Assembly (NCBI GenBank): GCA_964572155.1
Contig: CAZNDZ010000002.1
Span: 19,089-83,088, forward strand
Length of the DNA stretch: 64,000 nucleotides
Source of the DNA: an uncultured Planctomycetales bacterium
GTDB lineage: Bacteria; Omnitrophota; Gorgyraeia; Zapsychrales; Fredricksoniimonadaceae
Direction: 5' to 3'
In this document: positions 1-64,000 of the stretch, piece by piece
How positions within the stretch are numbered: the first letter of the stretch is position 1
Layout: every line of letters begins with the position of its first letter
Translations under genes and position numbers: made by a program
The notes under the pieces: generated by a model
What the model saw: the letters and a program-made list of their open reading frames with translations, nothing else
Database searches by the model: none
Told to the model about the DNA's origin: nothing

Positions 1-161
1 CAATAAGGATAATAATATGTTTTAATGATGGCCGTTGCACGCCCCTCTTCAAGGGACTTTGTCGATGATCCCCATATCTTTTTTAAAACCTCAGAGGGAG
101 AATCTACGCTGGCACAACCACCAAGAATCACCAGAGCCATTAATAAGAAATATTTTTTCAT
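1..161 (-). CDS. Partial lipoprotein gene, 5' end only (MKKYFLLMALVILGGCASVDSPSEVLKKIWGSS...); continues past coordinate 1
   Basis: My own reverse-complement translation. ATG at 161-159, signal peptide with lipobox LGGC, no stop before the window edge. Absent from the ORF track because under 60 aa. Start lies 4 nt downstream of the stop of the 165-947 gene. Confidence 0.4.
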   Translation of the reverse strand, partial: MKKYFLLMALVILGGCASVDSPSEVLKKIWGSSTKSLEEGRATAIIKTYYYPY

Positions 162-164
162 GAT

Positions 165-947
165 TTAAACCTTTTCTTCTACCTGAATGCGGTAATTTTC
201 ACAAATGCGTTCTAAACCAGCAATTTGAGCCCGTTGACGCAATAATTCTTGTTGAAACATTTGAGTTTGATTAAACATATTCTCATTTGAAACACGTAAC
301 GTATCATTGGTCTCTTTTAACGTTGCCACTTCTGACTGTAAGGTCAATGCCTGTGCTCGCGTTTCTTCAAGCTCTCTGGTTAATGATTGAACAGATTGTG
401 TTGAGGACTCACGGTTATTAATAATCGCTTCTTTTTCAGCTTTTAATGTTTCAATGGTTTCCCCTGCATGCTTTAGATCTTCTTCCATGCGTTGGCGAAT
501 AGCCATAGCCTCTTGCTCTAACTCACCTAATTTTGCTTGCGCTTGGCTTAATTGGCTCGTTAGCATAAAATTATCTTGGCGCAATTGATCTGTCTGTTTT
601 TGAGCTTCAATCAAGTCTTCATTTTTATCTGAAGATTGAACAGATGCCATTTTCAAATCTTGATTCTCTTGGGTTAATTTATCTATCAAAGCCATGGCTT
701 CACTAGCTTGCGAAGTGCCTCTGTCAGAAATTTCCTTTAACTCGTATTCCAATGCCTCGACGCGCATTTTATATTCTATCTCAGCTTGGGATGGACCAGC
801 CTGTTCAACTTTGTCTTGAACCACGGTGATTGGCTCGACTTTTTGTTCGGCAGGTTTTTTTGTTTCTTTGTTAAATAAATAAAATAAGAAGCCAACAACG
901 CAGGCTGCAGCCACAACAATCCCAATTAAAACATAAACTGCAATCAT
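165..947 (-). CDS. Membrane-anchored coiled-coil protein (N-terminal TM helix, long heptad-rich Q/E/L-rich region)
   Basis: Hydrophobic N-terminus IAVYVLIGIVVAAACVVGFLFYLF followed by low-complexity coiled-coil-like sequence. No enzymatic motif. Confidence 0.45.
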   Translation of the reverse strand: MIAVYVLIGIVVAAACVVGFLFYLFNKETKKPAEQKVEPITVVQDKVEQAGPSQAEIEYKMRVEALEYELKEISDRGTSQASEAMALIDKLTQENQDLKMASVQSSDKNEDLIEAQKQTDQLRQDNFMLTSQLSQAQAKLGELEQEAMAIRQRMEEDLKHAGETIETLKAEKEAIINNRESSTQSVQSLTRELEETRAQALTLQSEVATLKETNDTLRVSNENMFNQTQMFQQELLRQRAQIAGLERICENYRIQVEEKV

Positions 948-957
948 CCAAGCCTCC

Positions 958-1956
958 TTACCAGATGCTCTTGTCTTTTAAATATTGGCTGTAATCAGCA
1001 ACTGCCGCTTCTAATGACATAAATGGCTTATCGTAACCCGCACGTCGCAACTTTGTCATATCACCTTGAGTAAAATACTGATATTTATCCCTCAATATCA
1101 CAGGCATTTCGATATATTCCACATTGAAAGGCTTTCCCGCATTCTTAAATAAAGCTTTGGCCAAATCATTCCATGTGCGCGCTTGTCCTGTCGCTACATT
1201 GAATATCCCATTAATCGCGGGATGTTTCATAAAGAACATCATGACATCAACGACATCTTTAACATACACAAAATCTCTTTTTTGCTCACCATCCTTGTAA
1301 TCCGGATGATACGACTTAAATAAAACCATTTTACCTTCAGCAACAACACGGTCATATGACTTTGCGATTACACTTTTCATATCACCTTTATGATATTCAT
1401 TAGGTCCAAACACATTAAAGAACTTTAAACCAACCACTTTATGTTGCAGACCATTATCTAAAACCCATTGATCAAAACGCTGCTTGGAATCACCATACAA
1501 ATTGAGTGGTTTAAGGCTCGAGATTTTACCTTCATCGTCACTATACCCCGCTTCACCAGCACCATAGGTCGCCGCTGAAGAGGCATAAATCAAACGCGCA
1601 TTGTACTTTAACGCCCATTGCGCGACAGTTATTGAATATTCATAATTATTTTTTTGAAAATACTCTGCGTCAGAAACAGTTGTTGAACTACAAGCACCCA
1701 TATGAAAGATGCATTCAACATCGTAGTCAAATTGATCACGCTTAAGCAGCTTTAAATACTCTGCCTTATCAAAATACCGCACATACTTTTTATTAGCTAA
1801 ATTTCTTTTTGATAGATCATCGTCAGATTCATAGTGATCAACGACAATGAGGTCATTGCGACCCAACTCATTTAATTTGGCAACCAAGCAGCTACCAATA
1901 AAACCTGCTGCTCCTGTAACTACAATCACGGTTGCTCCTTGGTGACATGCGAGCAA
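958..1956 (-). CDS. hldD: ADP-L-glycero-D-manno-heptose-6-epimerase (extended SDR)
   Basis: VVTGAAGFIGS Rossmann motif, GACSSTT, LIYASSAATYG, LNLYGDSK (YxxxK), FFNVFGPNEYHKG and RDFVYVKDV all match the HldD/RfaD pattern. The N-terminal 8 residues of the track ORF are probably not translated. Confidence 0.85.
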   Translation of the reverse strand: MLACHQGATVIVVTGAAGFIGSCLVAKLNELGRNDLIVVDHYESDDDLSKRNLANKKYVRYFDKAEYLKLLKRDQFDYDVECIFHMGACSSTTVSDAEYFQKNNYEYSITVAQWALKYNARLIYASSAATYGAGEAGYSDDEGKISSLKPLNLYGDSKQRFDQWVLDNGLQHKVVGLKFFNVFGPNEYHKGDMKSVIAKSYDRVVAEGKMVLFKSYHPDYKDGEQKRDFVYVKDVVDVMMFFMKHPAINGIFNVATGQARTWNDLAKALFKNAGKPFNVEYIEMPVILRDKYQYFTQGDMTKLRRAGYDKPFMSLEAAVADYSQYLKDKSIW

Positions 1957-2492
1957 ATAAACTGACCAATGGCATTACCTATGCTTAAACCTGCCTGCAT
2001 CGGATTTTCTTTAGAATTATTAAATGTTTTTGAAGAAGCGAAACTTAAAACACGCATGCCCGTGCTGCGGTCATAAACTTCACCACTAATACTTACACGA
2101 GATCGCTGCTTTAATAAAAACATCTTAGAAAACTTCGACGGGACAGAAAACTCCTCGATATATCCTTCGAAAACCAAATTAGCTTCATGAGGATCATTGG
2201 TGATGGTGATACCCACATTGCTATTTACGATGACATCGGTCACACCTTGAATTATTTTTAGCGCGACACGATCAGTTTGTTCATCAGCAATGGCCAAGGG
2301 GCCAGCCTTCAAATCCGTAAAGGCAATGCGACCACCCTTATTTAACTTATCTTGGAGTACAATATTGCCGGTGATATCAATGCGTTGGTTTAGCACCGGA
2401 GATGCTTTAGGCTCAACAACTTTGCGGGGACCATGCGCGGCACAACCACATAAAACTAATAACATTAAGGAACAAAATAGAATATTTTTCAT
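1926..2492 (-). CDS. Lipoprotein of unknown function (signal peptide + Cys lipobox)
   Basis: MKNILFCSLMLLVLCGCAAHG lipobox and a mixed beta-rich mature part. Overlaps the hldD start by 31 nt. Confidence 0.5.
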   Translation of the reverse strand: MKNILFCSLMLLVLCGCAAHGPRKVVEPKASPVLNQRIDITGNIVLQDKLNKGGRIAFTDLKAGPLAIADEQTDRVALKIIQGVTDVIVNSNVGITITNDPHEANLVFEGYIEEFSVPSKFSKMFLLKQRSRVSISGEVYDRSTGMRVLSFASSKTFNNSKENPMQAGLSIGNAIGQFICSHVTKEQP

Positions 2493-2523
2493 GGGTCAAT
2501 CTTAACATAGGTAAAATAGAGGC

Positions 2524-3525
2524 TCAAGTAGTTTTCGAGCGGGAAATCATTTTGAAACGAACGTCTTTTTCGTCATAAATCTCGCCAAACAACTCCTCTA
2601 ACACATCTTCCATGGTCACCAAACCGACGTTGTGCCCATAATTATCTTGAACAATAAATAAATGCTGATGAAAAGATTGAAACTTTTCCATGAGCGCATC
2701 TGCCTTCATCATATGATTGACATAGATGGGCTTTAGCATCCATTCACTGACCCTAGCGCCATCATTATCTTTAGCTAATTCACGTAGTAAAATGCGATGT
2801 TGAACAATGCCCACAATATTATTGCGCTCTGCGGCACAAACAACCAAGCGATTATACGGCGCTGCTAAGATTTCATCTTTAGCTTCTTTTAATGTTTTAT
2901 TCTGTTCAAGCATGTAAACATCTTTGATCGGCTTCATGATTTGACCAGCACGCAGATCGTTGAGTTTAAAGACACGATTGATTAAGATTTCTTCATCTAA
3001 CTCGACAGTCCCTGAGTCTCGACCAATCTTTAGCATCATCTTAATCTCTTCTTCGCTTACCCGCGTCTTCTCACCATGTATAAATGGCCATGTGACAAGC
3101 CTAGCAAATAACATAATGGGTTTAAATCCCCACAATAAAATACGAACTGGCTTAGCAAACAACAAAGCGATCGGAATCTTAAATCGTTCTCCAATGCCCT
3201 TCGGAATGACTTCTCCAAAAACAATAATACAAAACGTTAAAATACCTGTAGCTATCCCTAAATATACGTCCCCTAAGACCTCAGTGATCTCATGGCCTAT
3301 GTACATAGAGCCTGCAATGTTTATAGTATTGTTAATAATAACAATAGTGGCGACAGCTGCTGCTATATTCTCTTTTACATAAAGCAAATCTTTAGAATTT
3401 AGGCGTTTTTCTTCAACCAACATGCGGGCCCGCAACATAGGAAGGCTTAAAATTGCAGCTTCTACCATGGAACAAATAAATGAAACACAAATTAGAATTA
3501 ATGCTGAAAAAATAATGGTTGTCAT
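2524..3525 (-). CDS. CNNM/HlyC-CorC family membrane protein (DUF21 transmembrane domain + CBS pair)
   Basis: Four N-terminal TM helices (DUF21-like), then a CBS-pair region (LNDLRAGQIMKP...VGLVTMEDVLEELFGEI). Ends without a CorC_HlyC C-terminal domain. Confidence 0.7.
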   Translation of the reverse strand: MTTIIFSALILICVSFICSMVEAAILSLPMLRARMLVEEKRLNSKDLLYVKENIAAAVATIVIINNTINIAGSMYIGHEITEVLGDVYLGIATGILTFCIIVFGEVIPKGIGERFKIPIALLFAKPVRILLWGFKPIMLFARLVTWPFIHGEKTRVSEEEIKMMLKIGRDSGTVELDEEILINRVFKLNDLRAGQIMKPIKDVYMLEQNKTLKEAKDEILAAPYNRLVVCAAERNNIVGIVQHRILLRELAKDNDGARVSEWMLKPIYVNHMMKADALMEKFQSFHQHLFIVQDNYGHNVGLVTMEDVLEELFGEIYDEKDVRFKMISRSKTT

Positions 3526-3529
3526 AAAA

Positions 3530-4702
3530 TTATTTTAAAACAATCGAACGAAGGGCTTGCATGTCTACAACCGATGACGGTTTTCTAAAATAATACCCCT
3601 GTCCTAAGCTAACACCAAGTTCCATAACCATATCCAGATCTTCTTTCGTTTCAATCCCTTCGGCTATACAGATTATCCCGCTTTCTACACAAAACTCAAC
3701 AATTAATCTCACCAAACTTCTCTTAAAATGATCTGTACTTAAACCTGTCACGATATGACGATCTATTTTAACCACTTCTGGTTTTGTCTGCATGATCACA
3801 TCAAGGCTTGAGTACCCTGCACCTACATCATCGACTGCAATCTTAAACCCCTGATGTTTAAAATGTGCTACTTGTCTTAAGAATGTATCGTAAACTGATA
3901 TCGCAGAACGTTCTGTAACTTCTAAGAAAACGTGGCGATTAATCATATCAAAACCTTCAAACACATCTTTAATGATAAATGGATTATTATTCTCAATCAA
4001 ATGCGGGCTACAGTTTAAGAATAAATGTTCTGCTCCAAAAGTTTTTTGAGCTACTTCTAAAGCTTTTTTCCAGACAATCATTTCAAGTTCAAAATAACAA
4101 CCAAATCGCATGGCCACTTTAAACAAGGCTTCAGGATTTGAAAGGATCCCTGTTGTTTGTGGCCTAGATAAAACTTCTAAGCCATAGAGACGTAACGGAC
4201 TTAATTGGTAAATTGGTTGGAAGAATGGGATAACATTTTTTTGATCAACGATAGCATGCAACTTCTCTAACATTTCACAATTGGCATCCTCATGAATTTT
4301 ACTAGCTACTTGATTGCGCAAAATTGATGTTTCTACACGGATCACCAAATCATCCCAATCAACTGGTTTTTGGATAAAATCATCGGCCCCCATGTGAAAG
4401 GATTCAATCTTCTCTGATGCACGCCCATGACCACCAATCACAATAATAGGAATATGTTTTGTCACTGCATCCATTTTCAAATCATGACACAACTTAAGTC
4501 CATTACCATCCGGCAAAGATGTATCTACAATAACCAAATCAATAGAAGCACCTGCCTTTGATAAGCCATCTTTTCCTGTTTCGGCAGAAACAACGTTATA
4601 TCCTTGATTGGTTAAAATAGTGGCAACGTATTGTGATATTTCTGTTGAATGGCTAATAATTAAGATGGATTGCTTTTGTATAGCCATGCTATTTGCCCCC
4701 AT
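3530..4702 (-). CDS. Response regulator receiver + EAL domain protein (putative c-di-GMP phosphodiesterase)
   Basis: REC domain with acceptor Asp (DLVIVDTSLPDGNG). EAL domain motifs FFQPIY, EVLSRP (EAL variant), EVTER, DDVGAGYSSL, KIDR. The true start may be the internal MAIQ. Confidence 0.8.
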   Translation of the reverse strand: MGANSMAIQKQSILIISHSTEISQYVATILTNQGYNVVSAETGKDGLSKAGASIDLVIVDTSLPDGNGLKLCHDLKMDAVTKHIPIIVIGGHGRASEKIESFHMGADDFIQKPVDWDDLVIRVETSILRNQVASKIHEDANCEMLEKLHAIVDQKNVIPFFQPIYQLSPLRLYGLEVLSRPQTTGILSNPEALFKVAMRFGCYFELEMIVWKKALEVAQKTFGAEHLFLNCSPHLIENNNPFIIKDVFEGFDMINRHVFLEVTERSAISVYDTFLRQVAHFKHQGFKIAVDDVGAGYSSLDVIMQTKPEVVKIDRHIVTGLSTDHFKRSLVRLIVEFCVESGIICIAEGIETKEDLDMVMELGVSLGQGYYFRKPSSVVDMQALRSIVLK

Positions 4703-4776
4703 TTCGTATTTAACTATTTATAGTATATACGACAATGCAAGCAAAAACCATCAAACATCGACGGGAAAACGTTTTT

Positions 4777-5310
4777 TTAATATAAATAGTTGATAAACTG
4801 AAATGAGATACCGTTTTCTGAAATATAATCAGAAATAACAGGCTCTTTTAAAGATGGCGGGATTGTTGGGAAATGAACATCGCAGCCGAAATCACCTTCT
4901 ACCTTGGTTACATAAATGGCAGAATAACGCTTTCTTGGATCATTTAAGATCGTTTCAAAAATACTACTACCACCAATGACAAAAATATTCTCAATGGATG
5001 CATCTTTCTCTAATCTATCTATAGCATCCTCTAGTTTGCCATGCACCCAAACATCTTTTGGAAATGAATCTTGTTGTTGTTTTTTGGTTAAAACAACATT
5101 GATTCTACCTGGCAATGGACGCCGATTTTCAGGCAAAGAATCCCATGTCTTTCGACCCATGATCACGGCATTCTTCTTTGTTGGATGACTAACGGAAGTT
5201 GTGATTTCTTTAAATCGTTTTAAATCAGATGGGATATGCCATGCTAAGGTTCCAGACTTACCAATACCTTGCTTTTCATCCATCGCTACAATGATTTGAA
5301 TTTTTTTCAT
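4777..5310 (-). CDS. folA: Dihydrofolate reductase
   Basis: [38 protein letters not shown] and VIMGRKTW...IGG are DHFR signatures. ATG verified at 5310. 4-nt overlap with thyA. Confidence 0.85.
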
Positions 5311-6122
5311 ACAGCAATTGGAAATTTAATAAAAGCAGCAGGTTTATATCCTGTTAATTTAAAATCTTCGAATTTATAATCCAAAACATTTTTCTTTGGT
5401 AATTCTAATTTTGGAAGCTCTGTTGGCGTTCTTTCTAGTTGCGTTTTAATGCCATCGACATGATTCAGATAAATATGCGCATCACCCAATGTATGGGTAA
5501 AAATACCTGGGACTAAATTGCATTCTTGAGCAACCATGGTCATCAATAATGCGTAGCTTGCAATATTAAACGGCACGCCTAAAGCCACATCTGCTGAACG
5601 CTGATACAATTGACAATCAAGACGGCCATTGGCTACATAGAATTGAAAAAACGCATGACATGGCGGCAAGGCCATCTTATCGATATCCCCCACATTCCAC
5701 GCGCTCACAATGATTCTTCGTGAAGTAGGATTAGTCTTAATTAGATGCAGGGCTTGAACAATTTGATCAACATAGGTTTGTTTATAGGACTTTGTATTCT
5801 CATCAAAAACGATTTTTGGCCAACGACGCCATTGATACCCATAAATAGGGCCTAATTCTCCATCAGGCTTTGCCCATGCATTCCAAATGGGTGTGTGTTG
5901 GGTTAAATCATCGTTAATATTTGTAGATCCTTTTAGAAACCAAATGAGCTCATAAACAACAGCATCAAACAAAACTTTTTTTGTGGTTAACAAAGGAAAA
6001 CCATCGCGTAGATCGTATTTGGATTGGTAACCAAACACGGAGATAGTACCCGTCCCTGTACGGTCTTCTTTGCGTTCACCGTTATCTAAAATATATTTTA
6101 CGAGTTCTAAATATTGCTTCAT
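5307..6122 (-). CDS. thyA: Thymidylate synthase
   Basis: [26 protein letters not shown]...; PPCH; [11 protein letters not shown]. The track start at 6131 is GTG. ATG at 6122 forms an ATGA overlap with the upstream stop. Confidence 0.9.
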
Positions 6123-8152
6123 GTGCGCCACATTTTATCACGGTATTCTTCCACCATGCGTTGGGTGTTAAAGAAAGCTCCTCGATAAATACAATTGATC
6201 ATTTTATCAATCCACTCACTTTTAAGATCTATGGTCCCATTCTTATTGGTTTGATAATATAGCGTCATGACTTTCTTTAAAGCCTGACACAATGCTGCGG
6301 AATCTTCATCTAAACGCAAATCACTTTCTGAACCAATTTCTTTACCATGATGCTCATAACCAAAAATCCAGCCAATATTATCATGCTCTGCTTCAACCAC
6401 CCATCCATCAAGGGTTGATAATTGCACAACACCATTTAATATAGCTTTCATCCCACTGGTTCCTGAAGCTTCAAATGGAGGCAATGGATTATTAAGCCAA
6501 ACGTCTACAGAGTTGCTTAACAATTTACCAAAGTAGGTGTCATAGTTTTCTAAAATTAAGACTTTGATCACATCGTAATTGGCATTTAGCTTATCGATAT
6601 GGCTTAAGATTTCTTGAATATGGGCTGCACCAATATTATCATTTGGATGCGCTTTGCCTGCTAAGATGATTTGAATCGGACCTACCGTTTTAGCTAAATT
6701 CAAAACTTCATCGATACGATGAAAGATCAACGACGGACGCTTATAGCCCGTGATGCGCCTTGCCCAACTGACGGTTAAAACATTCTCATCTAATTTCCAT
6801 GGCTTAACCACATCAAACAAAGCCCGCTTATTGACTTGATGGGCAATAAATAAATCTTCTCGAAATTTCTGATCATCTTTTAACTTTACGATTTCTGCTA
6901 AATTCTTAGGATTTGAGCGCCAATCACCTAAAACGTGATTGTACTTATCAAACAAATGGCCAAAGCTTTCAGATAACCATGTGTGTAAGTGAACACCATT
7001 GGTGATTGCATCAATATGATTCGCAAAATCAGGGAACTGAAGCCGCATGATATCACCATGCTTTTGTGCTACAGCATTTGTACGACGACAATTATCCAAA
7101 CATATATACGTTAAATTAACATCTGTAGAGGTCTTAGTTTCTTTACCATATTGCTGCATGACATCAGTATATTCATCTGTAAAGATATCAGTCAAATCGT
7201 TAATACCAAAACGATCATGGCCAGCAGCCACAGGTGTATGACACGTATAAACAAATTTCTTTTTTTCTTGTTCCATTAAACGCGGATCATTTAATTGCAA
7301 AGCTTTTTCAACTAAAGCAAAGGCCGCATGACCTTCATTTAAATGATACGTCGCAGGCGCAATATTAAGCTCTTTTAAAGCTTTCATCCCACCAATACCT
7401 AAAATGGAACGTTGAAAAATTCTCCATGACACATGATCACTGCGATATAACTGATCGGTAAGTTGTCTGAAATGCTCACTATTTTCAGGAAGATTTGAAT
7501 CGAGCAAAACTAAAGGACATACTTTGGTTTTATCAAAACTATATACATAATATTTCCAAAGGCGCAAGTGTAAATCACCTGTCTTCGTCGGAATAATCAC
7601 GCGATTCTTAAGGGGAATAAGTCCTGGATAACTTAAGGGATCCCAACTTAATTCTTCAGGTACTTGCCCGTGTTTATACCAAAAGTTTTGTTTAAAATAC
7701 CCTTTATTCCAAAGAATACCTAACGCAACAACTGGTAAACCTAGATCTGCAATACTTTTTACAGTATCCCCCGCTAAAACACCTAGCCCACCACTATAAA
7801 TAGGAATATCCAACATTTTATTAATGTTGATTTTAAATACATAGTCCGATAACCAATAATTCGAAAAAACCTCATGCTTAAAAAATTGATTCTTAGGACT
7901 CATGGAACGGTTAAGCTTTAAAGAATTGTAAATACTTGGCGCTAAGCCGTATTCCATGGAGAAATATGCTATTGGGTTTTCTTTTGCATTTAGAAGCCTT
8001 GCCTCTGCTTCTAAAATGGGCTTAATTGGAAAACCAAAGTAGGTCTCGCTGTTAATATCTTGGGAGTAATGATTAAAATTCTCTATGTGGCTGATGAATT
8101 GATCGTATGTCATATGTGAGTTTTTATTATAACAAAAGGGTTTTAATTTCAA
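6119..8152 (-). CDS. Alpha-glucan (glycogen/maltodextrin) phosphorylase family protein, GT35
   Basis: YFSMEYGL near the N-terminus and the PLP-lysine motif [14 protein letters not shown]. Confidence 0.75.
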
Positions 8153-9693
8153 ACCCCTAAATCATAAATAAAAATATCTCCTTGGGATTGCGCTGCTGAC
8201 AAGAAATGTAACGATCGAAATAAATCTTGATTATGGTCCAAGACAAACCTCTCAAGCAAATCTCGATTTAAATGTGGCATCTGTTTTATCAGGGTTGATT
8301 GTGATCGTAACTGCTTAATAAACGCTAACTCTTCTAAACTAAAACGACGCTCATCTGTTGTCCATGAGATATACAGCTGTGGATCGATGATCAAATAACG
8401 GTACCCTTGCCTAACATATGCAGCTGTTTCTTCCAAAGATTTTGGCAAAGCCACAACATCACGCACTTCATCCACAAAAAGCTGTTCAAGCACTGGTTGC
8501 GTGGTGATCATTTTTGCTTTGTGATCTATGGTCTTTACATCAGCAATTGCTTTGGCGTACGACGTTGTACTAAAGATCACAGCACTATTCGTAAATATAA
8601 AGCCGATGATCATGGCTAAAAATATCCCCGTGGCTACCTTCGCATGCATTTTGTATATCTCACCAATCACGTAGGCTGTTGCCATGCAAGCAAAAGGCAA
8701 AACAACACATAAATACCTTGCTCCTTTTTCTGCCGCAAATGAGAATATGAACATTTGTAATAAGACAATCAAGAATGGCAACAACACGCTGAACTGACGC
8801 TTGAGACAAAGATAAAAACTGCAAAAAAACATAAGCCCAAATATGACATTTTCTAACTTGAATAGATAATATGGGAAGGATAAAAAGTTATACCATTGTC
8901 TATAAACTCCTGATTCACCCGCCTGGTTTAACATCCACGCCGCATTGACTTTTAAATTGATACCATTCTCCAAAAGTCCAAGCAGGATAAAACCTGCCGC
9001 ATACATAGCAAGAAAACCTAACAGCTTTTTAAAATCCAACTTACTTCGCTCAATATATGCATCTAATCCCCATATCAGGATTACAAAAATAGGCGCTACA
9101 ATCATGCGGTAATTGGTTAAAAAAACTGCAAACATGCAAAGCGCTGATGCAGCAACCATGAGATTAAAACTTTTCTTGCTAAAGACAAAGCAATACATCC
9201 CCCCTAAAAATAACAATGTGCTCAATGCTTCTTGCATGCCCTGCCTGGAATAAAATACATGGCTTGGTAATAATGCTAAGACAACGGCGCTTACAATTGC
9301 TATGGGTGTCGATTTAAAATAACGACGTGCAAAGAAAAACGTTAGCCCTATTGTCAATAAACCACAGATGGCTGATAAAATGCGCGAAAAATACAACCCA
9401 TCGACACCCACAATAAAAACCCTCATATTAACTAAAAAAAACCACAAAGCCTTAGGCGTTGTTAAAGCGGTATTAAAAATTAATTTTAGGATGATTAGAA
9501 ACTCAGATATATTTTTGGGAGGGTTATGTTCAACAAGATTAAGAAATGAACGATTGTAGGCTAAGTACATGCCTTCATCATAAAATAGAAAGTCTTGGGT
9601 TGTAATATGGTAAAAGCGCACAAAGAGCGCCAATATTACGACACAAAAGAGCCCACAACTAACGATAGATTTGAAAGAGTACAGTGTTTTCAT
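8149..9693 (-). CDS. GT-C fold glycosyltransferase, ArnT/PMT-like (GT39/GT83-type) polytopic membrane protein
   Basis: At least 10 predicted TM helices. DE motif (FLFYDEGMY) in the first extracytoplasmic loop after TM1, as in ArnT/PMT enzymes. C-terminal soluble domain. 35-nt overlap with the TPR gene. Confidence 0.55.
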   Translation of the reverse strand: MKTLYSFKSIVSCGLFCVVILALFVRFYHITTQDFLFYDEGMYLAYNRSFLNLVEHNPPKNISEFLIILKLIFNTALTTPKALWFFLVNMRVFIVGVDGLYFSRILSAICGLLTIGLTFFFARRYFKSTPIAIVSAVVLALLPSHVFYSRQGMQEALSTLLFLGGMYCFVFSKKSFNLMVAASALCMFAVFLTNYRMIVAPIFVILIWGLDAYIERSKLDFKKLLGFLAMYAAGFILLGLLENGINLKVNAAWMLNQAGESGVYRQWYNFLSFPYYLFKLENVIFGLMFFCSFYLCLKRQFSVLLPFLIVLLQMFIFSFAAEKGARYLCVVLPFACMATAYVIGEIYKMHAKVATGIFLAMIIGFIFTNSAVIFSTTSYAKAIADVKTIDHKAKMITTQPVLEQLFVDEVRDVVALPKSLEETAAYVRQGYRYLIIDPQLYISWTTDERRFSLEELAFIKQLRSQSTLIKQMPHLNRDLLERFVLDHNQDLFRSLHFLSAAQSQGDIFIYDLGV

Positions 9694-10555
9694 CCCAATG
9701 ATGCAAATCCTCTATATCACGATTTCGACGCCAACCATCTTTTTCTTGGAAATGCTTAAATGAAAGCAAGTCTTGTTTCTGACTTTCCACATCCCCTATC
9801 ATCCGCATGATAGCGGCTTTTAATTCATATGCTGCAGCGTAATTTGCCGCCACCTCAATGCTACGTAACGTAAAGGCCAACGCTTCTTTTATATATCCTA
9901 AATTATAGGATGCATATGCGGCATAATAAAAAATTTCAGGATCTTTTGGAAAAATTCTCATGGCACTCGCGGCATATTCGAGAATACCATCATAAGATTT
10001 TAATTGAACCAAACACTCAAATAAATGATTATACGCCATTAATTTATCCCATGGTAATCTTTGCTCAAAGTAGTAATCAAACATAACATGGTGTCGAAAT
10101 TTAGGATTTATATGTAGCGCATCTAATAAATCAGATTTGGTTTTTGGGATTAAATAAATCGCTTTTTTATACAATTCTTGAGCTGCTGCATAATCCTTTT
10201 GTCCCTGCTTGATCACCGCTAAGTCATAATATAACGCGTATAATTTGGGGTCCATGCGAATGGCAATGTTGTATTGTTCTATGGCTTTAGCCGTGTCCTT
10301 TAAATAATAATAACAAAATCCTAAATTAGCATGCATCGCTGCCGTTGAGAATTTTCCTGCGAGCAGCGTTTGATAATAAGCTTTTGCACGTTTAAATTCG
10401 TTTCTATCAAAAGGCTTTGTTCCGTAAGAGAAGAAATGCAAGTAGTCTGCACTCGGTCTAGAGGAATTTAAAACATCATCTGCCACTTGTCCTCGGTTAA
10501 ATGCAAAGAACAAAACCACAAACATGACGACAAAAATGATCCACCCACGCATCAT
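9659..10555 (-). CDS. TPR-repeat protein with N-terminal membrane anchor
   Basis: N-terminal TM (IIFVVMFVVLFFAF) followed by multiple TPR-like A/Y-rich repeats (AKAYYQTLLAGKF..., AKAIEQYNIAIRMDPK..., AQELYKKAIYL...). Start moved to the ATG at 10555, which makes an ATGA overlap with the upstream stop (the track start at 10645 would overlap by 94 nt). Confidence 0.55.
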   Translation of the reverse strand: MMRGWIIFVVMFVVLFFAFNRGQVADDVLNSSRPSADYLHFFSYGTKPFDRNEFKRAKAYYQTLLAGKFSTAAMHANLGFCYYYLKDTAKAIEQYNIAIRMDPKLYALYYDLAVIKQGQKDYAAAQELYKKAIYLIPKTKSDLLDALHINPKFRHHVMFDYYFEQRLPWDKLMAYNHLFECLVQLKSYDGILEYAASAMRIFPKDPEIFYYAAYASYNLGYIKEALAFTLRSIEVAANYAAAYELKAAIMRMIGDVESQKQDLLSFKHFQEKDGWRRNRDIEDLHHWDENTVLFQIYR

Positions 10556-12582
10556 ACCCGTTTCACCCAGGTTAAGAAAATGCACCATATAAAGAAGCAA
10601 TAAAAGATTAAAAACACACCCATATATAAATAGTTGCCACCCCAAGGTTCAAATTCAAAACGCACATGCGACATACCCTTAGGCAAAACAACACCTTTAA
10701 AAGCATAATTTGCACGGATTAAATGAACAGGCACATCATTTACAAAAACTTTCCAGCTTGGATGATAACTGTCGTTATATACCAAAAATTTGTCTGTCGT
10801 CAAAGATGCCGTCAATTGTAATTGATTGGCATTAAACGCATCAACGCGAATACCTTGATCTTGACTTTCAACAAGCTTGCCTTGTGGCATAATCGAATAC
10901 CATTCAAGAAAATCTTCTAAACGGCTAAACGGTTGCATTTTTATTGTTGGCTCATACAACACAAACTTATGTCTAAAATATTGGTCTAGGTCGACAGAAT
11001 GACCATAGGCCTGCGACAAATCATTGGACCATACTGTTGGATAGCCATAATGCGATGTAATAAAATGATCCGCATCTTTCATGGCAATGATATGCCAATT
11101 ATAAAAACGATAGACATCATTGGGCTTTAAAACATCTGAAGAAGTCTTAGGCCTGACAAAAGCAAACGCTGGTTTTTCTAAAGGAATAGTTACAGCATTC
11201 TTAATAATGGCGGAAGGTTCCATTTGATCGAATTTTTTTGCATGCGTGGTCATAACATTGAACGGCTGAATCAATGCAATTACCACCAAGACCAACTTAA
11301 CAAAGATAATGTTCTTTCCGAAGAATGTTTCCACCCTTTGCCAAACAAAGTTGAAATTTTGTAAAGCCCATAAGATATAAAACAAAATGATAAAAGGAAT
11401 GAGTAAAAAGATATTTCTAAATAACTTAAAGAAATGAATATGATTAAACAAAAACTCATAAACAGGTGATAATCTAGCAATCGCAATTAAAAACAACACA
11501 AAACATACACACGCAAACAACAGCATCTTACGGTTAATTTTTACAAAGAAGCCTAAGAAGACCAACACATGCGCAAGGATTGGCATATAGAATATGCGTT
11601 GATTATCAAAAGCAATTGCATCAAGGGTATAAATGCTCCTTGAAAATTCCAGCATCCGCGCCTTTAACAATGATATTAACGTTGCAAATATGGAATGATC
11701 CCTCATGATTTCAGATATAGGAATCCCTGAATCTTTAACCATATTATAATCAACCGTGGTCGCACGGGCTAAAACAACAAAATCACCTCTCAAAAATATC
11801 CAATTTGCAAAACTAACTCCAATGGCAGCACATAGGGCTAAACCACCAAGCATGGCAATCCATGGACTTACAATCACCCCTCGGTATACTTGCCCAACTG
11901 TTTGATAAAGATTTTTAGGATACAAGATTAATAGGAATGCTAAGATCACAAGCGACGTCGTTAGAAAATAAAATGGTATATATGTTGTCATGATCAACAT
12001 AAACAGAAAGATCATCCACATAAGACGAGACGTCTTTTGTGTTTGAATATAATCCATTAGCAGGAAATAAAACCAAATCGATGGGACAACAATGAGTATC
12101 AAGGTGACTTGCGTAAACACCGTCATGGAATACCCAGAAAAAAGAAATAACAGAAAACCTAAATACGCTAAGAATGAATTCTTGATTAATCGATGCAGTA
12201 AAAAATACACACCCAACGCGCCAAACATCAAATACAACACAATTGTCCATATAAAACTATGATAGAAATTCACACCCAACTTATTTAATAACAAGGTGAT
12301 TACCCACAACGGATTATATTCACCAACTTGACAGACATGCCCCATGCCCCAATGAACAAAAGGATTCCAATGGGCAAAAACACCAACCATTAAATTAGAT
12401 AGAAAATATTTTACAACAGCGTATACAGCAAAAGTATCTTCACTGACAAATACATCACCCAACAAAAAACCTCTATAAATAAAACACCATAAAGCAATTG
12501 GAAGAGCGAACTTGAAGGTAGATTTAACGCGGGATAATAAAGGCATGAATGAAAACCACGATGACCCTATTTTGACGGCCAA
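10552..12582 (-). CDS. YfhO-like GT-C family membrane protein (polytopic N-terminus, soluble C-terminal domain, C-terminal TM)
   Basis: About 12 TM helices in the first 440 aa. The C-terminal region (YHPSWKVFVNDVPVHLIRANYAFKGVVLPKGMSHVRFEFEP) matches the YfhO-family C-terminus. Acidic SED motif after TM1. Confidence 0.5.
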   Translation of the reverse strand: MAVKIGSSWFSFMPLLSRVKSTFKFALPIALWCFIYRGFLLGDVFVSEDTFAVYAVVKYFLSNLMVGVFAHWNPFVHWGMGHVCQVGEYNPLWVITLLLNKLGVNFYHSFIWTIVLYLMFGALGVYFLLHRLIKNSFLAYLGFLLFLFSGYSMTVFTQVTLILIVVPSIWFYFLLMDYIQTQKTSRLMWMIFLFMLIMTTYIPFYFLTTSLVILAFLLILYPKNLYQTVGQVYRGVIVSPWIAMLGGLALCAAIGVSFANWIFLRGDFVVLARATTVDYNMVKDSGIPISEIMRDHSIFATLISLLKARMLEFSRSIYTLDAIAFDNQRIFYMPILAHVLVFLGFFVKINRKMLLFACVCFVLFLIAIARLSPVYEFLFNHIHFFKLFRNIFLLIPFIILFYILWALQNFNFVWQRVETFFGKNIIFVKLVLVVIALIQPFNVMTTHAKKFDQMEPSAIIKNAVTIPLEKPAFAFVRPKTSSDVLKPNDVYRFYNWHIIAMKDADHFITSHYGYPTVWSNDLSQAYGHSVDLDQYFRHKFVLYEPTIKMQPFSRLEDFLEWYSIMPQGKLVESQDQGIRVDAFNANQLQLTASLTTDKFLVYNDSYHPSWKVFVNDVPVHLIRANYAFKGVVLPKGMSHVRFEFEPWGGNYLYMGVFLIFYCFFIWCIFLTWVKRV

Positions 12583-13283
12583 TAAATGTCTCGAGTTAAT
12601 ACAATGATGGTTGTCAAAACTGCTTTAATGCTTTTAAAACTTAATGCTTTGGACTTATCGTGCTTACGACCTACGTGTTCAAAATAAATTGTTTTATAAT
12701 TATGGTCAGCTCTTAGCAAACGGATGATACATTCTGCCAAAGCGGCCAATCCTGTTGACTTAATCGGGATTGACTGCAAGAGATCACGGCGGCAAATAAA
12801 AGCGCCATTATAATATTTTAACTTTAATCCAAAGATCACATTCATCAATCCAACAAACATCCATGATAAGAAACGGCGCAACAAGGATCGTCGGTTGGTT
12901 TTTTTCATGTATGAAATAACAATGTCTGCTTGCCCGCGCGCTAGGATCAAGTCCTTCAAGGATTGTGCGGCCATATCATTATCACCAGGAAAAACTGTCA
13001 CAAAGTCCTTCGTTGACATTTTAACGCCACGGGAAAAAGAATACCCAAAACCTTGATTAGATGCATTGACTGCAACCCGAATATTAGCATTGCCCTCTGC
13101 TTTGATCCTTGCAAAATCACCCGTTTTATCCGGACTTCCGTCATCAACAACAATGATTTCATAATCCTGAACCAAAGAAGATACAGCAGCAACCGCATTA
13201 TCAATAGCGGCTTCTATATTATCCTCTTCCCTAAATGCAGGGATAATCACGCTGACACTTTTATGGTTGGACTTATTGGACAT
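12567..13283 (-). CDS. GT2 glycosyltransferase, polyprenyl-phosphate sugar synthase type (GtrB/CsbB/ArnC/DPM1-like)
   Basis: SVIIPAFREEDNI, IIVVDDGSPD, DGDN-like FPGDNDM, and C-terminal TM helices, as in GtrB/ArnC. Confidence 0.75.
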   Translation of the reverse strand: MSNKSNHKSVSVIIPAFREEDNIEAAIDNAVAAVSSLVQDYEIIVVDDGSPDKTGDFARIKAEGNANIRVAVNASNQGFGYSFSRGVKMSTKDFVTVFPGDNDMAAQSLKDLILARGQADIVISYMKKTNRRSLLRRFLSWMFVGLMNVIFGLKLKYYNGAFICRRDLLQSIPIKSTGLAALAECIIRLLRADHNYKTIYFEHVGRKHDKSKALSFKSIKAVLTTIIVLTRDIYWPSK

Positions 13284-14328
13284 TTTTTGTTTTTAGGATA
13301 ATACGCCCTGCTTCACCTTGCGCAAGAACGCTAAATGCTTGATTGATATCTTCTAAGTTAAAACGATGTGTGATCATTTTATCAAAAGGTAAAACCCCTT
13401 GTTTAAAACTACGGGTGTATTTGGGGATATCTCGATCTGGCAACGATTCACCACCCCATGTTCCAACAATGCGCTTGCCCTTGATTAGATCAAAAGGATG
13501 CAATGAAATTTTTTCATCTTTGCTTAAATTACCTGCAATGACACAAATACCTGTCTTCTCTTTAATGGCACTAAATGCATTTTCCATGGCGAGCTTATTA
13601 CCAGAGGCATCAACCGTATAATCAACACCACCTGGAACAATGGCGGCTATTTGCTGTAATAAATCAGGACTTTTGGCATTTAAGAAATGTGTCGCTCCTA
13701 AACGCTTCGCAAAATCTAATTTCTTTTGTTCAATATCAATGGCTATGATTGTTTTAACACCCCGACGCTTCGCCCCTAACACAACACTTAATCCAATACC
13801 TCCAACACCAAAAACAGCCACCGATGAACCCTTGGCAGCATTAACGGTATTTTCCATAATACCGCATCCTGTTAAGATGGCGCAACCTAAGATCGATGCC
13901 ACATCAGGCCTAATGGACTTTGAAATCTTGGTCACACGATTTTCTGAAACAACCGTTAAATCTGCAAATGTAGTAACCCCTCCAGCATTAATTGTCTTAC
14001 CATTCAACAAATATTGACTGTTGATTCCATCTAAACCTTCCCCTTTAATCCATGAAAGGCAGACATAATCACCCTTTTTAACTTTTGTAATCCCTGCGCC
14101 ACAATCAACAACAATCCCAGATGCTTCATGACCAAGTAAATGAGGCAAGAATTTATCAGGTCCTTTTAAACCTATCATCTCATTGTATTGAGCACGACAT
14201 ATGCCGGTATACAAAACGGAGACTAAGACTTGACCTTTTTTAAGGCGAGGGATTTCAACATCATCAATAACAAGAGGCTTATGAAGTTCCCAGAGGATGG
14301 CCGCGCGTGTTTTCATGGGATAAACCAA
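13273..14328 (-). CDS. Zn-dependent alcohol dehydrogenase (MDR family)
   Basis: GHEASGIVV zinc site, structural-zinc region, GVGGIGLSVV NAD Rossmann motif. Confidence 0.8.
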   Translation of the reverse strand: MVYPMKTRAAILWELHKPLVIDDVEIPRLKKGQVLVSVLYTGICRAQYNEMIGLKGPDKFLPHLLGHEASGIVVDCGAGITKVKKGDYVCLSWIKGEGLDGINSQYLLNGKTINAGGVTTFADLTVVSENRVTKISKSIRPDVASILGCAILTGCGIMENTVNAAKGSSVAVFGVGGIGLSVVLGAKRRGVKTIIAIDIEQKKLDFAKRLGATHFLNAKSPDLLQQIAAIVPGGVDYTVDASGNKLAMENAFSAIKEKTGICVIAGNLSKDEKISLHPFDLIKGKRIVGTWGGESLPDRDIPKYTRSFKQGVLPFDKMITHRFNLEDINQAFSVLAQGEAGRIILKTKNVQ

Positions 14329-14969
14329 TAAAAATCGCCGGTGTAATTTACTTCTTTAAATAAAGCTTTCCAAGCATCAACGTGCATATAAGTTAGCGCC
14401 GTTAAATTCCATGCATCCATACGCTCTTTTTCTTCAGGAGTTCTATACGCATCCATCGTCACAAAAGAACCCTTCTTAGCAACACGTTGAATTTCACGAA
14501 GAGATTGCTTACAGTCTTCGGGTGGCAAATTATGTATGGTGTTGATCGATATCACCACATCAAAACTTTTATCAGCAAATGGCAATTTCTTGGCATCACC
14601 TACTTGAACAAATGGCTTGATGGATTCAATAGTATTTTCAATGGCATACGTTGAGATATCAATGCCACGCACTTTAATGCCAGGGACAGCTAAGGTTAAA
14701 TCATATAACATAAAACCTTTACCACTACCCACATCAAGCACTGTACTATCCTTGGTTAAACCAAAATGCTGGATAAAGGTTGGCATAACGGGTTGCCAAA
14801 ATCTTGGATTATAGCTATACCCACCATAACCATACTTTCGGTCACCATCAAAATATTCTTTTCCAAATTGTCGGCCGATACGACGATCTTCTTCGGTCTT
14901 TTCTTGACCACGCTCAAAAACTTTACGATTTGCTTTCGGATAATTTACTAAGAGATCAATTTCAGCCAT
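14313..14969 (-). CDS. Class I SAM-dependent methyltransferase
   Basis: Motif I VLDVGSGKGFMLYDL; typical post-I acidic residue and motif II. Confidence 0.7.
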   Translation of the reverse strand: MAEIDLLVNYPKANRKVFERGQEKTEEDRRIGRQFGKEYFDGDRKYGYGGYSYNPRFWQPVMPTFIQHFGLTKDSTVLDVGSGKGFMLYDLTLAVPGIKVRGIDISTYAIENTIESIKPFVQVGDAKKLPFADKSFDVVISINTIHNLPPEDCKQSLREIQRVAKKGSFVTMDAYRTPEEKERMDAWNLTALTYMHVDAWKALFKEVNYTGDFYWFIP

Positions 14970-16726
14970 TATGCAGACACCTTCATGATTGCTAATAATT
15001 CAGCCGTAGGGATTTTAGGATTTAAGTCTTCTAAACCAGAACCAAATTTAAGCATAGGTTCAATTTTTTGATCTGGATCAATCATCAAATCACAAACAAC
15101 AGGACCTTGCATGGCTAAAACTTTTTGTATGCCAGAAACCAACTCCTGATGATTGGCAATGCGTATGGCCGGTATGCCAAATGCTTCTGCAGTCTTAACA
15201 AAGTCAGGAAAGCTTAACCCAGTCTTTTGATCTACCGCCGCATAATTAGAATTAAGCCACGTATCGATTGTTTGCTTTTGAATGGCATGCCCATCATTAC
15301 TAAAAATAAAAACTTTAACATTCATATTGTATCGACGGATCGTTGCCAATTCTTCTATGTTCATCATCAAACCACCGTCACCCGTCAAGCATAAAACACG
15401 CGAAGCGCCAGCACAAATGGCACCAACACTAGCTGAGAGCGCATATCCCATGGGCGTATGATTCCATGCTGAAAAAATACGTTGACCCAACTTCATTTCA
15501 ATCGCTTGCAAGGTCCAAGATATATTAGCCCCTGTATCGGTTACATAGACATCTGTATTAACAGAAGCCTTAGAGATTTCCTTAACAAAAACATGCCCAT
15601 CAACAAAATCTTTTCTGTCATACTTTGATGGTGGACAAATTGGATACTGCTTGGCCCATTCTTGAATTTGATTTCTCCAGGCAACATAACGATCTTGATT
15701 CCCGTCACACAAAGAAATCAATAATTTAAAGAACAATGGTAATGGTGACTGAACACCCAAATCTAAACGAAAATCATTTTGAGTAAACTTACTTAACTCG
15801 TGTGGGTCTATATCTATTAAAACTTTTTTTGCCTTTGGTGCGAATAACGTAGTCTTACCACCTGTAATCATTTGAGATAATCTTGTTCCAGCACCAATGA
15901 TTAAATCTGCATTTTGCGCTGCAAAATTTCCTGAGCGTGGACCAACCACACCTAAGCCACCCATATTTAGCGGGTCATCATAAGCCATGATGTCTTTGCC
16001 GCCCCATGTCAATAAAATTGGTATGCCTAGTTTACGTGCAAAATTTAATACAGGATCTATCGCACCTGCAATACGAACGCCTGCTCCTAAAACAAGGACT
16101 GGTCTTTTTGCATCTTTGATCCATCCAATCAATTGGGTTGCTTGCTCACTACATTCTGGATAATGATCTTTTGCTGGCACAGGAAATTCACGCAATTGGC
16201 TGACATCAATGTCCATGCGTTGCAAATCATCAGGTATGTCAATCACAACTGGACCTGGTCGATCATGTGTTGCAATATATAACGCTTTTTGTAATTCATA
16301 CTTAATGTCATATGGATCCATCACGCGAACAGAATACTTTGTAATAGATGAGAACAATGAAACAACATCAGTTTCTTGAAAACCTTTTTGACGCAACTTT
16401 TCACTAGGGCGCAACCGCGGCGTTGTAACTTGACCACAAATAAATAAACAGGGAATAGAATCAAAATACGCATTGCAAATGCTGGTCGTTAAATTTGTGG
16501 CACCTGGGCCGGATGTGACCATGACAGTACCAACTTTACCACTAATACGCGAATAGGCATCCGCTGCTGCACCACCAGCTTGTTCGTGCTGAACACAGAT
16601 ATAATCCATATCTTTGTGTCGAGCCACAGCGTCTATTGAGTGAATAATGGCGCCGCCAGAGACTACAAAAACATGTTTGATCTCATGACCATGTAAAAAT
16701 TGTGCGATATAATCCGCTAATTTCAT
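14969..16726 (-). CDS. Thiamine-diphosphate enzyme of the acetolactate-synthase/YerE type (TPP + FAD-like middle domain)
   Basis: N-terminal TPP_enzyme_N (HVFVVSGGAIIHSID), central domain, and C-terminal TPP binding motif GDGGLMMNIEELATI...N. Confidence 0.8.
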   Translation of the reverse strand: MKLADYIAQFLHGHEIKHVFVVSGGAIIHSIDAVARHKDMDYICVQHEQAGGAAADAYSRISGKVGTVMVTSGPGATNLTTSICNAYFDSIPCLFICGQVTTPRLRPSEKLRQKGFQETDVVSLFSSITKYSVRVMDPYDIKYELQKALYIATHDRPGPVVIDIPDDLQRMDIDVSQLREFPVPAKDHYPECSEQATQLIGWIKDAKRPVLVLGAGVRIAGAIDPVLNFARKLGIPILLTWGGKDIMAYDDPLNMGGLGVVGPRSGNFAAQNADLIIGAGTRLSQMITGGKTTLFAPKAKKVLIDIDPHELSKFTQNDFRLDLGVQSPLPLFFKLLISLCDGNQDRYVAWRNQIQEWAKQYPICPPSKYDRKDFVDGHVFVKEISKASVNTDVYVTDTGANISWTLQAIEMKLGQRIFSAWNHTPMGYALSASVGAICAGASRVLCLTGDGGLMMNIEELATIRRYNMNVKVFIFSNDGHAIQKQTIDTWLNSNYAAVDQKTGLSFPDFVKTAEAFGIPAIRIANHQELVSGIQKVLAMQGPVVCDLMIDPDQKIEPMLKFGSGLEDLNPKIPTAELLAIMKVSA

Positions 16727-17400
16727 TTAACCCCCACACCCATACCAAAAATATAGTGGCACATTGGTGCAAAACCTGTGGTTAAGACTTCATCATTCAT
16801 GCCAAACATAAACACACGTTTAAAATATTTGCTCATTAAGGCATTGAGTGATTTCTGGCTATGTAAATTGATGTGCTGAACGCGACTACGTTCTGACGCA
16901 TAATCATTGGCTGTGATATTTGGGGTCCCAATGATACAAACACCATCTTTTTTAAGAATCTTGGCTTGGGATTCAACAAAGGGATCATTTAAATGATTAT
17001 CTAAATGTTCAATAACATCAATCGAATAAGCCCCGTCGAATTTCTCTTTTGGTAATTTCAAATCTTGTATGGTGCCGCATTTAAATTCAATGTTTTTTAA
17101 CTTTGCCAAACGTTTCTTATTACTTTCGATATGCCTGGCATCTGGTTCAATCGCCAAAACATTTTTAACATGTTGAGCAACAATGGGCGTTCCAAAAGCA
17201 TCCCCACAACCAACTTCAATGGCTGAATCAAAACCATCAAACATTTTCGCAGGAAATTTATAACGGGCCAACACAAAACCCAAATGCTTTGGGTCATGTA
17301 AGAGGCTATATGATGTCCATGGACCTAATTCTACTGAGTCAATAAACTGATAATCTGTACCTAAATGATATGCTTCTTCTTGAGTAATTTTTTTAGCCAT
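16723..17400 (-). CDS. Class I SAM-dependent methyltransferase
   Basis: Motif I IEVGCGDAFGTPIVA; acidic IEPD. Confidence 0.7.
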   Translation of the reverse strand: MAKKITQEEAYHLGTDYQFIDSVELGPWTSYSLLHDPKHLGFVLARYKFPAKMFDGFDSAIEVGCGDAFGTPIVAQHVKNVLAIEPDARHIESNKKRLAKLKNIEFKCGTIQDLKLPKEKFDGAYSIDVIEHLDNHLNDPFVESQAKILKKDGVCIIGTPNITANDYASERSRVQHINLHSQKSLNALMSKYFKRVFMFGMNDEVLTTGFAPMCHYIFGMGVGVK

Positions 17401-17412
17401 ATCCTCTGCTTT

Positions 17413-18225
17413 CTATTTTAAAAATGCATTCCCAGATCTGCGCAATTTATACATATCTTGATTTCTTTTCAAAGCATTAACTAACTTGGCTCGTTTATCT
17501 TTTTTCCAAGGGTCGTAAACGATAGAAAAATTTCTGCCAGACACAACACTCTTACCCTGAGCACGAAACCATTCGATGCTTTCGTAAATATCACTTAGCG
17601 GCGTACCTTGTTTGCTCTTTAAAAAATCTTTGGTTTCAATAACCTTAAGCTTAGCCGTACGTTTATCATTTAGAATGGTATTGTGTATTTTAGTTTTTGT
17701 CCAGCCTGGACCAACAATAAATATATTCAAATCCTTATTCTCTGCATCTAAGAACTCACACATCTTAGCTAATAATATTTTAGAAACGGTATAGGCAGAG
17801 AAATTCTTAACCGCTCCATTCATACCACCACCAGCAAAAAGCACCACATCTGAAGTTTTCTTTTGACGGTATGGGTGTAAAACATGCAAGGCACGTAATT
17901 GAGCTAAACAATTAGTATTTACTGACGATTGCCATTCATCAAAATCCGCATCAAAGAACGGAACAACAGGCAATGGATGACCCACACAAGATATAAAAAC
18001 ATCCCATCGCAATTTTCGTTGTTTAAAGAAAGAACCTAAAGCAATAATATCTTTTGATTTTGAAACATCGCACTGTATTAAGGTGCAGTGTTTATGATTT
18101 TTAATTGCTGCTAAATTACCTTGGCTTCGATACGTACCAATAACCTTAAAACCATCTGCTAAATAACGCTTGGCCATATCTAGGCCGATATCACTGCTAA
18201 TCGATAAAATAAAAACAGTGCGCAT
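17413..18225 (-). CDS. Short-chain dehydrogenase/reductase-like protein (divergent)
   Basis: Degenerate glycine-rich N-terminus (ILSISSDIG), YTVSK (YxxxK) catalytic pair, overall SDR length. Confidence 0.5.
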   Translation of the reverse strand: MRTVFILSISSDIGLDMAKRYLADGFKVIGTYRSQGNLAAIKNHKHCTLIQCDVSKSKDIIALGSFFKQRKLRWDVFISCVGHPLPVVPFFDADFDEWQSSVNTNCLAQLRALHVLHPYRQKKTSDVVLFAGGGMNGAVKNFSAYTVSKILLAKMCEFLDAENKDLNIFIVGPGWTKTKIHNTILNDKRTAKLKVIETKDFLKSKQGTPLSDIYESIEWFRAQGKSVVSGRNFSIVYDPWKKDKRAKLVNALKRNQDMYKLRRSGNAFLK

Positions 18226-19256
18226 TAGTAGGGCCCGACAAAGGTGTCGACTATTTTTTCTTTGAAATCAAATTTATCTTTACGCTCTAACAGCTCGTAT
18301 GCCGTTGCTATGATGGTTTCAAAGTTAGGATAAAAAGCTTCTTCCAAAGGCTTTGAAACTGGGCACGGTGATTCTGGCCATGTGATGCGCTTAACGGGTG
18401 CTTTTAAATACTCAAACGCTTTATCTGCAACAACCGCGGCAACTTCTGACGCAAAACTACAGCGTAACCAGCTGGTATCAGCGACGATCAATTTGCCTGT
18501 TTTTTGCACGGATTGAATGATGGTTTTCTCATCTAAAGGATTAATGGTGATCGGATCAATGACTTCGACGCTAATCCCAACTTTTTCTAATTGTTCTGCG
18601 GCTTTCAAAGCTTGGCTCACCATCCATGATGTCGCCACAATGGTTAAATCTTTTCCAACACGTGCAATGCGTGCTTGTCCAAAGGGAACGGTGTAATAAT
18701 CTTGCGGCACATCCATTTTAATATCATATAAGGAACGATGTTCCAAGATAACGACAGGCGAATCTGACTTTAGTGACTGTAAAATGATGCCTTTGATATC
18801 ACAGGCATTGCTTGGCATGGCAACGATCATGCCTGGAAAATGCGCTAACACAGACTGAATACTTTGAGAATGCGTTGGGCCTTGCCCCCACCCTTTACCA
18901 ATTATGCCACGCACGACGATCGGCACCACAGATTTTCCAGCGTAGGTGTATTTCCATTTTGCAGCATTGTTGATCATCTGATCCAAAGCCAAAAACATAA
19001 AATCATTACGTGCATGCACAAGCACTGGGCGTTTTTTATTTAGCGCAGCACCGATCGCAACACCTGTTAAAGCATTTTCAGATGCTGGTGTATCAAAAAC
19101 ACGGGCATTACCAAATTTTAAGAACGCGTCGCGTGTCGTATTAAAAATGCCTTTGTAATCATCGACACCAAGACCAAAGATAAAAACATTGGGATCCTTA
19201 TCCATGCCTTGGCATAACGCTTCACTAATTGCTTGTCCGTATGTGATTTCACGCAT
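18225..19256 (-). CDS. TPP-dependent dehydrogenase E1 component, beta subunit (transketolase-like pyrimidine-binding + C-terminal domain)
   Basis: REITYGQAISEAL...FIFGLGV matches the E1 beta pattern. Confidence 0.8.
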   Translation of the reverse strand: MREITYGQAISEALCQGMDKDPNVFIFGLGVDDYKGIFNTTRDAFLKFGNARVFDTPASENALTGVAIGAALNKKRPVLVHARNDFMFLALDQMINNAAKWKYTYAGKSVVPIVVRGIIGKGWGQGPTHSQSIQSVLAHFPGMIVAMPSNACDIKGIILQSLKSDSPVVILEHRSLYDIKMDVPQDYYTVPFGQARIARVGKDLTIVATSWMVSQALKAAEQLEKVGISVEVIDPITINPLDEKTIIQSVQKTGKLIVADTSWLRCSFASEVAAVVADKAFEYLKAPVKRITWPESPCPVSKPLEEAFYPNFETIIATAYELLERKDKFDFKEKIVDTFVGPY

Positions 19257-19258
19257 GA

Positions 19259-20215
19259 TTAATATACCGATCTAAGTAGTTCTGAAGTTTCTGGCCAAGG
19301 TGCAGATAAAGCCAATGCATAGGCTTCATCAGATCGCTTGATCCATTTTTGATTAAGTGCATCTACATCTGCTTGGGATAACACTTTTTCCTTAACTAAT
19401 TTTTCACTGTATCGCTTGATTGGGCAACGCGACATCCACAATTCAACTTCGTCCTTGGTGCGGTAGCCTCGATCATAATCAAACAATGGCCCAACATGCT
19501 CACGAAAACGATAGGTTAAACATTCAACAAATTGCGGTGTCTGAGTCTTGCGAATTTCTTCAATGACTTTGCTAAGTGTCTGAAATACCATTTCTACATC
19601 ATTGCCATCAATTTGGGTTGTTTTTAAATCTGCAGAAGCAAGACGTTGATAAATCGGCGATGACGGTTGACGCACACTTAATGGCGAATGCGTTGAATAC
19701 AAATTATTTTCACAAAGAAACAGCACTGGGAGTTTCTTAGCTAAGGCAAAATTTAATGTTTCAGGAAAAACCCCTTCTTCAATCGTGGCATCTCCAAAAA
19801 TAGAAACTGCCACATTGTCTTTCTTATCCATTTTAAAAGATAATGCCGCGCCAGCAGCAACAGGGATCATGGCACCCAAAATTGGTGATGAATAAACATG
19901 CACCGACGGATCTGTCAAATGCGCTGAACCAGCCCTGCCACGAGAAACACCGGTGACACGACCGCATAATTCTGCAAAAAATCCATTAAAGTCCCCACCT
20001 TTAGCCAAATAGGCGGCATGACATCTGTGACCTGTAAAAACTTGATCCTCTTGTCTTAATGCCAGCGATAACCCAGCCGACACTGCTTCTTGCCCAATCG
20101 ACAAATGTGTTGGGGTCTTCATCATCTGTTCTTTGGCATAAACAGCAACGATCTTTTCTTCGGCTTGCCGAATCTTGATCATACCTTCTAATAATTCTTT
20201 TTTAGGAATGCTCAT
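19259..20215 (-). CDS. TPP-dependent dehydrogenase E1 component, alpha subunit
   Basis: LSIGQEAVSAG, GHR.HAAYLAKGG, GDATIEEG TPP motif. No E2 or E3 gene anywhere in the window. Confidence 0.8.
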   Translation of the reverse strand: MSIPKKELLEGMIKIRQAEEKIVAVYAKEQMMKTPTHLSIGQEAVSAGLSLALRQEDQVFTGHRCHAAYLAKGGDFNGFFAELCGRVTGVSRGRAGSAHLTDPSVHVYSSPILGAMIPVAAGAALSFKMDKKDNVAVSIFGDATIEEGVFPETLNFALAKKLPVLFLCENNLYSTHSPLSVRQPSSPIYQRLASADLKTTQIDGNDVEMVFQTLSKVIEEIRKTQTPQFVECLTYRFREHVGPLFDYDRGYRTKDEVELWMSRCPIKRYSEKLVKEKVLSQADVDALNQKWIKRSDEAYALALSAPWPETSELLRSVY

Positions 20216-21225
20216 TGTAAATTAACCGCTTGCATGGTTTTGATATTGTAATATTTATTATCGGTCATAGAATTAGGCACCTTACCTGCTTCAAATGCCT
20301 TGCGTAAATCGATGACAGCATCGGCAATCGTGTGCTTTGGCTTAAACCCTAACTCTTTTTGAATCTTTTCTGAAGAAATATGATACGAACGATTGTCGTT
20401 TGTTGGTTCAACAACAATTTCTATGGATGGTCGATTTAGATTATCTTTGACCATATGCGCAATTTGACTGACAGAATGATTTTCATAACCCGCATTAAAA
20501 ATCTTTCCGGCAATTTTTTCTGCTGGGTATTTTAGCGTCTCAATATATAAATCCGTCATGTCTTCAATGTGCAAATTAGGACGTTTTTGATCGCCACCAA
20601 ATACTTTGATGCGATTATTATTGATCGCATGATTGGTTAAAATATTAACAGTCAAATCCAAACGTAAACGTGGTGAATAGCCACACACTGTGGCTGGGCG
20701 TAAAACGAGCACAGTAAAATCTTTGGTCTGCGCTTTTAATAAGACATCCTCACATAAAGCTTTATATTTCGAGTAATCCGTCAAAGGTTCAAGCGGTAAA
20801 TCCTCCGTCACATTTGGCGTCTCCTTGACACCATAAACACTTGAACTCGACGCATAAATAAAACGCTGAACTTTATTTTTCTTGGAAATATCAACCAAAG
20901 GAATAAACGCATCATAATTAATGGTTTTAGCTAAATTGGGATTTAATTCATAACTTGGATCATTTGAGATGCAAGCTAAATGAATCACGGCATCTGTACC
21001 TGGAATTTCTTTTTCTAACAAGGCAACATCACGAATATCACCTTTAACGCAGGTCAATTGCTTATTATTCTTAACACCGTCGAAAACATCTGTACCGTAT
21101 AGGAACAAATCCAAAACTTTAACATTATAACCCGCTGCTAATAATTTTGGAATTAACACAGCGCCCACATAACCTGCCCCACCTGTAACAAAAACATTTT
21201 TTATCATGAGAGATACTCCTTGCAC
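20212..21225 (-). CDS. NAD-dependent nucleotide-sugar epimerase/dehydratase (extended SDR)
   Basis: VFVTGGAGYVGAVL, YSKYK. Confidence 0.8.
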   Translation of the reverse strand: MQGVSLMIKNVFVTGGAGYVGAVLIPKLLAAGYNVKVLDLFLYGTDVFDGVKNNKQLTCVKGDIRDVALLEKEIPGTDAVIHLACISNDPSYELNPNLAKTINYDAFIPLVDISKKNKVQRFIYASSSSVYGVKETPNVTEDLPLEPLTDYSKYKALCEDVLLKAQTKDFTVLVLRPATVCGYSPRLRLDLTVNILTNHAINNNRIKVFGGDQKRPNLHIEDMTDLYIETLKYPAEKIAGKIFNAGYENHSVSQIAHMVKDNLNRPSIEIVVEPTNDNRSYHISSEKIQKELGFKPKHTIADAVIDLRKAFEAGKVPNSMTDNKYYNIKTMQAVNLQ

Positions 21226-22130
21226 TTACGTAAGACATTTTCGGGCAATATATAATTCATACAAAAATCTTTATTAGTACAATATGGCATATAACACGGC
21301 ATTTGAGGGCAATTGAGCGTCGAGGAAACCACTTCGACATTGGGAATACCCTGCATGCGCAAATAATTTGTTGGCCCGTACAAGGTTATAACTTTTTTTC
21401 CTAAAGCCTGACCAATCGCTTGCCCTAATGAATCCGAAGTTACAATGATACGACAACTGTTAATCCATTCAATATATTTGACGAGATTCTTGTGCCCTTG
21501 TTGCCAACTCACAGAATACTTGCCTTGTAGCAACATTTCAAGCTTCTTCCAATGATCCATGGGCCATGCTTTGGTCGGCCATTTGCTGCCAACAGAATGA
21601 TTAAATCCTACATCATATTTAATACGGACATGACGGCCATTGCCCAAAACCAACCCTTGCCCGTTCCACTTCTTATCTACAGTTTCGTACAATAACTCTA
21701 GGGCATTTTTAGGGATATCACGTTGATTTTCTTGACCGGATAATAAATAACGCGTTGAACGTTTGCGCGTCGTGATTTGATGAGACTTATCGTTGAAATA
21801 AAATCCAAACTTCTTCTTCGACGTGATGCGATTGATCAACGTGCAGATGCCAATATCTTTTTCTAAGTTGATTACAATATCAAACTTTTCCTGGCATAAA
21901 TCTTCCATAACTTTGGAGCCAAAAATAAGTAAACGCGAAATATAGGGATTATTTTTCAAGAGTTGTTTGGCTTGCCAATCCGTTACCCACGCCACATCAT
22001 CATCTTTGTATATATGCAAAAGAGCGGTACAAATAAGAACATCGCCTAGACTGACCGTTGTAGAAATGCCGCGGTCAAGAAACTCCGAAAAACCAGTTTT
22101 TATGATCAAAACTTTTCGTTTTTGTTTCAT
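21204..22130 (-). CDS. GT9 family glycosyltransferase (heptosyltransferase-like)
   Basis: KVLIIKTGFSEFLDRGISTTVSLGDVLICTAL... matches the GT9 N-terminal pattern. C-terminal IIVTSDSLGQAIGQALGKKVITLYGPT matches the GT9 donor-binding region (ADP-heptose enzymes: D.G..HLA.A.G.P.V.LFGPT). Confidence 0.65.
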   Translation of the reverse strand: MKQKRKVLIIKTGFSEFLDRGISTTVSLGDVLICTALLHIYKDDDVAWVTDWQAKQLLKNNPYISRLLIFGSKVMEDLCQEKFDIVINLEKDIGICTLINRITSKKKFGFYFNDKSHQITTRKRSTRYLLSGQENQRDIPKNALELLYETVDKKWNGQGLVLGNGRHVRIKYDVGFNHSVGSKWPTKAWPMDHWKKLEMLLQGKYSVSWQQGHKNLVKYIEWINSCRIIVTSDSLGQAIGQALGKKVITLYGPTNYLRMQGIPNVEVVSSTLNCPQMPCYMPYCTNKDFCMNYILPENVLRKCKEYLS

Positions 22131-22154
22131 GAAAGATCTAAAATCATTTGAGGA

Positions 22155-23117
22155 CTAACGGTGAACGGCTCCTGCAGTCGCATCTTGTTTGCCGTAAGTA
22201 TTGACCACTTCATCGACATACTCGTGATTTTCCGCATACGGTTCGCTGATCGCACGTATTTCAACTGAGGAATGTCCATATTCTTGAAACCGATTATTCT
22301 TCACCTTAATGTCACAAGAATTACATTTACCATAAACTGCACATGGCACCCACTCACCCAATAATTTAGGTGGCTCAACATCTAATAAATGCCCCAATGG
22401 AAAACGATTGGCATACAAATCAGAATGGCAACGAAACACATATCCTGCCGGATCAATTAAGAATTCTGTCGTGCGACAATCACAATTACGGATTTGACGA
22501 GAATTGACTGCTTCTGGATAGCGCATTGTCCCGTAGGTTGTCCCGTTGTATGGTCCTAAGAATTCTTTTAAACGAAAATCAATGCCCATGGCCTCTGCTT
22601 GTTTTTGAACTTTGCGCGTTTCTTCCATATATTCAGGATGATCCACCGCCCAGACGCCAACATGATACCCTTTATCCATAAAATAGCGCACACGTTTAAG
22701 CAAAACATCAGGATCTTGTTGACCACGGTGATATGAAACACGTATGGAAGCATATGGTGCATCGCGTTTAATACGATCTTTGGGGATATGGCTCATAAAA
22801 ACATCTGAGTCAACTTCCAAATTGGTCAATAAATCAATGGGAAGATCAGATCTTAAGCCCTTAACAATTTCATAAAAATGTTTATGAACGGTTGGCTCGC
22901 CACCTTGCAAGGTGATGGGGATATTGCCTTCTTTTGTTTGAAGGCGATTTAAACCGCGTATCCAGTCTTCACCTGTCATCCAGCGTTTCTTGACCAAGTC
23001 ACCACCATGGTGATTGATGCAATAGCTGCAACGCAACATACAAGCAAAAGATAGGAAAGCTGCGATATAATTAAAAGAATCGGGAAGAACAATTGGTTTT
23101 AGGTCGGAATTTGACAT
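22155..23117 (-). CDS. Radical SAM enzyme with C-terminal Cys-rich (SPASM/twitch-like) region
   Basis: CMLRCSYC = CxxxCxxC about 25 aa from the N-terminus. GGEPT SAM motif. C-terminal Cys cluster (CDC...C...C...C.SC). Confidence 0.7.
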   Translation of the reverse strand: MSNSDLKPIVLPDSFNYIAAFLSFACMLRCSYCINHHGGDLVKKRWMTGEDWIRGLNRLQTKEGNIPITLQGGEPTVHKHFYEIVKGLRSDLPIDLLTNLEVDSDVFMSHIPKDRIKRDAPYASIRVSYHRGQQDPDVLLKRVRYFMDKGYHVGVWAVDHPEYMEETRKVQKQAEAMGIDFRLKEFLGPYNGTTYGTMRYPEAVNSRQIRNCDCRTTEFLIDPAGYVFRCHSDLYANRFPLGHLLDVEPPKLLGEWVPCAVYGKCNSCDIKVKNNRFQEYGHSSVEIRAISEPYAENHEYVDEVVNTYGKQDATAGAVHR

Positions 23118-23123
23118 GGCTTA

Positions 23124-23152
23124 ATAGTAATATAAAACAACATTGCCTTCAA
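23124..23152 (-). promoter_or_regulatory. Candidate sigma70-type promoter TTGAAG-N17-TACTAT immediately upstream of the radical SAM start; would give a leaderless or near-leaderless transcript
   Basis: Read on the minus strand in the 40 bp TerC/radical-SAM intergenic region. No obvious SD precedes the ATG at 23117. Confidence 0.3.
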
Positions 23153-23157
23153 TATAA

Positions 23158-23937
23158 TTATCTAGAAATGCGCAACTTTTTTTTATTAGCATTTATAGAT
23201 AATAAAATTGCTAAGAGTAATGATGATCCAATAAATGTTAATTTCAATACAATCGGTATATGCAACACATGTTCTAAGAGCATGCTCGAACCCACGAAAA
23301 CCAGAATAGAACCTAATGCATAATGCAAATAGGTAAACATCGGCATTACCGCTGCTAATGCAAAATACATCGCCCGCAATCCAATGATAGCAAATACATT
23401 TGACGTCCAAACAATAAATGGATCCTTGGTGATGGCAAAGATTGCTGGGATCGAGTCGAGCGCAAATAATAAATCGGTAAATTCTACAATAATAAGGATA
23501 ACAACCCAATCTTTGAGACGCGGAAAATGCTTCTTACAGAAGAGCAAAATCTTATTTTCTTCCATATGAATATCTTTTTCTTTATCAACAAACATTTTAA
23601 TACCCATAAGTACAAGGAATGTACCCAAAACATATAATAGCCATGAAAACATCATGATCAGTTTAATGCCGACGATAATTAGGATAGCACGCATCAATTG
23701 TGCGCCCCAAACACCCCATGTTAGAATCTTTGCCTGTTCATGACTTTCGCACTTAAAATATTTAAAAATCATTAAAAACACAAAAATATTATCAACGCTT
23801 AAAGACAATTCAATTAAATATCCCGTAAAAAACTCAAGTGCTTTTTGATGCCCTTGGTAATAATAGATGCCGGCATTAAATGCTAAAGCCGCCAAAACCC
23901 AACCTATGCTTGCTATAACTGCAGTACGCATTTTCAT
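23158..23937 (-). CDS. TerC family integral membrane protein
   Basis: LSLSVDNIFVF and TDLLFALDSIPAIFAIT duplicated TerC motifs; 7-8 TM helices. Confidence 0.75.
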   Translation of the reverse strand: MKMRTAVIASIGWVLAALAFNAGIYYYQGHQKALEFFTGYLIELSLSVDNIFVFLMIFKYFKCESHEQAKILTWGVWGAQLMRAILIIVGIKLIMMFSWLLYVLGTFLVLMGIKMFVDKEKDIHMEENKILLFCKKHFPRLKDWVVILIIVEFTDLLFALDSIPAIFAITKDPFIVWTSNVFAIIGLRAMYFALAAVMPMFTYLHYALGSILVFVGSSMLLEHVLHIPIVLKLTFIGSSLLLAILLSINANKKKLRISR

Positions 23938-24368
23938 CGTTGAAATACCCCGCTTTTACCACCGCTCTTATGAATTAATTGAATATTTGATATACACATA
24001 TCTTGCCCCGCCCACTTCATCATGTCATAAATGGTCAAGCATGCCGCACTGACCGCAGCCAAACTTTCCATTTCAACCCCAGTTTTACCCGTGCAAACCA
24101 CCTCAGCTATAACCTTAATTGTATTCTTACTTTTTATAGCTTCAAAATTTACTGTAATTTTTTCTAAATTCAATGGATGACAATATGCAAGGATTGCTGG
24201 CGTAAATTTTGCTGCATTAATGCCAGCTAATTTGGCCGCTTCAAACACATCACCTTTGGGAGATTTCTTGGCTAATAAATCTTTAAACGCTTTAGGCTTC
24301 AATGTAATCATGCCTGTTGCGACTGCTTTCCTGACACTAACATTTTTTTGACTAATATCAATCATCAC
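23934..24368 (-). CDS. moaC: Cyclic pyranopterin monophosphate synthase accessory protein MoaC
   Basis: [23 protein letters not shown] matches the MoaC core. Length 144 aa. Confidence 0.85.
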
Positions 24369-24723
24369 TCATGGATCCTTTACGATTTTTCTTTTTTGCA
24401 GATTGTCGCTTTTTATCAGCCAACATGCGTTCCTTCGCAGACAACGATCGTTTGCGATTCTGTCGACGACGTTTCTCTTGCATGGACTTGCGTTGTTGCT
24501 GCCGAAATAGCTCGCGCTCTTCTAATGCTTGTTGCAATAATTCCCATGCACGGATGCGGTTTTGATACTGACCACGAAATTCTTGGCATTTTATCACAAT
24601 ACCCGTTGGCTTATGAATGAGCATGACACAAGACTCAACCTTATTGACATTCTGCCCACCTGGGCCGCTCGAACGTACAAAAGATTCTATTACTTCGTCT
24701 TTTGATATAAGTATCCGGCCCAT
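24358..24723 (-). CDS. arfB: Peptidyl-tRNA hydrolase ArfB (class I release-factor-like GGQ domain with basic C-tail)
   Basis: [15 protein letters not shown] motif; Lys/Arg-rich C-terminal tail; about 120 aa. Confidence 0.75.
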
Positions 24724-25565
24724 TCTCTTGCCTTTACGGTTTGAATTAACTTAAAATTGTTAAGCTTAAATCCTTTTTCAAATACAGGGCAATTGCTCAA
24801 TGATATGCCAGAAACTGCCAAGAAACCACCCTTGCTTACAAAACGTGCAATCTTTTTTTGTGTCGTGATTAAATCCTGCGTCACTAAATTAGCAGCAACA
24901 AAATCATAAGTCTTATCATGTTTAAAATGATTAATGTCTGCACATAATACAGTAGCTTTTAATTGATTTACTTTAAAATTTTTCTTGGCCGCCTCAACCG
25001 ATAAATCTCCAATATCAAGCGCAACAACCCTTTTCGCACCATGCTTTAAGGCCACCATCCCCAGAATACCTGTGCCTGTACCAATATCAAGCAATGTTTT
25101 GATATACTCACGTTGATCTTCAATCATCTGTGAAACAATTTGTGTTGTTTCATGTAAGCCTGTTCCAAAAGATAACAATGTATCCATCAAGATATAATCT
25201 CTGCCCGCCACCTTTTTATATTTCTTTTGGCACCACACCGGAACAACATCTAATAGTTTCGTCAAACGCGATGGCTTCCACTGCGTTTTCCAACGGGACG
25301 CCCAATCTTTAGGTCTTAAGGTCTTGGTGCTTACCTTAACTTTTAACTTTAATTTATGAAATAAGCTCTTAACCTTCACGAATTCTGAGCGCAACGTAAA
25401 ATAAATCTTTAGCGAGGATGCCTTTAAGTTTAAGTCTTCAATGATATCGTTTGATGAAATTCCTAATGCTAGTAGGACCGTACGCACAAGCGCCAAATCA
25501 TTAGGATCTTTGCTTTGAAAGGTGATTTCGTAAACTAACTGTGGGATGCGTTCTTGGGAAATCAA
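24690..25565 (-). CDS. prmA: Ribosomal protein L11 methyltransferase-like (PrmA)
   Basis: [28 protein letters not shown] motif I, the PrmA N-terminal domain, length 291 aa. Confidence 0.65.
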
Positions 25566-26524
25566 GATTTAGGTAAAGAATGGATCTGGCTATTAAAATA
25601 TTGGCATTGATTGCCGCCATTGGTTTTAGATAAATACAACACTTGATCAGCTGCTTTAATTAAATCTCTACCTGTATCTAATCCTGCCGCAGGAAAGGCG
25701 CTCGCACCAACGCTAAAACTAACTTTGATGGATTTACCTTTTTGAGTAAATTCATCATTGGCCTGAGGTGAATTCAAAAATCGTTCAATGGGAATCTTAG
25801 CCTGGGCGATATCTGTCTCGGGCAAAATAATTAGAAACTCATCACCACCAAGTCGACCAATAATATCTGTTTTACGCAACGTGGCTTTCAATGCAGATAT
25901 TGCACCACGCAAACATTTATCCCCATACAAGTGGCCAAATTGATCATTAACTTTTTTAAAATTATCAACATCAATCAGAACACAACTTAGGTTTAAATCA
26001 TAACGTTTGGCACGGGATAATTCTTCATCAAGGCGTTGCAATACTGCCCGTCGATTATAAACACCCGTTAACCCATCTAACTGCGATAATTTTTTTAAGA
26101 AATTCTCTTTGCGGCGAACCTCTGTCACATCATGAAAAGCTAAAATCACATGTTGTGGGCCAGCGGCAAATTGAGCTGGAACATAAGCAACACGCATAAA
26201 AACAAAGACATGACTACGGCGCATGGTGGGCAACTTAACTTCATGTTCAAAAAAGTCACCTTTAACGCGAGCACTTAATAATTCCAATAAAATTTTTGTG
26301 CTAATTTTAGTCGGAAACGACGGAAACCAACTATCAAATTGTTTTCTATCTTGACTTGAAAACAATTGAAGAGCAGCCTGATTAGCATTCAACACTTGAA
26401 ACGTTGACGTCCAAATCCCCTCAATCAAAGGCACAGGTGCTAAATCAAACAACAGTTTGAATTTATCCTTAGGCGCCTTAACCAAAGTAGTGATAAAATT
26501 ATGACGTTCGTTTAATTTGCTCAT
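25562..26524 (-). CDS. GGDEF-domain diguanylate cyclase with N-terminal sensory (PAS-like) domain
   Basis: GLTGVYNRR, intact GGDEF (RLGGDEFLIIL), and an RxxD I-site (RKTD) five residues upstream. Confidence 0.8.
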   Translation of the reverse strand: MSKLNERHNFITTLVKAPKDKFKLLFDLAPVPLIEGIWTSTFQVLNANQAALQLFSSQDRKQFDSWFPSFPTKISTKILLELLSARVKGDFFEHEVKLPTMRRSHVFVFMRVAYVPAQFAAGPQHVILAFHDVTEVRRKENFLKKLSQLDGLTGVYNRRAVLQRLDEELSRAKRYDLNLSCVLIDVDNFKKVNDQFGHLYGDKCLRGAISALKATLRKTDIIGRLGGDEFLIILPETDIAQAKIPIERFLNSPQANDEFTQKGKSIKVSFSVGASAFPAAGLDTGRDLIKAADQVLYLSKTNGGNQCQYFNSQIHSLPKS

Positions 26525-28152
26525 TTAAATTTAATGAGTGAAGGTTCATATTCTTTAGGCGCTTCATACCCTAAAAGATTTAATAACGTCGCAGCTACAT
26601 TAGCCAACCCACGCGTTTTTAGATCAGCAATATCATACTCACCTTGATAATTGGGATCAACGATCGCAAATGGCACAGGATTCAATGAATGCGCTGTGCT
26701 AACTTGTTGCTTGCCATTCTTCACGGTAAACATTTCATCAGCATTACCATGATCTGCTAAAACAACTGCTATGCCATTGACCTGTTGAATGGCTTGCAAA
26801 ATCTTTCCTAAACCTTCATCCACAGCCTCAACGGATGTAATGATTGCTGCCGGCACACCTGTGTGACCAACCATGTCGCCATTAGGATAATTGATGCGAC
26901 CGAATTTATATTTGCCACTTTTAAGCAATTCAATGGTTTTATCGGTGATCTCATCGGCCTTCATGCGTGGCGCTTGATCAAAACGAATCTTATCTGACGG
27001 GATTTCAATATAAGTTTCAAGGGATTCATCTAAATACCCGCTTTTATTTCCATTCCAAAAATATGTCACGTGACCATATTTTTGTGTTTCTGAGACGGCA
27101 AAGGCAGGTATTTTGTTGGCACACATATAAACACCAACAGGCTCATCAATCTGTGGCGGCTCAACCAAATAGTTCTTTGGAATATGCAAATCACCGTCAT
27201 ATTGCATCATACCCGCAAACATTACTTCGGGATCTCTAACACGATCAAATTTATCAAAATCAATGCTGTCAAATGCTAAAGACAATTCAATCGCACGATC
27301 ACCTCTAAAATTCATAAAGACGACACTATCACCATCTTCAATGGTTCCAACCGGTGAACCATCGTCTTCAATAACAAAGGAATCTAAATATTGATCGGTG
27401 ATTTTTGGATCTTCTTTATAATAGGTTTCTACTGCTTCTTTGGCTGAAGCAAAGCGACGGCCACGTCCTAATACATGCGCCTTCCAACCACGCTCGACAA
27501 TTGACCAATCCGCATTATAACGGTCCATGGTTGTGACCATGCGCCCACCGCCGGACGCAATGCGATAATCATAGCTGCGATTAGCATCATTAATTTCTTT
27601 GAGCACAGCCTCTGTTTTTTCAATATAAGTTAACGCTGATTTTTCATACACATCGCGACCATCCAACAAAACATGCAAACAAACGCGTCGTACGCCTTCT
27701 TTGGCACATTCACGCACCAATGCAAACAACTGATCAATATGCGCATGTACATTCCCGTCTGATAATAACCCGATAAAATGAAAAACCTTGTTGTCTTTCT
27801 TTACTTGATTAACTAGCTTTTTCCACGTGTCTGTTTTATAAATGGCGCCTGAATCAATGGACTTTTGAACAAGTTTAGCGCCTTGGTCAAAAATACGACC
27901 AGCACCCAAGGCATTGTGACCAACTTCAGAATTACCCATATCATCATCACTTGGCATACCAACAGCTGTGCCGTGGGCTTTAAGTGTTGTGTATAATTTT
28001 GATTTCATCAAATCATCTAAGACGGGCGTCTTTGCTAAAAAAACACCGTCGCTATTATCTTGTTTGCCAATGCCCATGCCATCCATAATGACCAAGACCA
28101 CTGGTCCTTTGCGACCAGAAAATTTTGCCAACTTGTTTAACTGATGACTCAT
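26521..28152 (-). CDS. gpmI: 2,3-bisphosphoglycerate-independent phosphoglycerate mutase
   Basis: VVLVIMDGMGIG, metalloenzyme domain, 543 aa. Confidence 0.9.
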   Translation of the reverse strand: MSHQLNKLAKFSGRKGPVVLVIMDGMGIGKQDNSDGVFLAKTPVLDDLMKSKLYTTLKAHGTAVGMPSDDDMGNSEVGHNALGAGRIFDQGAKLVQKSIDSGAIYKTDTWKKLVNQVKKDNKVFHFIGLLSDGNVHAHIDQLFALVRECAKEGVRRVCLHVLLDGRDVYEKSALTYIEKTEAVLKEINDANRSYDYRIASGGGRMVTTMDRYNADWSIVERGWKAHVLGRGRRFASAKEAVETYYKEDPKITDQYLDSFVIEDDGSPVGTIEDGDSVVFMNFRGDRAIELSLAFDSIDFDKFDRVRDPEVMFAGMMQYDGDLHIPKNYLVEPPQIDEPVGVYMCANKIPAFAVSETQKYGHVTYFWNGNKSGYLDESLETYIEIPSDKIRFDQAPRMKADEITDKTIELLKSGKYKFGRINYPNGDMVGHTGVPAAIITSVEAVDEGLGKILQAIQQVNGIAVVLADHGNADEMFTVKNGKQQVSTAHSLNPVPFAIVDPNYQGEYDIADLKTRGLANVAATLLNLLGYEAPKEYEPSLIKFK

Positions 28153-28164
28153 AATAACTCCATT

Positions 28165-28731
28165 CTAAAACTTAACTGTAGGCACTTGTTGTGCTGATTC
28201 AGCTGCTTTGAAATATACAGCGGGTTGCGTTTTTCCTGTGGCTGTTGCAAAAAATCTACCAAATAAACTTTGTTGATACGCATTAAATTCTTGGACGCTT
28301 TGATTGTAGCGCATGCGTTCAACAGAAATACGATTTTCAGCGCCCTCTAATTGCGCTTGTAAATCACGAAAGCCACCGTCTGCTTTAAGCGTTGGATAAT
28401 TTTCAGAAACCATCAGTAATTTTGATAAAGCACCTGTTAATTGATTTGCAGCCTCAACTTTTTCAGGTACAGATGCGGCAGCTCCCCATTGACTACGCAA
28501 ACGGGTGACATCTTCAAGGATCGTCTTTTCATGATCTGCATAACCTTTGACGGTATTAACTAAGTTTGGTATTAAATCAAAACGACGTTGCAAGACAACA
28601 TCCACTTGAGACCAGCTGGATTGAACTTGTTGATCTAATCTTATCATGGTATTAAAACCACCTTGATACCATCCAAATGCCGTTGCTGCTAAAAAAACTA
28701 AAACACCAATCACAATCCAAATCTTATTCAT
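28165..28731 (-). CDS. LemA family protein
   Basis: N-terminal TM then WYQGGFNTMIRLDQQVQSSWSQVDVVLQRRFDLIPNLV LemA signature. Confidence 0.85.
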   Translation of the reverse strand: MNKIWIVIGVLVFLAATAFGWYQGGFNTMIRLDQQVQSSWSQVDVVLQRRFDLIPNLVNTVKGYADHEKTILEDVTRLRSQWGAAASVPEKVEAANQLTGALSKLLMVSENYPTLKADGGFRDLQAQLEGAENRISVERMRYNQSVQEFNAYQQSLFGRFFATATGKTQPAVYFKAAESAQQVPTVKF

Positions 28732-28783
28732 AGTTCTCCTTTTAAACGCCTATTACACTGTGTGCCACTGGCACTCAGGTCTA

Positions 28784-29536
28784 TTACCATCGACCACTTG
28801 AACCACCGCCACCACTGGAACCGCCTCCAAAACCACCAAAACCACCTGAACCACCACCACTAAATCCGCCACCACCGCTATAACCACCGCCGTAAAATCC
28901 TCCTGGTCCTGCACCGCCGCGAAAAGTAAAAATCATTAAAAAAATACCTATAAAAATTAGAATAAATACCCAATCATTCGCATCAGTTTTTGATGCCGTG
29001 ATTGGCAATTCACCCGATATAGAAACATTATACTCCTTTGCAACCAAACTGACAATAGCCCAGCTGCCTTTTAATACCCCAGCAGAAAAATTTCCTGCCT
29101 TAAAATCAGGGACAATCATTTCATTAATGATACGACTGCTTTGCACATCAGTAATAGCACCTTCTAAACCATAGCCTACTTCAATACGCAATTGCTTGTC
29201 TTGCGTTGCAATTAACAACAAAACGCCATTATCTTTCTTCTTTTGACCTACACCCCATTGTTGAAAAACTTTTACAGCATAGGTTTCGATCGTCTCATTA
29301 CCAACGGAATTAACAGTTAAAACAGCTAATTGGGCACCTGTTTTTTGTTCTAATTCATTAGCCCATTTTATAATGGTTTCCTTGTTATCAGCATTGATGA
29401 TCCCAGCCTGGTCGACAATATAGGCATTGCCTTGTGACAAGGCATCTGCCCAAGCAATAACAGGGAAAATGAAGAAAAATACGAATAGAAACTTTATATA
29501 AAGTTTTGAGATAAGTTTAACAATTCTGGGGGACAT
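28784..29536 (-). CDS. TPM-domain (YgcG-like) protein with C-terminal TM and Gly-rich tail
   Basis: Signal peptide, TPM_phosphatase-like core (YIVDQAGII...LAVLTV...VGQKKKDNGVLLLIATQDKQLRIEVGYGLEG), TM, and an about 50 aa G/S/F-rich tail. Confidence 0.8.
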   Translation of the reverse strand: MSPRIVKLISKLYIKFLFVFFFIFPVIAWADALSQGNAYIVDQAGIINADNKETIIKWANELEQKTGAQLAVLTVNSVGNETIETYAVKVFQQWGVGQKKKDNGVLLLIATQDKQLRIEVGYGLEGAITDVQSSRIINEMIVPDFKAGNFSAGVLKGSWAIVSLVAKEYNVSISGELPITASKTDANDWVFILIFIGIFLMIFTFRGGAGPGGFYGGGYSGGGGFSGGGSGGFGGFGGGSSGGGGSSGRW

Positions 29537-29539
29537 GAA

Positions 29540-29728
29540 TTACGACTTTGTCTTCTTGGATTTCAGATGATAACTAACCCAAGCCGCTGCATGATTCTTA
29601 AGCCAATCATCAGCGGCAGCCTGGAAACCAATGTCATATCCGGCAATTTCACTTTCAAGCCACTTATGACGATTGATCTCGGCAATAACTTTCTTATCAC
29701 GCAATAATTTCTTAGCGTCGATTTCCAT
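29540..29728 (-). CDS. Small conserved-looking hypothetical protein (62 aa)
   Basis: ORF with W/H/K pattern (HKWLESEIAGYDIGF...AAAWVSYHL). 3-nt spacing to the TPM gene, so operonic. No family assignable by eye. Confidence 0.4.
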   Translation of the reverse strand: MEIDAKKLLRDKKVIAEINRHKWLESEIAGYDIGFQAAADDWLKNHAAAWVSYHLKSKKTKS

Positions 29729-29767
29729 ATTTTTATTCTAACGTGTATTTTTCCTAAAACAAGTTTT

Positions 29768-31210
29768 TTAAGCAGCTGTGACAGACTTTTGTTTTAACAA
29801 TTGATTTACTGTGGATTCAATTAAATTAACATGTAAGATAATTTCCACATTTGCATCATTTAATTCTTTGATCGTTTCTAATACGGACAACAAATATTTC
29901 TCAAATCCAATTAAACCTTCTCGCGTTTTCTCTGTTGATTCACGCATTTGTTTGAACACAATATTAAATCTATTGCCATTATCTCCAAGTCTAGAGGCTT
30001 CTATACAACCTAGCACATCGCTACGATCAAGATCTCTGATCATCTTATTAATAACCTCAATGACGCTTAATATCCTTTTAATTTTAATAGTTAAAGGATT
30101 TAATATGCCATTGACTTTTTCAAAGGTTGCTTCAAACAATTTTAACAACAACAGGACATCCCCACCAATTTTATGAAAATCATCACCTTGCACTTTGCCT
30201 TGCTTGGCCAATTCGAATAACTCAAGCGCAAAGAAATTGACCATGTCTGCCTGTAGTCTCGACGATGCAGAAAGCAACCCAAGTTGCTGTGTACGCGAGG
30301 AAATATCACTCGCATCACTGGAAATGGTTGATGCATGCATCTCAATCTCTTCAGAGTATTTCTTAATTTCTTTTGAAATAACAGCCAACGTCAACCCTTG
30401 ACTACCTAAGCTATGTGTTTCAATACTGGCATTAAGCGACAATATAGAAATAAACTCTGAAAAATTAATGACTGCTTTGGTGTTCTTATTTGTCATCTCT
30501 TCGATTTTTAGAAGATTGTCGAAACTTTTGAATAAGAAATCAAAAATATCGCTAATGACTTGGCAATTTTGTCTGATATCACTTAATCGACCAATAAATA
30601 CCGCTTGTTCTTTATGATCAAGGTCCGTCGTTTTTACAGCTGACTGTGATGTAAATTCTAATTTCTTAACTTCTTGAGGGATCATTTTCAAGCGTGATGT
30701 TAACTCTTCAATGATCACCTTGGACATAAATGCATCATAATCTTTAAAACCTACACTTTGTATGGTCTGTACTAATAAATCAAGTGATGCATTCATCCCG
30801 TTGGTTGATTCAACTTCTAAAACTTTTTTATATAAACCTGGGATAATCTTAAAATAATCGCTCGAGGGCTTAAGACGTATGGAGACATAACCACCATCAA
30901 CAGGATAAACGCAAGCTAAAACCCAATAGTACTTGCCTTCCTTGGTCATGTTCTTAACGTAAGCTAAAACAATATTGCCAGCCTTGATATAATCCCACAA
31001 AACTTTGAAAACAACTTTGGGCATATCTGGGTGACGAATGATATTATGTGGACTTCCGATCAACTCTTCCTGAGTATATTGACTCACACGAACGAAGACA
31101 TTATTGTCCGTCAGGATATTTCCAACTAAATCTGTTTTAGAAAAGAATAATTCTTTAAATAAAAATTCGCTTTCGACTTCTTTAGGGGTGACTTTACTTA
31201 TTTTAGACAT
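29768..31210 (-). CDS. Soluble Aer-type PAS (FAD-type) sensor fused to a diverged MCP signalling domain
   Basis: N-terminal Aer PAS hallmarks (NIIRHPDMPKVVFKVLWDYIKAGN). No TM helices. C-terminal LSLNASIETHSLGSQGLTLAVISKEIKKYSEEI resembles the MCP signalling core ([31 protein letters not shown]). Confidence 0.55.
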   Translation of the reverse strand: MSKISKVTPKEVESEFLFKELFFSKTDLVGNILTDNNVFVRVSQYTQEELIGSPHNIIRHPDMPKVVFKVLWDYIKAGNIVLAYVKNMTKEGKYYWVLACVYPVDGGYVSIRLKPSSDYFKIIPGLYKKVLEVESTNGMNASLDLLVQTIQSVGFKDYDAFMSKVIIEELTSRLKMIPQEVKKLEFTSQSAVKTTDLDHKEQAVFIGRLSDIRQNCQVISDIFDFLFKSFDNLLKIEEMTNKNTKAVINFSEFISILSLNASIETHSLGSQGLTLAVISKEIKKYSEEIEMHASTISSDASDISSRTQQLGLLSASSRLQADMVNFFALELFELAKQGKVQGDDFHKIGGDVLLLLKLFEATFEKVNGILNPLTIKIKRILSVIEVINKMIRDLDRSDVLGCIEASRLGDNGNRFNIVFKQMRESTEKTREGLIGFEKYLLSVLETIKELNDANVEIILHVNLIESTVNQLLKQKSVTAA

Positions 31211-31362
31211 TCCACATTACCTTTCGTCAAAACGTTGTTAGCTTAACATCTTTGTTCATATATTATCCATCGAAATAACCTCATTCAAGAAAATTACATA
31301 TTATTTCATTTTGTACGGATAAAATATTTGACATTCCCTCTAGAGATTATAAGATATGCGCT

Positions 31363-33192
31363 ATGACTAAAAAACCATTTACACCCAATTTCAACACTTC
31401 CCCAGACAAATTTGCCAAGGAAGAACTTAATAAACTCTCAGCGCCTCAAAGCTTTGATGGAAATGTCAAAGCTGATTTTGCTGACACGACCCGTGGCGAT
31501 ATCCCTTGGGAATCAGAAGCCTTGGCCAAGAGTCATGGAGTTTACTTAGAATTCAATCGTGCCAAAGATGCCGGCCCAGAAAAAGAGTGGATTTATTTAA
31601 TCCGCATCTCGATTCCTGGTGGCGGCCCTTTAAATAAAGAACAATATAATATAATTGACGAGCTTGCTACAAAATACACCAAAGATCCGGATGGCATGCC
31701 CTCGATTCGTTTGACCAATCGTCAAAACATTCAGTATCACTGGGTGCGCAAACATCAAGTCAAAGAAATCATCAAACGCGTGGCTGAATCAGGCTTTAAC
31801 TCTTTAAATGGTTGCGGTGACAATACCCGCAATGTCATGGCTTGCCCCCTTGGTCGATTCTCGAAACATTTTAATGCAACCGCTTGGGCGAGAAAAGTTG
31901 GCGACTACTTTCAACTTCCTCTTGAGCCATTTATCACTGTCTGGGAAATTGATCCAACGAAGATCCGCAAACCAGGTGAATCTTTCAAATACGGCAAGAA
32001 CTTACTTAACCGTAAATTTAAAATTGGGATTGCAGGCGTAATCGAAGATCCTAAAACTGGTCAATTAAGCGTTGATAATTGCGCGGAAGTTTTATCCGAT
32101 GACATGGGCGTCGTTCCCGTCATTAAAGACAATAAAGTCACTTCATTTCAAATCTATATTGGTGGTGGACAAGGTGAACGTAATGGTAAACCTTCGATGG
32201 CTTGCCTTGCACAACCACTGACGCATGTTAGCGAAGCAAATTTATTAAAAACCATGGATGCCGTTCTTCAAGTCCATCAGACATGGGGTGATCGCGAGAA
32301 TCGTATTTGGGCCCGTATTAAATTTGTTGTTAAGAAAATGGGCATTGATTGGTATCGCGGCGAAGTTGAAAAGATTTTAGGCTATAAATTGGATGCCCCT
32401 ATTGCTAATCTTGATGTTGGTAGCCGTCACATGCATCATGGTTGGTTCCCACAAGACAATGGTTTATGGACCTTTGGTGCCTTTATCGAAAATGGTCGTT
32501 TAATCGACAATAGCCCCAATGGAAAACTAAAAGCCATGTGCCATTTTGTGATGAATAAATATGCCAATTTGGAATTCATGATCACGCCAAATCAAGATGC
32601 ATTGTTTTGCAATATTCCAGAAGCACAAAAGGCTGCTTTTGAAAATGATTTAGCTACTTTTGGGTATGGTAAACGCAATGGCAAAAACTATTCTCAGTTA
32701 CGCCTGTTATCAGGTGCTTGCGTTGGCCGTGATACGTGCCGTTTAACCTATACCGATTCTGAAAAGTTTGAGCCCTACTTAATTGATGAATTAGAAGCCA
32801 TGGGTTGGGGTGATTTGCATGAGTCGATTGGCATCACAGGTTGCGAACGCCAATGCTTTAGACCTGCGACCAAAACCATTGGTCTGGTTGGTTCAGGATT
32901 TAATCGTTATCAAATGAAACTTTTGGGTACGGAAGATGCCAAACATCAAGGCCTTCCCTTATTAAGTGATGATGGGGAAAGTATTTATTTAAAATCCATC
33001 CCCCGCGAACGCGTGGCTCAAGTCATTGATGTTTTACTTAAATATTGGAAAGCCAATGCGAAAACTGGTGAAAGTTTAGGGTATTTTAACCGTAGGGTTG
33101 GCATTGCTTCCATTGTGCAGCATTTTAAAGATAATCCTGTGACAACAGATTTGATGGTTAAGACTTTATCTGCAGATTGTGTGATTGAATAA
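31363..33192 (+). CDS. Ferredoxin-type sulfite (or nitrite) reductase hemoprotein, NirA/Sir family
   Basis: Two nitrite/sulfite reductase ferredoxin-like half domains. Siroheme/4Fe-4S Cys set CVGRDTC...C(3)C (TGCERQC) in the C-terminal half. 609 aa, monomeric type. Genomic context with cysH/cysDN suggests sulfite reductase. Confidence 0.75.
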   Translation: MTKKPFTPNFNTSPDKFAKEELNKLSAPQSFDGNVKADFADTTRGDIPWESEALAKSHGVYLEFNRAKDAGPEKEWIYLIRISIPGGGPLNKEQYNIIDELATKYTKDPDGMPSIRLTNRQNIQYHWVRKHQVKEIIKRVAESGFNSLNGCGDNTRNVMACPLGRFSKHFNATAWARKVGDYFQLPLEPFITVWEIDPTKIRKPGESFKYGKNLLNRKFKIGIAGVIEDPKTGQLSVDNCAEVLSDDMGVVPVIKDNKVTSFQIYIGGGQGERNGKPSMACLAQPLTHVSEANLLKTMDAVLQVHQTWGDRENRIWARIKFVVKKMGIDWYRGEVEKILGYKLDAPIANLDVGSRHMHHGWFPQDNGLWTFGAFIENGRLIDNSPNGKLKAMCHFVMNKYANLEFMITPNQDALFCNIPEAQKAAFENDLATFGYGKRNGKNYSQLRLLSGACVGRDTCRLTYTDSEKFEPYLIDELEAMGWGDLHESIGITGCERQCFRPATKTIGLVGSGFNRYQMKLLGTEDAKHQGLPLLSDDGESIYLKSIPRERVAQVIDVLLKYWKANAKTGESLGYFNRRVGIASIVQHFKDNPVTTDLMVKTLSADCVIE

Positions 33193-33246
33193 TCCGGCTT
33201 CGCTCCAAAATTTTCATTTGGGAGCTATGCCGAATATAAAAATAAG

Positions 33247-33272
33247 AAAGCCGCTATTTGTTGTAGCGGCTT
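33247..33272. terminator. Bidirectional intrinsic terminator hairpin (AAGCCGCTA-tttgttg-TAGCGGCTT)
   Basis: 9-bp GC-rich stem with 7-nt loop. On the minus strand it is followed by TTCTTATTTTTATATT; on the plus strand it sits 55 nt after the sulfite reductase stop with a weaker T tract. Confidence 0.5.
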
Positions 33273-33314
33273 GATAAATTTATAATGACAGTCGGGCAAA
33301 GTCTGCCCAACAGG

Positions 33315-33410
33315 TTAGATCAGAACGTTTGTTTCATCCCAAGCAAAGATCGATTCTTCTTCTTGCTCAGCTTTTTCTTGTGACTGTTCGTTATGTGGTC
33401 CAAGTAACAT
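33315..33410 (-). CDS. Candidate small ORF (31 aa, acidic: MLLGPHNEQSQEKAEQEEESIFAWDETNVLI) or small RNA body
   Basis: Hand translation. ATG at 33410 is preceded by AGGAAGGAG with 6-nt spacing. Own promoter upstream and terminators downstream. Not in the ORF track (under 60 aa). Confidence 0.3.
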   Translation of the reverse strand: MLLGPHNEQSQEKAEQEEESIFAWDETNVLI

Positions 33411-33479
33411 GATAATCTCCTTCCTTTTATTGCTCCCATAGGGTTTATTGGCCCTTTATCTTGGGAAAAGATTAAGCTA

Positions 33480-33508
33480 AGTATAACCTAAACTACCAAT
33501 TTTGCCAA
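33480..33508 (-). promoter_or_regulatory. Sigma70-like promoter TTGGCA-N17-TATACT driving the small ORF/sRNA
   Basis: Read on the minus strand: -35 at 33508-33503, -10 at 33485-33480. Predicted TSS near 33473, giving a 62-nt leader. Confidence 0.4.
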
Positions 33509-33570
33509 TAAAATTTATAAATAGGCATAAATAGCCAAATCTAATAAAATTTTACTAGATTTTCTCGTCC

Positions 33571-33617
33571 CAAAAATACTTTTACACTGCTTTAGACATC
33601 AAAACAGTGTAAAAAGT
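33571..33617 (-). terminator. Intrinsic terminator of the FprA-like gene (10-bp stem TTTTACACTG/CAGTGTAAAA, 15-nt loop, then GTATTTTTGG)
   Basis: Located 53-100 nt downstream of the stop at 33670 on the minus strand. Confidence 0.5.
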
Positions 33618-33669
33618 TTCAAACTCCACTATAAAATGAAATACATGTTCCCGAAGAACTGCCTAGGGA

Positions 33670-35040
33670 CTAGATGGCAGACAACATACCTGTCACGCGT
33701 GCAAATTTTTCGCGTGGCTTGCCTAATTTGGCACCGCGTTCAATTTCTGCGGCATCAATTTTCTTCCATTCATCAAAATTAACAACCCTAACTTCACGAT
33801 CTTTTAAAAATTTCAAAACAGCTTCAGTACTTGGCTCTACGCAAGGATTTAAATGGTCGATATCCTCTAATAGACACTTCACTGTTTCTTCAGCACATGG
33901 TTTGTTAGTACCAATGATACCAGTTGCACCACGTTTGATCCAACCGGCCACATACCAGCCATTATAAATTTGTTCAGAATCCATGACGCGGCCTGCTTGA
34001 TTAGGGATAATACCACTGGCTTCAGAGAATGGTAAGCCTTTGATGGGAATACCACGGTAGCCGACACTGCGAAAAACAATACCGCAATCACGTTCTTCAA
34101 TAACACCCGTGCCGCGCACTTTTTGTTGTCCGGATTCACCAAATAACTTGTTTACTTCAAATTTCATCTTTTGCACATGGCCTTTGCCTAAGATTTCTAA
34201 AGGACTTCTAAAGAAATGCATATAGAACTTTCGTTTGCGACCTTTAGGTGCAATCGTTGACATATGTTTTAAAATCTCATAATTCTTTTTATGACCAGCA
34301 AACTTAATATCTTCAAGTTCTTTGATACTCGCTTCATTTAATTCTAATTCTTGAGGATCAATGATTGGATCACAATCAACTAACTCATCCATTTCTTTTA
34401 ATTCGGGCGATGTAAATGATGCTTGGGCAGGGCCGCGTCGACCATAGACATGAACTTCTTTGATTTTGCTTTCAGCTAAAATTTCAAGTGCATGTTGATT
34501 AATATCTGTCTTGCTTAATTCATCGGGAGTTTTACATAAAATGCGCGACACGTCCATAGCCACGTTGCCTTGACCTATAATGACCGCAACTTCTTGGGAG
34601 AAATCAAAGTGATGATCTTGAAAATCAGGATGACCGTTATACCATGCCACAAATTCTGTTGCGGTATAGCTACCCACTAAATCTTCACCGGTAATACCAA
34701 GCTTGCGATCTGCTTCCGCACCAATCGTAAAAATCACCGCATCATAAAATCGACGTAATTCAAAAACAGTAATATTCTTACCAACTGTCACATTGCCCAT
34801 AAATGTAAACTTGGGATTAGCCGCTGTCTTTTCAAAAACCTTAGCAACATTTTTAATCTTTGGATGATCTGGCGCAACGCCATAACGCAATAGACCATAC
34901 GGCACAGGCAATTTTTCGAACATGTCGACTTTAACTTCTTTAGACTGGCTAAGTAAATCAGCTGCTGCATAAAAGCCGCTGGGACCACTCCCAACAATGG
35001 CCACGCGCAATGGTCTAACCGCTGTGCCTAAACTTGACAT
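33670..35040 (-). CDS. FprA-type NADPH:ferredoxin (adrenodoxin-reductase-like) oxidoreductase
   Basis: VAIVGSGPSGFYAA FAD motif, second Rossmann GQGNVAMDVSRIL, 456 aa as in the FprA/AdR family. Confidence 0.8.
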   Translation of the reverse strand: MSSLGTAVRPLRVAIVGSGPSGFYAAADLLSQSKEVKVDMFEKLPVPYGLLRYGVAPDHPKIKNVAKVFEKTAANPKFTFMGNVTVGKNITVFELRRFYDAVIFTIGAEADRKLGITGEDLVGSYTATEFVAWYNGHPDFQDHHFDFSQEVAVIIGQGNVAMDVSRILCKTPDELSKTDINQHALEILAESKIKEVHVYGRRGPAQASFTSPELKEMDELVDCDPIIDPQELELNEASIKELEDIKFAGHKKNYEILKHMSTIAPKGRKRKFYMHFFRSPLEILGKGHVQKMKFEVNKLFGESGQQKVRGTGVIEERDCGIVFRSVGYRGIPIKGLPFSEASGIIPNQAGRVMDSEQIYNGWYVAGWIKRGATGIIGTNKPCAEETVKCLLEDIDHLNPCVEPSTEAVLKFLKDREVRVVNFDEWKKIDAAEIERGAKLGKPREKFARVTGMLSAI

Positions 35041-35053
35041 AAAATGCCTTTCG

Positions 35054-35473
35054 TTACCGTTTGAATTCCGTCGCTAAGATTAAGTGTTTGATGCCTACTT
35101 TTGAAGCACTATCAATCACGGTCACAACGTAATCATACTTCACTGTACGGTCGCCGCTGATGATGATGGATGGTTCACTATATTTCTTGGCTAATTCTTG
35201 GAGCTTGAACACAAAAACATCTTTGTCTAAACGTAGATTATAACGTTGACCTTCCATATGCACATCACCATTGGCCGTAACCGAAACATTGATATCTTTT
35301 GTTTCAATCGGTGTTTGGTTCGAGGAAACTTGGGGTAAAGCAATTTTAATGCTCGAGCGGTAAATCAATGGGGTTGTGACCATGAAGATGATCAATAACA
35401 CTAAAATAACGTCAGTAAACGGGGCGATATTGATTTCAGCGATGAGTTTGGTATTTCGGACTTTACGCTTCAT
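35054..35473 (-). CDS. ExbD/TolR family biopolymer transport protein
   Basis: Single TM (INIAPFTDVILVLLIIFMVTTP) and periplasmic domain; 139 aa. Confidence 0.8.
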   Translation of the reverse strand: MKRKVRNTKLIAEINIAPFTDVILVLLIIFMVTTPLIYRSSIKIALPQVSSNQTPIETKDINVSVTANGDVHMEGQRYNLRLDKDVFVFKLQELAKKYSEPSIIISGDRTVKYDYVVTVIDSASKVGIKHLILATEFKR

Positions 35474-35476
35474 AAA

Positions 35477-36109
35477 TTATTTTCTTTTGATGCACATCAG
35501 ATCCACGAGTTCGGAGGCAATGAGTTCCATATCAACGACAAAATTATCAATGGTGCGCATGAAATAATTGTAGGCAATAACCGCAGGAATAGCGACAATT
35601 AAGCCTGCCGCCGTACAAATCAACGACTCAGAAATTCCTGATGTGACCACATCCATACCACCTGATCCTGCCTTACCAATATCACCAAACGCGCGCATGA
35701 TCCCAAGCACGGTTCCAAATAAACCAATATAAACTGCCGTACCACCGATGGTTGCCACGATGCTGGTAAAACGTTCAAGCTTGATTGTCTCAACCGTGAT
35801 TTCACGTTCCATGGCATTAGAGATCACTTTTTCATCATGACCATGCAAATGCAAACCCGCCACCGCTACTTTTGCCGTCGGTGTATCTAGATTTTGACAA
35901 ACTTCCAATGCATTATGCACTTGATTCAAATTATATTCTTTGCGGATTTGTTCCATGAGATCAAAACGGCTAACACGGGAACGACGGTAATAATAGATCA
36001 TGCGTTCGATGATAACAGCGATGGACACAACGGAACAAAAGATCAAAATAAACATGGTGATGCCACCAGAACCAATGATCTCAAAAATACTTTTATTCGC
36101 AAACATCAA
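35477..36109 (-). CDS. MotA/TolQ/ExbB proton-channel family protein
   Basis: Three TMs, conserved GLFGTVLGIMRAF and TTAAGLIVAIP motifs; 210 aa. Confidence 0.8.
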   Translation of the reverse strand: MMFANKSIFEIIGSGGITMFILIFCSVVSIAVIIERMIYYYRRSRVSRFDLMEQIRKEYNLNQVHNALEVCQNLDTPTAKVAVAGLHLHGHDEKVISNAMEREITVETIKLERFTSIVATIGGTAVYIGLFGTVLGIMRAFGDIGKAGSGGMDVVTSGISESLICTAAGLIVAIPAVIAYNYFMRTIDNFVVDMELIASELVDLMCIKRK

Positions 36110-36184
36110 AGCCTCCTAAAACTTACACGTGTTAAATGATTGGGTAGATTCTATCCCAAATCCAAACAACTGCCAAACATTTCC

Positions 36185-36406
36185 TTAAAAAAGGCAACGG
36201 TAAGGTTCCGACCCACCATTGACTGCCTTTAAGAACGCTGCAAACTTGCGCGGCGGAATCGTCATCTCCGTAACTTTTTCATTGGTCACATCCTCATAAA
36301 TCATCGTCATCCCCCGACGCCCATCCTCATCATTAAAATGCTTCACATAAACACTATAATGCGCCCCTAAATAATCCCATTCGACTAATTCTTGTAGTTT
36401 GGACAT
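36185..36406 (-). CDS. Hypothetical small protein (73 aa)
   Basis: ORF only. Positioned as the first gene of the apparent 73aa-ExbB-ExbD-FprA transcription unit. Confidence 0.35.
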   Translation of the reverse strand: MSKLQELVEWDYLGAHYSVYVKHFNDEDGRRGMTMIYEDVTNEKVTEMTIPPRKFAAFLKAVNGGSEPYRCLF

Positions 36407-36421
36407 GTGGTTATCCTCATA

Positions 36422-36772
36422 TTAAAGTTTATTGTACTTAGTATGTCTACCTATAGATTTTTCAATAGGATACTTCTTCGCATTCTTCATCATCTTCACA
36501 TCAATCGCCTGAGATAAATCGATCTTCAAATTATCAGCCAGTTCAAACAAATAAATCGCCACATCAGCCAATTCATCTGCCAGTTCTTCTTTGTCTGTCT
36601 TACCATGTTCTTCAACTTCTTTCGGAGATTTCCATTGAAAGTGTTCTAAGACTTCGGTGGCTTCTAGGACTAGCGAAAGGGCTACGTCTTTGTGGTTGTG
36701 GAATTGGGCCCAATCTCTTTCATCACGGAATTTTCTGATTTTGGCTGTAATGGTCTTGATTTCTGATGGCAT
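36422..36772 (-). CDS. MazG-like nucleotide pyrophosphohydrolase (small, single-domain)
   Basis: FRDERDWAQFH...EATEVLE...ELADELADVAIYL are EExxE/D MazG motifs. Confidence 0.7.
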   Translation of the reverse strand: MPSEIKTITAKIRKFRDERDWAQFHNHKDVALSLVLEATEVLEHFQWKSPKEVEEHGKTDKEELADELADVAIYLFELADNLKIDLSQAIDVKMMKNAKKYPIEKSIGRHTKYNKL

Positions 36773-36799
36773 GATTTATTAATCTTAGTGAATTCAGGC

Positions 36800-36827
36800 T
36801 TGACTATCAAGGTGAATTTGTTAATCT
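36800..36827 (+). promoter_or_regulatory. Putative promoter TTGACT-N16-TAATCT for pntAA
   Basis: In the 85-bp divergent intergenic region. An SD (GAAGGAG) follows at 36852-36858. Confidence 0.4.
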
Positions 36828-36863
36828 CTTCTTTAAGATATTAACTTCATTGAAGGAGTGTTC

Positions 36864-37994
36864 ATGATTATTGCAATCCCTAAAGAAACATTGTCCGGTG
36901 AAAGCCGTGTTAGTTTTATCCCCTCTTCGGTGGATCGTTTGGTTAAAAAAGGTGCACAAGTCATTGTTGAAGCTGGACTTGGTTTAAGCATTGGCATCAC
37001 GGATGATGAATATAAGAAGGTTGGCGCTACCGTCGAGTCTGATCGGAGTAAATTGATTGCTGCGGGTGATATTGTGCTTCGTTTGCGTAAACCTCCGGCT
37101 GATGAAGTCAAGCTCTTGAAAAAGGGTTCTATCCATATTAGTTTCCTTGATCCATTTAATGAAAAATCGTTAGTTGATGCCTTGGCTGCGCAAGATGTCA
37201 CCGCCATCTCGGTTGAAATGATACCGCGCACGACCCGTGCTCAAAAGATGGATGCGTTAAGTTCGCAGGCCAACTTGGCGGGTTATGTTACTGTCATATT
37301 AGCAGCAGAACGTTTGCCAAAAATATTTCCAATGCTCATGACCCCAGCAGGTACCATTTCCCCTGCCCGTGTGTTTATCATTGGGGCTGGTGTGGCTGGT
37401 TTGCAGGCGATTGCAACGGCCAAGCGTTTGGGTGCGCGTGTGGAAGCGTTTGACACCCGTGCGGTTGTTAAGGAACAAGTTATGTCGTTGGGTGCTAAAT
37501 TCGTTGAGATTGATTTAGGTGAAACTGGGCAAACGAAAGATGGTTATGCCAAGGCTTTAACACCAGAACAATTGGCCATTCAGCGTCAAGGCATGGCTAA
37601 GGTTTGTGCGCAGTCGGATGTTATTATCACCACAGCACAATTATTTGGCCGCAAGGCGCCGGTTGTTATTGGGAAAGATATGTTGGCTCAAATGAAATCT
37701 GGAACAATCGTCGTTGATATGGCGGTGGAATCTGGTGGCAACGTCGAAGGTTCTAAAGTTAATGAAGAAGTTGTGACGGACAATGGTGTGCGCATTTTAG
37801 GTCTAGGTAATTTGCCTGGGCGCGTTGCGGTGCATGCGTCGCAAATGTATTCGGCGAACTTGCATAATTTACTGGAAGAATATTGGGATAAAGACGCCAA
37901 GAAATTTAATTTGAATATGGAAGATGAAATCATCAAAGGTTGCGTTGTCACCCATGGTGGCAAAATTGTTAATGCGATGTTAACGAAAGCATAA
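36864..37994 (+). CDS. pntAA: NAD(P) transhydrogenase subunit alpha part 1
   Basis: MIIAIPKETLSGESRV matches the PntA N-terminus; alanine-dehydrogenase-like dI domain; NAD Rossmann motif IIGAGVAGL. The track start at 36858 is GTG; ATG at 36864 has correct SD spacing. Confidence 0.85.
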   Translation: MIIAIPKETLSGESRVSFIPSSVDRLVKKGAQVIVEAGLGLSIGITDDEYKKVGATVESDRSKLIAAGDIVLRLRKPPADEVKLLKKGSIHISFLDPFNEKSLVDALAAQDVTAISVEMIPRTTRAQKMDALSSQANLAGYVTVILAAERLPKIFPMLMTPAGTISPARVFIIGAGVAGLQAIATAKRLGARVEAFDTRAVVKEQVMSLGAKFVEIDLGETGQTKDGYAKALTPEQLAIQRQGMAKVCAQSDVIITTAQLFGRKAPVVIGKDMLAQMKSGTIVVDMAVESGGNVEGSKVNEEVVTDNGVRILGLGNLPGRVAVHASQMYSANLHNLLEEYWDKDAKKFNLNMEDEIIKGCVVTHGGKIVNAMLTKA

Positions 37995-38003
37995 GGAGTA
38001 TTT

Positions 38004-38288
38004 ATGGAACTCGTATATTTATTATTTATCTTAACCTTATCAATTTTCTTAGGCTTTGCCCTGATTTCTCGAGTTCCGCCGCTATTACACACCCCGTTGA
38101 TGTCCGAAGCTAACGCGATTTGTGGGATCATCATCATTGGGGCTTTGGTGACGGCTGGTGTTCAAGCAACCTCTCCCTTGACCATTTTCCTTGGAACCGC
38201 GGCTGTTGCGTTGGCAACATTTAACGTGGTGGGCGGTTACTTGGTTACAGAACGCATGTTAAAAATGTTTAAAAAGAAGGAAAACTAA
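38004..38288 (+). CDS. pntAB: NAD(P) transhydrogenase subunit alpha part 2 (membrane)
   Basis: 94-aa protein with 3 TM helices directly between the dI and beta genes. Confidence 0.8.
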   Translation: MELVYLLFILTLSIFLGFALISRVPPLLHTPLMSEANAICGIIIIGALVTAGVQATSPLTIFLGTAAVALATFNVVGGYLVTERMLKMFKKKEN

Positions 38289-39664
38289 TGACACTTGAAA
38301 TCATCACAAATTTAGCCTATATCGTCAGCGCTGCCCTTTTTACCATGGGTATTAAAAATTTAGGTTCACCTGTCACTGCTCGCAAAGGCAACATGATGTC
38401 TGCTTTAGGGATGTTGATTGCTATCATTGCTACATTAGTTGGCAGCCATATCATCAGTTTCCAATGGATCCTTATCGGTGTGATAATAGGTGGGGCTTTG
38501 GGGGCTTTAGTTGCTTATAAAGCAGCCATGACTCAAATGCCAGAAATGATTGCTCTCCTTCATGGTTGTGGCGCATTAGCATCTGTATTTGTTGATTGGG
38601 GTGCCTATCATGTGCATGGTGCCCACGATATGGTAGAAAGACTAGCCATTTATTTATCTATCGTTATTGGTGGTTTAACCTTTACCGGAAGCATCATTGC
38701 CTGGGGTAAATTAAGTGAACGTATGCCAGGTAAACCTATTCTCTTTGCGGGTCAGCGTCTCATTAACTTAACTGTAATTGCTGCGATCTTTGTTTTAGGT
38801 GTTATTTTCTTTATGGATCCCACCAATTACCCTGTTTTCCTTAGCATCATCGTTCTTTCTTTATTATTTGGTATTCTACTTGTTATCCCAATTGGCGGCG
38901 CAGATATGCCTGTTGTTATTTCGGTATTAAACAGCTATTCAGGTGTTGTAGCATGTACAACTGGGTTTGTTATTGATAATACCCTGCTCATCGTTGTTGG
39001 AGCTTTAGTCGGATCTAACGGTATCATTTTAAGTATCATCATGTGCAAAGCCATGAACCGTTCGATTGGCAATGTTATCTTTGGTGCTTTTAAGAAAGTA
39101 GAAAAGAAAGCTGCGGCGGGTGAAAAGAAAGAATCGAAAGCCATTAGCGTAGAAGATGCCTTCTTAGTTTTAGAAAACGCCAAGTCGGTCGTTGTTATTC
39201 CAGGTTATGGTTTGGCCGTTGCTCAAGCACAACACGCGGTGCGTGAACTTGGTGAATTCCTCGAGAAAAATGGCTGTGATGTGAAATATGCCATTCACCC
39301 CGTTGCTGGCCGTATGCCTGGTCACATGAATGTTCTCCTCGCAGAAGCCAACATTTCCTACGATCAATTGATGGAAATGGATGCGATCAACCCCCTCATG
39401 GAAAGCACGGATGTTGCCATCATCATTGGTGCCAACGACGTTGTCAATCCTGCTTCTCGCCATGACAAATCAAGCCCCATCTATGGGATGCCAATCATCA
39501 ACGCCGATAAAGCCAAGACGGTGTTTGTGCTTAAGCGCTCCATGGCCACAGGTTTTGCAGGCATTGAAAATGAATTATTCTACTATGACAATTGCCGGAT
39601 GATTTTTGGCGATGCCAAGCAAACCGTCCAAGCGTTAGTTGCGGAATTCAAAAGCGGTCATTGA
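38288..39664 (+). CDS. pntB: NAD(P) transhydrogenase subunit beta
   Basis: Polytopic N-terminus plus C-terminal dIII NADP(H)-binding domain (VVVIPGYGLAVAQAQH...GANDVVNPA). Confidence 0.9.
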   Translation: MTLEIITNLAYIVSAALFTMGIKNLGSPVTARKGNMMSALGMLIAIIATLVGSHIISFQWILIGVIIGGALGALVAYKAAMTQMPEMIALLHGCGALASVFVDWGAYHVHGAHDMVERLAIYLSIVIGGLTFTGSIIAWGKLSERMPGKPILFAGQRLINLTVIAAIFVLGVIFFMDPTNYPVFLSIIVLSLLFGILLVIPIGGADMPVVISVLNSYSGVVACTTGFVIDNTLLIVVGALVGSNGIILSIIMCKAMNRSIGNVIFGAFKKVEKKAAAGEKKESKAISVEDAFLVLENAKSVVVIPGYGLAVAQAQHAVRELGEFLEKNGCDVKYAIHPVAGRMPGHMNVLLAEANISYDQLMEMDAINPLMESTDVAIIIGANDVVNPASRHDKSSPIYGMPIINADKAKTVFVLKRSMATGFAGIENELFYYDNCRMIFGDAKQTVQALVAEFKSGH

Positions 39665-39666
39665 TC

Positions 39667-40377
39667 TTATTTAAGATGATCGTGCAATGATTGGGCGGCG
39701 CTTATTAAGCGAGATACTTTTAGAAGATCTAAAGGTTTGTTACTGACTTTATCCGCAGCAATATTGACATCAGAGAAAATCAACACACCCCCCTTAGCAT
39801 CAAGGCAAACACCCGGTTTTGAAGAAAACACGGAAGCAAATGCATCTTTGATCGACGCTATCTGAGATGTTTGGGCTGGATCCACGTAAACACGAAACTT
39901 ATCACTTAAACCTAGCACTGACGCATCTATTTTTTTAACATCAGGAAAATCAAAACCAGCTGATAGCGTATCAAAAAGTTTTGTTAAAAATTCAGGGCCT
40001 TGGGGAACACTGTCAATTGTCAAGCGGGGCACATTTAACTTTTTAGAAACCATACAAACCAATAAAGCTTCAACACCCCGCGCACGGCCACTACCACTTG
40101 CAAAGCGGTAATCACAAAAAAATAAATCATAATCTTGTGAAGTAGATTTTTGGTATAAATTCATCAACAAACGATTGCCTTGATGACGGGTATTGGCAAT
40201 TAATAAATATTTAGCGACATGATCTTTGGTGGTTTTATCAAGGCAAGGATTAAAACCTAAACTCTTTAAATCAGCGGTTAATTTCTCGTTTGCTTTCTTA
40301 GCACTCAAGAAAGTTAAATAAATAAAGAAGCTAACAAATGACACAAATGCCACAATTGCAATTAATGCTGGGTTCAT
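39667..40377 (-). CDS. Hypothetical membrane-anchored protein (N-terminal TM, 236 aa)
   Basis: TM ALIAIVAFVSFVSFFIYLTFL. No recognisable catalytic motif. 14-bp spacing to the upstream PilZ gene. Confidence 0.4.
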   Translation of the reverse strand: MNPALIAIVAFVSFVSFFIYLTFLSAKKANEKLTADLKSLGFNPCLDKTTKDHVAKYLLIANTRHQGNRLLMNLYQKSTSQDYDLFFCDYRFASGSGRARGVEALLVCMVSKKLNVPRLTIDSVPQGPEFLTKLFDTLSAGFDFPDVKKIDASVLGLSDKFRVYVDPAQTSQIASIKDAFASVFSSKPGVCLDAKGGVLIFSDVNIAADKVSNKPLDLLKVSRLISAAQSLHDHLK

Positions 40378-40391
40378 CGAGTTTCCTTTGA

Positions 40392-40766
40392 TTAATCGTT
40401 AATGCGATGTAAGGATTTTGCAGCGCGTTTCTTGATTTTTAAGTCGACATATTTAACGCCAACTTGAAAATTACCACCTTTGGTCTTTATAACACGCATG
40501 ACTTTTGCAAAGCCGTTGAAAATTTCTAAAACACCAGACATCACCACTTGCAATTCCACAATATCGCCAACACTGTAGGCAGATGCACTGCCAAACAAAG
40601 CGCCACTTAGTGACATATTCTCCGTCATGGATAATTGCCACATTGAGTCGGCATCTAATTTCTTTTCTTTGTGTTGAACAAGGCGATGACGCACGGTAAT
40701 GATGCGCTTAGCCCTTATGCTATCGCGGCGTTCATCATATAAATGTCCGTTACCTACAGCTGTCAT
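40392..40766 (-). CDS. PilZ-domain protein (putative c-di-GMP receptor)
   Basis: RxxxR (R14-DSI-R18) and D/NxSxxG (N50-M-S-L-S-G55) motifs 32 residues apart. 124 aa single-domain. Confidence 0.6.
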
Positions 40767-42157
40767 AATTTTGGTGAGATCATCTCTTTGGGTTGAACAA
40801 GCTGATCGAATTTCTCTGCTGTTAATAAGTTTAATGCCACAGCTGCTTCTTTTAAAGTAATGTTTTCTTTAAATGCTTTCTTAGCAACTTTCGCGGCATT
40901 GTCATAACCAATGTGTGGATTAAGAGCAGTGACAAGCATTAACGAGTTTTCTAAATATTTCTTAATATTTTCACGCTGTGCCTCAATGCCAACGACGCAA
41001 TTATCTGTGAAACTTTCACATGCATCTGACAACAAGCGGATGGAATTTAACACGTTAAACACAATAACCGGTTTATAGACATTGAGTTCAAAATTACCAC
41101 TCGCCCCAGCAAAAGTCACGGCGGTATTATTGCCAAACACTTGCACACACACCATGGTCATGGCTTCGCATTGGGTTGGATTAACTTTACCAGGCATGAT
41201 TGAACTTCCCGGTTCATTTTCAGGTAAATGCAATTCCGCAATACCAGCACGTGGTCCCGACGCTAACCAACGCACATCGTTAGCAATCTTCATTAACGAT
41301 GCAGCCAATGTATTTAAAGCACCACTAAATTCAACCAAGGCATCATGCGACGCTAACGCTTCAAATTTATTACGGGCCGTCTTAAACGGTTTACCTGTAA
41401 TCTCAGAAATCTTTTCTGCAGACTTAACCGCAAATCCTGGATGTGTATTTAAGCCTGTACCAACCGCGGTGCCACCAAGTGCTAATTCATACACATGTGG
41501 TAAGGCTGCGTTGATGCGCTCTAAGGTATTATCTAATTGTTGTACATAGCCAGAAATTTCTTGGCCTAAGGTGATGGGTGTTGCATCCATCAAATGGGTG
41601 CGACCAATTTTAATGATATCTTTAAATTCATCCCCTTTGGCTTGCAGGGCATCGCGCAATTTCTTAACCATGGGGATTAATCGACGGTGTGTTTCTTCAA
41701 CAACGGCAATGTGCATGGCAGTTGGGAAAGTGTCATTAGATGATTGGGCTTTGTTAACATCATCATTGGGATGTACCGGTTTTTTACTACCAATCACACC
41801 ACCAGATATCTCAATGGCACGATTTGAAATAACTTCATTAATATTCATGTTGGTTTGCGTGCCAGAACCTGTTTGCCAAACCACTAACGGAAAATGTGCG
41901 TCTAATTTTCCTGCGATGACTTCATCAGCGGCCTTAACAATTAAATCAGCCTTTTCCTGAGACAAAATACCAAGGTCTTTATTTGCTAAAGCAGCAGCTT
42001 TTTTTAATATACCTAAAGCGCGGATCATTTCTTTTGGAAAGCGATCGCCACCAATTTTGAAATTTTCTAAAGAACGTTGGGTCTGTGCACCCCAATAAAC
42101 ATTGGATGCAACATTAACTTCGCCCATGCTATCTGTTTCAATGCGATAATCTGCCAT
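40763..42157 (-). CDS. fumC: Class II fumarate hydratase
   Basis: [14 protein letters not shown] start, [31 protein letters not shown] signature. Start moved to the internal ATG at 42157 (the track ORF extends 14 codons upstream, overlapping the SPFH gene). Confidence 0.85.
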
Positions 42158-42158
42158 A

Positions 42159-43010
42159 TTATTTAATTGGCGCAACCCCTGCCAAATCTCCAATGACATT
42201 GGTTAAATCAGAACCTGCGGGTACAACAATTTTTGTATTTGTTGCCAATGATTTTTCAACAGCTTCTAGACGACGTAATAATTGAGCATTACCGATGAAA
42301 TACTTATTTGCAGCCTCATTAACGAGTTGAATGGCTTGCGCTTCACCTTCAGCCTCAAGAATACGCGCCTGCTTGATGCCTTCGGCTTTTTTAATCTCTG
42401 CTCGTTTTTGACCATCAGCAACAGTTTCCGTCGCGGTTGCAAAATCGATGGCTGAAATTTTTTCATTTTCCGCTTTAACAACTTTATTCATGGTTTCTTG
42501 AACATCTTTAGGTGGATCAATTTCTTTAAGCTCTGTACGAACAATCTCTAGCCCCCAATTTGCTGTCTCGCGCATGAGGATTGTGTATAAATCCGCATTA
42601 ATGCGTCCGCGTTCACTATTGGCTGACTTTAAGGTCATGGTCCCGATGATATTACGCAACGTGGTGCGGGCTAAATTGACAATTTGCCATTGGTAATTGC
42701 CGACATTATACTGACAATTCTTAACGCTTTGCTCGTCGGTTTTAACCTTAAAATACACCTGCGCATCCACTTTGGCATTTAAATTATCATTGGTGATGAT
42801 TTCTTGTGGTTCAGCATCAACCATTTGTTCGGTGACATTAACCAAATACATATTTTCAACCAAGGGAATCACCCAGTTAAAACCTGGGACGGCAAAACGA
42901 TTGTATTTACCAAAGCGTTCAACCAAACCACGATGCGTTGGACGTACAATGCGAATCCCAAAGATAAAAATAAAAATTGCTGCTATGACGACAATACCCA
43001 AATATTCCAT
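42159..43010 (-). CDS. SPFH/band-7 (stomatin/HflC-like) protein
   Basis: N-terminal TM, SPFH core ([16 protein letters not shown]...), C-terminal coiled coil. Confidence 0.8.
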
Positions 43011-43020
43011 ATATTACTCC

Positions 43021-44406
43021 CTATTTTAACAAATAATTCGTCAGCAAACGTACACCTGCACCTGTTGCACCATGGCCATAATAGAAACGACCACTGCCAT
43101 CCACGTACGCACTTCCTGCAATATCCAAATGCGCCCATGTGGTCCCGTTGGTAAATTGATGCAAGAACTCCGCTGCTGTGCTTGCCCCACCGCCGCGCAC
43201 ATTGCTGGTATTTTTTAAATCAGCAATTGGCGACTTGATATATTCTTTCATTTCAGGATAAATCGGCAAATGCCACGCACGATCATCGGTTTCGATTGAC
43301 AACTTGGACAACTCACTGGCTAAGTCATCATTATTAGAAAACAAACCAGAATAATCAAAACCTAAAGCTACAACACAAGCACCGGTTAAGGTGGCCATGT
43401 CGATCATGATTTCAGGTTTATAGTTTTTAACAACATACGCAAACGCATCAGCCAAGACCAAACGGCCTTCAGCGTCAGTGTTTCCAATCTCAACACTTTT
43501 ACCAGCATAACCTGTATACACATCACCTGGCTTATAGGCCAATGAACCAATTGCATTTTCAGCAATACCTAAAACGAATAATAGATTCTTCTTAATCCCT
43601 AATGCGATCGTGTTCTTTAAAATACCACATACAGCACCAGCGCCAGACATGTCAATCTTCATCGTTTCCATGCTGCCCGTTGGCTTGATGTTTAAACCAC
43701 CGGTGTCATAGGTCATGCCTTTGCCGATGATGGCGGTATATTTATCGCTGCTTTTGCCACCTGCATATTTGACGATGATAAGCTTAGGTTCTTTTGGACT
43801 TGCTTGATTAACGGCCAAATGCAAATTCAAGCCCTTGGCTTTCATTTCTTTTTTATTTAAGATTTCTAAACTGATGTTCTTTTTACCCTTAACCAAATCT
43901 TTGACGGTTTTTTCTAAGAATTCCGACGTGACCGTGTCGGCATTGTCATTGATCAAATCACGGGTTAAATTAACACCTTGGCAAATTGTCACTGCATTAT
44001 CAAATGCAGCTTTGCGTTCGGCAATGATGGTAATGTCTTTAACCTTAATACTCTTATCATCTTCTGGTTTAGATTTATATTTATCCCAAACATACGTCCC
44101 AATCAAGGCGCCTTCAATGATGGCAATGATGGAACGTTCATCTTTTGTGTGAGGAATTAATTCAACGTCTTTGACATTCTTTAAAATTCCCGACATCAAC
44201 GCCTTACGCACTTCGATGCGCAATGCTGTTAACGTTAAGGCTTTTTCTTTACCGAGACCAACAAAGACATAGGTGGTTTTCCCGTCGATCACTGGAAAAA
44301 TTTCACCCTTATCTAAATCACGCTTTAACAAGGCATGTTTTTGATCTTTGGATAATAAAACAATGACAGCTGACTTTAATGATGCTTTGCTTGCAAATGA
44401 AATCAC
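43021..44406 (-). CDS. pepA: Leucyl aminopeptidase (M17)
   Basis: NTDAEGRLVLADA signature and DMATLTGA. Confidence 0.85.
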   Translation of the reverse strand: MISFASKASLKSAVIVLLSKDQKHALLKRDLDKGEIFPVIDGKTTYVFVGLGKEKALTLTALRIEVRKALMSGILKNVKDVELIPHTKDERSIIAIIEGALIGTYVWDKYKSKPEDDKSIKVKDITIIAERKAAFDNAVTICQGVNLTRDLINDNADTVTSEFLEKTVKDLVKGKKNISLEILNKKEMKAKGLNLHLAVNQASPKEPKLIIVKYAGGKSSDKYTAIIGKGMTYDTGGLNIKPTGSMETMKIDMSGAGAVCGILKNTIALGIKKNLLFVLGIAENAIGSLAYKPGDVYTGYAGKSVEIGNTDAEGRLVLADAFAYVVKNYKPEIMIDMATLTGACVVALGFDYSGLFSNNDDLASELSKLSIETDDRAWHLPIYPEMKEYIKSPIADLKNTSNVRGGGASTAAEFLHQFTNGTTWAHLDIAGSAYVDGSGRFYYGHGATGAGVRLLTNYLLK

Positions 44407-44426
44407 AACGAACCTCTTTCTATTTT

Positions 44427-45716
44427 CTAACGCTGATCTATGGGCACGTAATCACGTGTGGTTGCCCCAGTGTAAATTTGAAATGGTCTGCCGATCTTTG
44501 TCGTTGGATCTTCGATCATTTCTTTCCAATGCGCAATCCAACCTGGCATACGACCAATGGCAAACATAACAGGAAACATTTTGAGTGGAATACCTAAGGC
44601 ACGTAAAATAATACCGCTGTAAAAATCGACGTTTGGATATAACTTGCGATCAATGAAATATTGATCTTTAAGAGCAGCCTCTTCTAAACGTTTGGCAATG
44701 TCTAATAATGGGTCATTGATCCCTAATTTACCAAATAATTCATCGGCTTTTAGCTTAATGAGTTTGGCGCGTGGATCAAAGTTCTTATACACACGATGAC
44801 CAAAACCCATTAAACGAAACTTGCTGGTTTTATCTTTAGCAAGATCGACAAACTTTTGAACATCGCCGCCATCCGCTTGAATTTCCTGTAACATTTCAAT
44901 AACGGCTTGATTTGCACCGCCATGTAGCGGTCCCCACAAGGCACAAATACCGGCAGAGATGGATGCGTATAAATTCGCATGAGAACTACCCACCAAACGT
45001 ACCGTTGAGGTGGAACAATTTTGTTCATGATCAGCGTGCAAGATAAAAATAACACGCAACGCTTCCACAGCTTCGGGGATTAATCGATATGGACTTGTAG
45101 GCGATGAAAACATCATGTTCATAAAATTAGGCACATACATCAAATCATGGCGGGGATAAACAAATGGTTCGCCAATGGATTTTTTATATGAGAACGCACA
45201 TATGGTACGCACCTTTGATAACAATTGAACTGCAATGCGATCAATGTCGGCTTTTGTAGGATTTTCTTTCACCATGTCAGGATAATATGCGGACATCGAA
45301 CAAACCATGGCAGATAAAATCCCCATCGGATGTGCGCTTGACGGGAACGCATCAAAAAAGTTCTTCATGTCTTCATGAATCATGGAATGTTCATTAAATG
45401 CCGCGGAAAAGCCTTCTAATTCTTGTTTGTTAGGAAGCTTGCCATGAATCAGAAGATACGATGTTTCAACAAAGGTGGATTTCTCGGCGAGTTGTTCAAT
45501 TGGGTAACCGCGATAACGCAAGATACCTTTATCACCATCGAGATATGTGATGGCACTTTTGCAAGAACCTGTATTACCAAAACCTGGATCTAATGTGATA
45601 TAGCCCGTCGTACTGCGCAATTTGGCAATATCAATAGCCTTTTCACCTTCTGAGCCAACGATAACCGGACAATCAAGCTGCTTACCTTCAATATTTATTA
45701 AAATATTGTCTGCCAT
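44427..45716 (-). CDS. gltA: Citrate synthase (type II)
   Basis: GFGHRVYK, length and overall pattern match citrate synthase. ATG verified; SD GGGAGG present. Confidence 0.9.
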   Translation of the reverse strand: MADNILINIEGKQLDCPVIVGSEGEKAIDIAKLRSTTGYITLDPGFGNTGSCKSAITYLDGDKGILRYRGYPIEQLAEKSTFVETSYLLIHGKLPNKQELEGFSAAFNEHSMIHEDMKNFFDAFPSSAHPMGILSAMVCSMSAYYPDMVKENPTKADIDRIAVQLLSKVRTICAFSYKKSIGEPFVYPRHDLMYVPNFMNMMFSSPTSPYRLIPEAVEALRVIFILHADHEQNCSTSTVRLVGSSHANLYASISAGICALWGPLHGGANQAVIEMLQEIQADGGDVQKFVDLAKDKTSKFRLMGFGHRVYKNFDPRAKLIKLKADELFGKLGINDPLLDIAKRLEEAALKDQYFIDRKLYPNVDFYSGIILRALGIPLKMFPVMFAIGRMPGWIAHWKEMIEDPTTKIGRPFQIYTGATTRDYVPIDQR

Positions 45717-45748
45717 GTTGCTTTGCCTCCCTTAGGGTTGTCGTTTGC

Positions 45749-45777
45749 ATTATAGTACTATTGATATGACGTGTAAA
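45749..45777 (-). promoter_or_regulatory. gltA promoter TTTACA-N17-TATAAT, embedded in the 3' end of the upstream HD-GYP gene
   Basis: Read on the minus strand: -35 at 45777-45772, -10 at 45754-45749. About 26-nt leader to the ATG at 45716. Confidence 0.45.
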
Positions 45778-46813
45778 TCGCCTCAATATCTTTCTTAGAA
45801 TCCATAAAAGCTTCAACTAACCTTGGATCAAAATGTGTACCGCTTAATCGTTTGATTTCTGCAAAAGCTTCTTCCATGCTCCACGGTTGTTTATACGGAC
45901 GGTCCGATGTTAACGCATCAAAGACATCTGCCACGGCCGCAATACGACCAACCAAAGGAATACCATCTTGCTTTAGAGCATTGGGATAACCAGATCCATC
46001 AAATTTTTCGTGATGTGATAAAGCAATTGTTTCTGCCATCTTTAAAAACGCAGAGTTGCTGCCCTGTAACATTTGCGCACCCCAAATGGTGTGCTTCTTC
46101 ATGACTTCAAATTCTGCTGGATCAAGGCGACCAGGTTTAAGTAAGATAGCGTCAGGAACAGCAACTTTTCCAATATCATGTAAGACAACCGTATTTAAAA
46201 TTAATTCGCATTGACCAAGGCTTAATCCTAAAGCTTTCGATAAAACATGGGCATAACGGCTCATGCGATTGATATGAACACCGGTGTGCTCGTCGCGAAA
46301 TTCAGCAACTTTCGCCAAACGCCAAACCACATCCATGCGTGTTTGATATAAATCTTTAGTGCGTTCTTTAACATTTTCTTCTAGGCTAACATTTTGACCG
46401 CGGATTTGATTGTATAATTTGCGGACCTCGATGAGATTGCGGCTGCGTAAAATAACATCCAAACGATCATATGGTTTTCTTAAGAAATCTTTAGCCCCTG
46501 CTTGAAACGCACGTGTGCGCAAAGACTCCTCTTGCTCTGCCGTGATCATAATGACCGGCAAATACCCTTCAGGATCCGTTGACTTAAATTGCTCCATAAC
46601 TTCAATGCCATTAAAGGTTGGCATTTTATAATCAAGCAAAACCAAATCAGGTTTTGTTTCTAAATACAATGATAATGCTTTGGATGCATCCGTAGTTAGG
46701 GTGAGATTTTGAAAACCAGCTTCATTTAAGATTTTTTTGAGGATTTGAACATTTAAGACATTGTCGTCAACGATGAGGATGTTAGCACTTAAGATTTGTT
46801 CTTCGCTTATCAT
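45758..46813 (-). CDS. Response regulator receiver + HD-GYP domain protein (putative c-di-GMP phosphodiesterase)
   Basis: REC with acceptor Asp (LVLLDYKMP); HD-GYP motifs HDIGKVAVPD and HHEKFDGSGYP. Confidence 0.8.
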   Translation of the reverse strand: MISEEQILSANILIVDDNVLNVQILKKILNEAGFQNLTLTTDASKALSLYLETKPDLVLLDYKMPTFNGIEVMEQFKSTDPEGYLPVIMITAEQEESLRTRAFQAGAKDFLRKPYDRLDVILRSRNLIEVRKLYNQIRGQNVSLEENVKERTKDLYQTRMDVVWRLAKVAEFRDEHTGVHINRMSRYAHVLSKALGLSLGQCELILNTVVLHDIGKVAVPDAILLKPGRLDPAEFEVMKKHTIWGAQMLQGSNSAFLKMAETIALSHHEKFDGSGYPNALKQDGIPLVGRIAAVADVFDALTSDRPYKQPWSMEEAFAEIKRLSGTHFDPRLVEAFMDSKKDIEAIYTSYQ

Positions 46814-46815
46814 AA

Positions 46816-48609
46816 TTAAATCATATATTCTGGGTCTAAAACTAATGCTTTGGTTAAAAGAGTAACGATTTCTTTGATAGCCTTATCGGAATCCATATTT
46901 TCTTCAAGGGTTAGGTCAACATTAGCACTGTCTAAACGATCATCGCCCATATTAACAACAAAGGTGCGATTGGGCATATTGAGCGTCTTTAACATTTTAA
47001 GTTCTGGATCATCGATGTCGGTCACACTGGTGATCATAATCAACCCTGCGTCCGTCATCAAATGCGCTAATTCACCCAATTGTACTAGCATTGCGTATTT
47101 TCCCAAAGTCTTATCTTGAGAATCTGACGCAGCTAAGCTCAAACGATTTGAAATGCCTAAGAAATAAACGTTCTTGCCTAAATTAAATAAAGCTTCTTCC
47201 AAAGCTTTAGCGATACGTTGTTTACCCGTATCAATTTTTCCAGCAATTAAAATCAAGGCGCTTTTATGTTCATATTTTTTCGCGCGTAAATCTGGGGTGA
47301 TATGTGAGCGTTCCCATGAAAATTCACGTTTCTTAATGTGCGTGCTTAAGGCATTCTCATTATCAAACACCGGCGCTAAAATGATACCCCCACCGGCAAT
47401 TTCATATTGATCAACAATGACAAAACGACCAGTTGCCGCCACATCCCCAACTAAATCAAACGCCACAGGTTTAGCTGTTTCAAAAATACATTCACCCACT
47501 TCATGACGCGCCACATGATCTTTTTTTACAGACACTAAATCAGAGGCATTAAGCACATGAATGATTTCACTTAATATCACAGGAACTTGTTGCGTCGCTA
47601 TTTTTAATTTATAGGTCTTACCTTGAACCAAAGCTTGTTTACCCATCCAAAATACGTTGGCTTTGAATTTATTGCTAACGCTAGGTTGCTTTTCAGCAGC
47701 CTTAACCATGACTTCACCTGGGCGAATATAAATTTCGGTGTCCATGGTAAATCCTGCAGACTGACCTGCGTATGCTTCACTACGTAAAGGGCCATTAAAA
47801 TATTCGACGGACTTGATGCGATTTTTCTTACCTGAGGGTAAAAAAACAATATCTTCGCCAACTTTAACCGTTCCCGTCTCAATACGCCCTACAACAATGC
47901 GACGCTCATCACCTTCTTCAGTAAACTTATAAATATCTTGAACAGGCATACGTAAAACTTGATGCTCAGCGGAAGGCTGCTTCTTAAACTTATCTAAGGC
48001 TTCTAAAATATTCTCTTCTTTATACCACGGCATCTTTGCGCTCTTATTGGCAATGTTATCACCGTGAAACGCAGCAACAGGGATAAAGAAATTGGGCTTC
48101 AAATCGATTTCATTTAAAAACTTGGTGTAATCGGCTTTGATTTGTTCAAATGTCTTCTGATCATAGTTGACCAAATCCATTTTATTAACACACACCGCTA
48201 AATTCTTAATCCCTAAGAAACGCATCATGTAACCATGACGCTTGGAATTTTCTTTAATGCCTTCGTGTGCGTCGATCACTAGCAAAGCGGCTTCTGCTCG
48301 AGCAGCACCAGAAATCATATTTTTTAAGAATTCGATATGGCCTGGTGCGTCAATGATGATGTAGTCACGCTTTTCAGATTTAAAAAAGGTGCGGGCGGTA
48401 TCGATCGTGATGCCTTGGGATTGTTCATCTTTAAGCGCATCAAGCAAAAAAGCATATTCAAAAGGTTTGGCATTACGTTGGCATTGTAATTTGACAGCTT
48501 CCAATTTACCGTCGGGTAATGACCCTGTATCTGCGAGCAATCGTCCAACCAACGTGCTTTTACCGTGGTCCACGTGTCCAACGATGACCACATTCATGGC
48601 TTCTCTCAC
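46816..48609 (-). CDS. cysN: Sulfate adenylyltransferase subunit 1 (GTPase) fused to a degenerate APS-kinase-like C-terminal domain
   Basis: [11 protein letters not shown]1 motif, DAPGH, NKMD. The C-terminal roughly 160 aa are APS-kinase-like ([11 protein letters not shown]) but the P-loop is AGKIDTGKQ and the DGDN motif is absent. Confidence 0.8.
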
Positions 48610-49499
48610 ATGTACCCCTCTTTACGTAATGTTTCAAGACCGCCGCCATCTTCCTTATCTTGGGCGCGGCCAGAACGTTCAGCTATATTTTTAAATTTAC
48701 CTTCACGCAATTCTTTGACTATATCCGCTACATTCTTCGCCGTTGAATCAACAGGCGTTGTGCAGGGATAACACCCTAAGGAACGATAGCGCTTGCCGGT
48801 GCCTTGATCAAAATATAAATCGGTGATCGGTATATTTTCACGTTGAATGTATTCCCAAATATTAAGCTCTGTCCAATCAAGCAACGGATGAATGCGAATA
48901 TGTGTTCCCGGAGCAAAATCAGTTTTAAATTGATTCCATAATTCAGGTGGTTGATCACCCACATCCCAGTCACTATTGCGATCGCGTGGAGAAAAATAAC
49001 GTTCTTTGGAACGACTACCTTCTTCATCCGCACGAGCCCCAACAATAACACCGGTATATGGTTCGGTATTGACATCAACATCGTACTGACCTGTTTTATG
49101 ATTAAGTCTTTTCCTAGGCCACGTTCCCGCCAATGTATGTTTTAATGCTTCACTTTTTAAGGCCTTGCAGCAAGAAATGCGATCAATAGCGCCGTCTGGA
49201 AATGTACGTTTATCTTTTAGTGCTTGCACGTTTTGACCAACGACCATGTTTAAATGAAATTTAAGTGCCAATTCATCGCGGTACTTGATCATGGCAGGGA
49301 TCTTATAACTGGTATCAATGTGCACCAATGGGAATGGCACGTGACCAAGGAAAGCTTTACGCGCTAACCATAACAATACCGTCGAGTCCTTACCGATAGA
49401 CCACAACATGACCAAAGATTTAAATTCACGGTAAGCTTCACGTAAAATATAAACGCTTTGGGATTCAAGAGCATCCAATTTATCTTGCATCTGACTCAT
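48606..49499 (-). CDS. cysD: Sulfate adenylyltransferase subunit 2
   Basis: [24 protein letters not shown]-loop (SGGKDS-type). Confidence 0.85.
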
Positions 49500-50230
49500 T
49501 TTTTATTCGCTTTCCATTTAGGATTATTGTGCAACCCACATTCTTTTTGTTCCGGCATTTCCCACCACCAGCGACCAGCACGAATGTCTTCACCTTCCTT
49601 GATCGCACGGGTACACGGCGCACAACCAATACTGACAAATCCTTGCGCATGCAATGGATTTACATCTACGCCATTTTCTTTGATATAGGCACGCACTTGA
49701 TCCAATGACCAATTGATCAATGGATTAACTTTAATTTTATTATTTGCCGCATCCCATTCAAAAACTTGAGCATCTGTACGTGTTAATGACTGAGCACTAC
49801 GTAAACCCGTAATCCACGCATCGACGCTAGAAAGCGCACGCTTTAATGGTTCGACCTTACGAATCCCACAGCAAAGTTTGCGATTTTCCACACTATCGTA
49901 AAACAAATTAATACCTTTTGTTTTAACCATGTCTTCAACCGCAGCTGTATTAGGGAAATAAACCTTAAATGACACCTGAGGGTATTTTTTCTGATTCTTA
50001 TCCCACAGATCATAACTTTGTGCAAACAATCGCCCTGTATCGAGCGTAAAAATCTCAATACCCGACGCATGTTTGGCGATCATGTCAGTGATCACTTGAT
50101 CTTCTTCGCCTAAACTGGTTGCAAAGGAAATTTTATTGCCAAACTCTGATAAAGCTAATGCCAACACCTGCTCTGGTGTTTTACCTTTAGCTTTATTCCT
50201 TAAATCTTCTACGCGTGCCTGTGTATCCAT
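49496..50230 (-). CDS. cysH: Adenylylsulfate (APS) reductase, Fe-S containing CysH type
   Basis: PAPS/APS reductase fold plus two Cys pairs (KLCCGIRK and SIGCAPCT) diagnostic of 4Fe-4S APS reductases. Confidence 0.8.
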
Positions 50231-50233
50231 AAA

Positions 50234-51274
50234 TTAAATATCGTAATCGTAATAAGTTATATTTTTAGGACGAACAAATACGTGTTGTCCTTTTAATAAT
50301 TTTAAAGCTGCGTATTCTTCCTGACTCATTTCAGCAGCAATTGATTTTCCAGCATCAGATAATAAATCAATCTTTACCATCGATCCAGCCGGATTAATAT
50401 ACCTTATAACAGCTTTTATTGCACTATCATCTTGCTTGGTTTTGCTAACATCCAACTGATGCGGACGTATATACAACTGACCTTGCTTGTTGCCTTTTTC
50501 TTCTTTTGCCCCTAAAAGCATTTTTCCATCTTCAATGCGTCCATGAAACAAATTCACATTTCCTAAAAAGTTAATAACAAATGTACTTGCTGGTTTATGA
50601 TAAACCTCTTCTGGGGTACCAACCTGCTCTATCTTACCCTTATTCATCACCACAACACGATCCGCAACCTCTAGAGCCTCTTCTTGATCATGGGTTACAA
50701 AGATAGATGTAATGTGCAATTCATCGTGAAAACGGCGTAGCCATTGGCGCAATTCTTTGCGGACTTGTGCGTCGAGAGAACCGAAGGGTTCATCTAATAA
50801 TAATACTTTTGGTTCAATGGCCAAAGCACGTGCTAATGCAATGCGTTGACGCTGACCACCGGATAATTGTGAAGGGAAACGATCTGCCACCCAATCCAAT
50901 TGAACCAAATGCAACAACTCTGTGACTTTTGCCTTAATCTTTTCTTCAGACGGACGTTGAGCTTTTGGTTTGACGCGCAACCCAAAGGCAATATTTTCAA
51001 AAACCGTCATATGACGAAATAACGCATAATGTTGAAACACAAAACCAACACCACGATCCTTGGCTGTTTTTTCCTTTGTATCTTGCCCATGAAAATGTAT
51101 GTCGCCCTTGTCAGCAAATTCCAATCCCGCAATAATACGCAACAATGTTGTTTTTCCTGAACCTGATGGACCAAGCAATGCGATTAACTCGCCTGTTTGA
51201 ACATGAAGTGAAACATTATCTAAGGCTCTAAAATCTCCAAAATTTTTAATGATATGTTTTACTTCTATGCTCAT
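50234..51274 (-). CDS. cysA: Sulfate/thiosulfate ABC transporter ATP-binding protein
   Basis: Walker [18 protein letters not shown] signature, C-terminal TOBE-like domain. Confidence 0.85.
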
Positions 51275-52086
51275 TGGAAACGCACCTTTTCTAAGACTGT
51301 CTTAATGATCAATGTTATCAACGCTAAACATGCAAGCAAGGAAGCAACCGCAAAAGCCGCTGTAAAATTATACTCATTATACAAAATTTCAATTTGCAAA
51401 GGTAACGTATTGGTAAGCCCGCGTATATGACCTGACACAACAGACACAGCCCCAAACTCACCCATCGCACGGGCATTACATAAAATCACACCGTATAATA
51501 AACCCCATTTGATATTTGGTAATGTGACATACAAAAATGTTTTAAATCCACTCGCTCCCAACGTTATTGCCGCCTCTTCTTCCTCATTACCCAAAGATTT
51601 CATGACAGGGATTAATTCACGGGCCACCATGGGAAACGTCACAAAGATCGTCGCTAGAATAATCGCAATGGGTGTGAAAATGATTTTAATGTCATGGGCT
51701 TGCAACCAAGGCCCAAAAACACCCTGCAAACCGAACAACAATACATAAATTAGACCTGAAACAACGGGCGATACTGATAAAGGCAAATCGATCAACGTTA
51801 ATAGAAAATTTTTGCCATGAAAATCAAACTTCGCAATCGCCCATGAAGCCGCAACGCCAAACACCACATTGAGTGGTACGGCAATTGCTGCTGCCAACAT
51901 TGTTAATTTGATGGCTGCAATGGTATTTGGATCCGCCAATGATTGGAAGTAAACACCAAAACCCTTCTTAAAACCACTGACAAAAATCAAAATGAGCGGG
52001 AGCAATAAAAATAAGAATAAAAACAATAATGCCACGCTAATCAAGATAAAACGAATATAAGGTTTTTCTGTTCTTCGCACTGACAT
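51271..52086 (-). CDS. cysW: Sulfate ABC transporter permease CysW
   Basis: Six TM helices; EAA-like loop ([10 protein letters not shown]). Confidence 0.8.
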
Positions 52087-52919
52087 TAATTCATCCCAAT
52101 CCGCTTTGAACTAATTTGCTGTAAATAATTTGTTAACGCTAACAATGAAAATGAAACCACCAGCATCACAACCGCAATGGCTGTTGCGCCTGCATAATCG
52201 TACTGCTCAAGCTTTGTGATGATCAAAAGCGGCGCAATTTCTGTTTTTCCTGGCATATTGCCCGCAATGAAAACAACTGAACCATACTCACCAATGGTTC
52301 TTGCAAAAGCCAAACTAAAGCCTGTAATCACAGACGGTAGCAAAGCTGGGAAAATTACGCGCAAGAAAATATCTTTTCGACTCGCCCCCAAACTTGCCGC
52401 TGCATCTTCTAACTCTGCATCTAACTCTTCTAAGACAGGCTGTAAGGTGCGTATGATAAACGGCAAACCAATAAACATCAAAGCTAAAGTGATGCCTAAA
52501 AAATTGTACGTTGCAGGAATCCCTAGTTTAATAAGATATTGCCCAATCCAACCGTTGGTTGAATACAATGAGGTTAATGTAATCCCCGCAACAGCCGTGG
52601 GCAAAGCAAAGGGCAAGTCAACCAAGGCATCAAAAACCTTCTTGCCTGGAAAATCATAGCGCACCAAAACCCATGCAATGATAAAACCAAAAAAAACATT
52701 AACCAAAGATGCCACAAAAGCCGCACCAAAACTTAAACGGTAGGCCGCCAATGTTCTTGGAGAAGATATAACCGCCCAAAAATCATGCCATCCCATGGTC
52801 GATGTTTTAAAAAATAACAACGACAATGGGATGAGCACAATCAGGCTTAAATAGAATACCGTATAGCCTAAGCTTAAATTAAATCCAGGTAAAATAGAAC
52901 GTGTTTTAAGTAACCGCAT
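52086..52919 (-). CDS. cysT: Sulfate ABC transporter permease CysT
   Basis: Six TM helices; [13 protein letters not shown]. Confidence 0.8.
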
Positions 52920-52960
52920 AAGCCGATCATTTTACAAGGAAAGCGTAAAATATCAAAAGA

Positions 52961-53971
52961 TTAATTTCCGTAAATCTGATCAAAGGAACCCTTATCAGAA
53001 AAATGGACTGCTTGTGCTTTTTGCCATCCACCAAACTCTTGATCAATGGTAAACGTATTAACTGGCTTAAATTGCGCCACATACTTTTTTAAAATTGTCG
53101 CAGATCTAGGCCGATAGAAATTTCTAGCTATGATGTCTTGACCTTCGTCGGAGTACAAATAATTTAAATATTCCGCAGCAACTTTCTCATTGCCATGACG
53201 CTTGGCATTACGCTCTACCACCGCCACTGGTGGTTCCGCTAAGATAGTTACTGATGGCACAACAATTTCAAACTCTTCTTTACCTAATTCATTGACCGCC
53301 AAGTAAGCCTCATTCTCCCAAGAGATGGCCACATCACCAATCTTACGTTCCACAAAGGTGGTAGTTGCCCCTCGGGCACCTGAATCAAGGACAGGTACAT
53401 TCTTAAATAAAGCCGCGATAAATTCTTTAATCTTAGCTTCATCGCCACTAAACTTTCTTGATGCATAACCCCATGCAGCTAAATAATTCCAACGTGCACC
53501 GCCAGATGTTTTAGGATTTGGTGTAATCACAGCAACCCCAGGTTTTACCAAATCATCCCAATCTTTAATATTCTTTGGATTTCCCTTACGTACTAAGAAC
53601 ACAATTGTTGAAGTATAAGGCGTGCTATTATCCGGAAGTTTCTTTTGCCAGTCTGTTGGTAACAACCCAGACTTCGTTGCAATATTATCAATGTCATATG
53701 ACAAAGCCAATGTCACAACATCAGCATCTAATCCGTCAATAACAGAACGTCCTTGCTTACCACTGCCACCATGAGATTGATTAACACTCACAACATCCCC
53801 TGTTAAACCTTTCCAATGATCGCTAAAAGCTTTGTTATATTCTTCATATAACTCACGGGTTGGATCATACGACACATTAAGCAATGTAACAGACTTTGCC
53901 CACGCCCCAGCATTAACCCCGAAGCTAAAGACCACAGCCAGCAAGAGCGTTAATATATTTTTGACTTTCAT
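52961..53971 (-). CDS. sbp: Periplasmic sulfate/thiosulfate-binding protein
   Basis: Signal peptide; [21 protein letters not shown] matches the Sbp/CysP N-terminus. Confidence 0.8.
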
Positions 53972-54004
53972 GTTAATCCTTTCGGTATAATTTATTTTAT
54001 TATA

Positions 54005-55375
54005 TTAGTATGCTAATTGAACACGTGTTAAAAAAACATTTTCTTTTAAACGATCTTCATTATTTGCAGCCCCTCGATCAAAACGTGTTTGTTCAAAATC
54101 AAGGCTAAGACGCACGTTCTTGTGAGGATACCAATTCAAACCAAGACCCCATGCATCTTCTTTATTAATTGCGGTATTCAAATTAGCAAAACTACTATCG
54201 AAGATATTATTATCTAATTTTAACTGACCAAGACGACCCACCACTTCAAATGCGCCCCATGTTTTCTTTTCTAAATCAAACACATTTCTTGGTGTTATAC
54301 CCTTAAAAGATGCAACCTCACCTGTTAAAACATAGTTACCTGAGATTTGCCATGCTTTATTGGTAAATGTATCACGAATTGTACTACCACCAGAAACTCT
54401 AACCAACTTCTGATTGGAAATAGCATACTCACCAAGCAACCCTAAAGATCCATTGTAATAATATGCTTGTGGACTTAGGCGTGTATGTTGGCCATCTGCA
54501 GAAACTCCAGATGCATAACTAAACACACTCGCTTGACCTGGAGATCTATATGTAGGTGTTGAACTACCTTCTTTGTGTCCATAAGATCCCGCCACACCTA
54601 AACCTAAACCTTTAAGACCTTCGATACTCGTATTCTTAAAAGGATGCGCAAAGATTCTTGCAACCAAATCTTTATCGTTGTTATTATCCGCCGCATCAAC
54701 ACTTGCCAAGTCAGCGCCACCGTTTGAAACAGCAACCGCATAACTTAAGGATTCATTATATAAGTCACCAAAAACTTGGAAACCTACGTCACGATTTGGA
54801 ACTAAGTTTGAAACCAAACCGGTTTCAATAAAATTAGCAACTGCATCAGATTGCAAACGCTCCAAACCAAAAGGCGATTTAAACTTACCTGCTCGGATCT
54901 TAAACTTAGGATCAAACTTAAAATCAGCATACGCATCAACTAATAATGTATTACTTGCGCTATTGTTAGCCAAATCAGGCATTAAATAGAAATCAAAATA
55001 CTTTCCAACCGTACCTTCAAAGATAGGACGTGCACGACGGATTAAGAAGTTATCGCCCGTACCTGATAAATCTTTCTTATTATTAGTGAATGTACGTGAA
55101 TCAGCTTGGACTAAGCCACGTATCTTTAATTTAAAAGAATCATCCGGTGACTTAAAACTAAAACCATCTTTGGCACTTGCGGTAATAATCGGCGTTTCTT
55201 TTGCCTTATTTGCTGCATCTTCTTTATTAATTTCAATTTGTCTTTTAAGAATAGCCAACTCTTGTTCAAGCTGACTTAATCGCGTTTCTAAATCTGTCGT
55301 TTGTGCCCATGTTGTTTGTGAGAATACGGTCGTTAAGAGGACCGCCACAGTGACTACTTTAGATATTGTTTTCAT
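54005..55375 (-). CDS. Outer-membrane anion porin, Porin O/P family, with N-terminal coiled coil
   Basis: Signal peptide ending AQT, coiled-coil LSQLEQELAILKRQIEINKE, alternating beta-strand pattern, C-terminal aromatic (QLAY). The track start at 55381 is TTG; moved to the ATG at 55375. Confidence 0.65.
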   Translation of the reverse strand: MKTISKVVTVAVLLTTVFSQTTWAQTTDLETRLSQLEQELAILKRQIEINKEDAANKAKETPIITASAKDGFSFKSPDDSFKLKIRGLVQADSRTFTNNKKDLSGTGDNFLIRRARPIFEGTVGKYFDFYLMPDLANNSASNTLLVDAYADFKFDPKFKIRAGKFKSPFGLERLQSDAVANFIETGLVSNLVPNRDVGFQVFGDLYNESLSYAVAVSNGGADLASVDAADNNNDKDLVARIFAHPFKNTSIEGLKGLGLGVAGSYGHKEGSSTPTYRSPGQASVFSYASGVSADGQHTRLSPQAYYYNGSLGLLGEYAISNQKLVRVSGGSTIRDTFTNKAWQISGNYVLTGEVASFKGITPRNVFDLEKKTWGAFEVVGRLGQLKLDNNIFDSSFANLNTAINKEDAWGLGLNWYPHKNVRLSLDFEQTRFDRGAANNEDRLKENVFLTRVQLAY

Positions 55376-55398
55376 TACCAACCTTTCTTCCTATTTAT

Positions 55399-55415
55399 TC
55401 TATCGTTTTTATAGA
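55399..55415. promoter_or_regulatory. Inverted repeat TCTAT-N7-ATAGA in the promoter region of the porin-sbp-cys operon (candidate Rrf2 operator)
   Basis: Seen directly in sequence between the Rrf2 stop and the porin start, overlapping a weak promoter-like TTACAA...GAATAA. Confidence 0.25.
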
Positions 55416-55433
55416 CTTTGTAACTAAAAAAAT

Positions 55434-55883
55434 TTAAATGATGTAACTTCCGACTGTTGATTCATTTTGGGACTTTACTAAAAGTTCCGCCAAGCTTGTT
55501 TTATCTAATATTAACGACATTGCATCCCTAACCTCCTTCATAATCACCTTTATTTCACATTTCTCTTCAGATTTACATTCTTTACAACGTTCATATGCTG
55601 TATGACTTACGCACGACACTGGCGCTAAAGGCCCTTCTAACACTCTAATAACATCACCAACCATGATTTCATTGCTTGATCGACCAAGGGAGTAACCACC
55701 ACCCTTACCCTTCTTACTCTTTAATAAACCTTTTTTACGTAATTCTAGTAAAATTGCTTCTAAAAACTTTTGAGGGATTTTCTCTTCCCTTGCTATGTCG
55801 GTAATTAATATGTTTTCATTGGCTGTTTTCTTAGCCAAATAAATCACCGCTTTTAAACCATATTTAGTTTTTTGAGATATCAT
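55434..55883 (-). CDS. Rrf2 family transcriptional regulator (IscR/CymR-like) with C-terminal Cys cluster
   Basis: N-terminal wHTH (MISQKTKYGLKAVIYLAKK...ILITDIAREEKIP.KFLE.IL.EL.K.GLL.S..G..GGY.L); Cys residues at CVSHTAYERCKECKSEEKC. Confidence 0.8.
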   Translation of the reverse strand: MISQKTKYGLKAVIYLAKKTANENILITDIAREEKIPQKFLEAILLELRKKGLLKSKKGKGGGYSLGRSSNEIMVGDVIRVLEGPLAPVSCVSHTAYERCKECKSEEKCEIKVIMKEVRDAMSLILDKTSLAELLVKSQNESTVGSYII

Positions 55884-55916
55884 TGCTTAGTCCATTAAAT
55901 CTATAGAGAGTATATA

Positions 55917-56960
55917 CTAAATTTTTAACTTGTCAATTATTTTTTTTGTTCCTGAAGGCAACGGATACTTATCGAAATCTTTTACCCCTGCCCACACAGC
56001 CTCTTTTCCCACCTTAGGACTAGGATTAACTTCGGACTCGAAGACTGATAAACGAACCTTGTATTGCGTATAAAAATGCGTCACATCAAATAAATATTTC
56101 GATGCGGTGACCGCCACGCCCAACTCTTCCTTTATCTCTCTAATTAAAGCCTGCTCTTTGGTCTCACCTTTTTCAATCTTTCCTCCAGGAAATTCCCACA
56201 TCCCCTGAAGCAAGCCTTTTGTCGCGCGTCGTTGAATAAAATATTTATTATCTTTCTTTATAATTCCTATGACCGCATGAATGTTTTGTATATTTTTAAC
56301 CATCTTAGTAGGAATTGATTCTTGGCAATTTTCTGCGCATGCTTTACAGAAACTTCTAACAGGACAAATCAGACAAGCAGGATCTTTGGGTTTACAGATC
56401 AATGCCCCCAACTCCATCAATGCTTGATTAAAATCACCCGCATGCGTTTTTGGAAAAACTTTTGTCAGATATTCTGATATGGCTTTGTCTTGCGTTGTAT
56501 CTGCATAACCATTTAATAAAACAATGCGCATGATAACACGACGGACATTGGCATCAATGATTTGTAACGGAAGATCAAAAGCAATGCTTAACACAGAACC
56601 TGTTGCATATGGGCCAAACCCAGGCAAAGCCCTTACAAGCGCCGGATCCTTAGGCAATTGCCCATCATATTGATCAAGCACGATTTGACTTGCTTTATGC
56701 AAGTTTCGCGCTCGTGCGTAATAGCCAAGACCTTGCCAACATTTAAGCACGCGCTCAATGGGCGCCTTGGCTAGCGATTCTACCGTCGGAAAAGTTTTGA
56801 ACCAGCGATCATAATAGGAAATGACAGTACTTACCGTTGTTTGTTGCAACATCATCTCGGAGACCCAAATCTTGTAAGGGTCCTTAGTATGACGCCAAGG
56901 CAGATCACGTCGGTTTTTGTTGTACCATGTTAGCAGCGAAGCAGAAAAGTTTTTAGGCAT
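55917..56960 (-). CDS. mutY: A/G-specific adenine DNA glycosylase with C-terminal NUDIX-like domain
   Basis: LLTWYNKNRRDLPWR, HhH-GPD, 4Fe-4S Cys cluster (C.ICPVRSFC), C-terminal MutT-like domain. Confidence 0.8.
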   Translation of the reverse strand: MPKNFSASLLTWYNKNRRDLPWRHTKDPYKIWVSEMMLQQTTVSTVISYYDRWFKTFPTVESLAKAPIERVLKCWQGLGYYARARNLHKASQIVLDQYDGQLPKDPALVRALPGFGPYATGSVLSIAFDLPLQIIDANVRRVIMRIVLLNGYADTTQDKAISEYLTKVFPKTHAGDFNQALMELGALICKPKDPACLICPVRSFCKACAENCQESIPTKMVKNIQNIHAVIGIIKKDNKYFIQRRATKGLLQGMWEFPGGKIEKGETKEQALIREIKEELGVAVTASKYLFDVTHFYTQYKVRLSVFESEVNPSPKVGKEAVWAGVKDFDKYPLPSGTKKIIDKLKI

Positions 56961-57312
56961 GCGCGATCAGATCAATAAATAAATCAGCAATTTGGGGATG
57001 CTGTCCGACAGGTGAAGAAATACTAAACTTTATATGCGGATATTTTTGTTTTACTTCTGCAACAATCTGAGGAATATCATCATTGACGTGACGACCAGCA
57101 TTTAAAAAGTTAAGCAAAACGATAATATCCGTCGCCCCCTTAGCAACGCATGACTCAAGGCCCATGGCTATGTCCGGCATTTCTATTTCTAGAAACGCGT
57201 ATTCGAATATTGAAACACCTGAACGCGATTTCAAGATTTGAACCAAAGCTTCAACTTCTTGCTTGGTCTTTGCAGAACGGCTACCATGACTGATAAGTAA
57301 GACAGCTTTCAT
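56953..57312 (-). CDS. Small CbiX/SirB-type sirohydrochlorin chelatase
   Basis: 119 aa. MKAVLLISHGSRS...GATDIIVLLNFLNAGRHV matches the short CbiX pattern. Confidence 0.65.
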   Translation of the reverse strand: MKAVLLISHGSRSAKTKQEVEALVQILKSRSGVSIFEYAFLEIEMPDIAMGLESCVAKGATDIIVLLNFLNAGRHVNDDIPQIVAEVKQKYPHIKFSISSPVGQHPQIADLFIDLIAHA

Positions 57313-58184
57313 TAGATGATGGCCTGCAATGGGTGTGGCGAACGCTTAATGCTTAATGTTGCCCCAAATGAAAATGGCAAACAGACGTGAGACCCATCAA
57401 CAAAAACAACACCTTCACGCATTAATGATGTTAGTTCAACTTTTTGATTAGCTTTTAAAACATCCCCTGTCAGTCGATACCTACATCCCCACGCTCGAAA
57501 TAACTCGCGTGGACGATATTGCATTAAATTAGAGAACTGCGGTAAAACCTTACCACCGGCAGAATGAATACCACCCGACGATCCCGCCGCGGTTGACACC
57601 CACATCCCAGACGATCGTTGCTCCTCACGCACCTTACCGATTGTCATAAAATAACGGCTTAAGGCTGCGGGGCTATGGTGACACATTAGAACATCATTTA
57701 ACACATGCATTTCCTGCGTGCCATCGGAAAAGCTAACACTTAAACGATTAAATTTTTTTGGCTTAACCTTACCATCTAAGATTTGCGCCAACATCGTTTC
57801 AAAATTTTTAGGGTTGCCACTACAAAAACGACCAACACTCCAGGTAGGATCAGAATTAACACCCCAGATCAACTGCTTCTCTAAATTGCGGGCAGCCTCG
57901 AGAAATGTACCATCACCACCAAGGGTGATAACCAAATCATACTTGGCGTAATTAAATGCGGTGCCACGACAAATTTTTGTGTATTTAATTTTACGATGAT
58001 TTAAAACAGCTTCCACATAACGCAAAGCCCAAAAATGATTCTCATGCGTCTTTCTAAAACGCTTAACTTCAGAAGAATTAAACAACCCCTCTAACATCGC
58101 CAAACGCCTGCGATCACCCAAAAAGTAACTTGCATAGGTGCTATTCTTATAAAGAAGCAAAATATTTTTAAAGCGATTTGTCAT
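57312..58184 (-). CDS. nadK: NAD kinase
   Basis: GGDGTFL, NDVLM, and STAAGSSGGIHSAGG (matches TPTGSTAYSLSAGGP). Confidence 0.6.
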   Translation of the reverse strand: MTNRFKNILLLYKNSTYASYFLGDRRRLAMLEGLFNSSEVKRFRKTHENHFWALRYVEAVLNHRKIKYTKICRGTAFNYAKYDLVITLGGDGTFLEAARNLEKQLIWGVNSDPTWSVGRFCSGNPKNFETMLAQILDGKVKPKKFNRLSVSFSDGTQEMHVLNDVLMCHHSPAALSRYFMTIGKVREEQRSSGMWVSTAAGSSGGIHSAGGKVLPQFSNLMQYRPRELFRAWGCRYRLTGDVLKANQKVELTSLMREGVVFVDGSHVCLPFSFGATLSIKRSPHPLQAII

Positions 58185-58951
58185 ATGGCAAAGACTATGT
58201 TGCTGTGCATATCCTTAAATGAGTCGAAAATATGATCAGCTTGTTTTAAATATGGCTTAGGCAAAGAGGTTGCAATCGCAATACACCTTAAACCCGCCGC
58301 TTTTGCTGATCGAATACCAAATGGCGCATTCTCAACAACAACCGCATCACCTGCTTTTATATTTAATCCTTTAAGCGCTCGCAAATATGGCTCTGGATGC
58401 GGCTTACCATTTTGAACATCACAACCACACACGGTCACATCAAACAAATCAAATAATTCTTTAGGTAATAAACGCTTCGCTTCATGCCGCGACGTACCTG
58501 TAACCAAAGCCAACTTAAAATGATTTACAGATAATTGTTTTAATAAAGGCCTTGAACCAGCAATGAAACGACGCTTAAATGTTTTCTTAAAAAGCAATTC
58601 TTTGGTTATAAGCAAATTCTTGGCAAACTCAATATCGAAAGGTTTTTGATAGGTTGCAAAAATCTCTTTAAGACTTTCGATGCCCTTTTGACCTTCTCTT
58701 GAATAAATATCTTCTTTGGTAACTTTAATTCCGTGAGACAGAAATACTTTCTTCCAAACCCTAAAATGATATGGCATGGTATCCGTAATAACACCATCCA
58801 TGTCAAAAATTATTGCCTTAGAATTAATTTTTTCTCTCTGTTTTGTGTAAACTTTCGATGCCCTTAATGAGCCTTTTGTGGCGATCTTTCGATTCATTTT
58901 CTTCTCTAGCTTCTTCAATTTTCTCAATCCTTGCTTCCATAGCTTGTTCAC
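58181..58951 (-). CDS. HAD-superfamily hydrolase (beta-phosphoglucomutase-like subfamily IA)
   Basis: IIFDMDGVITDT motif I, TGTSR, K and DD motifs. The 5' end is uncertain: the track start is GTG and the ORF overlaps the upstream gene by at least 74 nt. Confidence 0.65.
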   Translation of the reverse strand: MNKLWKQGLRKLKKLEKKMNRKIATKGSLRASKVYTKQREKINSKAIIFDMDGVITDTMPYHFRVWKKVFLSHGIKVTKEDIYSREGQKGIESLKEIFATYQKPFDIEFAKNLLITKELLFKKTFKRRFIAGSRPLLKQLSVNHFKLALVTGTSRHEAKRLLPKELFDLFDVTVCGCDVQNGKPHPEPYLRALKGLNIKAGDAVVVENAPFGIRSAKAAGLRCIAIATSLPKPYLKQADHIFDSFKDMHSNIVFAI

Positions 58952-59285
58952 GTTTTTGAATCTTTTCTTTTAATAATCTTTCTTTTTTAACCTTTGCTTC
59001 TTCTTTTAATTTTGCTGCCACTCTTTTTCGATACTCTGCTTTTTGTTTTGCATCTTCAACCACATCGGCATGATATTGCTCTAGAAACTCCTTACGTTGC
59101 TCTAGCGTTGATTGATACCAATCAATATTATACGTTTTATTAAATAAATACCGTTCTTTAAAAGAAACGCGATCTAACTTAGGGCCATACTCTTCGGTTA
59201 TATCGTATGTACGTTGTTTTGCAAAGACAATCCCCGAGAAACCGACTAAAAAGACCAATACAAATATATAGACATTTTTATTCAT
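58824..59285 (-). CDS. Secreted charged coiled-coil protein (signal peptide + K/E-rich region)
   Basis: Signal peptide MNKNVYIFVLVFLVGFSGIVFA then highly charged KEK repeats. Confidence 0.4.
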   Translation of the reverse strand: MNKNVYIFVLVFLVGFSGIVFAKQRTYDITEEYGPKLDRVSFKERYLFNKTYNIDWYQSTLEQRKEFLEQYHADVVEDAKQKAEYRKRVAAKLKEEAKVKKERLLKEKIQKREQAMEARIEKIEEAREENESKDRHKRLIKGIESLHKTERKN

Positions 59286-59297
59286 ATAGAAAGTATA

Positions 59298-59984
59298 TCA
59301 TTCTTTGAAACGATATCCAATGCCACGGACAGTTTCTATATAATCCATGGCCTTGCCCATTTTTTTACGTAAACCCGTCACATGCACGTCGACAGCACGA
59401 TCTACGATAAACTTACCATCTTTCCAAACACCATCTAAAATCTGCTCACGTGAATAAACCCGGCCTGGCGCGCGAGAAAGAAATTCTAAGATATCAAATT
59501 CAATTTGTGTTAAAACAATCGGCTCCCCAAGATAAGTCACTTTATGTTTATCCAATTCAATCACCAAACCATTAAAATCTCTTTTTTGCAAAGCAGCTTC
59601 CGACTGCACCACTTGACCACGCCTTAAAAGCGCTTTAACACGCGCGACTAGAATCTTAGGACTAAACGGCTTGACCATGTAATCATCCGCCCCCAGCTGC
59701 AAACCAACCACCTGATCTGATTCTTCCGACTTGGCTGTTAACATTAGAATAGGAATTGATTTTAACGCTGCCTCAGATTTTAAATGACGGCAAATATCTA
59801 AACCATCCACACCTGGCAACATGACATCCAAAATAATCAAATTTGGCTTTATTTTAAAAACATATTCAACCGCTTCATCCCCTTTAAACAAAGAAGAAAC
59901 CTCATAACCTTCCTTCTTTAAATGAAAGACTAAAAGATCATTAATATCCTGATCATCTTCGACAATTAATATTCTTTTACTCAT
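59298..59984 (-). CDS. OmpR/PhoB-family response regulator
   Basis: REC (ILIVEDDQD...ILDVMLPGVDG...K) + winged-helix (VLTQIEFDILEFL...IETVRGIGYRF). Start moved to MSKRIL. Confidence 0.85.
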   Translation of the reverse strand: MSKRILIVEDDQDINDLLVFHLKKEGYEVSSLFKGDEAVEYVFKIKPNLIILDVMLPGVDGLDICRHLKSEAALKSIPILMLTAKSEESDQVVGLQLGADDYMVKPFSPKILVARVKALLRRGQVVQSEAALQKRDFNGLVIELDKHKVTYLGEPIVLTQIEFDILEFLSRAPGRVYSREQILDGVWKDGKFIVDRAVDVHVTGLRKKMGKAMDYIETVRGIGYRFKE

Positions 59985-61129
59985 CAGCTGACCCCTTTTT
60001 GATTGAGCAACGTGATGCATTGGTCAATATCTGCTTGGGTATTATAAATATGTGGTGAAATTCTTAACGTATTTTTCCACATTGCCAAATGAATGCCCTG
60101 CTCTTTTAATTGATCATAAATTATTTTATTTTGCGCCTTATCGTGATGTGATATAACCACAATCGGTGTTAAGGCATCCGGTTCTTGTGGACTTAAAATT
60201 TGATACGCTTTTTTATCTATTCCTTGATGAATCATCTTAACCAATGATTGATTATGAAGTTGTATGGTATTTATATTGATACCCTGTAAATAATCAATGG
60301 ACGCCCGCCATGGGACAAAATTAAAGAAGTTAGCTGTACCAAATACATCATATTTTCTTGCCGTATCATTGGCCGCAATCGCAAGTTCTCCGTCACCATG
60401 CAAACTCTTCTCATCCATGAGTGATATCCAATACGCCTGAGTATAATTTAATTGTCGACGAAGCTCTGGTTTGATCCAACAAAATCCCGTTCCATAAGGC
60501 CCTAATAACCACTTATATCCAGCACAGACAATCGCATCAATGGGCATTTTAGAAAGATCGATCGGACACGCACCCAACACCTGTGACATATTGACAATGA
60601 AGGTTATCCCACGCTCTTGTGCTATTTCTCCTATCGCTTCAACATCTATTGCCCATCCTGAGAAACTATGCACCATCGGCAAACAGATAACTTTCGTTTT
60701 AGGTGTTATAGCATCTAAAATTTCTTTTGGTGTTAGAACTGGTCCAACGGAGGGTAACTGCACAACATCAACTTCTCGGTCTTTCAAATATAGCCACGGT
60801 AAAATATCTGTTGGAAAATCATTACGCATCAGAATCACTTGATCGCCTGGACCCAAGGAAAGTCCATTACTTAACAAATGCATGCCATACGTTGCGCTAT
60901 TACCTAAAATAATATCTTTAGGATCGACATGAATCAATTGACCAATCGATGTTTTTAACAACGTTGGCACTTCAATAAATTTTGGGATGGTTAGATGATG
61001 TGGAGACAACTTCCACTGAATTGCCTCAAGCAAGGCCTTGGCTGCAACCGATGGGAGCGGCCCTTCGCTGGCCGCATTCAACCAGATCTGACCTTGTGTT
61101 AATTCGAAATCTTTGTGGAATTCTTGCAT
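59984..61129 (-). CDS. Class V aminotransferase (cysteine-desulfurase/isopenicillin-N-epimerase-like PLP enzyme)
   Basis: PLP-lysine region IVCAGYKWLLGPYGTG; fold length about 380 aa. Confidence 0.65.
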   Translation of the reverse strand: MQEFHKDFELTQGQIWLNAASEGPLPSVAAKALLEAIQWKLSPHHLTIPKFIEVPTLLKTSIGQLIHVDPKDIILGNSATYGMHLLSNGLSLGPGDQVILMRNDFPTDILPWLYLKDREVDVVQLPSVGPVLTPKEILDAITPKTKVICLPMVHSFSGWAIDVEAIGEIAQERGITFIVNMSQVLGACPIDLSKMPIDAIVCAGYKWLLGPYGTGFCWIKPELRRQLNYTQAYWISLMDEKSLHGDGELAIAANDTARKYDVFGTANFFNFVPWRASIDYLQGININTIQLHNQSLVKMIHQGIDKKAYQILSPQEPDALTPIVVISHHDKAQNKIIYDQLKEQGIHLAMWKNTLRISPHIYNTQADIDQCITLLNQKGVS

Positions 61130-61569
61130 AATTTATAATTCAATAAATGCCTAATAGAACGAAAGAATAATTTATCTTTAGGATGTGTTAATAAACCTTC
61201 CACGTCATCTTCATGAACCCAGCGGGCTTCAGGATGCGCAGGATCAATGGGTTTTAATTTCATTTCATCCGTCTTAAACAAAAACATATGAATTTCTTTA
61301 AGCTCACTCTTATCTTCTTTAATGCCACCAAGACCAATTTTGTAGCGTTGATAGACACCCAACTCTCGCACAAAATTCAATCGCAAGATGCCAGTTTCCT
61401 CTTTAATCTCACGGACAGCAGCCTGAAATGTTGTTTCACCTGGATCAACATGCCCTTTGGGCAATGACCAGGAATCACCGCGTTGACTAACCACTAAAAC
61501 ACGGCCAATCTTATTTAAAACTACACCACCTGCTACTTGCGTTTTAATTGCCATAGAATTTTTCACCAA
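61099..61569 (-). CDS. NUDIX hydrolase
   Basis: Nudix box [23 protein letters not shown]. Confidence 0.75.
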
Positions 61570-62188
61570 TCTCTACACGCGGCATGCCATGTGTCACGCG
61601 ATACAAATTTTTATCACGCAAAGAATATACACACCCACAATATTCTTGTTGATAAAAATTCTCGCGCTTAGCAATCTCATACATCCGATCAGCCCCGCCT
61701 TTTTTTCGCCAATTGTATGTCCAATATGTCATGCCTTCATATCTCGCTGCCGCCTTAATCCCACTGGCATTGATCTGATTCATATCCTTCCAACGTGACA
61801 ATCCCAGCGACGAGGTAAAAACCTTATACCCGTGCTCGTATGCATATAAAGCACTGCGTTCAAAACGCATATCAAAACACGCCGTACAACGAATGCCTTT
61901 TTCAGGTTCAAATTCCATACCCTTAACGCGCGCAAACCAATTGCTGGTGTCATAATCCGCATCGATAAACGGTATATTCATGGCTTTTGCGTATCGAATA
62001 TTTTCTTCTTTTCTAATCTCATATTCTTTTTTTGGATGAATATTTGGATTATAAAAAAAGATAGAAAATTCAATTTTAGATGCAACCATCGCTTCCATGA
62101 GCTCACCCGAACATGGTGCGCAGCATGAATGCAATAGAACCTTATTGCTAGAATCCGGCGGCATTAATTTTTCGCGATTTTCGATCAT
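61544..62188 (-). CDS. queH: Epoxyqueuosine reductase QueH (DUF208)
   Basis: Hallmark [10 protein letters not shown] plus C-terminal CGC. Confidence 0.85.
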
Positions 62189-62191
62189 AAG

Positions 62192-62227
62192 AAAAAAACC
62201 CTTGGGCTATTTCAGACCAAGGGTTTT
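62192..62227 (-). terminator. Intrinsic terminator of cspA (11-bp stem AAAACCCTTGG/CCAAGGGTTTT, 11-nt loop, then a T-run on the minus strand)
   Basis: Lies 20-55 nt downstream of the cspA stop (62247). Confidence 0.55.
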
Positions 62228-62246
62228 GCTAACAATTTTACTAGAA

Positions 62247-62447
62247 TTAGATTTTAACAACATTAACAGCTTGTTCGCCTTTAGGGCCTTGTTGAATATC
62301 GAACTCTACATCTTGGCCTTCATCTAAAGTTCTGTAACCTTCTGACTTGATCGCGGTATGATGCACAAACACATCTTTACCATTTTCGGGAGTAATAAAG
62401 CCATAACCTTTTTGATTATTAAACCACTTTACCTTTCCTTTAGCCAT
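62247..62447 (-). CDS. cspA: Cold-shock protein, CspA family
   Basis: [17 protein letters not shown]1 and VFVHH RNP2; 66 aa; strong SD AGGAGG. Confidence 0.9.
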
Positions 62448-62484
62448 TACTTCGTCCTCCTTGAACTTTAATGCTTTTTTCGAC

Positions 62485-62964
62485 TTATTGACCTATAGCT
62501 TGTGCTTCTGCGCTTGGATTAACAACTTCTGGCGCTTTATTTAAATGAGAAGCCAATGCTTTCCAAGTTCTTGGACCAACTTTACCATCAGCCTTTAAAC
62601 CATTTTGTGCTTGGAATGCTTCGATAGCTTTTTTGGTTTTAGGACCAACATCACCGTCGACCTTACCACTATAAAACCCAGCATTTTTTAACGCTTGCTG
62701 AATTTGTTTACCTGTAGGCTTACCGACAACTGAAGCCGCTGTCGTTGCATCTTCAATGGGGGTCATCATATCACCAGTCATCGCTTGCGCGTTATCAACA
62801 ACAACGGCAACACCTGATGCGGCAGAATCCATTACAGAAACCACATTTTCACTCATTACGCCGTTTAAACCATCCATATTCGTCGCTTCTTCTTTTTTCT
62901 TTCCACAGCCAATTAAGGACGTGACCATAAAAACCACCGCGACACCCAATACAAATTTTTTCAT
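62485..62964 (-). CDS. Lipoprotein with C-terminal peptidoglycan-binding (PG_binding_1-like) domain
   Basis: Lipobox LIGCG; [46 protein letters not shown]. Confidence 0.6.
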
Positions 62965-63063
62965 ACGAACTACCTCTTCTTTAAATATGTGTTAAATAAA
63001 ATTGTTTAATGCACCTGTACATATATTAACGCGCTTTATTCGCTTGTCAAATTTTCTTCTAAA

Positions 63064-64000
63064 TTATTCCACGTAATCTAAATCTTTGTGATATGTTTCA
63101 GCCAATCCTGCCAATGCCCAAAAGGCCAGCATCACTGTAAAAAATGCAACGATCATGCCTGCATGAACAATCCCATACATATCTTTAAAAGCCTGGAAGC
63201 TTAAGGTTAAAATCACAACTGAACCTCTAACCACGTTAGGCACAGTGGTTGTAACGGTTGAGCGAATATTTGTTCCAAATTGCTCCGCCGCGATTGTCAC
63301 AAATAATGCCCAATAACCACTAGCAAAACCTAGCAAGAAGCACAAACCATAGAAATAATTTAAGGCTGCCTGTGTACTTACTAAATATGCTCCCATAAAC
63401 ACTGCATTTAGGAACATGAAAATACCAACCACTTTGATTCTACTTTGAATTAATTGCGACCACACACCACTAACCAATCCCCCGCACGACAATCCTATAT
63501 AGGTAAACATGATGGCTCGACCAGCATTGGGCAAGTCAGTCATTCCTAATGCTTTTCCAAATTCAGGCGCAAAGGTTACTAGAATGCCAACAACAAACCA
63601 CAACGGCACACCAATGCAAACACAACGTAAATATTTTAAGAAGTTTTGCCAATGACAGAAAATTATTTTTAAATCCCCTCGATGTGAACGACCAGCGAGT
63701 GCTTTTGTAAATAGACCCGACTCAAAGGCTTGAATGCGCAACAATAAAAGCACGATGCCCATGCCTCCGCCAATAAAATAAGCAACGCGCCAATCAAAGA
63801 TATCTGCAACAAAATATGCCGCGATAGCACCCAATATCCCCACAACAGAGACAATGGTTGTTCCATAGCCTCGATGTTTTGTTGACATGGTTTCACTGAC
63901 AAGCGTAATGCCCGCGCCAAGCTCACCGGCCAACCCCACCCCCGCAATAAAACGCAACACGGCATACATGCTCACGTCATGCACAAAACCATTGGCAATG
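63064..64000 (-). CDS. MFS transporter, C-terminal about 310 aa (gene continues beyond the window end)
   Basis: About 8 TM helices with an MFS-like loop. The reading frame is open to the window edge. Confidence 0.6.
   Translation of the reverse strand, partial: IANGFVHDVSMYAVLRFIAGVGLAGELGAGITLVSETMSTKHRGYGTTIVSVVGILGAIAAYFVADIFDWRVAYFIGGGMGIVLLLLRIQAFESGLFTKALAGRSHRGDLKIIFCHWQNFLKYLRCVCIGVPLWFVVGILVTFAPEFGKALGMTDLPNAGRAIMFTYIGLSCGGLVSGVWSQLIQSRIKVVGIFMFLNAVFMGAYLVSTQAALNYFYGLCFLLGFASGYWALFVTIAAEQFGTNIRSTVTTTVPNVVRGSVVILTLSFQAFKDMYGIVHAGMIVAFFTVMLAFWALAGLAETYHKDLDYVE

Follow-up and report, generated by a model that had tools for sequence, protein, structure and literature searches.

A YfhO-like GT-C with a predicted TPR partner beside a GT39-like core GT-C: two probable periplasmic glycosylation units in an Omnitrophota genome

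The window analysed here is a 64,000-nt stretch of DNA (assembly GCA_964572155.1, contig CAZNDZ010000002.1, positions 19,089 to 83,088, forward strand). Its source is an uncultured member of the Omnitrophota (GTDB Gorgyraeia; Zapsychrales; Fredricksoniimonadaceae), named in GenBank as an uncultured Planctomycetales bacterium. The Omnitrophota belong to the PVC superphylum. We found four minus-strand open reading frames at the coordinates given for them in an earlier note on this DNA (8149-13283): a small GT2, a YfhO-like GT-C, a TPR protein and a GT39-like GT-C (Table 1). A tRNA scan of the 64-kb window found zero tRNA genes.

Table 1. Coordinates of the glycosylation genes and their surroundings in the window
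Feature	Coordinates	Strand	Basis
Small TM-less GT2, putative polyprenyl-phosphate sugar synthase, 238 aa	12567..13283	-	PF00535, PDB sequence matches
YfhO-like GT-C, 664 aa, C-terminal periplasmic beta-sandwich and final TM helix	10552..12546	-	
TM-anchored TPR protein, predicted dedicated partner of the YfhO-like GT-C	9659..10555	-	TPR models, TM helix, neighbourhood
GT39/GT83-like (PMT/ArnT-like) GT-C, C-terminal periplasmic alpha/beta domain	8149..9693	-	Core Omnitrophota gene
Variable upstream island, putative sugar-tailoring genes	13273..23117	-	Pfam, NCBIfam
Downstream backbone: alpha-glucan phosphorylase and thymidylate synthase	5307..8152	-	TIGR02094, synteny

The earlier note had described the four genes as overlapping by 16, 4 and 35 nt. 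Two of these overlaps exist: the YfhO-like and TPR genes share an ATGA at 10552-10555, and the 35-nt overlap of the TPR and GT39-like genes is real and kept in three further loci (L001, L004, L005). The 16-nt overlap of the GT2 and YfhO-like genes needs an alternative TTG start at 12582, to which the YfhO-like frame extends; NCBI calls this protein from ATG 12546 (664 aa), orthologs likewise give the TTG no support, and a 20-nt gap is more likely. NCBI starts the TPR protein at ATG 10588, which gives 309 aa. For the alpha-glucan phosphorylase (TIGR02094, 1.1e-124 in NCBIfam), ATG 8113 is the probable start, judging by the L001 ortholog.

The GT2 matches PF00535 (E=1.5e-19 in Pfam), and its translation carries VDDGS and GDND (DXD) motifs, as in a GT-A catalytic domain with DXD. 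Its best matches to PDB sequences are DPMS 5mlz (1.2e-9), ArnC 9hwj (8.5e-9) and GtrB 5ekp (2.8e-8), and all of its best solved-structure matches are polyprenyl-phosphate glycosyltransferases. The NCBIfam ArnC model aligns with residues 7-220 at 49.8 bits (cut-off 529), and the PpgS and Dol-P-hexose transferase models also align below threshold. Together, E-values of about 1e-9 and sub-threshold NCBIfam matches are suggestive, not diagnostic, of the lipid-phosphate-acceptor subfamily. No TM helix or hydrophobic segment was found across the 238 aa; the protein thus differs from GtrB and ArnC, which have two C-terminal TM helices, and resembles PpgS and DPM1 in size and in being TM-less.

When the profiles of both GT-C families were searched against PDB sequences, they gave zero matches, so fold comparison was required for each. 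We found the GT-C fold in both polytopic proteins, which answers the objection, raised in the earlier note itself, that they might be non-glycosyltransferase membrane proteins. In each, a conserved acidic motif also follows TM1, within the first external loop, as in GT-C_A enzymes; such a motif had been read for the PMT/ArnT-like protein. With PF00535 and the DPMS, ArnC and GtrB matches of the GT2, these folds support the reading of a locus for lipid-carrier glycosylation in which one GT2 accompanies two genuine GT-Cs.

The Pfam family check succeeded for the GT2 and the TPR protein and fell short for the GT-Cs, since the window GT-Cs lie below the gathering scores for YfhO, PMT and GT22. The YfhO-like protein reaches 27.0 bits against PF09586 (gathering score 28.5), and the match is confined to residues 573-650, which correspond to model positions 751-829 of 835. 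Some homologs pass the threshold on the same C-terminal stretch only; the window protein has no full-length, above-gathering PF09586 match. The GT39-like protein reaches 16.7 bits against PMT (gathering score 22.7) and has no NCBIfam match, no MIR domain and no arn operon around its gene. Many of its orthologs carry PF02366 or PF13231; hence, the relationship to the PMT/ArnT clan is real, and membership of GT39 or GT83 is not established by it.

The TPR protein matches TPR_2 (9.3e-11) and further TPR models in Pfam, with repeats at residues ~80-280. Its single TM helix is N-terminal, which agrees with the membrane anchor proposed earlier. We counted its relatives in 69 metagenomic YfhO-like loci with enough sequence downstream. 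In 47 of these, a gene belonging to the family of the TPR protein starts -120 to +11 nt from the YfhO-like stop; the two are fused via an extra TM helix in two; the TPR gene lies within 3 kb of the YfhO-like gene, not directly beside it, in two; a ~75-aa TM-anchored mini-partner replaces the TPR protein in 11; and seven have no partner of any type. By BLAST clustering, a member of the partner family occurs at 63 of the 80 metagenomic YfhO-like loci, with a median offset of -16 nt. The two genes are also adjacent in all testable Omnitrophota genome loci (L001, L004, L050/L078, L058, L064, L073) and in L080, L082 and L084, with housekeeping neighbours at L080 and L084.

In three fusion proteins (P0200, P0277, P0289), the last YfhO-like TM is followed by one additional TM helix and then by the TPR domain, with a positively charged linker. 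Hence, the TPR domain of the fusions is placed on the catalytic-loop side. The separate TPR protein is predicted to be N-in/C-out, which fits the periplasmic TPR domain suggested in the earlier note. The partner-family HMM recognises the C-terminal extension of P0200 (1e-14), and an N-terminal Arg-TM-(VD/VN) module is common to the partners and aligns across partner types. We define a YfhO-like plus TM-anchored partner pair by a partner that directly follows the GT-C gene or is fused to it and that has this N-terminal module; the window genes, joined by the ATGA overlap, fit this definition. Literature searches on YfhO with TPR or tetratricopeptide, and on Omnitrophota glycosyltransferases, turned up no account of such a pair.

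These neighbourhoods and fusions identify the YfhO-like GT-C, not the PMT/ArnT-like GT-C, as the predicted partner of the TPR protein. The earlier note had instead taken the four genes for a single module and likened it to a split TMTC/PMT protein O-mannosyltransferase; on that reading, the PMT/ArnT-like GT-C would rely on the TPR protein to bind its substrate. Eukaryotic TMTC1-4 and Pseudomonas TfpW do share with the window a GT-C and a lumenal or periplasmic TPR domain. However, the TPR and GT39-like genes are adjacent only in close relatives of the window; other genes separate them in L050/L078, L058, L064 and L073, no GT39-like gene is found among the neighbouring genes of L080, L082 and L084, and about 70 orthologous GT39-like loci have no adjacent TPR gene. 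Fusions of TPR to YfhO-like proteins exist, whereas none to a GT39-like protein was found in the best 120 of 193 homologs (478-573 aa). The TPR module is a gene of its own here and neither GT-C has a Pfam match to DUF1736, so the locus is not of the single-polypeptide TMTC type. The neighbourhood data thus largely refute the split TMTC/PMT reading, which we regard as very unlikely.

The GT39-like gene has a context of its own. It is found in 77 species loci, and 58 of 60 Omnitrophota loci keep it on a conserved backbone (TerC...GT39-like-GlgP-ThyA-DHFR) with GlgP and ThyA downstream. This position beside glgP, thyA and folA is phylum-specific and sets it apart from ArnT (GT83) and PMT (GT39). 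A different small GT2 (c3, PF00535) lies directly upstream in 25 of 70 loci and a GT2 of the window's c6 type in seven, while 38 have no adjacent GT2. By synteny, the GT39-like gene is an independent, phylum-wide core gene of the Omnitrophota. Hence, with the TPR protein pairing with the YfhO-like GT-C, the four genes are best read as two juxtaposed units, not as the one integrated module proposed before.

Fuller arrangements exist in L078 and L064, where the order is GT2a, two small membrane proteins, YfhO-like, TPR, SDR, epimerase, GT2b, a 708-aa protein, GT2c and GT39-like. The window GT2 (c6/GT2a type) shares 52% identity with GT2a, the GT2 that stands ahead of the YfhO-like gene in L078. 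The 708-aa protein after GT2b in L078 was considered as a third GT-C; hhalign against both GT-C profiles showed no relationship, so it is not named one. No homolog of the two small membrane proteins of relatives (c26/c28) occurs anywhere in the 64 kb, no GtrA-type flippase gene was found among the neighbouring genes scanned in the window, and no dedicated GT2 of the second unit adjoins the GT39-like gene here. The window therefore looks like a reduced joining of two units, in which two GT-Cs have a single GT2 between them and no flippase can be recognised; one may be encoded at another place in the genome.

The upstream island encodes a Zn-ADH, a methyltransferase, an ALS/YerE-like TPP enzyme, a second methyltransferase, an SDR, E1 beta and E1 alpha, as well as an NAD epimerase/dehydratase, a GT9-like protein and a radical SAM protein. 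The sugar-tailoring genes reported earlier are thus present, and they co-vary with the GT2: the island accompanies the c6-type GT2 in a subset of loci only, as an insertion that separates TerC from the GT39-like gene, and tailoring genes travel with a small GT2 and a YfhO-like gene while their chemistry varies between contexts. No island gene has an NCBIfam equivalog, so the sugar cannot be named, and none of these genes was identified as a nucleotidyltransferase, which leaves a gap in the nucleotide-sugar route.

The juxtaposition could be functionally meaningless, the YfhO-like/TPR pair and GT2-tailoring island being a mobile or variable cassette beside a core GT39-like gene, and the three enzymes using unrelated donors from elsewhere. 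Absence of the island from most orthologous loci and its insertion point agree with this, as do YfhO-like/TPR pairs with no nearby GT2 and the 38 GT39-like loci that lack an adjacent one. However, c6-type or c3-type GT2 genes directly precede the GT39-like gene in the loci counted above, and a small GT2 with tailoring genes recurs directly 5' of YfhO-like genes in independent contexts that differ in their sugar chemistry. The window genes are also tightly spaced on one strand, with no clear difference in GC content from the flanks. We consider a chance cassette unlikely.

We think it probable, instead, that the locus holds two juxtaposed periplasmic glycosylation units that depend on polyprenyl-phosphate sugars. 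In the first, a small cytoplasmic or peripheral GT2 would load onto polyprenyl phosphate a sugar that is probably unusual, branched or methylated, and made by the TPP, E1, methyltransferase and dehydrogenase enzymes of the island. Once flipped, the sugar would be transferred by the YfhO-like GT-C to a periplasmic acceptor, and the membrane-anchored TPR protein (N-in/C-out) would join it in a complex, having no catalytic role itself but recruiting or positioning the acceptor. In other lineages, the fused TPR tail or the ~75-aa TM mini-protein would take this role. The second unit would be the GT39/GT83-like GT-C, a phylum-wide housekeeping enzyme served in most Omnitrophota by its own distinct small GT2.

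By analogy with streptococci, both GT-Cs probably draw on the single GT2 for their donor. In streptococcal protein O-glycosylation (Pgf and GtrB/PgtC2), the GT2 PgfS serves the GT-Cs PgfM1 and PgfM2 from one operon; both are annotated as YfhO-domain proteins, and their cluster holds an epimerase/tailoring gene (PMC12041528). Unlike the streptococcal enzymes, which fit the YfhO model, the window protein matches it only with its C-terminal ~78 residues and below threshold; moreover, streptococci have no TPR partner, and the second GT-C here is PMT/ArnT-like instead of YfhO-like. A c3-type GT2 could also be present elsewhere in the genome, which would undercut shared donor use.

The locus resembles GtrA/GtrB/GtrX, ArnC/ArnEF/ArnT and CsbB(GtlA)/GtcA/YfhO(GtlB) in having a GT2 followed by one or more GT-Cs. 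Similarity of the GT2, the acidic first-external-loop motif and adjacent nucleotide-sugar tailoring genes are further points in common with such three-component systems. Unlike them, the window has no flippase gene, has GT-Cs from two different families after a single GT2, includes a TM-anchored TPR protein as a predicted dedicated subunit and comes from an Omnitrophota host. Compared with TMTC and TfpW, the TPR module is usually a separate subunit with its own TM anchor, is fused C-terminally in relatives and is replaced in some lineages by the 75-aa mini-protein; the catalytic partner, moreover, is YfhO-like and outside the PMT/TMTC clan. The YfhO-like protein may also be compared with component 27, described by Durairaj et al. 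2023 as a dark bacterial GT-C family (median ~665 aa, uncharacterised YfhO annotation) with a fold related to STT3 and PglB and distinct from Bacillus YfhO (PMC10584680). At 664 aa and with similar behaviour, the window protein is a possible member, and the description of that family in PMC10584680 mentions no TPR or mini-protein partner and no GT2 context.

Clustering the neighbours of the 80 metagenomic YfhO-like loci gave no recurrent candidate acceptor gene; the recurrent neighbours were only epimerases, other GT-C-like proteins and a PilZ protein. The same enzymology may act on a glycan (LPS core, O-antigen or another envelope polysaccharide) for the YfhO-like/TPR unit and possibly the GT39-like enzyme too, as Gtr/Arn-type side-branch decoration, with the TPR protein scaffolding polymer or export machinery as in BcsC, PgaA, AlgK and PelB. 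Teichoic acids are the acceptors of Bacillus YfhO and Listeria GtlB (PMC5836110, PMC8035078), three-component systems commonly decorate glycans (PMC11127046), and the island has a GT9 (heptosyltransferase-family) gene. The YfhO-like C-terminal beta-sandwich resembles carbohydrate-associated domains, which also favours a glycan over a protein. However, TPR partners fused to GT-Cs are best documented for protein substrates, in TMTC and TfpW (10.1101/2020.04.19.049825), protein O-glycosylation is also known for YfhO-family enzymes (PMC12041528), and many YfhO-like/TPR pairs lie among housekeeping genes, far from polysaccharide loci. We regard a glycan acceptor as a serious possibility, somewhat short of probable, and lean, only slightly, towards a periplasmic or surface protein.

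A bolder version of the protein reading, which we put forward as speculation and hold to be rather doubtful as a whole, is that the YfhO-like GT-C and its TM-anchored partner (TPR protein, fused tail or mini-protein) form an obligate two-subunit glycosyltransferase. This would be a previously undescribed, independently evolved prokaryotic analogue of TMTC that O-glycosylates specific periplasmic or surface proteins of the Omnitrophota with exotic, lineage-variable sugars, here branched and methylated via TPP-dependent enzymes.

The standard route by which bacteria decorate envelope molecules outside the cytoplasm is a lipid-carrier system made up of a GT2 and a GT-C, and how a GT-C chooses its acceptor is poorly understood. 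The analysis corrects the partner assigned by reading the sequence alone, moving the TPR protein to the YfhO-like GT-C. It also identifies a core GT-C across the Omnitrophota, a phylum that is uncultured and partly host-dependent. The YfhO-like family is large and functionally dark, and may be the one flagged in 2023 as a 'new glycosyltransferase family'; if it has a conserved, genetically separable TPR or mini-protein subunit, this would offer a way into the question of how acceptors are selected.

The four ORFs proposed earlier as one glycosylation module were located in the window as described, at a GC content of ~38-40% and in surroundings transcribed almost wholly from the minus strand. 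The GT2 has no hydrophobic segments, and its top solved-structure matches are all polyprenyl-phosphate glycosyltransferases (Pyrococcus DPMS, ArnC and GtrB; E values 1e-9 to 5e-8). For the two polytopic proteins, we found that Pfam YfhO covers only the last ~78 residues of the YfhO-like ORF (27.0 bits, just under the gathering score of 28.5) and that the 514-aa GT39-like ORF has sub-threshold PMT and GT22 matches only. Hence, sequence families alone are no proof that these are glycosyltransferases. Both structures were predicted, and homologs were aligned for the GT39-like (A1, 41 sequences) and YfhO-like (A2, 18 sequences) families; Y38-D39-E40 is invariant in A1, and D37 (SEDTF) is kept in at least 90% of A2. 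The predicted structures and conserved acidic residues show that both are genuine GT-C enzymes, as the earlier note had assigned them, rather than other membrane proteins.

The overlaps claimed between these genes held in part. We confirmed 35 nt between the TPR and GT39-like genes, also present in L001, L004 and L005 (L-numbers denote homologous loci from genome and metagenome scans), and the 4-nt ATGA formed by the YfhO-like stop and one ATG of the TPR gene; in the NCBI annotation, the TPR protein begins 11 codons earlier (ATG 10588; 309 aa). The 16-nt GT2/YfhO-like overlap is unlikely: it requires a TTG start, whereas the ortholog in L001 and the 664-aa NCBI call both back ATG 12546. With that start, the two genes are more likely separated by a 20-nt gap. 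The GT39-like start differs between public annotations (P0001 against P0287; 490 aa or 514 aa), and the shorter call, from NCBI, would lose TM1; the 514-aa length agrees with homologs, with a nearly invariant M1 and with another call from that cluster. Downstream, the alpha-glucan phosphorylase ortholog in L001 begins at the equivalent of ATG 8113, and the true gap to the GT39-like gene is probably ~35 nt.

Coordinates of the module genes and of associated features in the window and in homologous loci
Feature	Locus	Coordinates	Strand	Remarks
EAL gene	window	3530-4702		conserved backbone
Alpha-glucan phosphorylase, mechanical ORF	window	6119-8152		TTG start, overlapping GT39-like stop
GT39-like GT-C	window	8149-9693	minus	514 aa
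TPR protein	window	9659-10555	minus	
YfhO-like GT-C	window	10552-12546	minus	664 aa
GT2	window	12567-13283	minus	238 aa; Pfam Glycos_transf_2 1.5e-19
Variable island	window	13273-23117	minus	pyruvate-dehydrogenase-E1-like alpha/beta, acetolactate-synthase/YerE-like TPP enzyme, two methyltransferases, SDR, Zn-ADH, NDP-sugar epimerase/dehydratase, GT9-like, radical-SAM
GGDEF gene	window	25562-26524		conserved backbone
Mini-protein	L088	2139-2438		
Mini-protein	L090	2922-3152		
Mini-protein	L097	3743-3970		
Mini-protein	L112	5980-6204		
PilZ-like protein	L119	5572-5928		~119 aa
Small membrane protein pair	L001	6154-6633, 6525-7139		
Small membrane protein pair	L078	6881-7396, 7409-7975		
Polytopic protein, 708-713 aa	L078	13604-15730		behind GT2b
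Polytopic protein, 708-713 aa	L064	7061-9202		behind GT2b
GtrA-family flippase gene, then second, far larger YfhO-domain protein (>1150 aa)	L082	9832-12523		downstream of YfhO-like/TPR pair

In every judgeable Omnitrophota genome locus (L001, L004, L050, L058, L064 and L073), the gene next to YfhO-like on its downstream side is the TPR gene, and this adjacency extends to YfhO-like homologs with just 24-27% identity to the window protein (L080, L082 and L084, housekeeping-flanked loci among them). Scanning metagenomes with A2 gave 80 further loci, 69 with room downstream. In 47 of these 69, the start of a TPR-family gene falls between -120 and +11 nt relative to the stop of the YfhO-like gene (E values 1e-10 to 1e-75, except 5e-06 in L094); two are fused, two have a TPR gene within 3 kb, and 11 carry a conserved ~75-aa TM-anchored mini-protein in its place. 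Independent BLAST clustering placed the partner family in 63/80 loci, with -16 nt as the median offset. An exhaustive representative search yielded 5393 YfhO-like relatives (297 at E ≤ 1e-30), and the best 150 include two YfhO-like::TPR fusions, P0200 and P0277; P0289 (871 aa), from the 90%-identity cluster of P0200, is a further one. The sequences of P0200 and P0277 each show, after the last YfhO-like TM and ahead of the TPR repeats, one extra TM helix with a positively charged linker. Fusing the two genes of the window would give exactly this topology, which would place the TPR domain in the periplasm. An HMM built from the stand-alone TPR partners recognises the P0200 extension at 1e-14, and TPR partners, fusions and mini-proteins have an N-terminal module in common (Arg, a TM helix ending VD or VN, and a Tyr-rich motif). 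In contrast, no TPR gene lies beside the GT39-like gene at ~70 GT39-like loci, and no GT39-like::TPR fusion was found among the best 120 of 193 homologs. On this comparative evidence, the TPR protein is the dedicated partner of the YfhO-like GT-C, and not of the PMT/ArnT-like GT-C, as the split TMTC/PMT-like architecture of the earlier note would imply; the TPR/GT39-like adjacency in the window is lineage-specific.

The mini-protein lies directly downstream of one YfhO-like subfamily (the four tabulated loci and seven more from metagenomes). Its sequence is highly conserved (...RNIxWWALLALLLSSSVNWRLCTIERGKYLLGIFYNGYYQNTSDGIVYKDYLKTHG...) and can be aligned with the N-terminal module that the TPR partners carry. 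In nine metagenome loci, the gene just ahead of YfhO-like encodes the PilZ-like protein, a hint that c-di-GMP may control this glycosyltransferase in some lineages; the window's conserved backbone holds GGDEF and EAL genes.

Homologs of the 514-aa protein occur overwhelmingly in Candidatus Omnitrophota MAGs; those with a name are annotated 'glycosyltransferase family 39 protein' or 'ArnT-like'. When one genome per GTDB species was scanned, 77 GT39-like loci were recovered, nearly all titled as Omnitrophota or carrying the titles of mislabelled bins. Comparing the window proteins with these loci by tblastn, we found a conserved backbone (...MoaC-TerC...GT39-like-GlgP-ThyA-DHFR-EAL regulator...), with same-strand GlgP or ThyA downstream of the GT39-like gene in 58/60 loci with room. 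The region bounded by the radical-SAM and TPR genes (~9.66-23.1 kb of the window) is missing from most loci and is a variable island, inserted after TerC and before the GT39-like core gene.

Clustering the ORFs that precede the GT39-like gene across loci, we found a GT2 of a distinct family (c3, ~238 aa; PF00535 3.4e-15) within 400 nt upstream in 25 loci; the window-type GT2 (c6) is directly upstream in seven, and in others further genes stand between it and GT39-like. The most complete arrays (L050/L078 and L064) run from tailoring genes through GT2a, two small membrane proteins, YfhO-like, TPR, SDR, epimerase, GT2b, a 708-aa polytopic protein, GT2c (c3) and GT39-like to, further on, GlgP, followed in L050 by ThyA. 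The window GT2 shares 52% identity with GT2a and 46% with GT2b and is essentially unrelated to GT2c. No c3 GT2, small membrane protein of the c26/c28 clusters or 708-aa protein was found within the window's 64 kb. Thus, the window has a reduced arrangement, with one GT2 ahead of two GT-Cs.

The 708-713-aa protein occupies the slot expected for a GT-C; it has no Pfam match and no hhalign similarity to either window GT-C family. The small membrane proteins between GT2 and YfhO-like look paralogous (~160-200 aa, ~3 TM helices and a soluble C-terminal domain; no Pfam match), directly precede the GT39-like gene in L023, L066 and L007, and by analogy with ArnE/ArnF are a candidate heterodimeric lipid-sugar flippase. 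Proteins of ~1120-1155 aa (c49) stand ahead of the c3 GT2 in L038, L054 and L073, and at least one (L038) is weakly similar to the YfhO-like C-terminal domain.

Nucleotide-sugar tailoring genes repeatedly precede the small GT2 and YfhO-like gene, which supports the proposal that the donor sugar is a product of the genes upstream. Their chemistry varies: TPP-dependent E1/transketolase-like and ALS/YerE-like enzymes, methyltransferases, SDR and Zn-ADH in the window and L078/L082; DegT aminotransferases, hexapeptide acetyltransferases and GFO oxidoreductases around P0277 and in L083. The window island is plausibly a pathway to a branched-chain, methylated sugar; no nucleotidyltransferase and no equivalog-level NCBIfam assignment was found among its genes.

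The best-supported model is two lipid-carrier glycosylation units. In the first, the GT2 would put the custom sugar onto polyprenyl phosphate, a putative flippase (in relatives perhaps the c26/c28 pair or GtrA) would move it across, and the YfhO-like GT-C would transfer it in the periplasm, where the TM-anchored TPR subunit may recruit or position the acceptor. The second would be the core GT39-like enzyme, normally with its own GT2; in the window, it probably shares the single GT2 with the YfhO-like GT-C. In streptococci, one GT2, PgfS, serves PgfM1 and PgfM2 (PMC12041528). The TPR partner and the protein O-glycosylating YfhO-family enzymes PgtC2 and PgfM1 speak for a protein as acceptor; the beta-sandwich domain of the YfhO-like protein, the island's GT9 gene and the precedent of teichoic acids speak for a glycan.

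The system would work like the three-component Gtr/Arn/CsbB-YfhO systems, but its GT-Cs and TPR arrangement fall outside bona fide YfhO, PMT, ArnT and TMTC. As far as its description goes, the dark 'component 27' family of 2023 (PMC10584680) resembles the YfhO-like protein, and our literature search found no description of the YfhO-like/TPR pair. The main points of interest are this conserved pairing of a GT-C with its partner and a phylum-wide core GT-C.

Follow-up and report, generated by a model that had tools for sequence, protein, structure and literature searches.

A recurrent gene set with two ThDP enzyme systems, predicted to build a branched, methylated heptose for the cell surface

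Ten closely packed ORFs run along the minus strand from position 23117 to 13273 of the window (the whole 64,000-nucleotide stretch of DNA analyzed), and all genes of the operon described below lie on this strand. An identical metagenome contig, L001, supplied the gene calls, by which neighboring genes overlap by 1–4 nt at six of the nine junctions and are separated by 2, 12, and 24 nt at the other three. A previous sequence-only reading had described ten contiguous genes on one strand, many of them overlapping, that run on into a lipid-linked glycosyltransfer module. The ORFs and the L001 gene calls bear out the first part, and the continuation is seen in a GT2 gene and a membrane GT-C/TPR module, which complete an operon of 14 genes. 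Pfam reproduces all of the domain assignments made in that reading. The start of the epimerase-like gene is probably at 21207 (331 aa), slightly later than in the ORF considered originally (20212–21225), and that of the ADH gene is probably at 14316 (347 aa), also slightly later than in the original ORF (13273–14328).

The first gene (22155–23117; Pfam Radical_SAM) encodes a radical SAM enzyme whose C-terminal part is of the auxiliary-cluster (SPASM/twitch-like) kind. A CX3CX2C motif (Cys26, Cys30, Cys33) and six conserved C-terminal cysteines (Cys212, Cys214, Cys230, Cys259, Cys265, Cys268) substantiate the Cys-rich tail noted previously. The AF2 model (pLDDT 85) is nearest to anSMEcpe, PqqE, BlsE, and EpeE (TM 0.41–0.46), and the enzyme possibly has a role in oxidation or epimerization. 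Phage replication modules also hold close homologues of this radical SAM protein, together with mini-E1 genes. The second gene (21204–22130) encodes a GT9-family glycosyltransferase with the heptosyltransferase fold, assigned by Pfam Glyco_transf_9 (49.3 bits, cut-off 22, in the C-terminal part only) and by an AF2 model (pLDDT 88) whose best PDB matches are WaaC, the GT9 protein 3tov, WaaF, and TibC (TM 0.55–0.67). Asp30 in its GDV motif is invariant, as is a four-cysteine C-terminal motif (Cys274/Cys279/Cys284/Cys290).

The third gene encodes an extended-SDR nucleotide-sugar oxidoreductase (20212–21207; Pfam Epimerase/GDP_Man_Dehyd), which scores under the cut-offs of both GalE and HldD. Its best PDB match is 6vo6/6vo8 (E 6.6e-44, 34% identity; next match 6e-28), and the 6vo6 chain is presumably Cj1427, a nucleotide-heptose C4-dehydrogenase (as judged from its sequence and from the name under which the molecule was deposited). 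The extended SDR is proposed to be a C4-dehydrogenase that produces a 4-keto-heptose acceptor. The next two genes encode a ThDP-dependent E1 alpha-like subunit of the alpha-keto acid dehydrogenase 2 type (19259–20215; Pfam E1_dh) and a ThDP-dependent E1 beta-like subunit (18225–19256; Pfam Transket_pyr and Transketolase_C). Both subunits score below the PDH E1 cut-offs (alpha, 259.7 bits with TIGR03182, cut-off 393.85; beta, 302.9 bits with NF006667, cut-off 321), and E2, E3, and ilvH genes are neither found within the 64 kb window nor recurrent across homologous loci, in agreement with the earlier description of an E1 pair that lacks E2/E3 partners. The pair keeps the two catalytic histidines found in lipoyl-dependent E1 enzymes, and an ordinary E1 reaction is thus still compatible with the sequence.

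A classical short-chain dehydrogenase (17413–18225; Pfam adh_short; YxxxK motif present) and two SAM-dependent methyltransferases, methyltransferase 1 (16723–17400; Pfam Methyltransf_11/25) and methyltransferase 2 (14313–14969; Pfam Methyltransf_25/11), are encoded around the ALS-like gene, and the tenth gene encodes a medium-chain Zn-ADH-type oxidoreductase (13273–14316; Pfam ADH_N and ADH_zinc_N). Across loci, the short-chain dehydrogenase gene in many cases directly adjoins the ALS-like gene, and the methyltransferase 2 gene is usually paired with the ADH gene. The ALS-like gene itself (14969–16726; Pfam TPP_enzyme_N/M/C) encodes a ThDP/flavoenzyme-fold carboligase of the YerE/JanthE type, with a mean column identity of 65% across its bacterial and archaeal family. 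The protein scores 396 bits with the acetolactate synthase model TIGR00118 (cut-off 538), and its best PDB match is JanthE (8rph; 334 bits), a YerE-like carboligase that accepts ketones (PMC12247030, PMC12188165); PpYerE (251 bits) is no closer than plant AHAS (254 bits). The proximity to JanthE, the score below the TIGR00118 cut-off, and the lack of ilvH in the window favor the assignment, already suggested, to the YerE type and not to ordinary acetolactate synthase. The enzyme is proposed to put an acyl branch on a keto-sugar. In other loci, a PanB or class I/II aminotransferase gene (2-oxo acid supply) adjoins the ALS-like gene, in keeping with how acyl-branched sugars are made according to a published scheme (PMC9306805).

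Downstream of the ten genes, a GT2 polyprenyl-phosphate glycosyltransferase of the DPMS/ArnC/GtrB type (12567–13283; Pfam Glycos_transf_2; best PDB matches, DPMS 5mlz, ArnC, and GtrB) would put the sugar onto a lipid carrier. Its gene is followed by those of a large polytopic membrane protein, weakly YfhO-like and a candidate GT-C (10552–12546; Pfam YfhO, 27 bits, just under the cut-off; homologues in loci L004 and L008), and of a TPR-repeat protein with an N-terminal membrane segment (9659–10588; TPR families). The last gene of the operon (8149–9693) encodes a PMT-like GT-C membrane glycosyltransferase, assigned by its 49% identity to the PF02366 (PMT) proteins encoded in related loci, and a terminator-like hairpin (8158–8136) lies directly past its stop codon.

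Genome scanning for orthologous ALS-like genes provided 25 fully flanked loci, which represent at least eight phyla, the orthologues occurring in Omnitrophota, Woesearchaeota, Chlamydiota, Nitrospirales, Proteobacteria, Verrucomicrobia, and CPR bacteria; 29 loci with ordinary ALS (32–36% identity) served as controls. The extended SDR is present in 21 of the 25 loci, the E1 pair (tblastn) and the short-chain reductase in 18 each, methyltransferase 2 in 16, heptose-nucleotide genes in 15, Zn-ADH in 13, and methyltransferase 1 and GT2 in 12 each (GT2 including archaeal and CPR loci). The E1 beta gene always adjoins the E1 alpha gene. The arrangement is not a matter of chance, because the same families adjoin ALS-like orthologues across many phyla and none of the controls (0/29) has the SDR-epimerase, E1 pair, reductase, methyltransferase 2, heptose-nucleotide genes, ADH, or GT2. 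The homologous clusters prove to be sugar clusters and not those of a non-sugar pathway. The sequence-only reading had regarded the co-occurrence of two ThDP systems as unusual: both are indeed present, but this is the rule for the family and not a peculiarity of the window, as 18 of the 25 loci carry both. Likewise, the ten genes treated as one block do all belong to the operon, but comprise more than one evolutionary unit. Eight constitute a conserved core (extended-SDR oxidoreductase, E1 alpha, E1 beta, short-chain reductase, methyltransferase 1, YerE/JanthE-like ThDP carboligase, methyltransferase 2, and Zn-ADH), whereas the radical SAM and GT9 heptosyltransferase-like genes occur, among the loci surveyed, only in Omnitrophota and are lineage-specific additions.

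A link to heptose is suggested by several features. The hldD gene (958–1956, minus strand), 6 kb past the last gene of the operon, scores 375.9 bits with TIGR02197 (cut-off 274.6), which confirms its earlier identification. GmhA, HldE, GmhB, HddA, and HddC-like genes are present in homologous loci; the best NCBIfam matches of these accessory families are all heptose-pathway models (HldE domains I and II, GmhA, GmhB, HddA, HddC), with scores under NCBI's curated cut-offs. In five Chlamydiota loci, the SDR position is held by Cj1427 orthologues (62–68% identical to the 6vo6 chain) whose genes adjoin HddA/HddC-like genes, and in locus L033 the Cj1427 orthologue is encoded immediately upstream of the ALS-like gene. 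The SDR of the window is 54–68% identical to SDRs of loci with heptose genes, which implies the same substrate class. Heptose-activation genes lie inside the cluster neither in the window nor in other Omnitrophota loci, and GmhA, HldE, and HddA/C are absent from the window and from within 10 kb at all eight fully flanked Omnitrophota loci (L004, L005, L008, L013, L014, L021, L044, L047); the heptose link in the window would depend on hldD, the GT9-like gene, and analogy with other phyla. The previously suggested heptose-derived sugar is supported by the 6vo6 match, the heptose genes of homologous loci, and the GT9-like model.

The operon, which belongs to an uncultivated bacterium of the Omnitrophota type, probably builds a previously undescribed ThDP-branched, methylated heptose, which is passed on through a lipid carrier as a predicted cell-surface sugar. 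In the route, all chemical steps of which we infer, a nucleotide-activated glycero-manno-heptose would be drawn from the LPS-core pathway (hldD in the window) and oxidized at C4 by the Cj1427-like SDR to a 4-keto-heptose. The ALS-like ThDP enzyme would decarboxylate a 2-oxo acid and add the acyl-anion equivalent to the 4-keto group, yielding an acyl branch of two or more carbons with a tertiary alcohol, and the short-chain reductase may act on the branch ketone in a YerF-like step. E1 alpha/beta might serve as an E2-independent carboligase that adds another two-carbon unit to a second carbonyl, possibly derived from Zn-ADH or, in Omnitrophota, from the radical SAM enzyme. The two methyltransferases would methylate the product, GT2 would move the finished sugar to polyprenyl phosphate, and the PMT/YfhO-like GT-C proteins with their TPR partner would transfer it onto an acceptor outside the cytoplasm.

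Because 7 of the 25 fully flanked loci lack the E1 pair, the pair is accessory and its place in the route is tentative. It is conceivable, if rather unlikely, that the pair, in an otherwise unchanged sugar pathway, builds, trims, or exchanges a side chain, giving one more elaborate branch and no second one. The alpha-hydroxy-ketone produced by the ALS-like enzyme might be cleaved or formed by the pair, by analogy with the action of acetoin:DCPIP oxidoreductase on methylacetoin, or the pair might make an acyloin precursor. E1-type acetoin-cleaving enzymes take tertiary alpha-hydroxy ketones (PMC12247030), and the YerE-like branch is such a group; in addition, the E1, reductase, and ALS-like genes adjoin one another in most loci, and in L030, L040, L047, and L055 a split transketolase stands in for the E1 pair or accompanies it, which suggests an interchangeable side-chain tailoring step. 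However, the seven loci with an ALS-like gene but no E1 pair indicate that the ALS-like donor is independent of E1, YerE-like enzymes use 2-oxo acids and not acyloins as donors (PMC9306805), and the E1 pairs characterized from sugar pathways (those of aldgamycin and kibdelomycin) transfer the acetyl group of pyruvate straight onto keto-sugars (PMC12247030).

A hexose, pentose, or uronate nucleotide as substrate in the Omnitrophota lineage of the window, with the heptose association confined to other phyla, is improbable. The lack of GmhA, HldE, and HddA/C at the Omnitrophota loci, the modest identity of the SDR to the 6vo6 chain, and the use of CDP-3,6-dideoxy-4-keto-hexose by all characterized YerE-type enzymes (PMC9306805) are consistent with such a substrate, but the similarity of the SDR to those of heptose-gene loci, the GT9 heptosyltransferase-fold gene, and hldD argue for heptose, and no dehydratase or nucleotidyltransferase of a deoxy-hexose route is present. 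It is very doubtful that the product is a non-glycan small molecule (a cofactor, signaling compound, or antibiotic-like metabolite) made from heptose or a cyclitol and merely decorated or exported by the glycosyltransferases. ADP-heptose-derived secondary metabolites such as septacidin are known (PMC9978623), secondary metabolites are the only other known setting of E1-type sugar branching (PMC12247030), and the phage modules provide a non-envelope setting for radical SAM homologues and mini-E1 genes; however, the link to envelope glycosylation is consistent (Omnitrophota, archaea, and CPR pair GT2 with GT-C, and Chlamydiota loci combine GT2 and GT90 with an ABC exporter), and no locus surveyed has PKS, NRPS, or aglycone genes. 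Ordinary central metabolism, in which a branched-chain amino acid/acetoin ALS and a pyruvate/acetoin dehydrogenase E1 lie among sugar genes by chance, is barely credible. The best-scoring NCBIfam models of the three ThDP proteins are the ALS large subunit, PDH E1 alpha, and PDH E1 beta, and the E1 catalytic residues are kept, but this explanation is contradicted by scores below the curated cut-offs for all three, by the lack of partner genes (ilvH/N, alsD, E2, and E3 are absent from the window and do not recur in 40 related loci), and by a context of the same sugar genes, conserved all the way from archaea to Chlamydiota but seen at none of the 29 genuine-ALS loci.

The gene set of the predicted branched-heptose pathway recurs across uncultivated bacteria and archaea of many phyla, and the literature searched yielded no published description of the pathway or of homologous clusters, in line with the earlier impression that the gene combination matches no described pathway. 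The nearest solved relative of the ALS-like protein is the ketone-accepting JanthE, and the short-chain dehydrogenase is proposed to reduce the branch ketone in the manner of YerF.

Ten consecutive ORFs are called on the minus strand from 23117 to 13273, and Pfam assigns to them, in order, radical SAM, GT9, NAD-dependent epimerase/dehydratase, E1_dh, Transket_pyr plus Transketolase_C, adh_short, class I methyltransferase, TPP_enzyme_N/M/C, a second class I methyltransferase, and Zn-ADH, which is exactly the list of domains proposed by the sequence-only reading. The identical sequence is present on metagenome contigs (Logan SRR10036063 and others), and with the genes as called on these contigs, neighboring genes overlap by 1–4 nt at six of nine junctions, the remaining gaps being 2, 12, and 24 nt. 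The operon extends past 13273, again with overlaps, into four further genes, which encode a GT2 protein, a 664-aa polytopic protein that is weakly YfhO-like, a TPR protein, and a PMT-like GT-C protein ending at 8149. Directly after this last gene, and before the alpha-glucan phosphorylase gene, lies a terminator-like hairpin (8158–8136, minus strand), which is likely to mark the end of the operon. A promoter and terminator scan of positions 6000–25000 yielded 69 promoter-like sites (65 in shuffled controls) and 22 terminator-like sites (16 in shuffled controls), i.e., numbers not above controls; the hairpin behind the last GT-C gene is the one suggestive site.

The operon is preceded by the housekeeping genes TerC, MoaC, and PrmA and followed by alpha-glucan phosphorylase, thyA, and folA, and the rest of the window encodes ordinary metabolism (sulfate assimilation, TCA enzymes, transhydrogenase). 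The sulfate assimilation block (46816–53971, minus strand) looks complete, with a sulfate ABC transporter and binding protein, two PAPS_reduct-family proteins (CysD/CysH-like), and a CysN-like GTPase, and has a phosphate-selective-type porin upstream; it is ordinary and unrelated to the sugar operon. Many MAGs labeled ‘uncultured Planctomycetales bacterium’ (nine of the compared loci and other GenBank records) share the cluster and its flanks with Omnitrophota-labeled records, with MoaC upstream and phosphorylase, thyA, and folA downstream under both labels, and the taxonomic labels are probably inconsistent across these records.

The distribution of the cassette was followed through its ALS-like ThDP enzyme (14969–16726, minus strand). 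The family alignment (27 sequences from bacteria and archaea, 65% mean column identity) was used to scan GTDB with one genome per species, which revealed about 50 loci encoding a protein 42–89% identical to that of the window. The carriers are Omnitrophota (several records labeled ‘Planctomycetales’), Woesearchaeota, Chlamydiota (Simkania, Parachlamydiales), Nitrospirales, Gammaproteobacteria/Thiotrichaceae, Neomarinimicrobiota, Verrucomicrobia, and the CPR groups Gottesmanbacteria and Andersenbacteria. Gene content was assessed by tblastn with the window proteins and by ORF clustering of 40 family loci, and the counts were taken from the 25 loci whose ALS-like gene is flanked by 8 kb or more on each side. 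The SDR-epimerase is found in 21 of these, the E1 alpha and E1 beta pair and the short-chain reductase in 18 each, methyltransferase 2 in 16, any heptose-nucleotide gene in 15, Zn-ADH in 13, and methyltransferase 1 and GT2 in 12 each; for E1 alpha, the tblastn count of 18 is used because ORF clustering, with its ORF-calling losses, gave only 14. The E1, reductase, methyltransferase, and ADH families are absent from all 29 control loci, which encode 32–36% identical proteins and belong mostly to Clostridia. The radical SAM and GT9 genes occur in Omnitrophota loci only, and the conserved unit therefore consists of eight genes: the block of ten proposed from sequence is present in full, whereas its conservation as a unit of ten does not hold. 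Nor is the co-presence of two ThDP systems the oddity that it had seemed, since an E1 pair in 18 of 25 loci makes it the norm for the ALS-like family.

In the ALS-like protein, all three TPP_enzyme domains (N, M, and C) are recognized by Pfam, and His47-Glu48 and Gly449-Asp450-Gly451…Asn477 are invariant, giving the three-domain architecture, catalytic Glu, and GDG…N ThDP motif of YerE-like carboligases. The closest solved structure is JanthE (8rph/8rpi/8rpj; E = 1e-98, 334 bits, 33% identity over 568 residues), compared with 254 bits for plant AHAS and 251 bits for PpYerE (5ahk), so that the protein is nearer to JanthE than to AHAS, but not nearer to PpYerE than to AHAS. JanthE, from Janthinobacterium sp. 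HH01, is a YerE-like ThDP carboligase that couples various 2-oxo acids to ketones (PMC12188165, PMC12247030). No product can be assigned from this likeness, JanthE having no established physiological substrate or pathway; its ThDP motif is an unusual CDG, in contrast to the canonical GDG of the window protein. The gene context is that of a glycan cluster with a keto-sugar-forming SDR (21/25 loci) and a reductase suited to a branch ketone (the short-chain reductase, 18/25 loci). From sequence and context, we infer that the ALS-like protein would be a ketone-accepting carboligase acting on a nucleotide keto-sugar.

PanB (ketopantoate hydroxymethyltransferase) and class I/II aminotransferases make or interconvert 2-oxo acids. 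A PanB gene lies directly after the ALS-like gene in three loci, and a class I/II aminotransferase gene directly before it in three, which hints that the 2-oxo acid donor varies between lineages. This arrangement fits the published idea that YerE-like enzymes use lineage-specific functionalized 2-oxo acids as donors (PMC9306805).

An alternative is that these ThDP proteins are an ordinary ALS and the E1 component of PDH. The best NCBIfam model for the ALS-like protein is indeed that of the ALS large subunit (TIGR00118), but the score is 396.2 bits against a cut-off of 538.35, and the protein is far under the cut-off of each of the other ALS equivalog models. E1 alpha (19259–20215, minus strand) reaches 259.7 bits with the PDH E1 alpha model TIGR03182 (cut-off 393.85), and E1 beta (18225–19256, minus strand) 302.9 bits with the PDH E1 beta model NF006667 (cut-off 321). 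Neither the 64 kb window nor the gene families that recur in 40 related loci include an ilvH/ilvN small subunit or ilv/als context, and no E2 or E3 gene is found in the window or recurs in related loci; the sole Pyr_redox_2 match in the window (33670–35040) is weak and partial (27.9 bits). This search covered the 64 kb window and homologous loci, and such genes may lie elsewhere in the genome. With all three ThDP proteins under the curated cut-offs and with E2, E3, and ilvH missing from the window, the ALS/PDH reading was rejected: judged by sequence, neither thiamine enzyme is of the housekeeping kind, and the branched-sugar interpretation advanced in the sequence-only reading is supported.

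In 18 of 25 loci, adjacent E1 alpha and E1 beta genes lie without E2/E3 inside a nucleotide-sugar tailoring cluster. E1 pairs that act without E2 are found in the aldgamycin and kibdelomycin pathways (PMC12247030). The active-site histidines for reductive acylation of lipoamide are kept in both subunits (‘YRFREHVG’ in alpha, ‘PTHSQS’ in beta), and a lipoyl-independent role is thus neither proven nor excluded by these residues. Because the pair is missing in seven loci, it is better viewed as an accessory tailoring step than as the supplier of the donor for the ALS-like enzyme. Four loci (L030, L040, L047, and L055 of the compared set) encode a split transketolase made up of Transketolase_N and a C-terminal subunit; it replaces the E1 pair in two of them and is added to it in L047 and L055, each of which has three different ThDP systems in one sugar cluster.

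The substrate is suggested by the SDR/epimerase-like protein (20212–21207, minus strand). Its best PDB match, 6vo6/6vo8 (E = 6.6e-44, but only 34% identity), is separated by 16 orders of magnitude from the next (6e-28); 6vo6 is deposited as ‘Putative sugar-nucleotide epimerase/dehydratease’, and from this name and its sequence we take it to be C. jejuni Cj1427, a nucleotide-heptose C4-dehydrogenase. Heptose-nucleotide genes (GmhA, HldE, GmhB, HddA, or HddC-like) are located near the cassette in 15 of 25 related loci. Outside Omnitrophota, the best NCBIfam matches of the accessory genes are all heptose-nucleotide enzymes, with scores under the cut-offs: HldE domains I and II (fused in reversed order or split), GmhA, GmhB, HddA, and HddC. 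Five Chlamydiota loci carry the HddA/HddC (GDP-heptose) route, and in these a protein 62–68% identical to the 6vo6 chain replaces the window-type SDR; in one of these, L033, the 6vo6-like gene (Cj1427 orthologue) is immediately upstream of the ALS-like gene. In the modification of Campylobacter jejuni capsular heptose, the tailoring routes diverge from a 4-keto-heptose (PMC10680097).

The window's own cluster contains no heptose-nucleotide genes, and a tblastn search of the window with representatives from other loci revealed no heptose-activation genes, the PMT-like gene being the only match. The sole heptose-nucleotide gene of the window is hldD (958–1956, minus strand), a bona fide ADP-glyceromanno-heptose 6-epimerase gene (TIGR02197, 375.9 bits, cut-off 274.6), which implies that the organism makes ADP-L-glycero-D-manno-heptose. 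In the window, the GT9-like protein, hldD, and the likeness of the SDR to those of heptose-gene-bearing loci (54–68% identity) speak for a probable heptose substrate. Of the 40 loci that were clustered, about 12 encode sugar C-methyltransferases (Methyltransf_13).

The GT9-like protein (21204–22130) matches PF01075 with 49.3 bits (cut-off 22). Its AF2 model (pLDDT 88) has WaaC, 3tov (Veillonella GT9), WaaF, and TibC as Foldseek matches (E = 1e-11 to 1e-5) and, with the invariant N-terminal catalytic Asp30, is consistent with a GT9 heptosyltransferase fold. Four invariant C-terminal cysteines (Cys274, Cys279, Cys284, Cys290) resemble a metal or Fe-S site, and a 14-residue low-confidence insert is located just ahead of the catalytic ‘GDV’ motif. 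TibC, among the structural neighbors, is an iron-containing heptosyltransferase. In the proposed lipid-carrier module, the best PDB matches of the GT2 protein are DPMS, ArnC, and GtrB (E = 1e-9 to 6e-8), and the candidate GT-C proteins have weak YfhO and GT22 matches and, for the PMT-like one, 49% identity to a PF02366-positive family. No recognizable flippase is encoded in the window. In seven compared loci, GT2 is followed by a pair of small membrane proteins (some 171 and 177 aa, with no Pfam match) that could be a flippase or adaptor; the window does not contain them.

The radical SAM protein (22155–23117) carries a CX3CX2C motif, and six cysteines in its C-terminal part are conserved; the closest structures to its model are anSME, PqqE, and BlsE, with TM scores of only 0.41–0.46, and there is no Pfam SPASM match. 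Its homologues with 54–64% identity are mostly on 40–48 kb phage contigs, of which four were inspected, two of these being IMG/VR genomes; no match was found among cultured phages (INPHARED). On the phage contigs, a block adjoining DNA replication genes consists of the radical SAM gene, one or two SPASM radical SAM genes, a gene for a protein of about 130 aa, and genes for mini E1 alpha-like and E1 beta-like ThDP proteins, both of which match phrog_34187 (annotated as unknown function). This association suggests that the radical SAM protein is functionally paired with an E1-type ThDP enzyme. Archaeal and Omnitrophota loci also have SPASM radical SAM genes beside the ALS-like gene; a common family with the phage SPASM proteins was considered and rejected, as the two are different families. 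At the same operon position in a distant Omnitrophota lineage (L004/L018, 3474–4376), the radical SAM protein is 39% identical to that of the window, compared with about 60% for the phage copies, suggesting that phage and host have exchanged the gene.

From the observed gene content, homologies, and conservation, we infer each chemical step of the following pathway. The Cj1427-like SDR would oxidize a nucleotide-heptose at C4, the YerE/JanthE-like enzyme would then add an acyl group from a 2-oxo acid to the C4 ketone, and the adjacent short-chain reductase (17413–18225, minus strand) would reduce the branch ketone. The E1 pair would work independently of E2, like its counterparts in the aldgamycin and kibdelomycin pathways (PMC12247030), and add a further C2 unit to another carbonyl, possibly created by the Zn-ADH (13273–14316) or the radical SAM enzyme. 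The methyltransferases (16723–17400 and 14313–14969) would methylate the product, GT2 would load the sugar onto polyprenyl phosphate, and the PMT/YfhO-like proteins with their TPR partner would transfer it to an acceptor. A joint reading, which we hold tentatively and regard as somewhat improbable in its entirety, is that a mobile cassette in at least eight phyla (including Omnitrophota, DPANN Woesearchaeota, CPR, and environmental Chlamydiota) would convert a nucleotide-heptose into an unseen higher-carbon sugar via two (in some lineages three) ThDP-dependent C–C bond formations and methylation, for surface display via a lipid carrier and GT-C, and that its radical SAM/E1-type functional pair would have been borrowed (or donated) by uncultivated phages of about 45 kb, in whose replication region it would point to ThDP-dependent nucleotide or DNA modification.

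ThDP-dependent sugar branching is known for a few LPS sugars (YerE type) and for actinomycete antibiotics (E1 type), but to our knowledge the two types have never been reported together, nor on heptoses. In the literature, no description was found of a cassette based on heptose in which a YerE-like enzyme is joined by an E1 pair and which feeds a lipid-carrier/GT-C system, and it is this heptose-based combination, across uncultivated phyla of two domains, that appears to be new, the branching chemistry itself being known; work on the anammox S-layer heptose proved unrelated to the cassette. The cassette would open a new way of making complex higher sugars and would offer new ketone-accepting carboligases for biocatalysis, including a well-conserved JanthE-related family. 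We know of no characterized glycan from Omnitrophota, DPANN archaea, CPR bacteria, or environmental chlamydiae, for whose surface chemistry the cassette would be a first concrete handle. Its patchy, cross-domain spread suggests that organisms of groundwater and sediment have acquired a surface-decoration trait from one another by horizontal transfer.

With the yersiniose, erwiniose, and caryophyllose systems (YerE, ErwE, MMAR_2332, and YerF-type reductases), the cassette shares an ALS-fold ThDP enzyme beside a keto-sugar-forming SDR, an NAD(P)H reductase, and a SAM methyltransferase in an envelope glycan cluster, and loci with PanB or an aminotransferase could supply functionalized 2-oxo acid donors, as the ErwI aldolase does in the erwiniose pathway (PMC9306805). 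The acceptor in yersiniose-type pathways is CDP-3,6-dideoxy-4-keto-glucose, whereas that of the cassette would, given its Cj1427-like dehydrogenase, be a 4-keto-heptose; unlike these pathways, the cassette lacks CDP-hexose dehydratase (E1/E3-type) genes and has a second ThDP system, its ALS-like sequence is not nearer to PpYerE than to AHAS, and its hosts are uncultivated phyla and archaea. The C. jejuni Cj1427 pathway is likened to the cassette by the SDR nearest to 6vo6/6vo8 and by the 62–68% identical orthologues and HddA/HddC-like genes of the Chlamydiota cassettes; in C. jejuni, however, the keto-heptose is only epimerized, dehydrated, and reduced, and no C–C bond-forming enzyme takes part. 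The ArnC/ArnT, GtrB/GtrC, CsbB/YfhO, and DPMS/PMT systems of two-step lipid-carrier glycosylation share with the operon a small GT2 protein related to DPMS, ArnC, and GtrB, followed by PMT/YfhO-like polytopic membrane proteins, but in the cassette the sugar donor would be of a new, modified kind, and GT-C has a separate TPR protein beside it. The aldgamycin/kibdelomycin-type E1 pairs (AlmDI/DII, AviB1/B2, KbDH) likewise consist of adjacent alpha and beta genes without E2/E3 in a nucleotide-sugar tailoring cluster with reductase and methyltransferase genes (PMC12247030), a likeness of gene context. Those pairs belong to actinomycete antibiotic clusters, in which they are the sole ThDP enzyme, whereas the pair of the cassette occurs alongside a YerE-like enzyme, and in the envelope-glycan clusters of phyla unrelated to actinomycetes or to each other.

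Follow-up and report, generated by a model that had tools for sequence, protein, structure and literature searches.

The window analysed here is a 64,000-nucleotide stretch of Omnitrophota DNA in which a response-regulator gene with receiver (REC) and HD-GYP domains follows directly on a set of sulfate-assimilation genes. An earlier note had described the upstream genes as the string Rrf2 regulator-porin-sbp-cysT-cysW-cysA-cysH-cysD-cysN, with the REC-HD-GYP gene beginning 2 nt after the cysN stop codon. Each gene of the string was confirmed by Pfam or NCBIfam, and the 2-nt distance by direct reading of the sequence. The features of this part of the window are:

55909..55936, minus strand: promoter-like site TTGACA-16-TATACT upstream of Rrf2, a candidate operon promoter (consensus scan, 11/12; pattern match only)
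55434-55883, minus strand: Rrf2 regulator (Pfam/NCBIfam)
54005-55381, minus strand: Porin_O_P (Pfam/NCBIfam)
52961-53971, minus strand: sbp, sulfate-binding protein (Pfam/NCBIfam)
52086-52919, minus strand: cysT (Pfam/NCBIfam)
51271-52086, minus strand: cysW (Pfam/NCBIfam)
50234-51274, minus strand: cysA (Pfam/NCBIfam)
49496-50230, minus strand: cysH, APS-reductase type (passes TIGR02055 APS_reductase at 251 bits, cut-off 235; Pfam PAPS_reduct)
48606-49499, minus strand: cysD (Pfam PAPS_reduct, NCBIfam CysD)
46816..48609, minus strand: cysN (597 aa), GTPase subunit of sulfate adenylyltransferase; its C-terminal APS-kinase-like domain is degenerate (Pfam, NCBIfam)
46814..46815, minus strand: 2-nt spacer from the cysN stop (TAA) to the HD-GYP ATG (direct sequence reading)
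45758..46813, minus strand: REC-HD-GYP response regulator gene, RpfG-family architecture (351-aa ORF; Pfam)
46457..46780, minus strand: receiver (REC) domain, aa 12-119 (Pfam; 18-sequence alignment A1)
45818..46315, minus strand: HD-GYP domain, aa 167-332 (gap-free alignment to PmGH; invariant columns in A1)

CysN matches Pfam GTP_EFTU (1e-46) and, weakly, APS_kinase (27 bits, profile positions 2-81 of 152); it passes NCBIfam TIGR02034 and scores below the cut-off for bifunctional CysNC. For the Rrf2 protein, the nearest NCBIfam model is CymR, with a score under its cut-off. From cysT to the HD-GYP gene the intergenic gaps are -1, -4, +3, -4, -4 and +2 nt (cysD and cysH overlapping by 4 nt), followed by +41 nt to gltA, and since gaps of -4 to +3 nt stand against +41 nt, both co-transcription and translational coupling with cysN fit the arrangement. 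The junction reads ...GAA TAT ATG ATT TAA tt ATG ATA AGC. Such a spacer is too short to hold a promoter or terminator between the two genes, so that neither lies at 46813-46816, where the earlier note had held that one would count against its proposal. A terminator search returned no terminator-like site at either junction of the HD-GYP gene, and two hairpins within its coding sequence (46637-46656 and 46051-46066) were dismissed as terminators, being weak and having poor T-tracts. An internal promoter inside the 3' end of cysN is possible; as a candidate it was set aside, the promoter-like matches there reaching 9/12 at most, which is chance frequency, with no motif common to four members of the clade. 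No Shine-Dalgarno sequence precedes the HD-GYP ATG in the window, while a strong one precedes gltA. Rfam, run over the whole window, gave no riboswitch or other RNA family; the operon thus has neither a c-di-GMP nor a SAM riboswitch. By spacing, the HD-GYP gene belongs with the cys operon: it is on the same strand, at a 2-nt gap, with cys-like spacing and no terminator at the junction. Co-expression with the cys genes, which the earlier note took to be implied by position, is on this spacing likely in this lineage rather than given.

By its sequence, the protein is a canonical RpfG-family response regulator, composed of REC, a coiled linker and HD-GYP, and it looks catalytically competent by its residues. 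Pfam places Response_reg at aa 12-119 (6e-27) and HD_5 at aa 167-332 (3.8e-32), the latter covering positions 4-170 of the 170 in the profile and thus a full-length domain. The N-terminus, MISEEQIL, is conserved in orthologues, and the start codon is therefore sound. Across the 18 sequences of alignment A1, D17, the phospho-acceptor D61 and K113 do not vary, D16 hardly does, and position 91, T91 in this protein, is occupied by T or S. The HD, HHE and GYP motifs are H212-D213, H267-H268-E269 and G275-Y276-P277, and the metal ligands are H180, H212/D213, H241, H267/H268 and D296. The closest solved relative is PmGH, the GAF-HD-GYP protein of Persephonella marina and a tri-iron c-di-GMP phosphodiesterase (PDB 4mcw), to which the HD-GYP domain aligns gap-free (E 6.7e-53); the second closest is a cGAMP phosphodiesterase. 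Compared with the ligand list of PMC4159591, 7 of 8 metal ligands are identical, as are D174 and K216, the equivalents of PmGH D183 and K225; the metal-binding residues, which the earlier note had left for verification by alignment, are retained, the seven core ligands, D174/K216 and the GYP motif all being invariant among the 18 orthologues. The difference lies at the third-metal ligand, where the bridging E185 of PmGH is replaced by H176, followed by T177-G178, so that the protein keeps T-G from the E/D-T-G signature, within an H-T-G triplet; orthologues carry E, D, H or G at this position, Gly in many. The protein accordingly falls outside the trinuclear (E/D-T-G) PmGH subfamily, a tri-metal site is not assured, and because a bridging carboxylate has given way to histidine, metal stoichiometry and activity may differ from those of PmGH, which also has a GAF rather than a REC domain at its N-terminus. 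The top NCBIfam match, NF053512 (NosR-family response-regulator c-di-GMP phosphodiesterase), scores 154 bits, far short of its curated cut-off, 400 bits.

Thermotoga maritima TM0186 and Xanthomonas RpfG share with the window protein the two-domain architecture, the canonical receiver residues and the full HD/HHE/GYP motifs. The activity of RpfG-family phosphodiesterases depends on REC phosphorylation (bioRxiv 10.1101/2021.11.05.467447), and phosphorylation-dependent hydrolysis of c-di-GMP would likewise be expected here. Whereas rpfG adjoins rpfC, the window gene has no adjacent sensor kinase and stands at the distal end of a sulfate-assimilation operon; no sensor histidine kinase was detected by Pfam in ten large ORFs, nor by H-box, N-box and G2-box patterns in the 64-kb window. 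The gene is under purifying selection, with dN 0.136 against lineage L003, a value given alone because dS is saturated and no dN/dS ratio can be computed. Horizontal transfer of the HD-GYP gene was ruled out by uniform GC content and a divergence parallel to that of its neighbours.

The HD-GYP gene does close the tightly packed cys block, as had been claimed, but it is not the end of the same-strand run, which continues through gltA (after the 41-nt gap), pepA, band7, fumC, PilZ and an ORF of unknown function:

45749..45777, minus strand: promoter-like site TTTACA-17-TATAAT, straddling the HD-GYP stop (consensus scan, 11/12)
44427-45716, minus strand: gltA (Pfam)
43021-44406, minus strand: pepA (Pfam)
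42159-43010, minus strand: band7 (Pfam)
40763-42199, minus strand: fumC (Pfam)
40392-40766, minus strand: PilZ (Pfam; RRDSIR and NMSLSG motifs)

No terminator-like hairpin lies between the HD-GYP gene and gltA, and the RNA of this spacer folds no more stably than shuffled sequence does (z -0.47); because an intrinsic terminator is missing at this point, the boundaries of the transcription units are uncertain. Between the promoter-like site and the gltA ATG stands AAGGGAGG (45726-45733), a Shine-Dalgarno sequence. Upstream of gltA, a box reading TATAAT or TATGAT was found in the window and in 9 of the 12 relatives read; the window and several relatives also have an evident Shine-Dalgarno sequence there, so gltA and the genes after it probably have a promoter of their own as well. 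Further c-di-GMP genes lie elsewhere in the window:

25562..26524, minus strand: PAS-GGDEF diguanylate cyclase with an RxxD I-site (Pfam GGDEF 3e-42; motif RKTD-IIGRL-GGDEF in the translation)
3530..4702, minus strand: atypical REC-EAL phosphodiesterase (Pfam EAL 3.5e-43, Response_reg 1.9e-20)

The GGDEF, REC-EAL and PilZ genes listed by the earlier note are thus all real, by Pfam and motifs. In the cyclase, the I-site RKTD stands five residues ahead of GGDEF; in the REC-EAL protein the EAL motifs are intact and the receiver has neither the acidic pair nor the conserved T/S.

Gene order was compared across two sets of relatives. A genome scan, based on full-length alignment with generic REC and HD-GYP motifs, yielded at least four loci labelled Omnitrophota or Omnitrophica, the window's own genome not being among them; three of the four such loci among the matches listed show the conserved neighbours, and the other 76 loci among these matches served as a negative control only. 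A metagenome scan, based on an N-terminal family-specific alignment, yielded at least about 15 useful Omnitrophota loci. The direct cysN-HD-GYP junction occurs in five lineages of one subclade, at 64-100% HD-GYP identity and with gaps of -4 to +32 nt: the window (+2 nt), L003 (83%, +1 nt), the P0007 contig (68%, +14 nt), L004 (66%, -4 nt) and L168 (64%, +32 nt, with a Shine-Dalgarno sequence). The window, L003, the P0007 contig and L004, the four of these lineages that a neighbour-joining tree took in, form one clade there, and synonymous sites are saturated across all five while the junction is still kept. Among the matches listed, direct adjacency is absent from 71 other REC-HD-GYP loci (L010-L016 and L018-L087), and neither cysN, surE nor gltA is a neighbour at the 70 such loci from genomes not labelled Omnitrophota, nor at L010, which is labelled Omnitrophica. 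In sister and deeper lineages, surE lies immediately upstream of the HD-GYP orthologue. Three lineages have the order cysN-surE-HD-GYP (L006, L169 and L170), and L169 and the window also have NADK-CbiX-MutY and gltA...PilZ in common as outer flanks; in two more (L119 and L139) cysHDN is followed, after 2-3 kb, by surE-HD-GYP-gltA. Eight Omnitrophota loci carry surE-HD-GYP with no cys genes within the upstream DNA available, the order surE-HD-GYP-gltA without nearby cys genes being seen in L005, L008, L088, L090, L091 and L094. The adjacency that the earlier note proposed to look for in related genomes therefore holds in five lineages of a single clade, and gives way in others to an intervening surE or to a lack of cys genes in the available upstream DNA.

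Because sister and deeper lineages carry surE just upstream of HD-GYP, the direct junction is best read as derived, by loss of surE from this position, and the gene orders and the tree point to a single, recent origin in one clade. The neighbour most widely kept by the HD-GYP orthologue is, on the loci compared, gltA-pepA-(band7)-fumC-PilZ rather than cysN: most Omnitrophota loci have this block after the orthologue, even where HD-GYP identity falls to 48-53%, and PilZ closes it down to 37-48% PilZ identity. The protein is of a familiar kind; what is unusual is its operon context, which is restricted to one clade.

Taken together, we favour the explanation, with a probability of about 0.7, that the gene encodes a canonical RpfG-family phosphodiesterase, orthologous to a REC-HD-GYP protein conserved across Omnitrophota, which came to stand behind cysN after the loss of surE and is probably expressed with the cys operon. 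The comparison gives (cys operon)-surE-[REC-HD-GYP]-gltA-pepA-band7-fumC-PilZ as the older layout, in which HD-GYP always closes the upstream unit at tight spacing; the window's subclade no longer has surE at this position, which leaves HD-GYP 2 nt behind cysN. Judged by spacing, the promoter or promoters of the Rrf2-headed sulfate-assimilation operon probably drive transcription of the gene and, as a ribosome-binding site is missing in front of it, its translation is probably coupled to that of cysN, so that its abundance should follow cys-operon expression. Its activity would still depend on phosphorylation, whatever its abundance. By analogy with the family, a histidine kinase encoded elsewhere, or acetyl phosphate, would phosphorylate D61; the phosphorylated receiver would switch on the metal-dependent HD-GYP phosphodiesterase, converting c-di-GMP to pGpG/GMP; and receptors, for instance the PilZ protein whose gene lies 5 kb downstream, would in consequence signal less.

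A stronger interpretation is that the locus forms a dedicated, selected circuit, in which sulfate limitation derepresses the Rrf2-controlled operon, the phosphodiesterase lowers c-di-GMP and behaviour changes. The persistence of a tight junction in five lineages despite saturated synonymous divergence argues for it, as do the cys genes that precede surE-HD-GYP, immediately in three additional lineages and at no more than 3 kb in another two, a proximity that holds in these five more distant lineages while Rrf2, porin and transporter type are reshuffled. In Vibrio vulnificus, moreover, sulfate assimilation is known to be linked to c-di-GMP at the level of a metabolite (PMC6113621). Such a circuit is nonetheless doubtful: the direct junction arose just once and was found in no other phylum sampled, among the matches listed; eight Omnitrophota loci have surE-HD-GYP without cys genes in the available upstream DNA; and the whole region of about 20 kb is syntenic, which makes conservation not specific to this junction. 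With comparable hesitation we consider that the gene might belong functionally with gltA-pepA-band7-fumC-PilZ, a c-di-GMP enzyme and a receptor bracketing central-carbon genes, its place behind cysN being incidental. The presence of gltA after the orthologue in nearly all Omnitrophota loci, the reach of PilZ at the end of the block, the overlap of the PilZ ATG with the fumC stop in the window and the lack of a terminator ahead of gltA are consistent with this. Against it, the HD-GYP/gltA gap is always the larger one (20-420 nt across relatives), and in every case HD-GYP sits close behind the gene upstream of it; gltA has the promoter-like box and Shine-Dalgarno sequence described above; and L006, L170 and L007 keep surE-HD-GYP with gltA absent downstream.

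The protein might also be no c-di-GMP hydrolase in vivo, acting as an inactive protein-interaction module or on 3'3'-cGAMP or pGpG, in line with the replaced carboxylate (His176, and Gly in many orthologues), the cGAMP phosphodiesterase that ranks second among solved relatives and the existence of inactive RpfG-family members (bioRxiv 10.1101/2021.11.05.467447). We regard this as improbable, given that the core ligands, D174/K216 and GYP are invariant, that the PmGH E185A mutant retains partial activity (PMC4159591), and that c-di-GMP is in use, given that the window also encodes GGDEF, EAL and PilZ proteins. Somewhat less improbable, though still speculative, is an ancient Omnitrophota supercluster in which cys genes, SurE nucleotidase, RpfG-type c-di-GMP phosphodiesterase, citrate synthase, fumarase and PilZ receptor were held together, c-di-GMP turnover being wired to sulfur supply and reporting to central carbon metabolism through PilZ, with the phosphodiesterase a true member of the cys operon in the window's lineage. 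To return to the favoured reading, the protein is a standard member of its family, and the evidence for a functional link between sulfur and c-di-GMP is gene order. A regulatory link between sulfur supply and c-di-GMP is on this basis a possible hypothesis, and the association may be either adaptive or a neutral by-product of losing surE.

Omnitrophota are mostly uncultivated, very small bacteria. In our literature search, no publication turned up that describes an HD-GYP gene within a cys operon, surE paired with HD-GYP, or PilZ together with TCA-cycle genes, nor any relevant study of second-messenger signalling in Omnitrophota. The nearest parallel is Vibrio vulnificus, where PAPS-dependent control ties sulfate assimilation (cysD/N/C/H) to c-di-GMP levels (PMC6113621). 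That link acts through a metabolite and raises c-di-GMP, whereas the one suggested here would be transcriptional, through an operon-embedded phosphodiesterase; since CysH is of the APS-reductase type and the CysC-like domain is degenerate, PAPS may not be made at all in the window's organism. For further work, the conserved surE-[REC-HD-GYP]-gltA...fumC-PilZ arrangement is a cleaner target than the cysN-HD-GYP junction. If the phosphodiesterase is truly expressed with the cys operon, the locus would give Omnitrophota a simple way for sulfur limitation to lower c-di-GMP through transcription, one that would differ from the PAPS-based link of Vibrio.

The REC-HD-GYP response regulator gene, the cys string and the other c-di-GMP genes of the window all lie on the minus strand, and the two genes that meet at the junction under study are the following:

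45758-46813, minus strand: HD-GYP gene, an ORF of 351 aa
46816-48609, minus strand: cysN, directly upstream of the HD-GYP gene; identified by a GTP_EFTU match and by NCBIfam TIGR02034, which it passes

Across the junction the sequence is ...GAA TAT ATG ATT TAA tt ATG ATA AGC, which bears out the earlier note's placement of the HD-GYP start two bases past the cysN stop. The other genes of the operon string named there (Rrf2, a Porin_O_P porin, sbp, cysT, cysW, cysA, cysH and cysD) were all recovered with Pfam and NCBIfam.

Stop-to-start gaps along the run
cysT/cysW: -1 nt
cysW/cysA: -4 nt
cysA/cysH: +3 nt
cysH/cysD: -4 nt
cysD/cysN: -4 nt
cysN/HD-GYP: +2 nt
HD-GYP/gltA: +41 nt
gltA/pepA: +20 nt
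pepA/band7: +10 nt
fumC/PilZ: -4 nt, the PilZ ATG overlapping the fumC stop

Judged by this spacing, the HD-GYP gene is part of the cys block and a new unit begins at gltA, into which some read-through may occur. The gltA ATG is preceded by a Shine-Dalgarno sequence, AAGGGAGG, and the HD-GYP ATG by none. A promoter-like site, TTTACA-17-TATAAT (45777-45749, 11/12 consensus match), spans the HD-GYP stop, and a TATAAT or TATGAT box lies upstream of gltA in nine of the 12 relatives read. No terminator-like hairpin was seen at either end of the HD-GYP gene, including the gap of only 2 nt behind cysN where the earlier note had considered a terminator; the HD-GYP/gltA spacer shows no more fold stability than shuffled versions of it (z -0.47), Rfam gave no match anywhere in the window, and GC content is uniform. 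The description of the HD-GYP gene as the last of its string thus holds for the tight cys block but not for the co-directional run: the same strand goes on with gltA, pepA, band7, fumC, PilZ and one unknown ORF (39667-40377, minus strand; 236 aa, an N-terminal hydrophobic segment, no Pfam or NCBIfam match).

The HD-GYP protein comprises a receiver domain (aa 12-119; Pfam Response_reg, 6e-27) with D16, D17, D61, T91 and K113, as read from an 18-orthologue alignment, and an HD-GYP-type HD domain (aa 167-332; Pfam HD_5, 3.8e-32). Its nearest solved structure is PmGH, a tri-iron c-di-GMP phosphodiesterase from Persephonella marina (PDB 4mcw; E 6.7e-53), whose HD-GYP domain aligns without gaps and binds metal through E185, H189, H221, D222, H250, H276, H277 and D305 (PMC4159591). 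Seven of these eight ligands correspond to H180, H212, D213, H241, H267, H268 and D296, which, together with D174 and K216 (PmGH D183 and K225) and G275-Y276-P277, are invariant across the 18 orthologues; the alignment of metal-binding residues proposed earlier is thereby favourable. With both sets of residues present, the protein is a standard response regulator of the RpfG family and looks catalytically competent. The position of E185, the bridging carboxylate of the E/D-T-G signature, is occupied by His176 (codon 46286-46288, minus strand), with the subsequent T-G retained. In the window and the relative L003 this residue is histidine, and the other orthologues have D, E or G; since T-G is conserved while this residue varies, metal stoichiometry may vary inside one orthologous family. 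The E185A variant of PmGH retains partial activity (PMC4159591).

A protein search returned REC-HD-GYP proteins of about 350 aa, 53-100% identical, as the best 120 matches listed, among which the named sources are Candidatus Omnitrophica/Omnitrophota. Genomic context was obtained from exact-protein look-ups and two collection scans analysed by tblastn.

Gene layouts at relatives' loci (L-numbers and the P0007 contig); percentages are HD-GYP identity to the window protein
cysN-HD-GYP-gltA direct: window +2 nt; L003 (83%) +1; P0007 contig (68%) +14; L004 (66%) -4; L168 (64%) +32
cysN-surE-HD-GYP: L006 (59%; surE 9241-9990), L170 (59%; surE 9228-9974), L169 (58%; surE 9243-9989)
cysHDN, 1.8-2.7 kb of unrelated genes, surE-HD-GYP-gltA: L119 (53%; porin and FMN_bind), L139 (48%; exbB-exbD-tonB)
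surE-HD-GYP-gltA-pepA-(band7)-fumC, cys genes absent nearby: L005 (surE 9264-10004), L008, L088, L090, L091, L094 (58-62%)
surE-HD-GYP, different downstream context: L017 (gltA 4 kb off), L007 (men operon)
surE, receiver-only 158-aa protein, gltA (HD-GYP domain lost): L163 (9977-10453), L149 (about 1889-2323); L142 (about 4614-4991), at a contig end, shows just surE and the receiver part

The cysN/HD-GYP adjacency is therefore direct in five lineages, but in others surE intervenes or the cys genes are distant or absent. Outside the window's subclade, almost every Omnitrophota relative has the surE gene (5'/3'-nucleotidase) directly upstream of the orthologue (L005, L006, L169 and L170, and also L007, L008, L017, L088-L094, L119 and L139), and no surE occurs within the 64-kb window. 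Whatever the layout, the HD-GYP gene sits close behind its upstream neighbour: gaps to that gene run from -4 to +32 nt for cysN and from -4 to +26 nt for surE at the loci read (L119, +74 nt, excepted); those to gltA are looser, at 20-420 nt. Among genomes not labelled Omnitrophota, 0 of 70 loci listed had cysN, surE or gltA beside REC-HD-GYP, and L010, labelled Omnitrophica, likewise had none. The receiver-only proteins consist of a receiver and a coiled coil, keeping the family N-terminus. Rrf2 heads the operon in the window (55434-55883) and L003, and several relatives carry it between cysA and cysH (compared: L004, L006, L168, L170, P0007 contig); porin presence varies, and in L169 a PHO4-type permease and a PALP enzyme replace the ABC transporter. 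These differences indicate that the cys operon was reshuffled around a fixed cysH-D-N-(surE)-HD-GYP order. L169 shares the window's outer flanks (NADK-CbiX-MutY upstream, gltA-pepA-band7-fumC-PilZ downstream), and, further downstream than that conserved block, carries a SLATT/SMODS/TIR-SEFIR gene set (19365-21056), a candidate anti-phage defence.

In a neighbour-joining tree of HD-GYP proteins (without L168, fetched later), the four direct-junction lineages form one clade, sister to a clade that includes L006 along with the surE-HD-GYP-gltA group. The simplest account is an ancestral layout of cys operon-surE-[REC-HD-GYP]-gltA...PilZ, in which one surE loss made the direct junction, and from which the cys operon was lost or relocated in another lineage. 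Compared with L003, the HD-GYP gene has a dN of 0.136 and its neighbours have 0.06-0.09, synonymous sites being saturated; the gene is therefore under purifying selection, and the junction has lasted through considerable divergence. Such persistence is not special to the junction, as the whole ~20-kb region persisted too.

The rest of the c-di-GMP toolkit described earlier proved real. The PAS-GGDEF protein (25562-26524, minus strand) has an RKTD I-site five residues ahead of GGDEF, and the PilZ protein has RxxxR and NxSxxG motifs. The REC-EAL protein (3530-4702, minus strand) has intact EAL motifs; its receiver, probably an atypical one or a pseudo-receiver, keeps Asp and Lys and lacks the acidic pair (ILIISHS) and conserved T/S (IGGHG). 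The canonical PilZ gene (40392-40766, minus strand) ends the conserved gltA-pepA-band7-fumC-PilZ block (remainder 40763-45716), which stays beside the HD-GYP orthologue in distant Omnitrophota, with PilZ identity as low as 37-48%.

From the domain architecture, catalytic and phospho-acceptor residues, spacing and comparative layouts observed here, we propose that the HD-GYP gene would be transcribed with cysN from promoter(s) of the Rrf2-headed operon, for which an 11/12 promoter-like site (55936-55909) is a candidate, and translated in coupling with cysN, so that protein amount would track cys-operon expression. Activity would be set by D61 phosphorylation through an unlinked kinase; receiver phosphorylation is required for phosphodiesterase activity in characterised RpfG-family members (bioRxiv 10.1101/2021.11.05.467447), and no histidine kinase came to light in the window in a partial test (Pfam on ten large ORFs, motif patterns in all six frames). 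When active, the protein would lower c-di-GMP, a signal that PilZ-type receptors, among them the one ending the adjacent block, would sense. The earlier note's interpretation is partly supported: co-expression with the cys genes is probable, and the hypothetical link between sulfur supply and c-di-GMP gains from the tight spacing with the cys block, but loses from a junction that is clade-restricted and derived; such coupling may or may not be adaptive.

On the metabolic side, the CysN C-terminus carries an APS-kinase-like remnant (Walker A GKIDTGKQ; Pfam profile matched over its first half only) and CysH (49496-50230, minus strand) passes an APS-reductase model, which together suggest direct APS reduction, with a non-catalytic, possibly regulatory kinase-like domain, and that the organism may make no PAPS. 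A gene for an assimilatory sulfite reductase hemoprotein (31363-33192, plus strand), ~13 kb from the cys operon, and CbiX (sirohydrochlorin chelatase-like; 56953-57312, minus strand), two genes upstream of Rrf2 and just past mutY, together complete a sulfate-to-sulfide route near the operon. In Vibrio vulnificus, where sulfate assimilation is linked to c-di-GMP, PAPS raises c-di-GMP (PMC6113621); that link thus runs through a metabolite that the window's organism may lack.

The HD-GYP protein fits both sequence-testable criteria of the RpfG family, a receiver and full HD-GYP motifs, but, with His176, falls outside the E/D-T-G trinuclear subfamily in the strict sense, and its score on the nearest NCBIfam model stays under that model's cut-off. 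Full-text searches turned up no account of an HD-GYP gene within a cys operon, none of surE paired with HD-GYP, and none of PilZ together with TCA-cycle genes. The protein belongs to a known family and stands in an operon context that, on comparative grounds, is unusual, limited to one clade and evolutionarily derived. The more notable pattern would be the conserved Omnitrophota arrangement surE-[REC-HD-GYP]-gltA...fumC-PilZ, often with the cys operon ahead.
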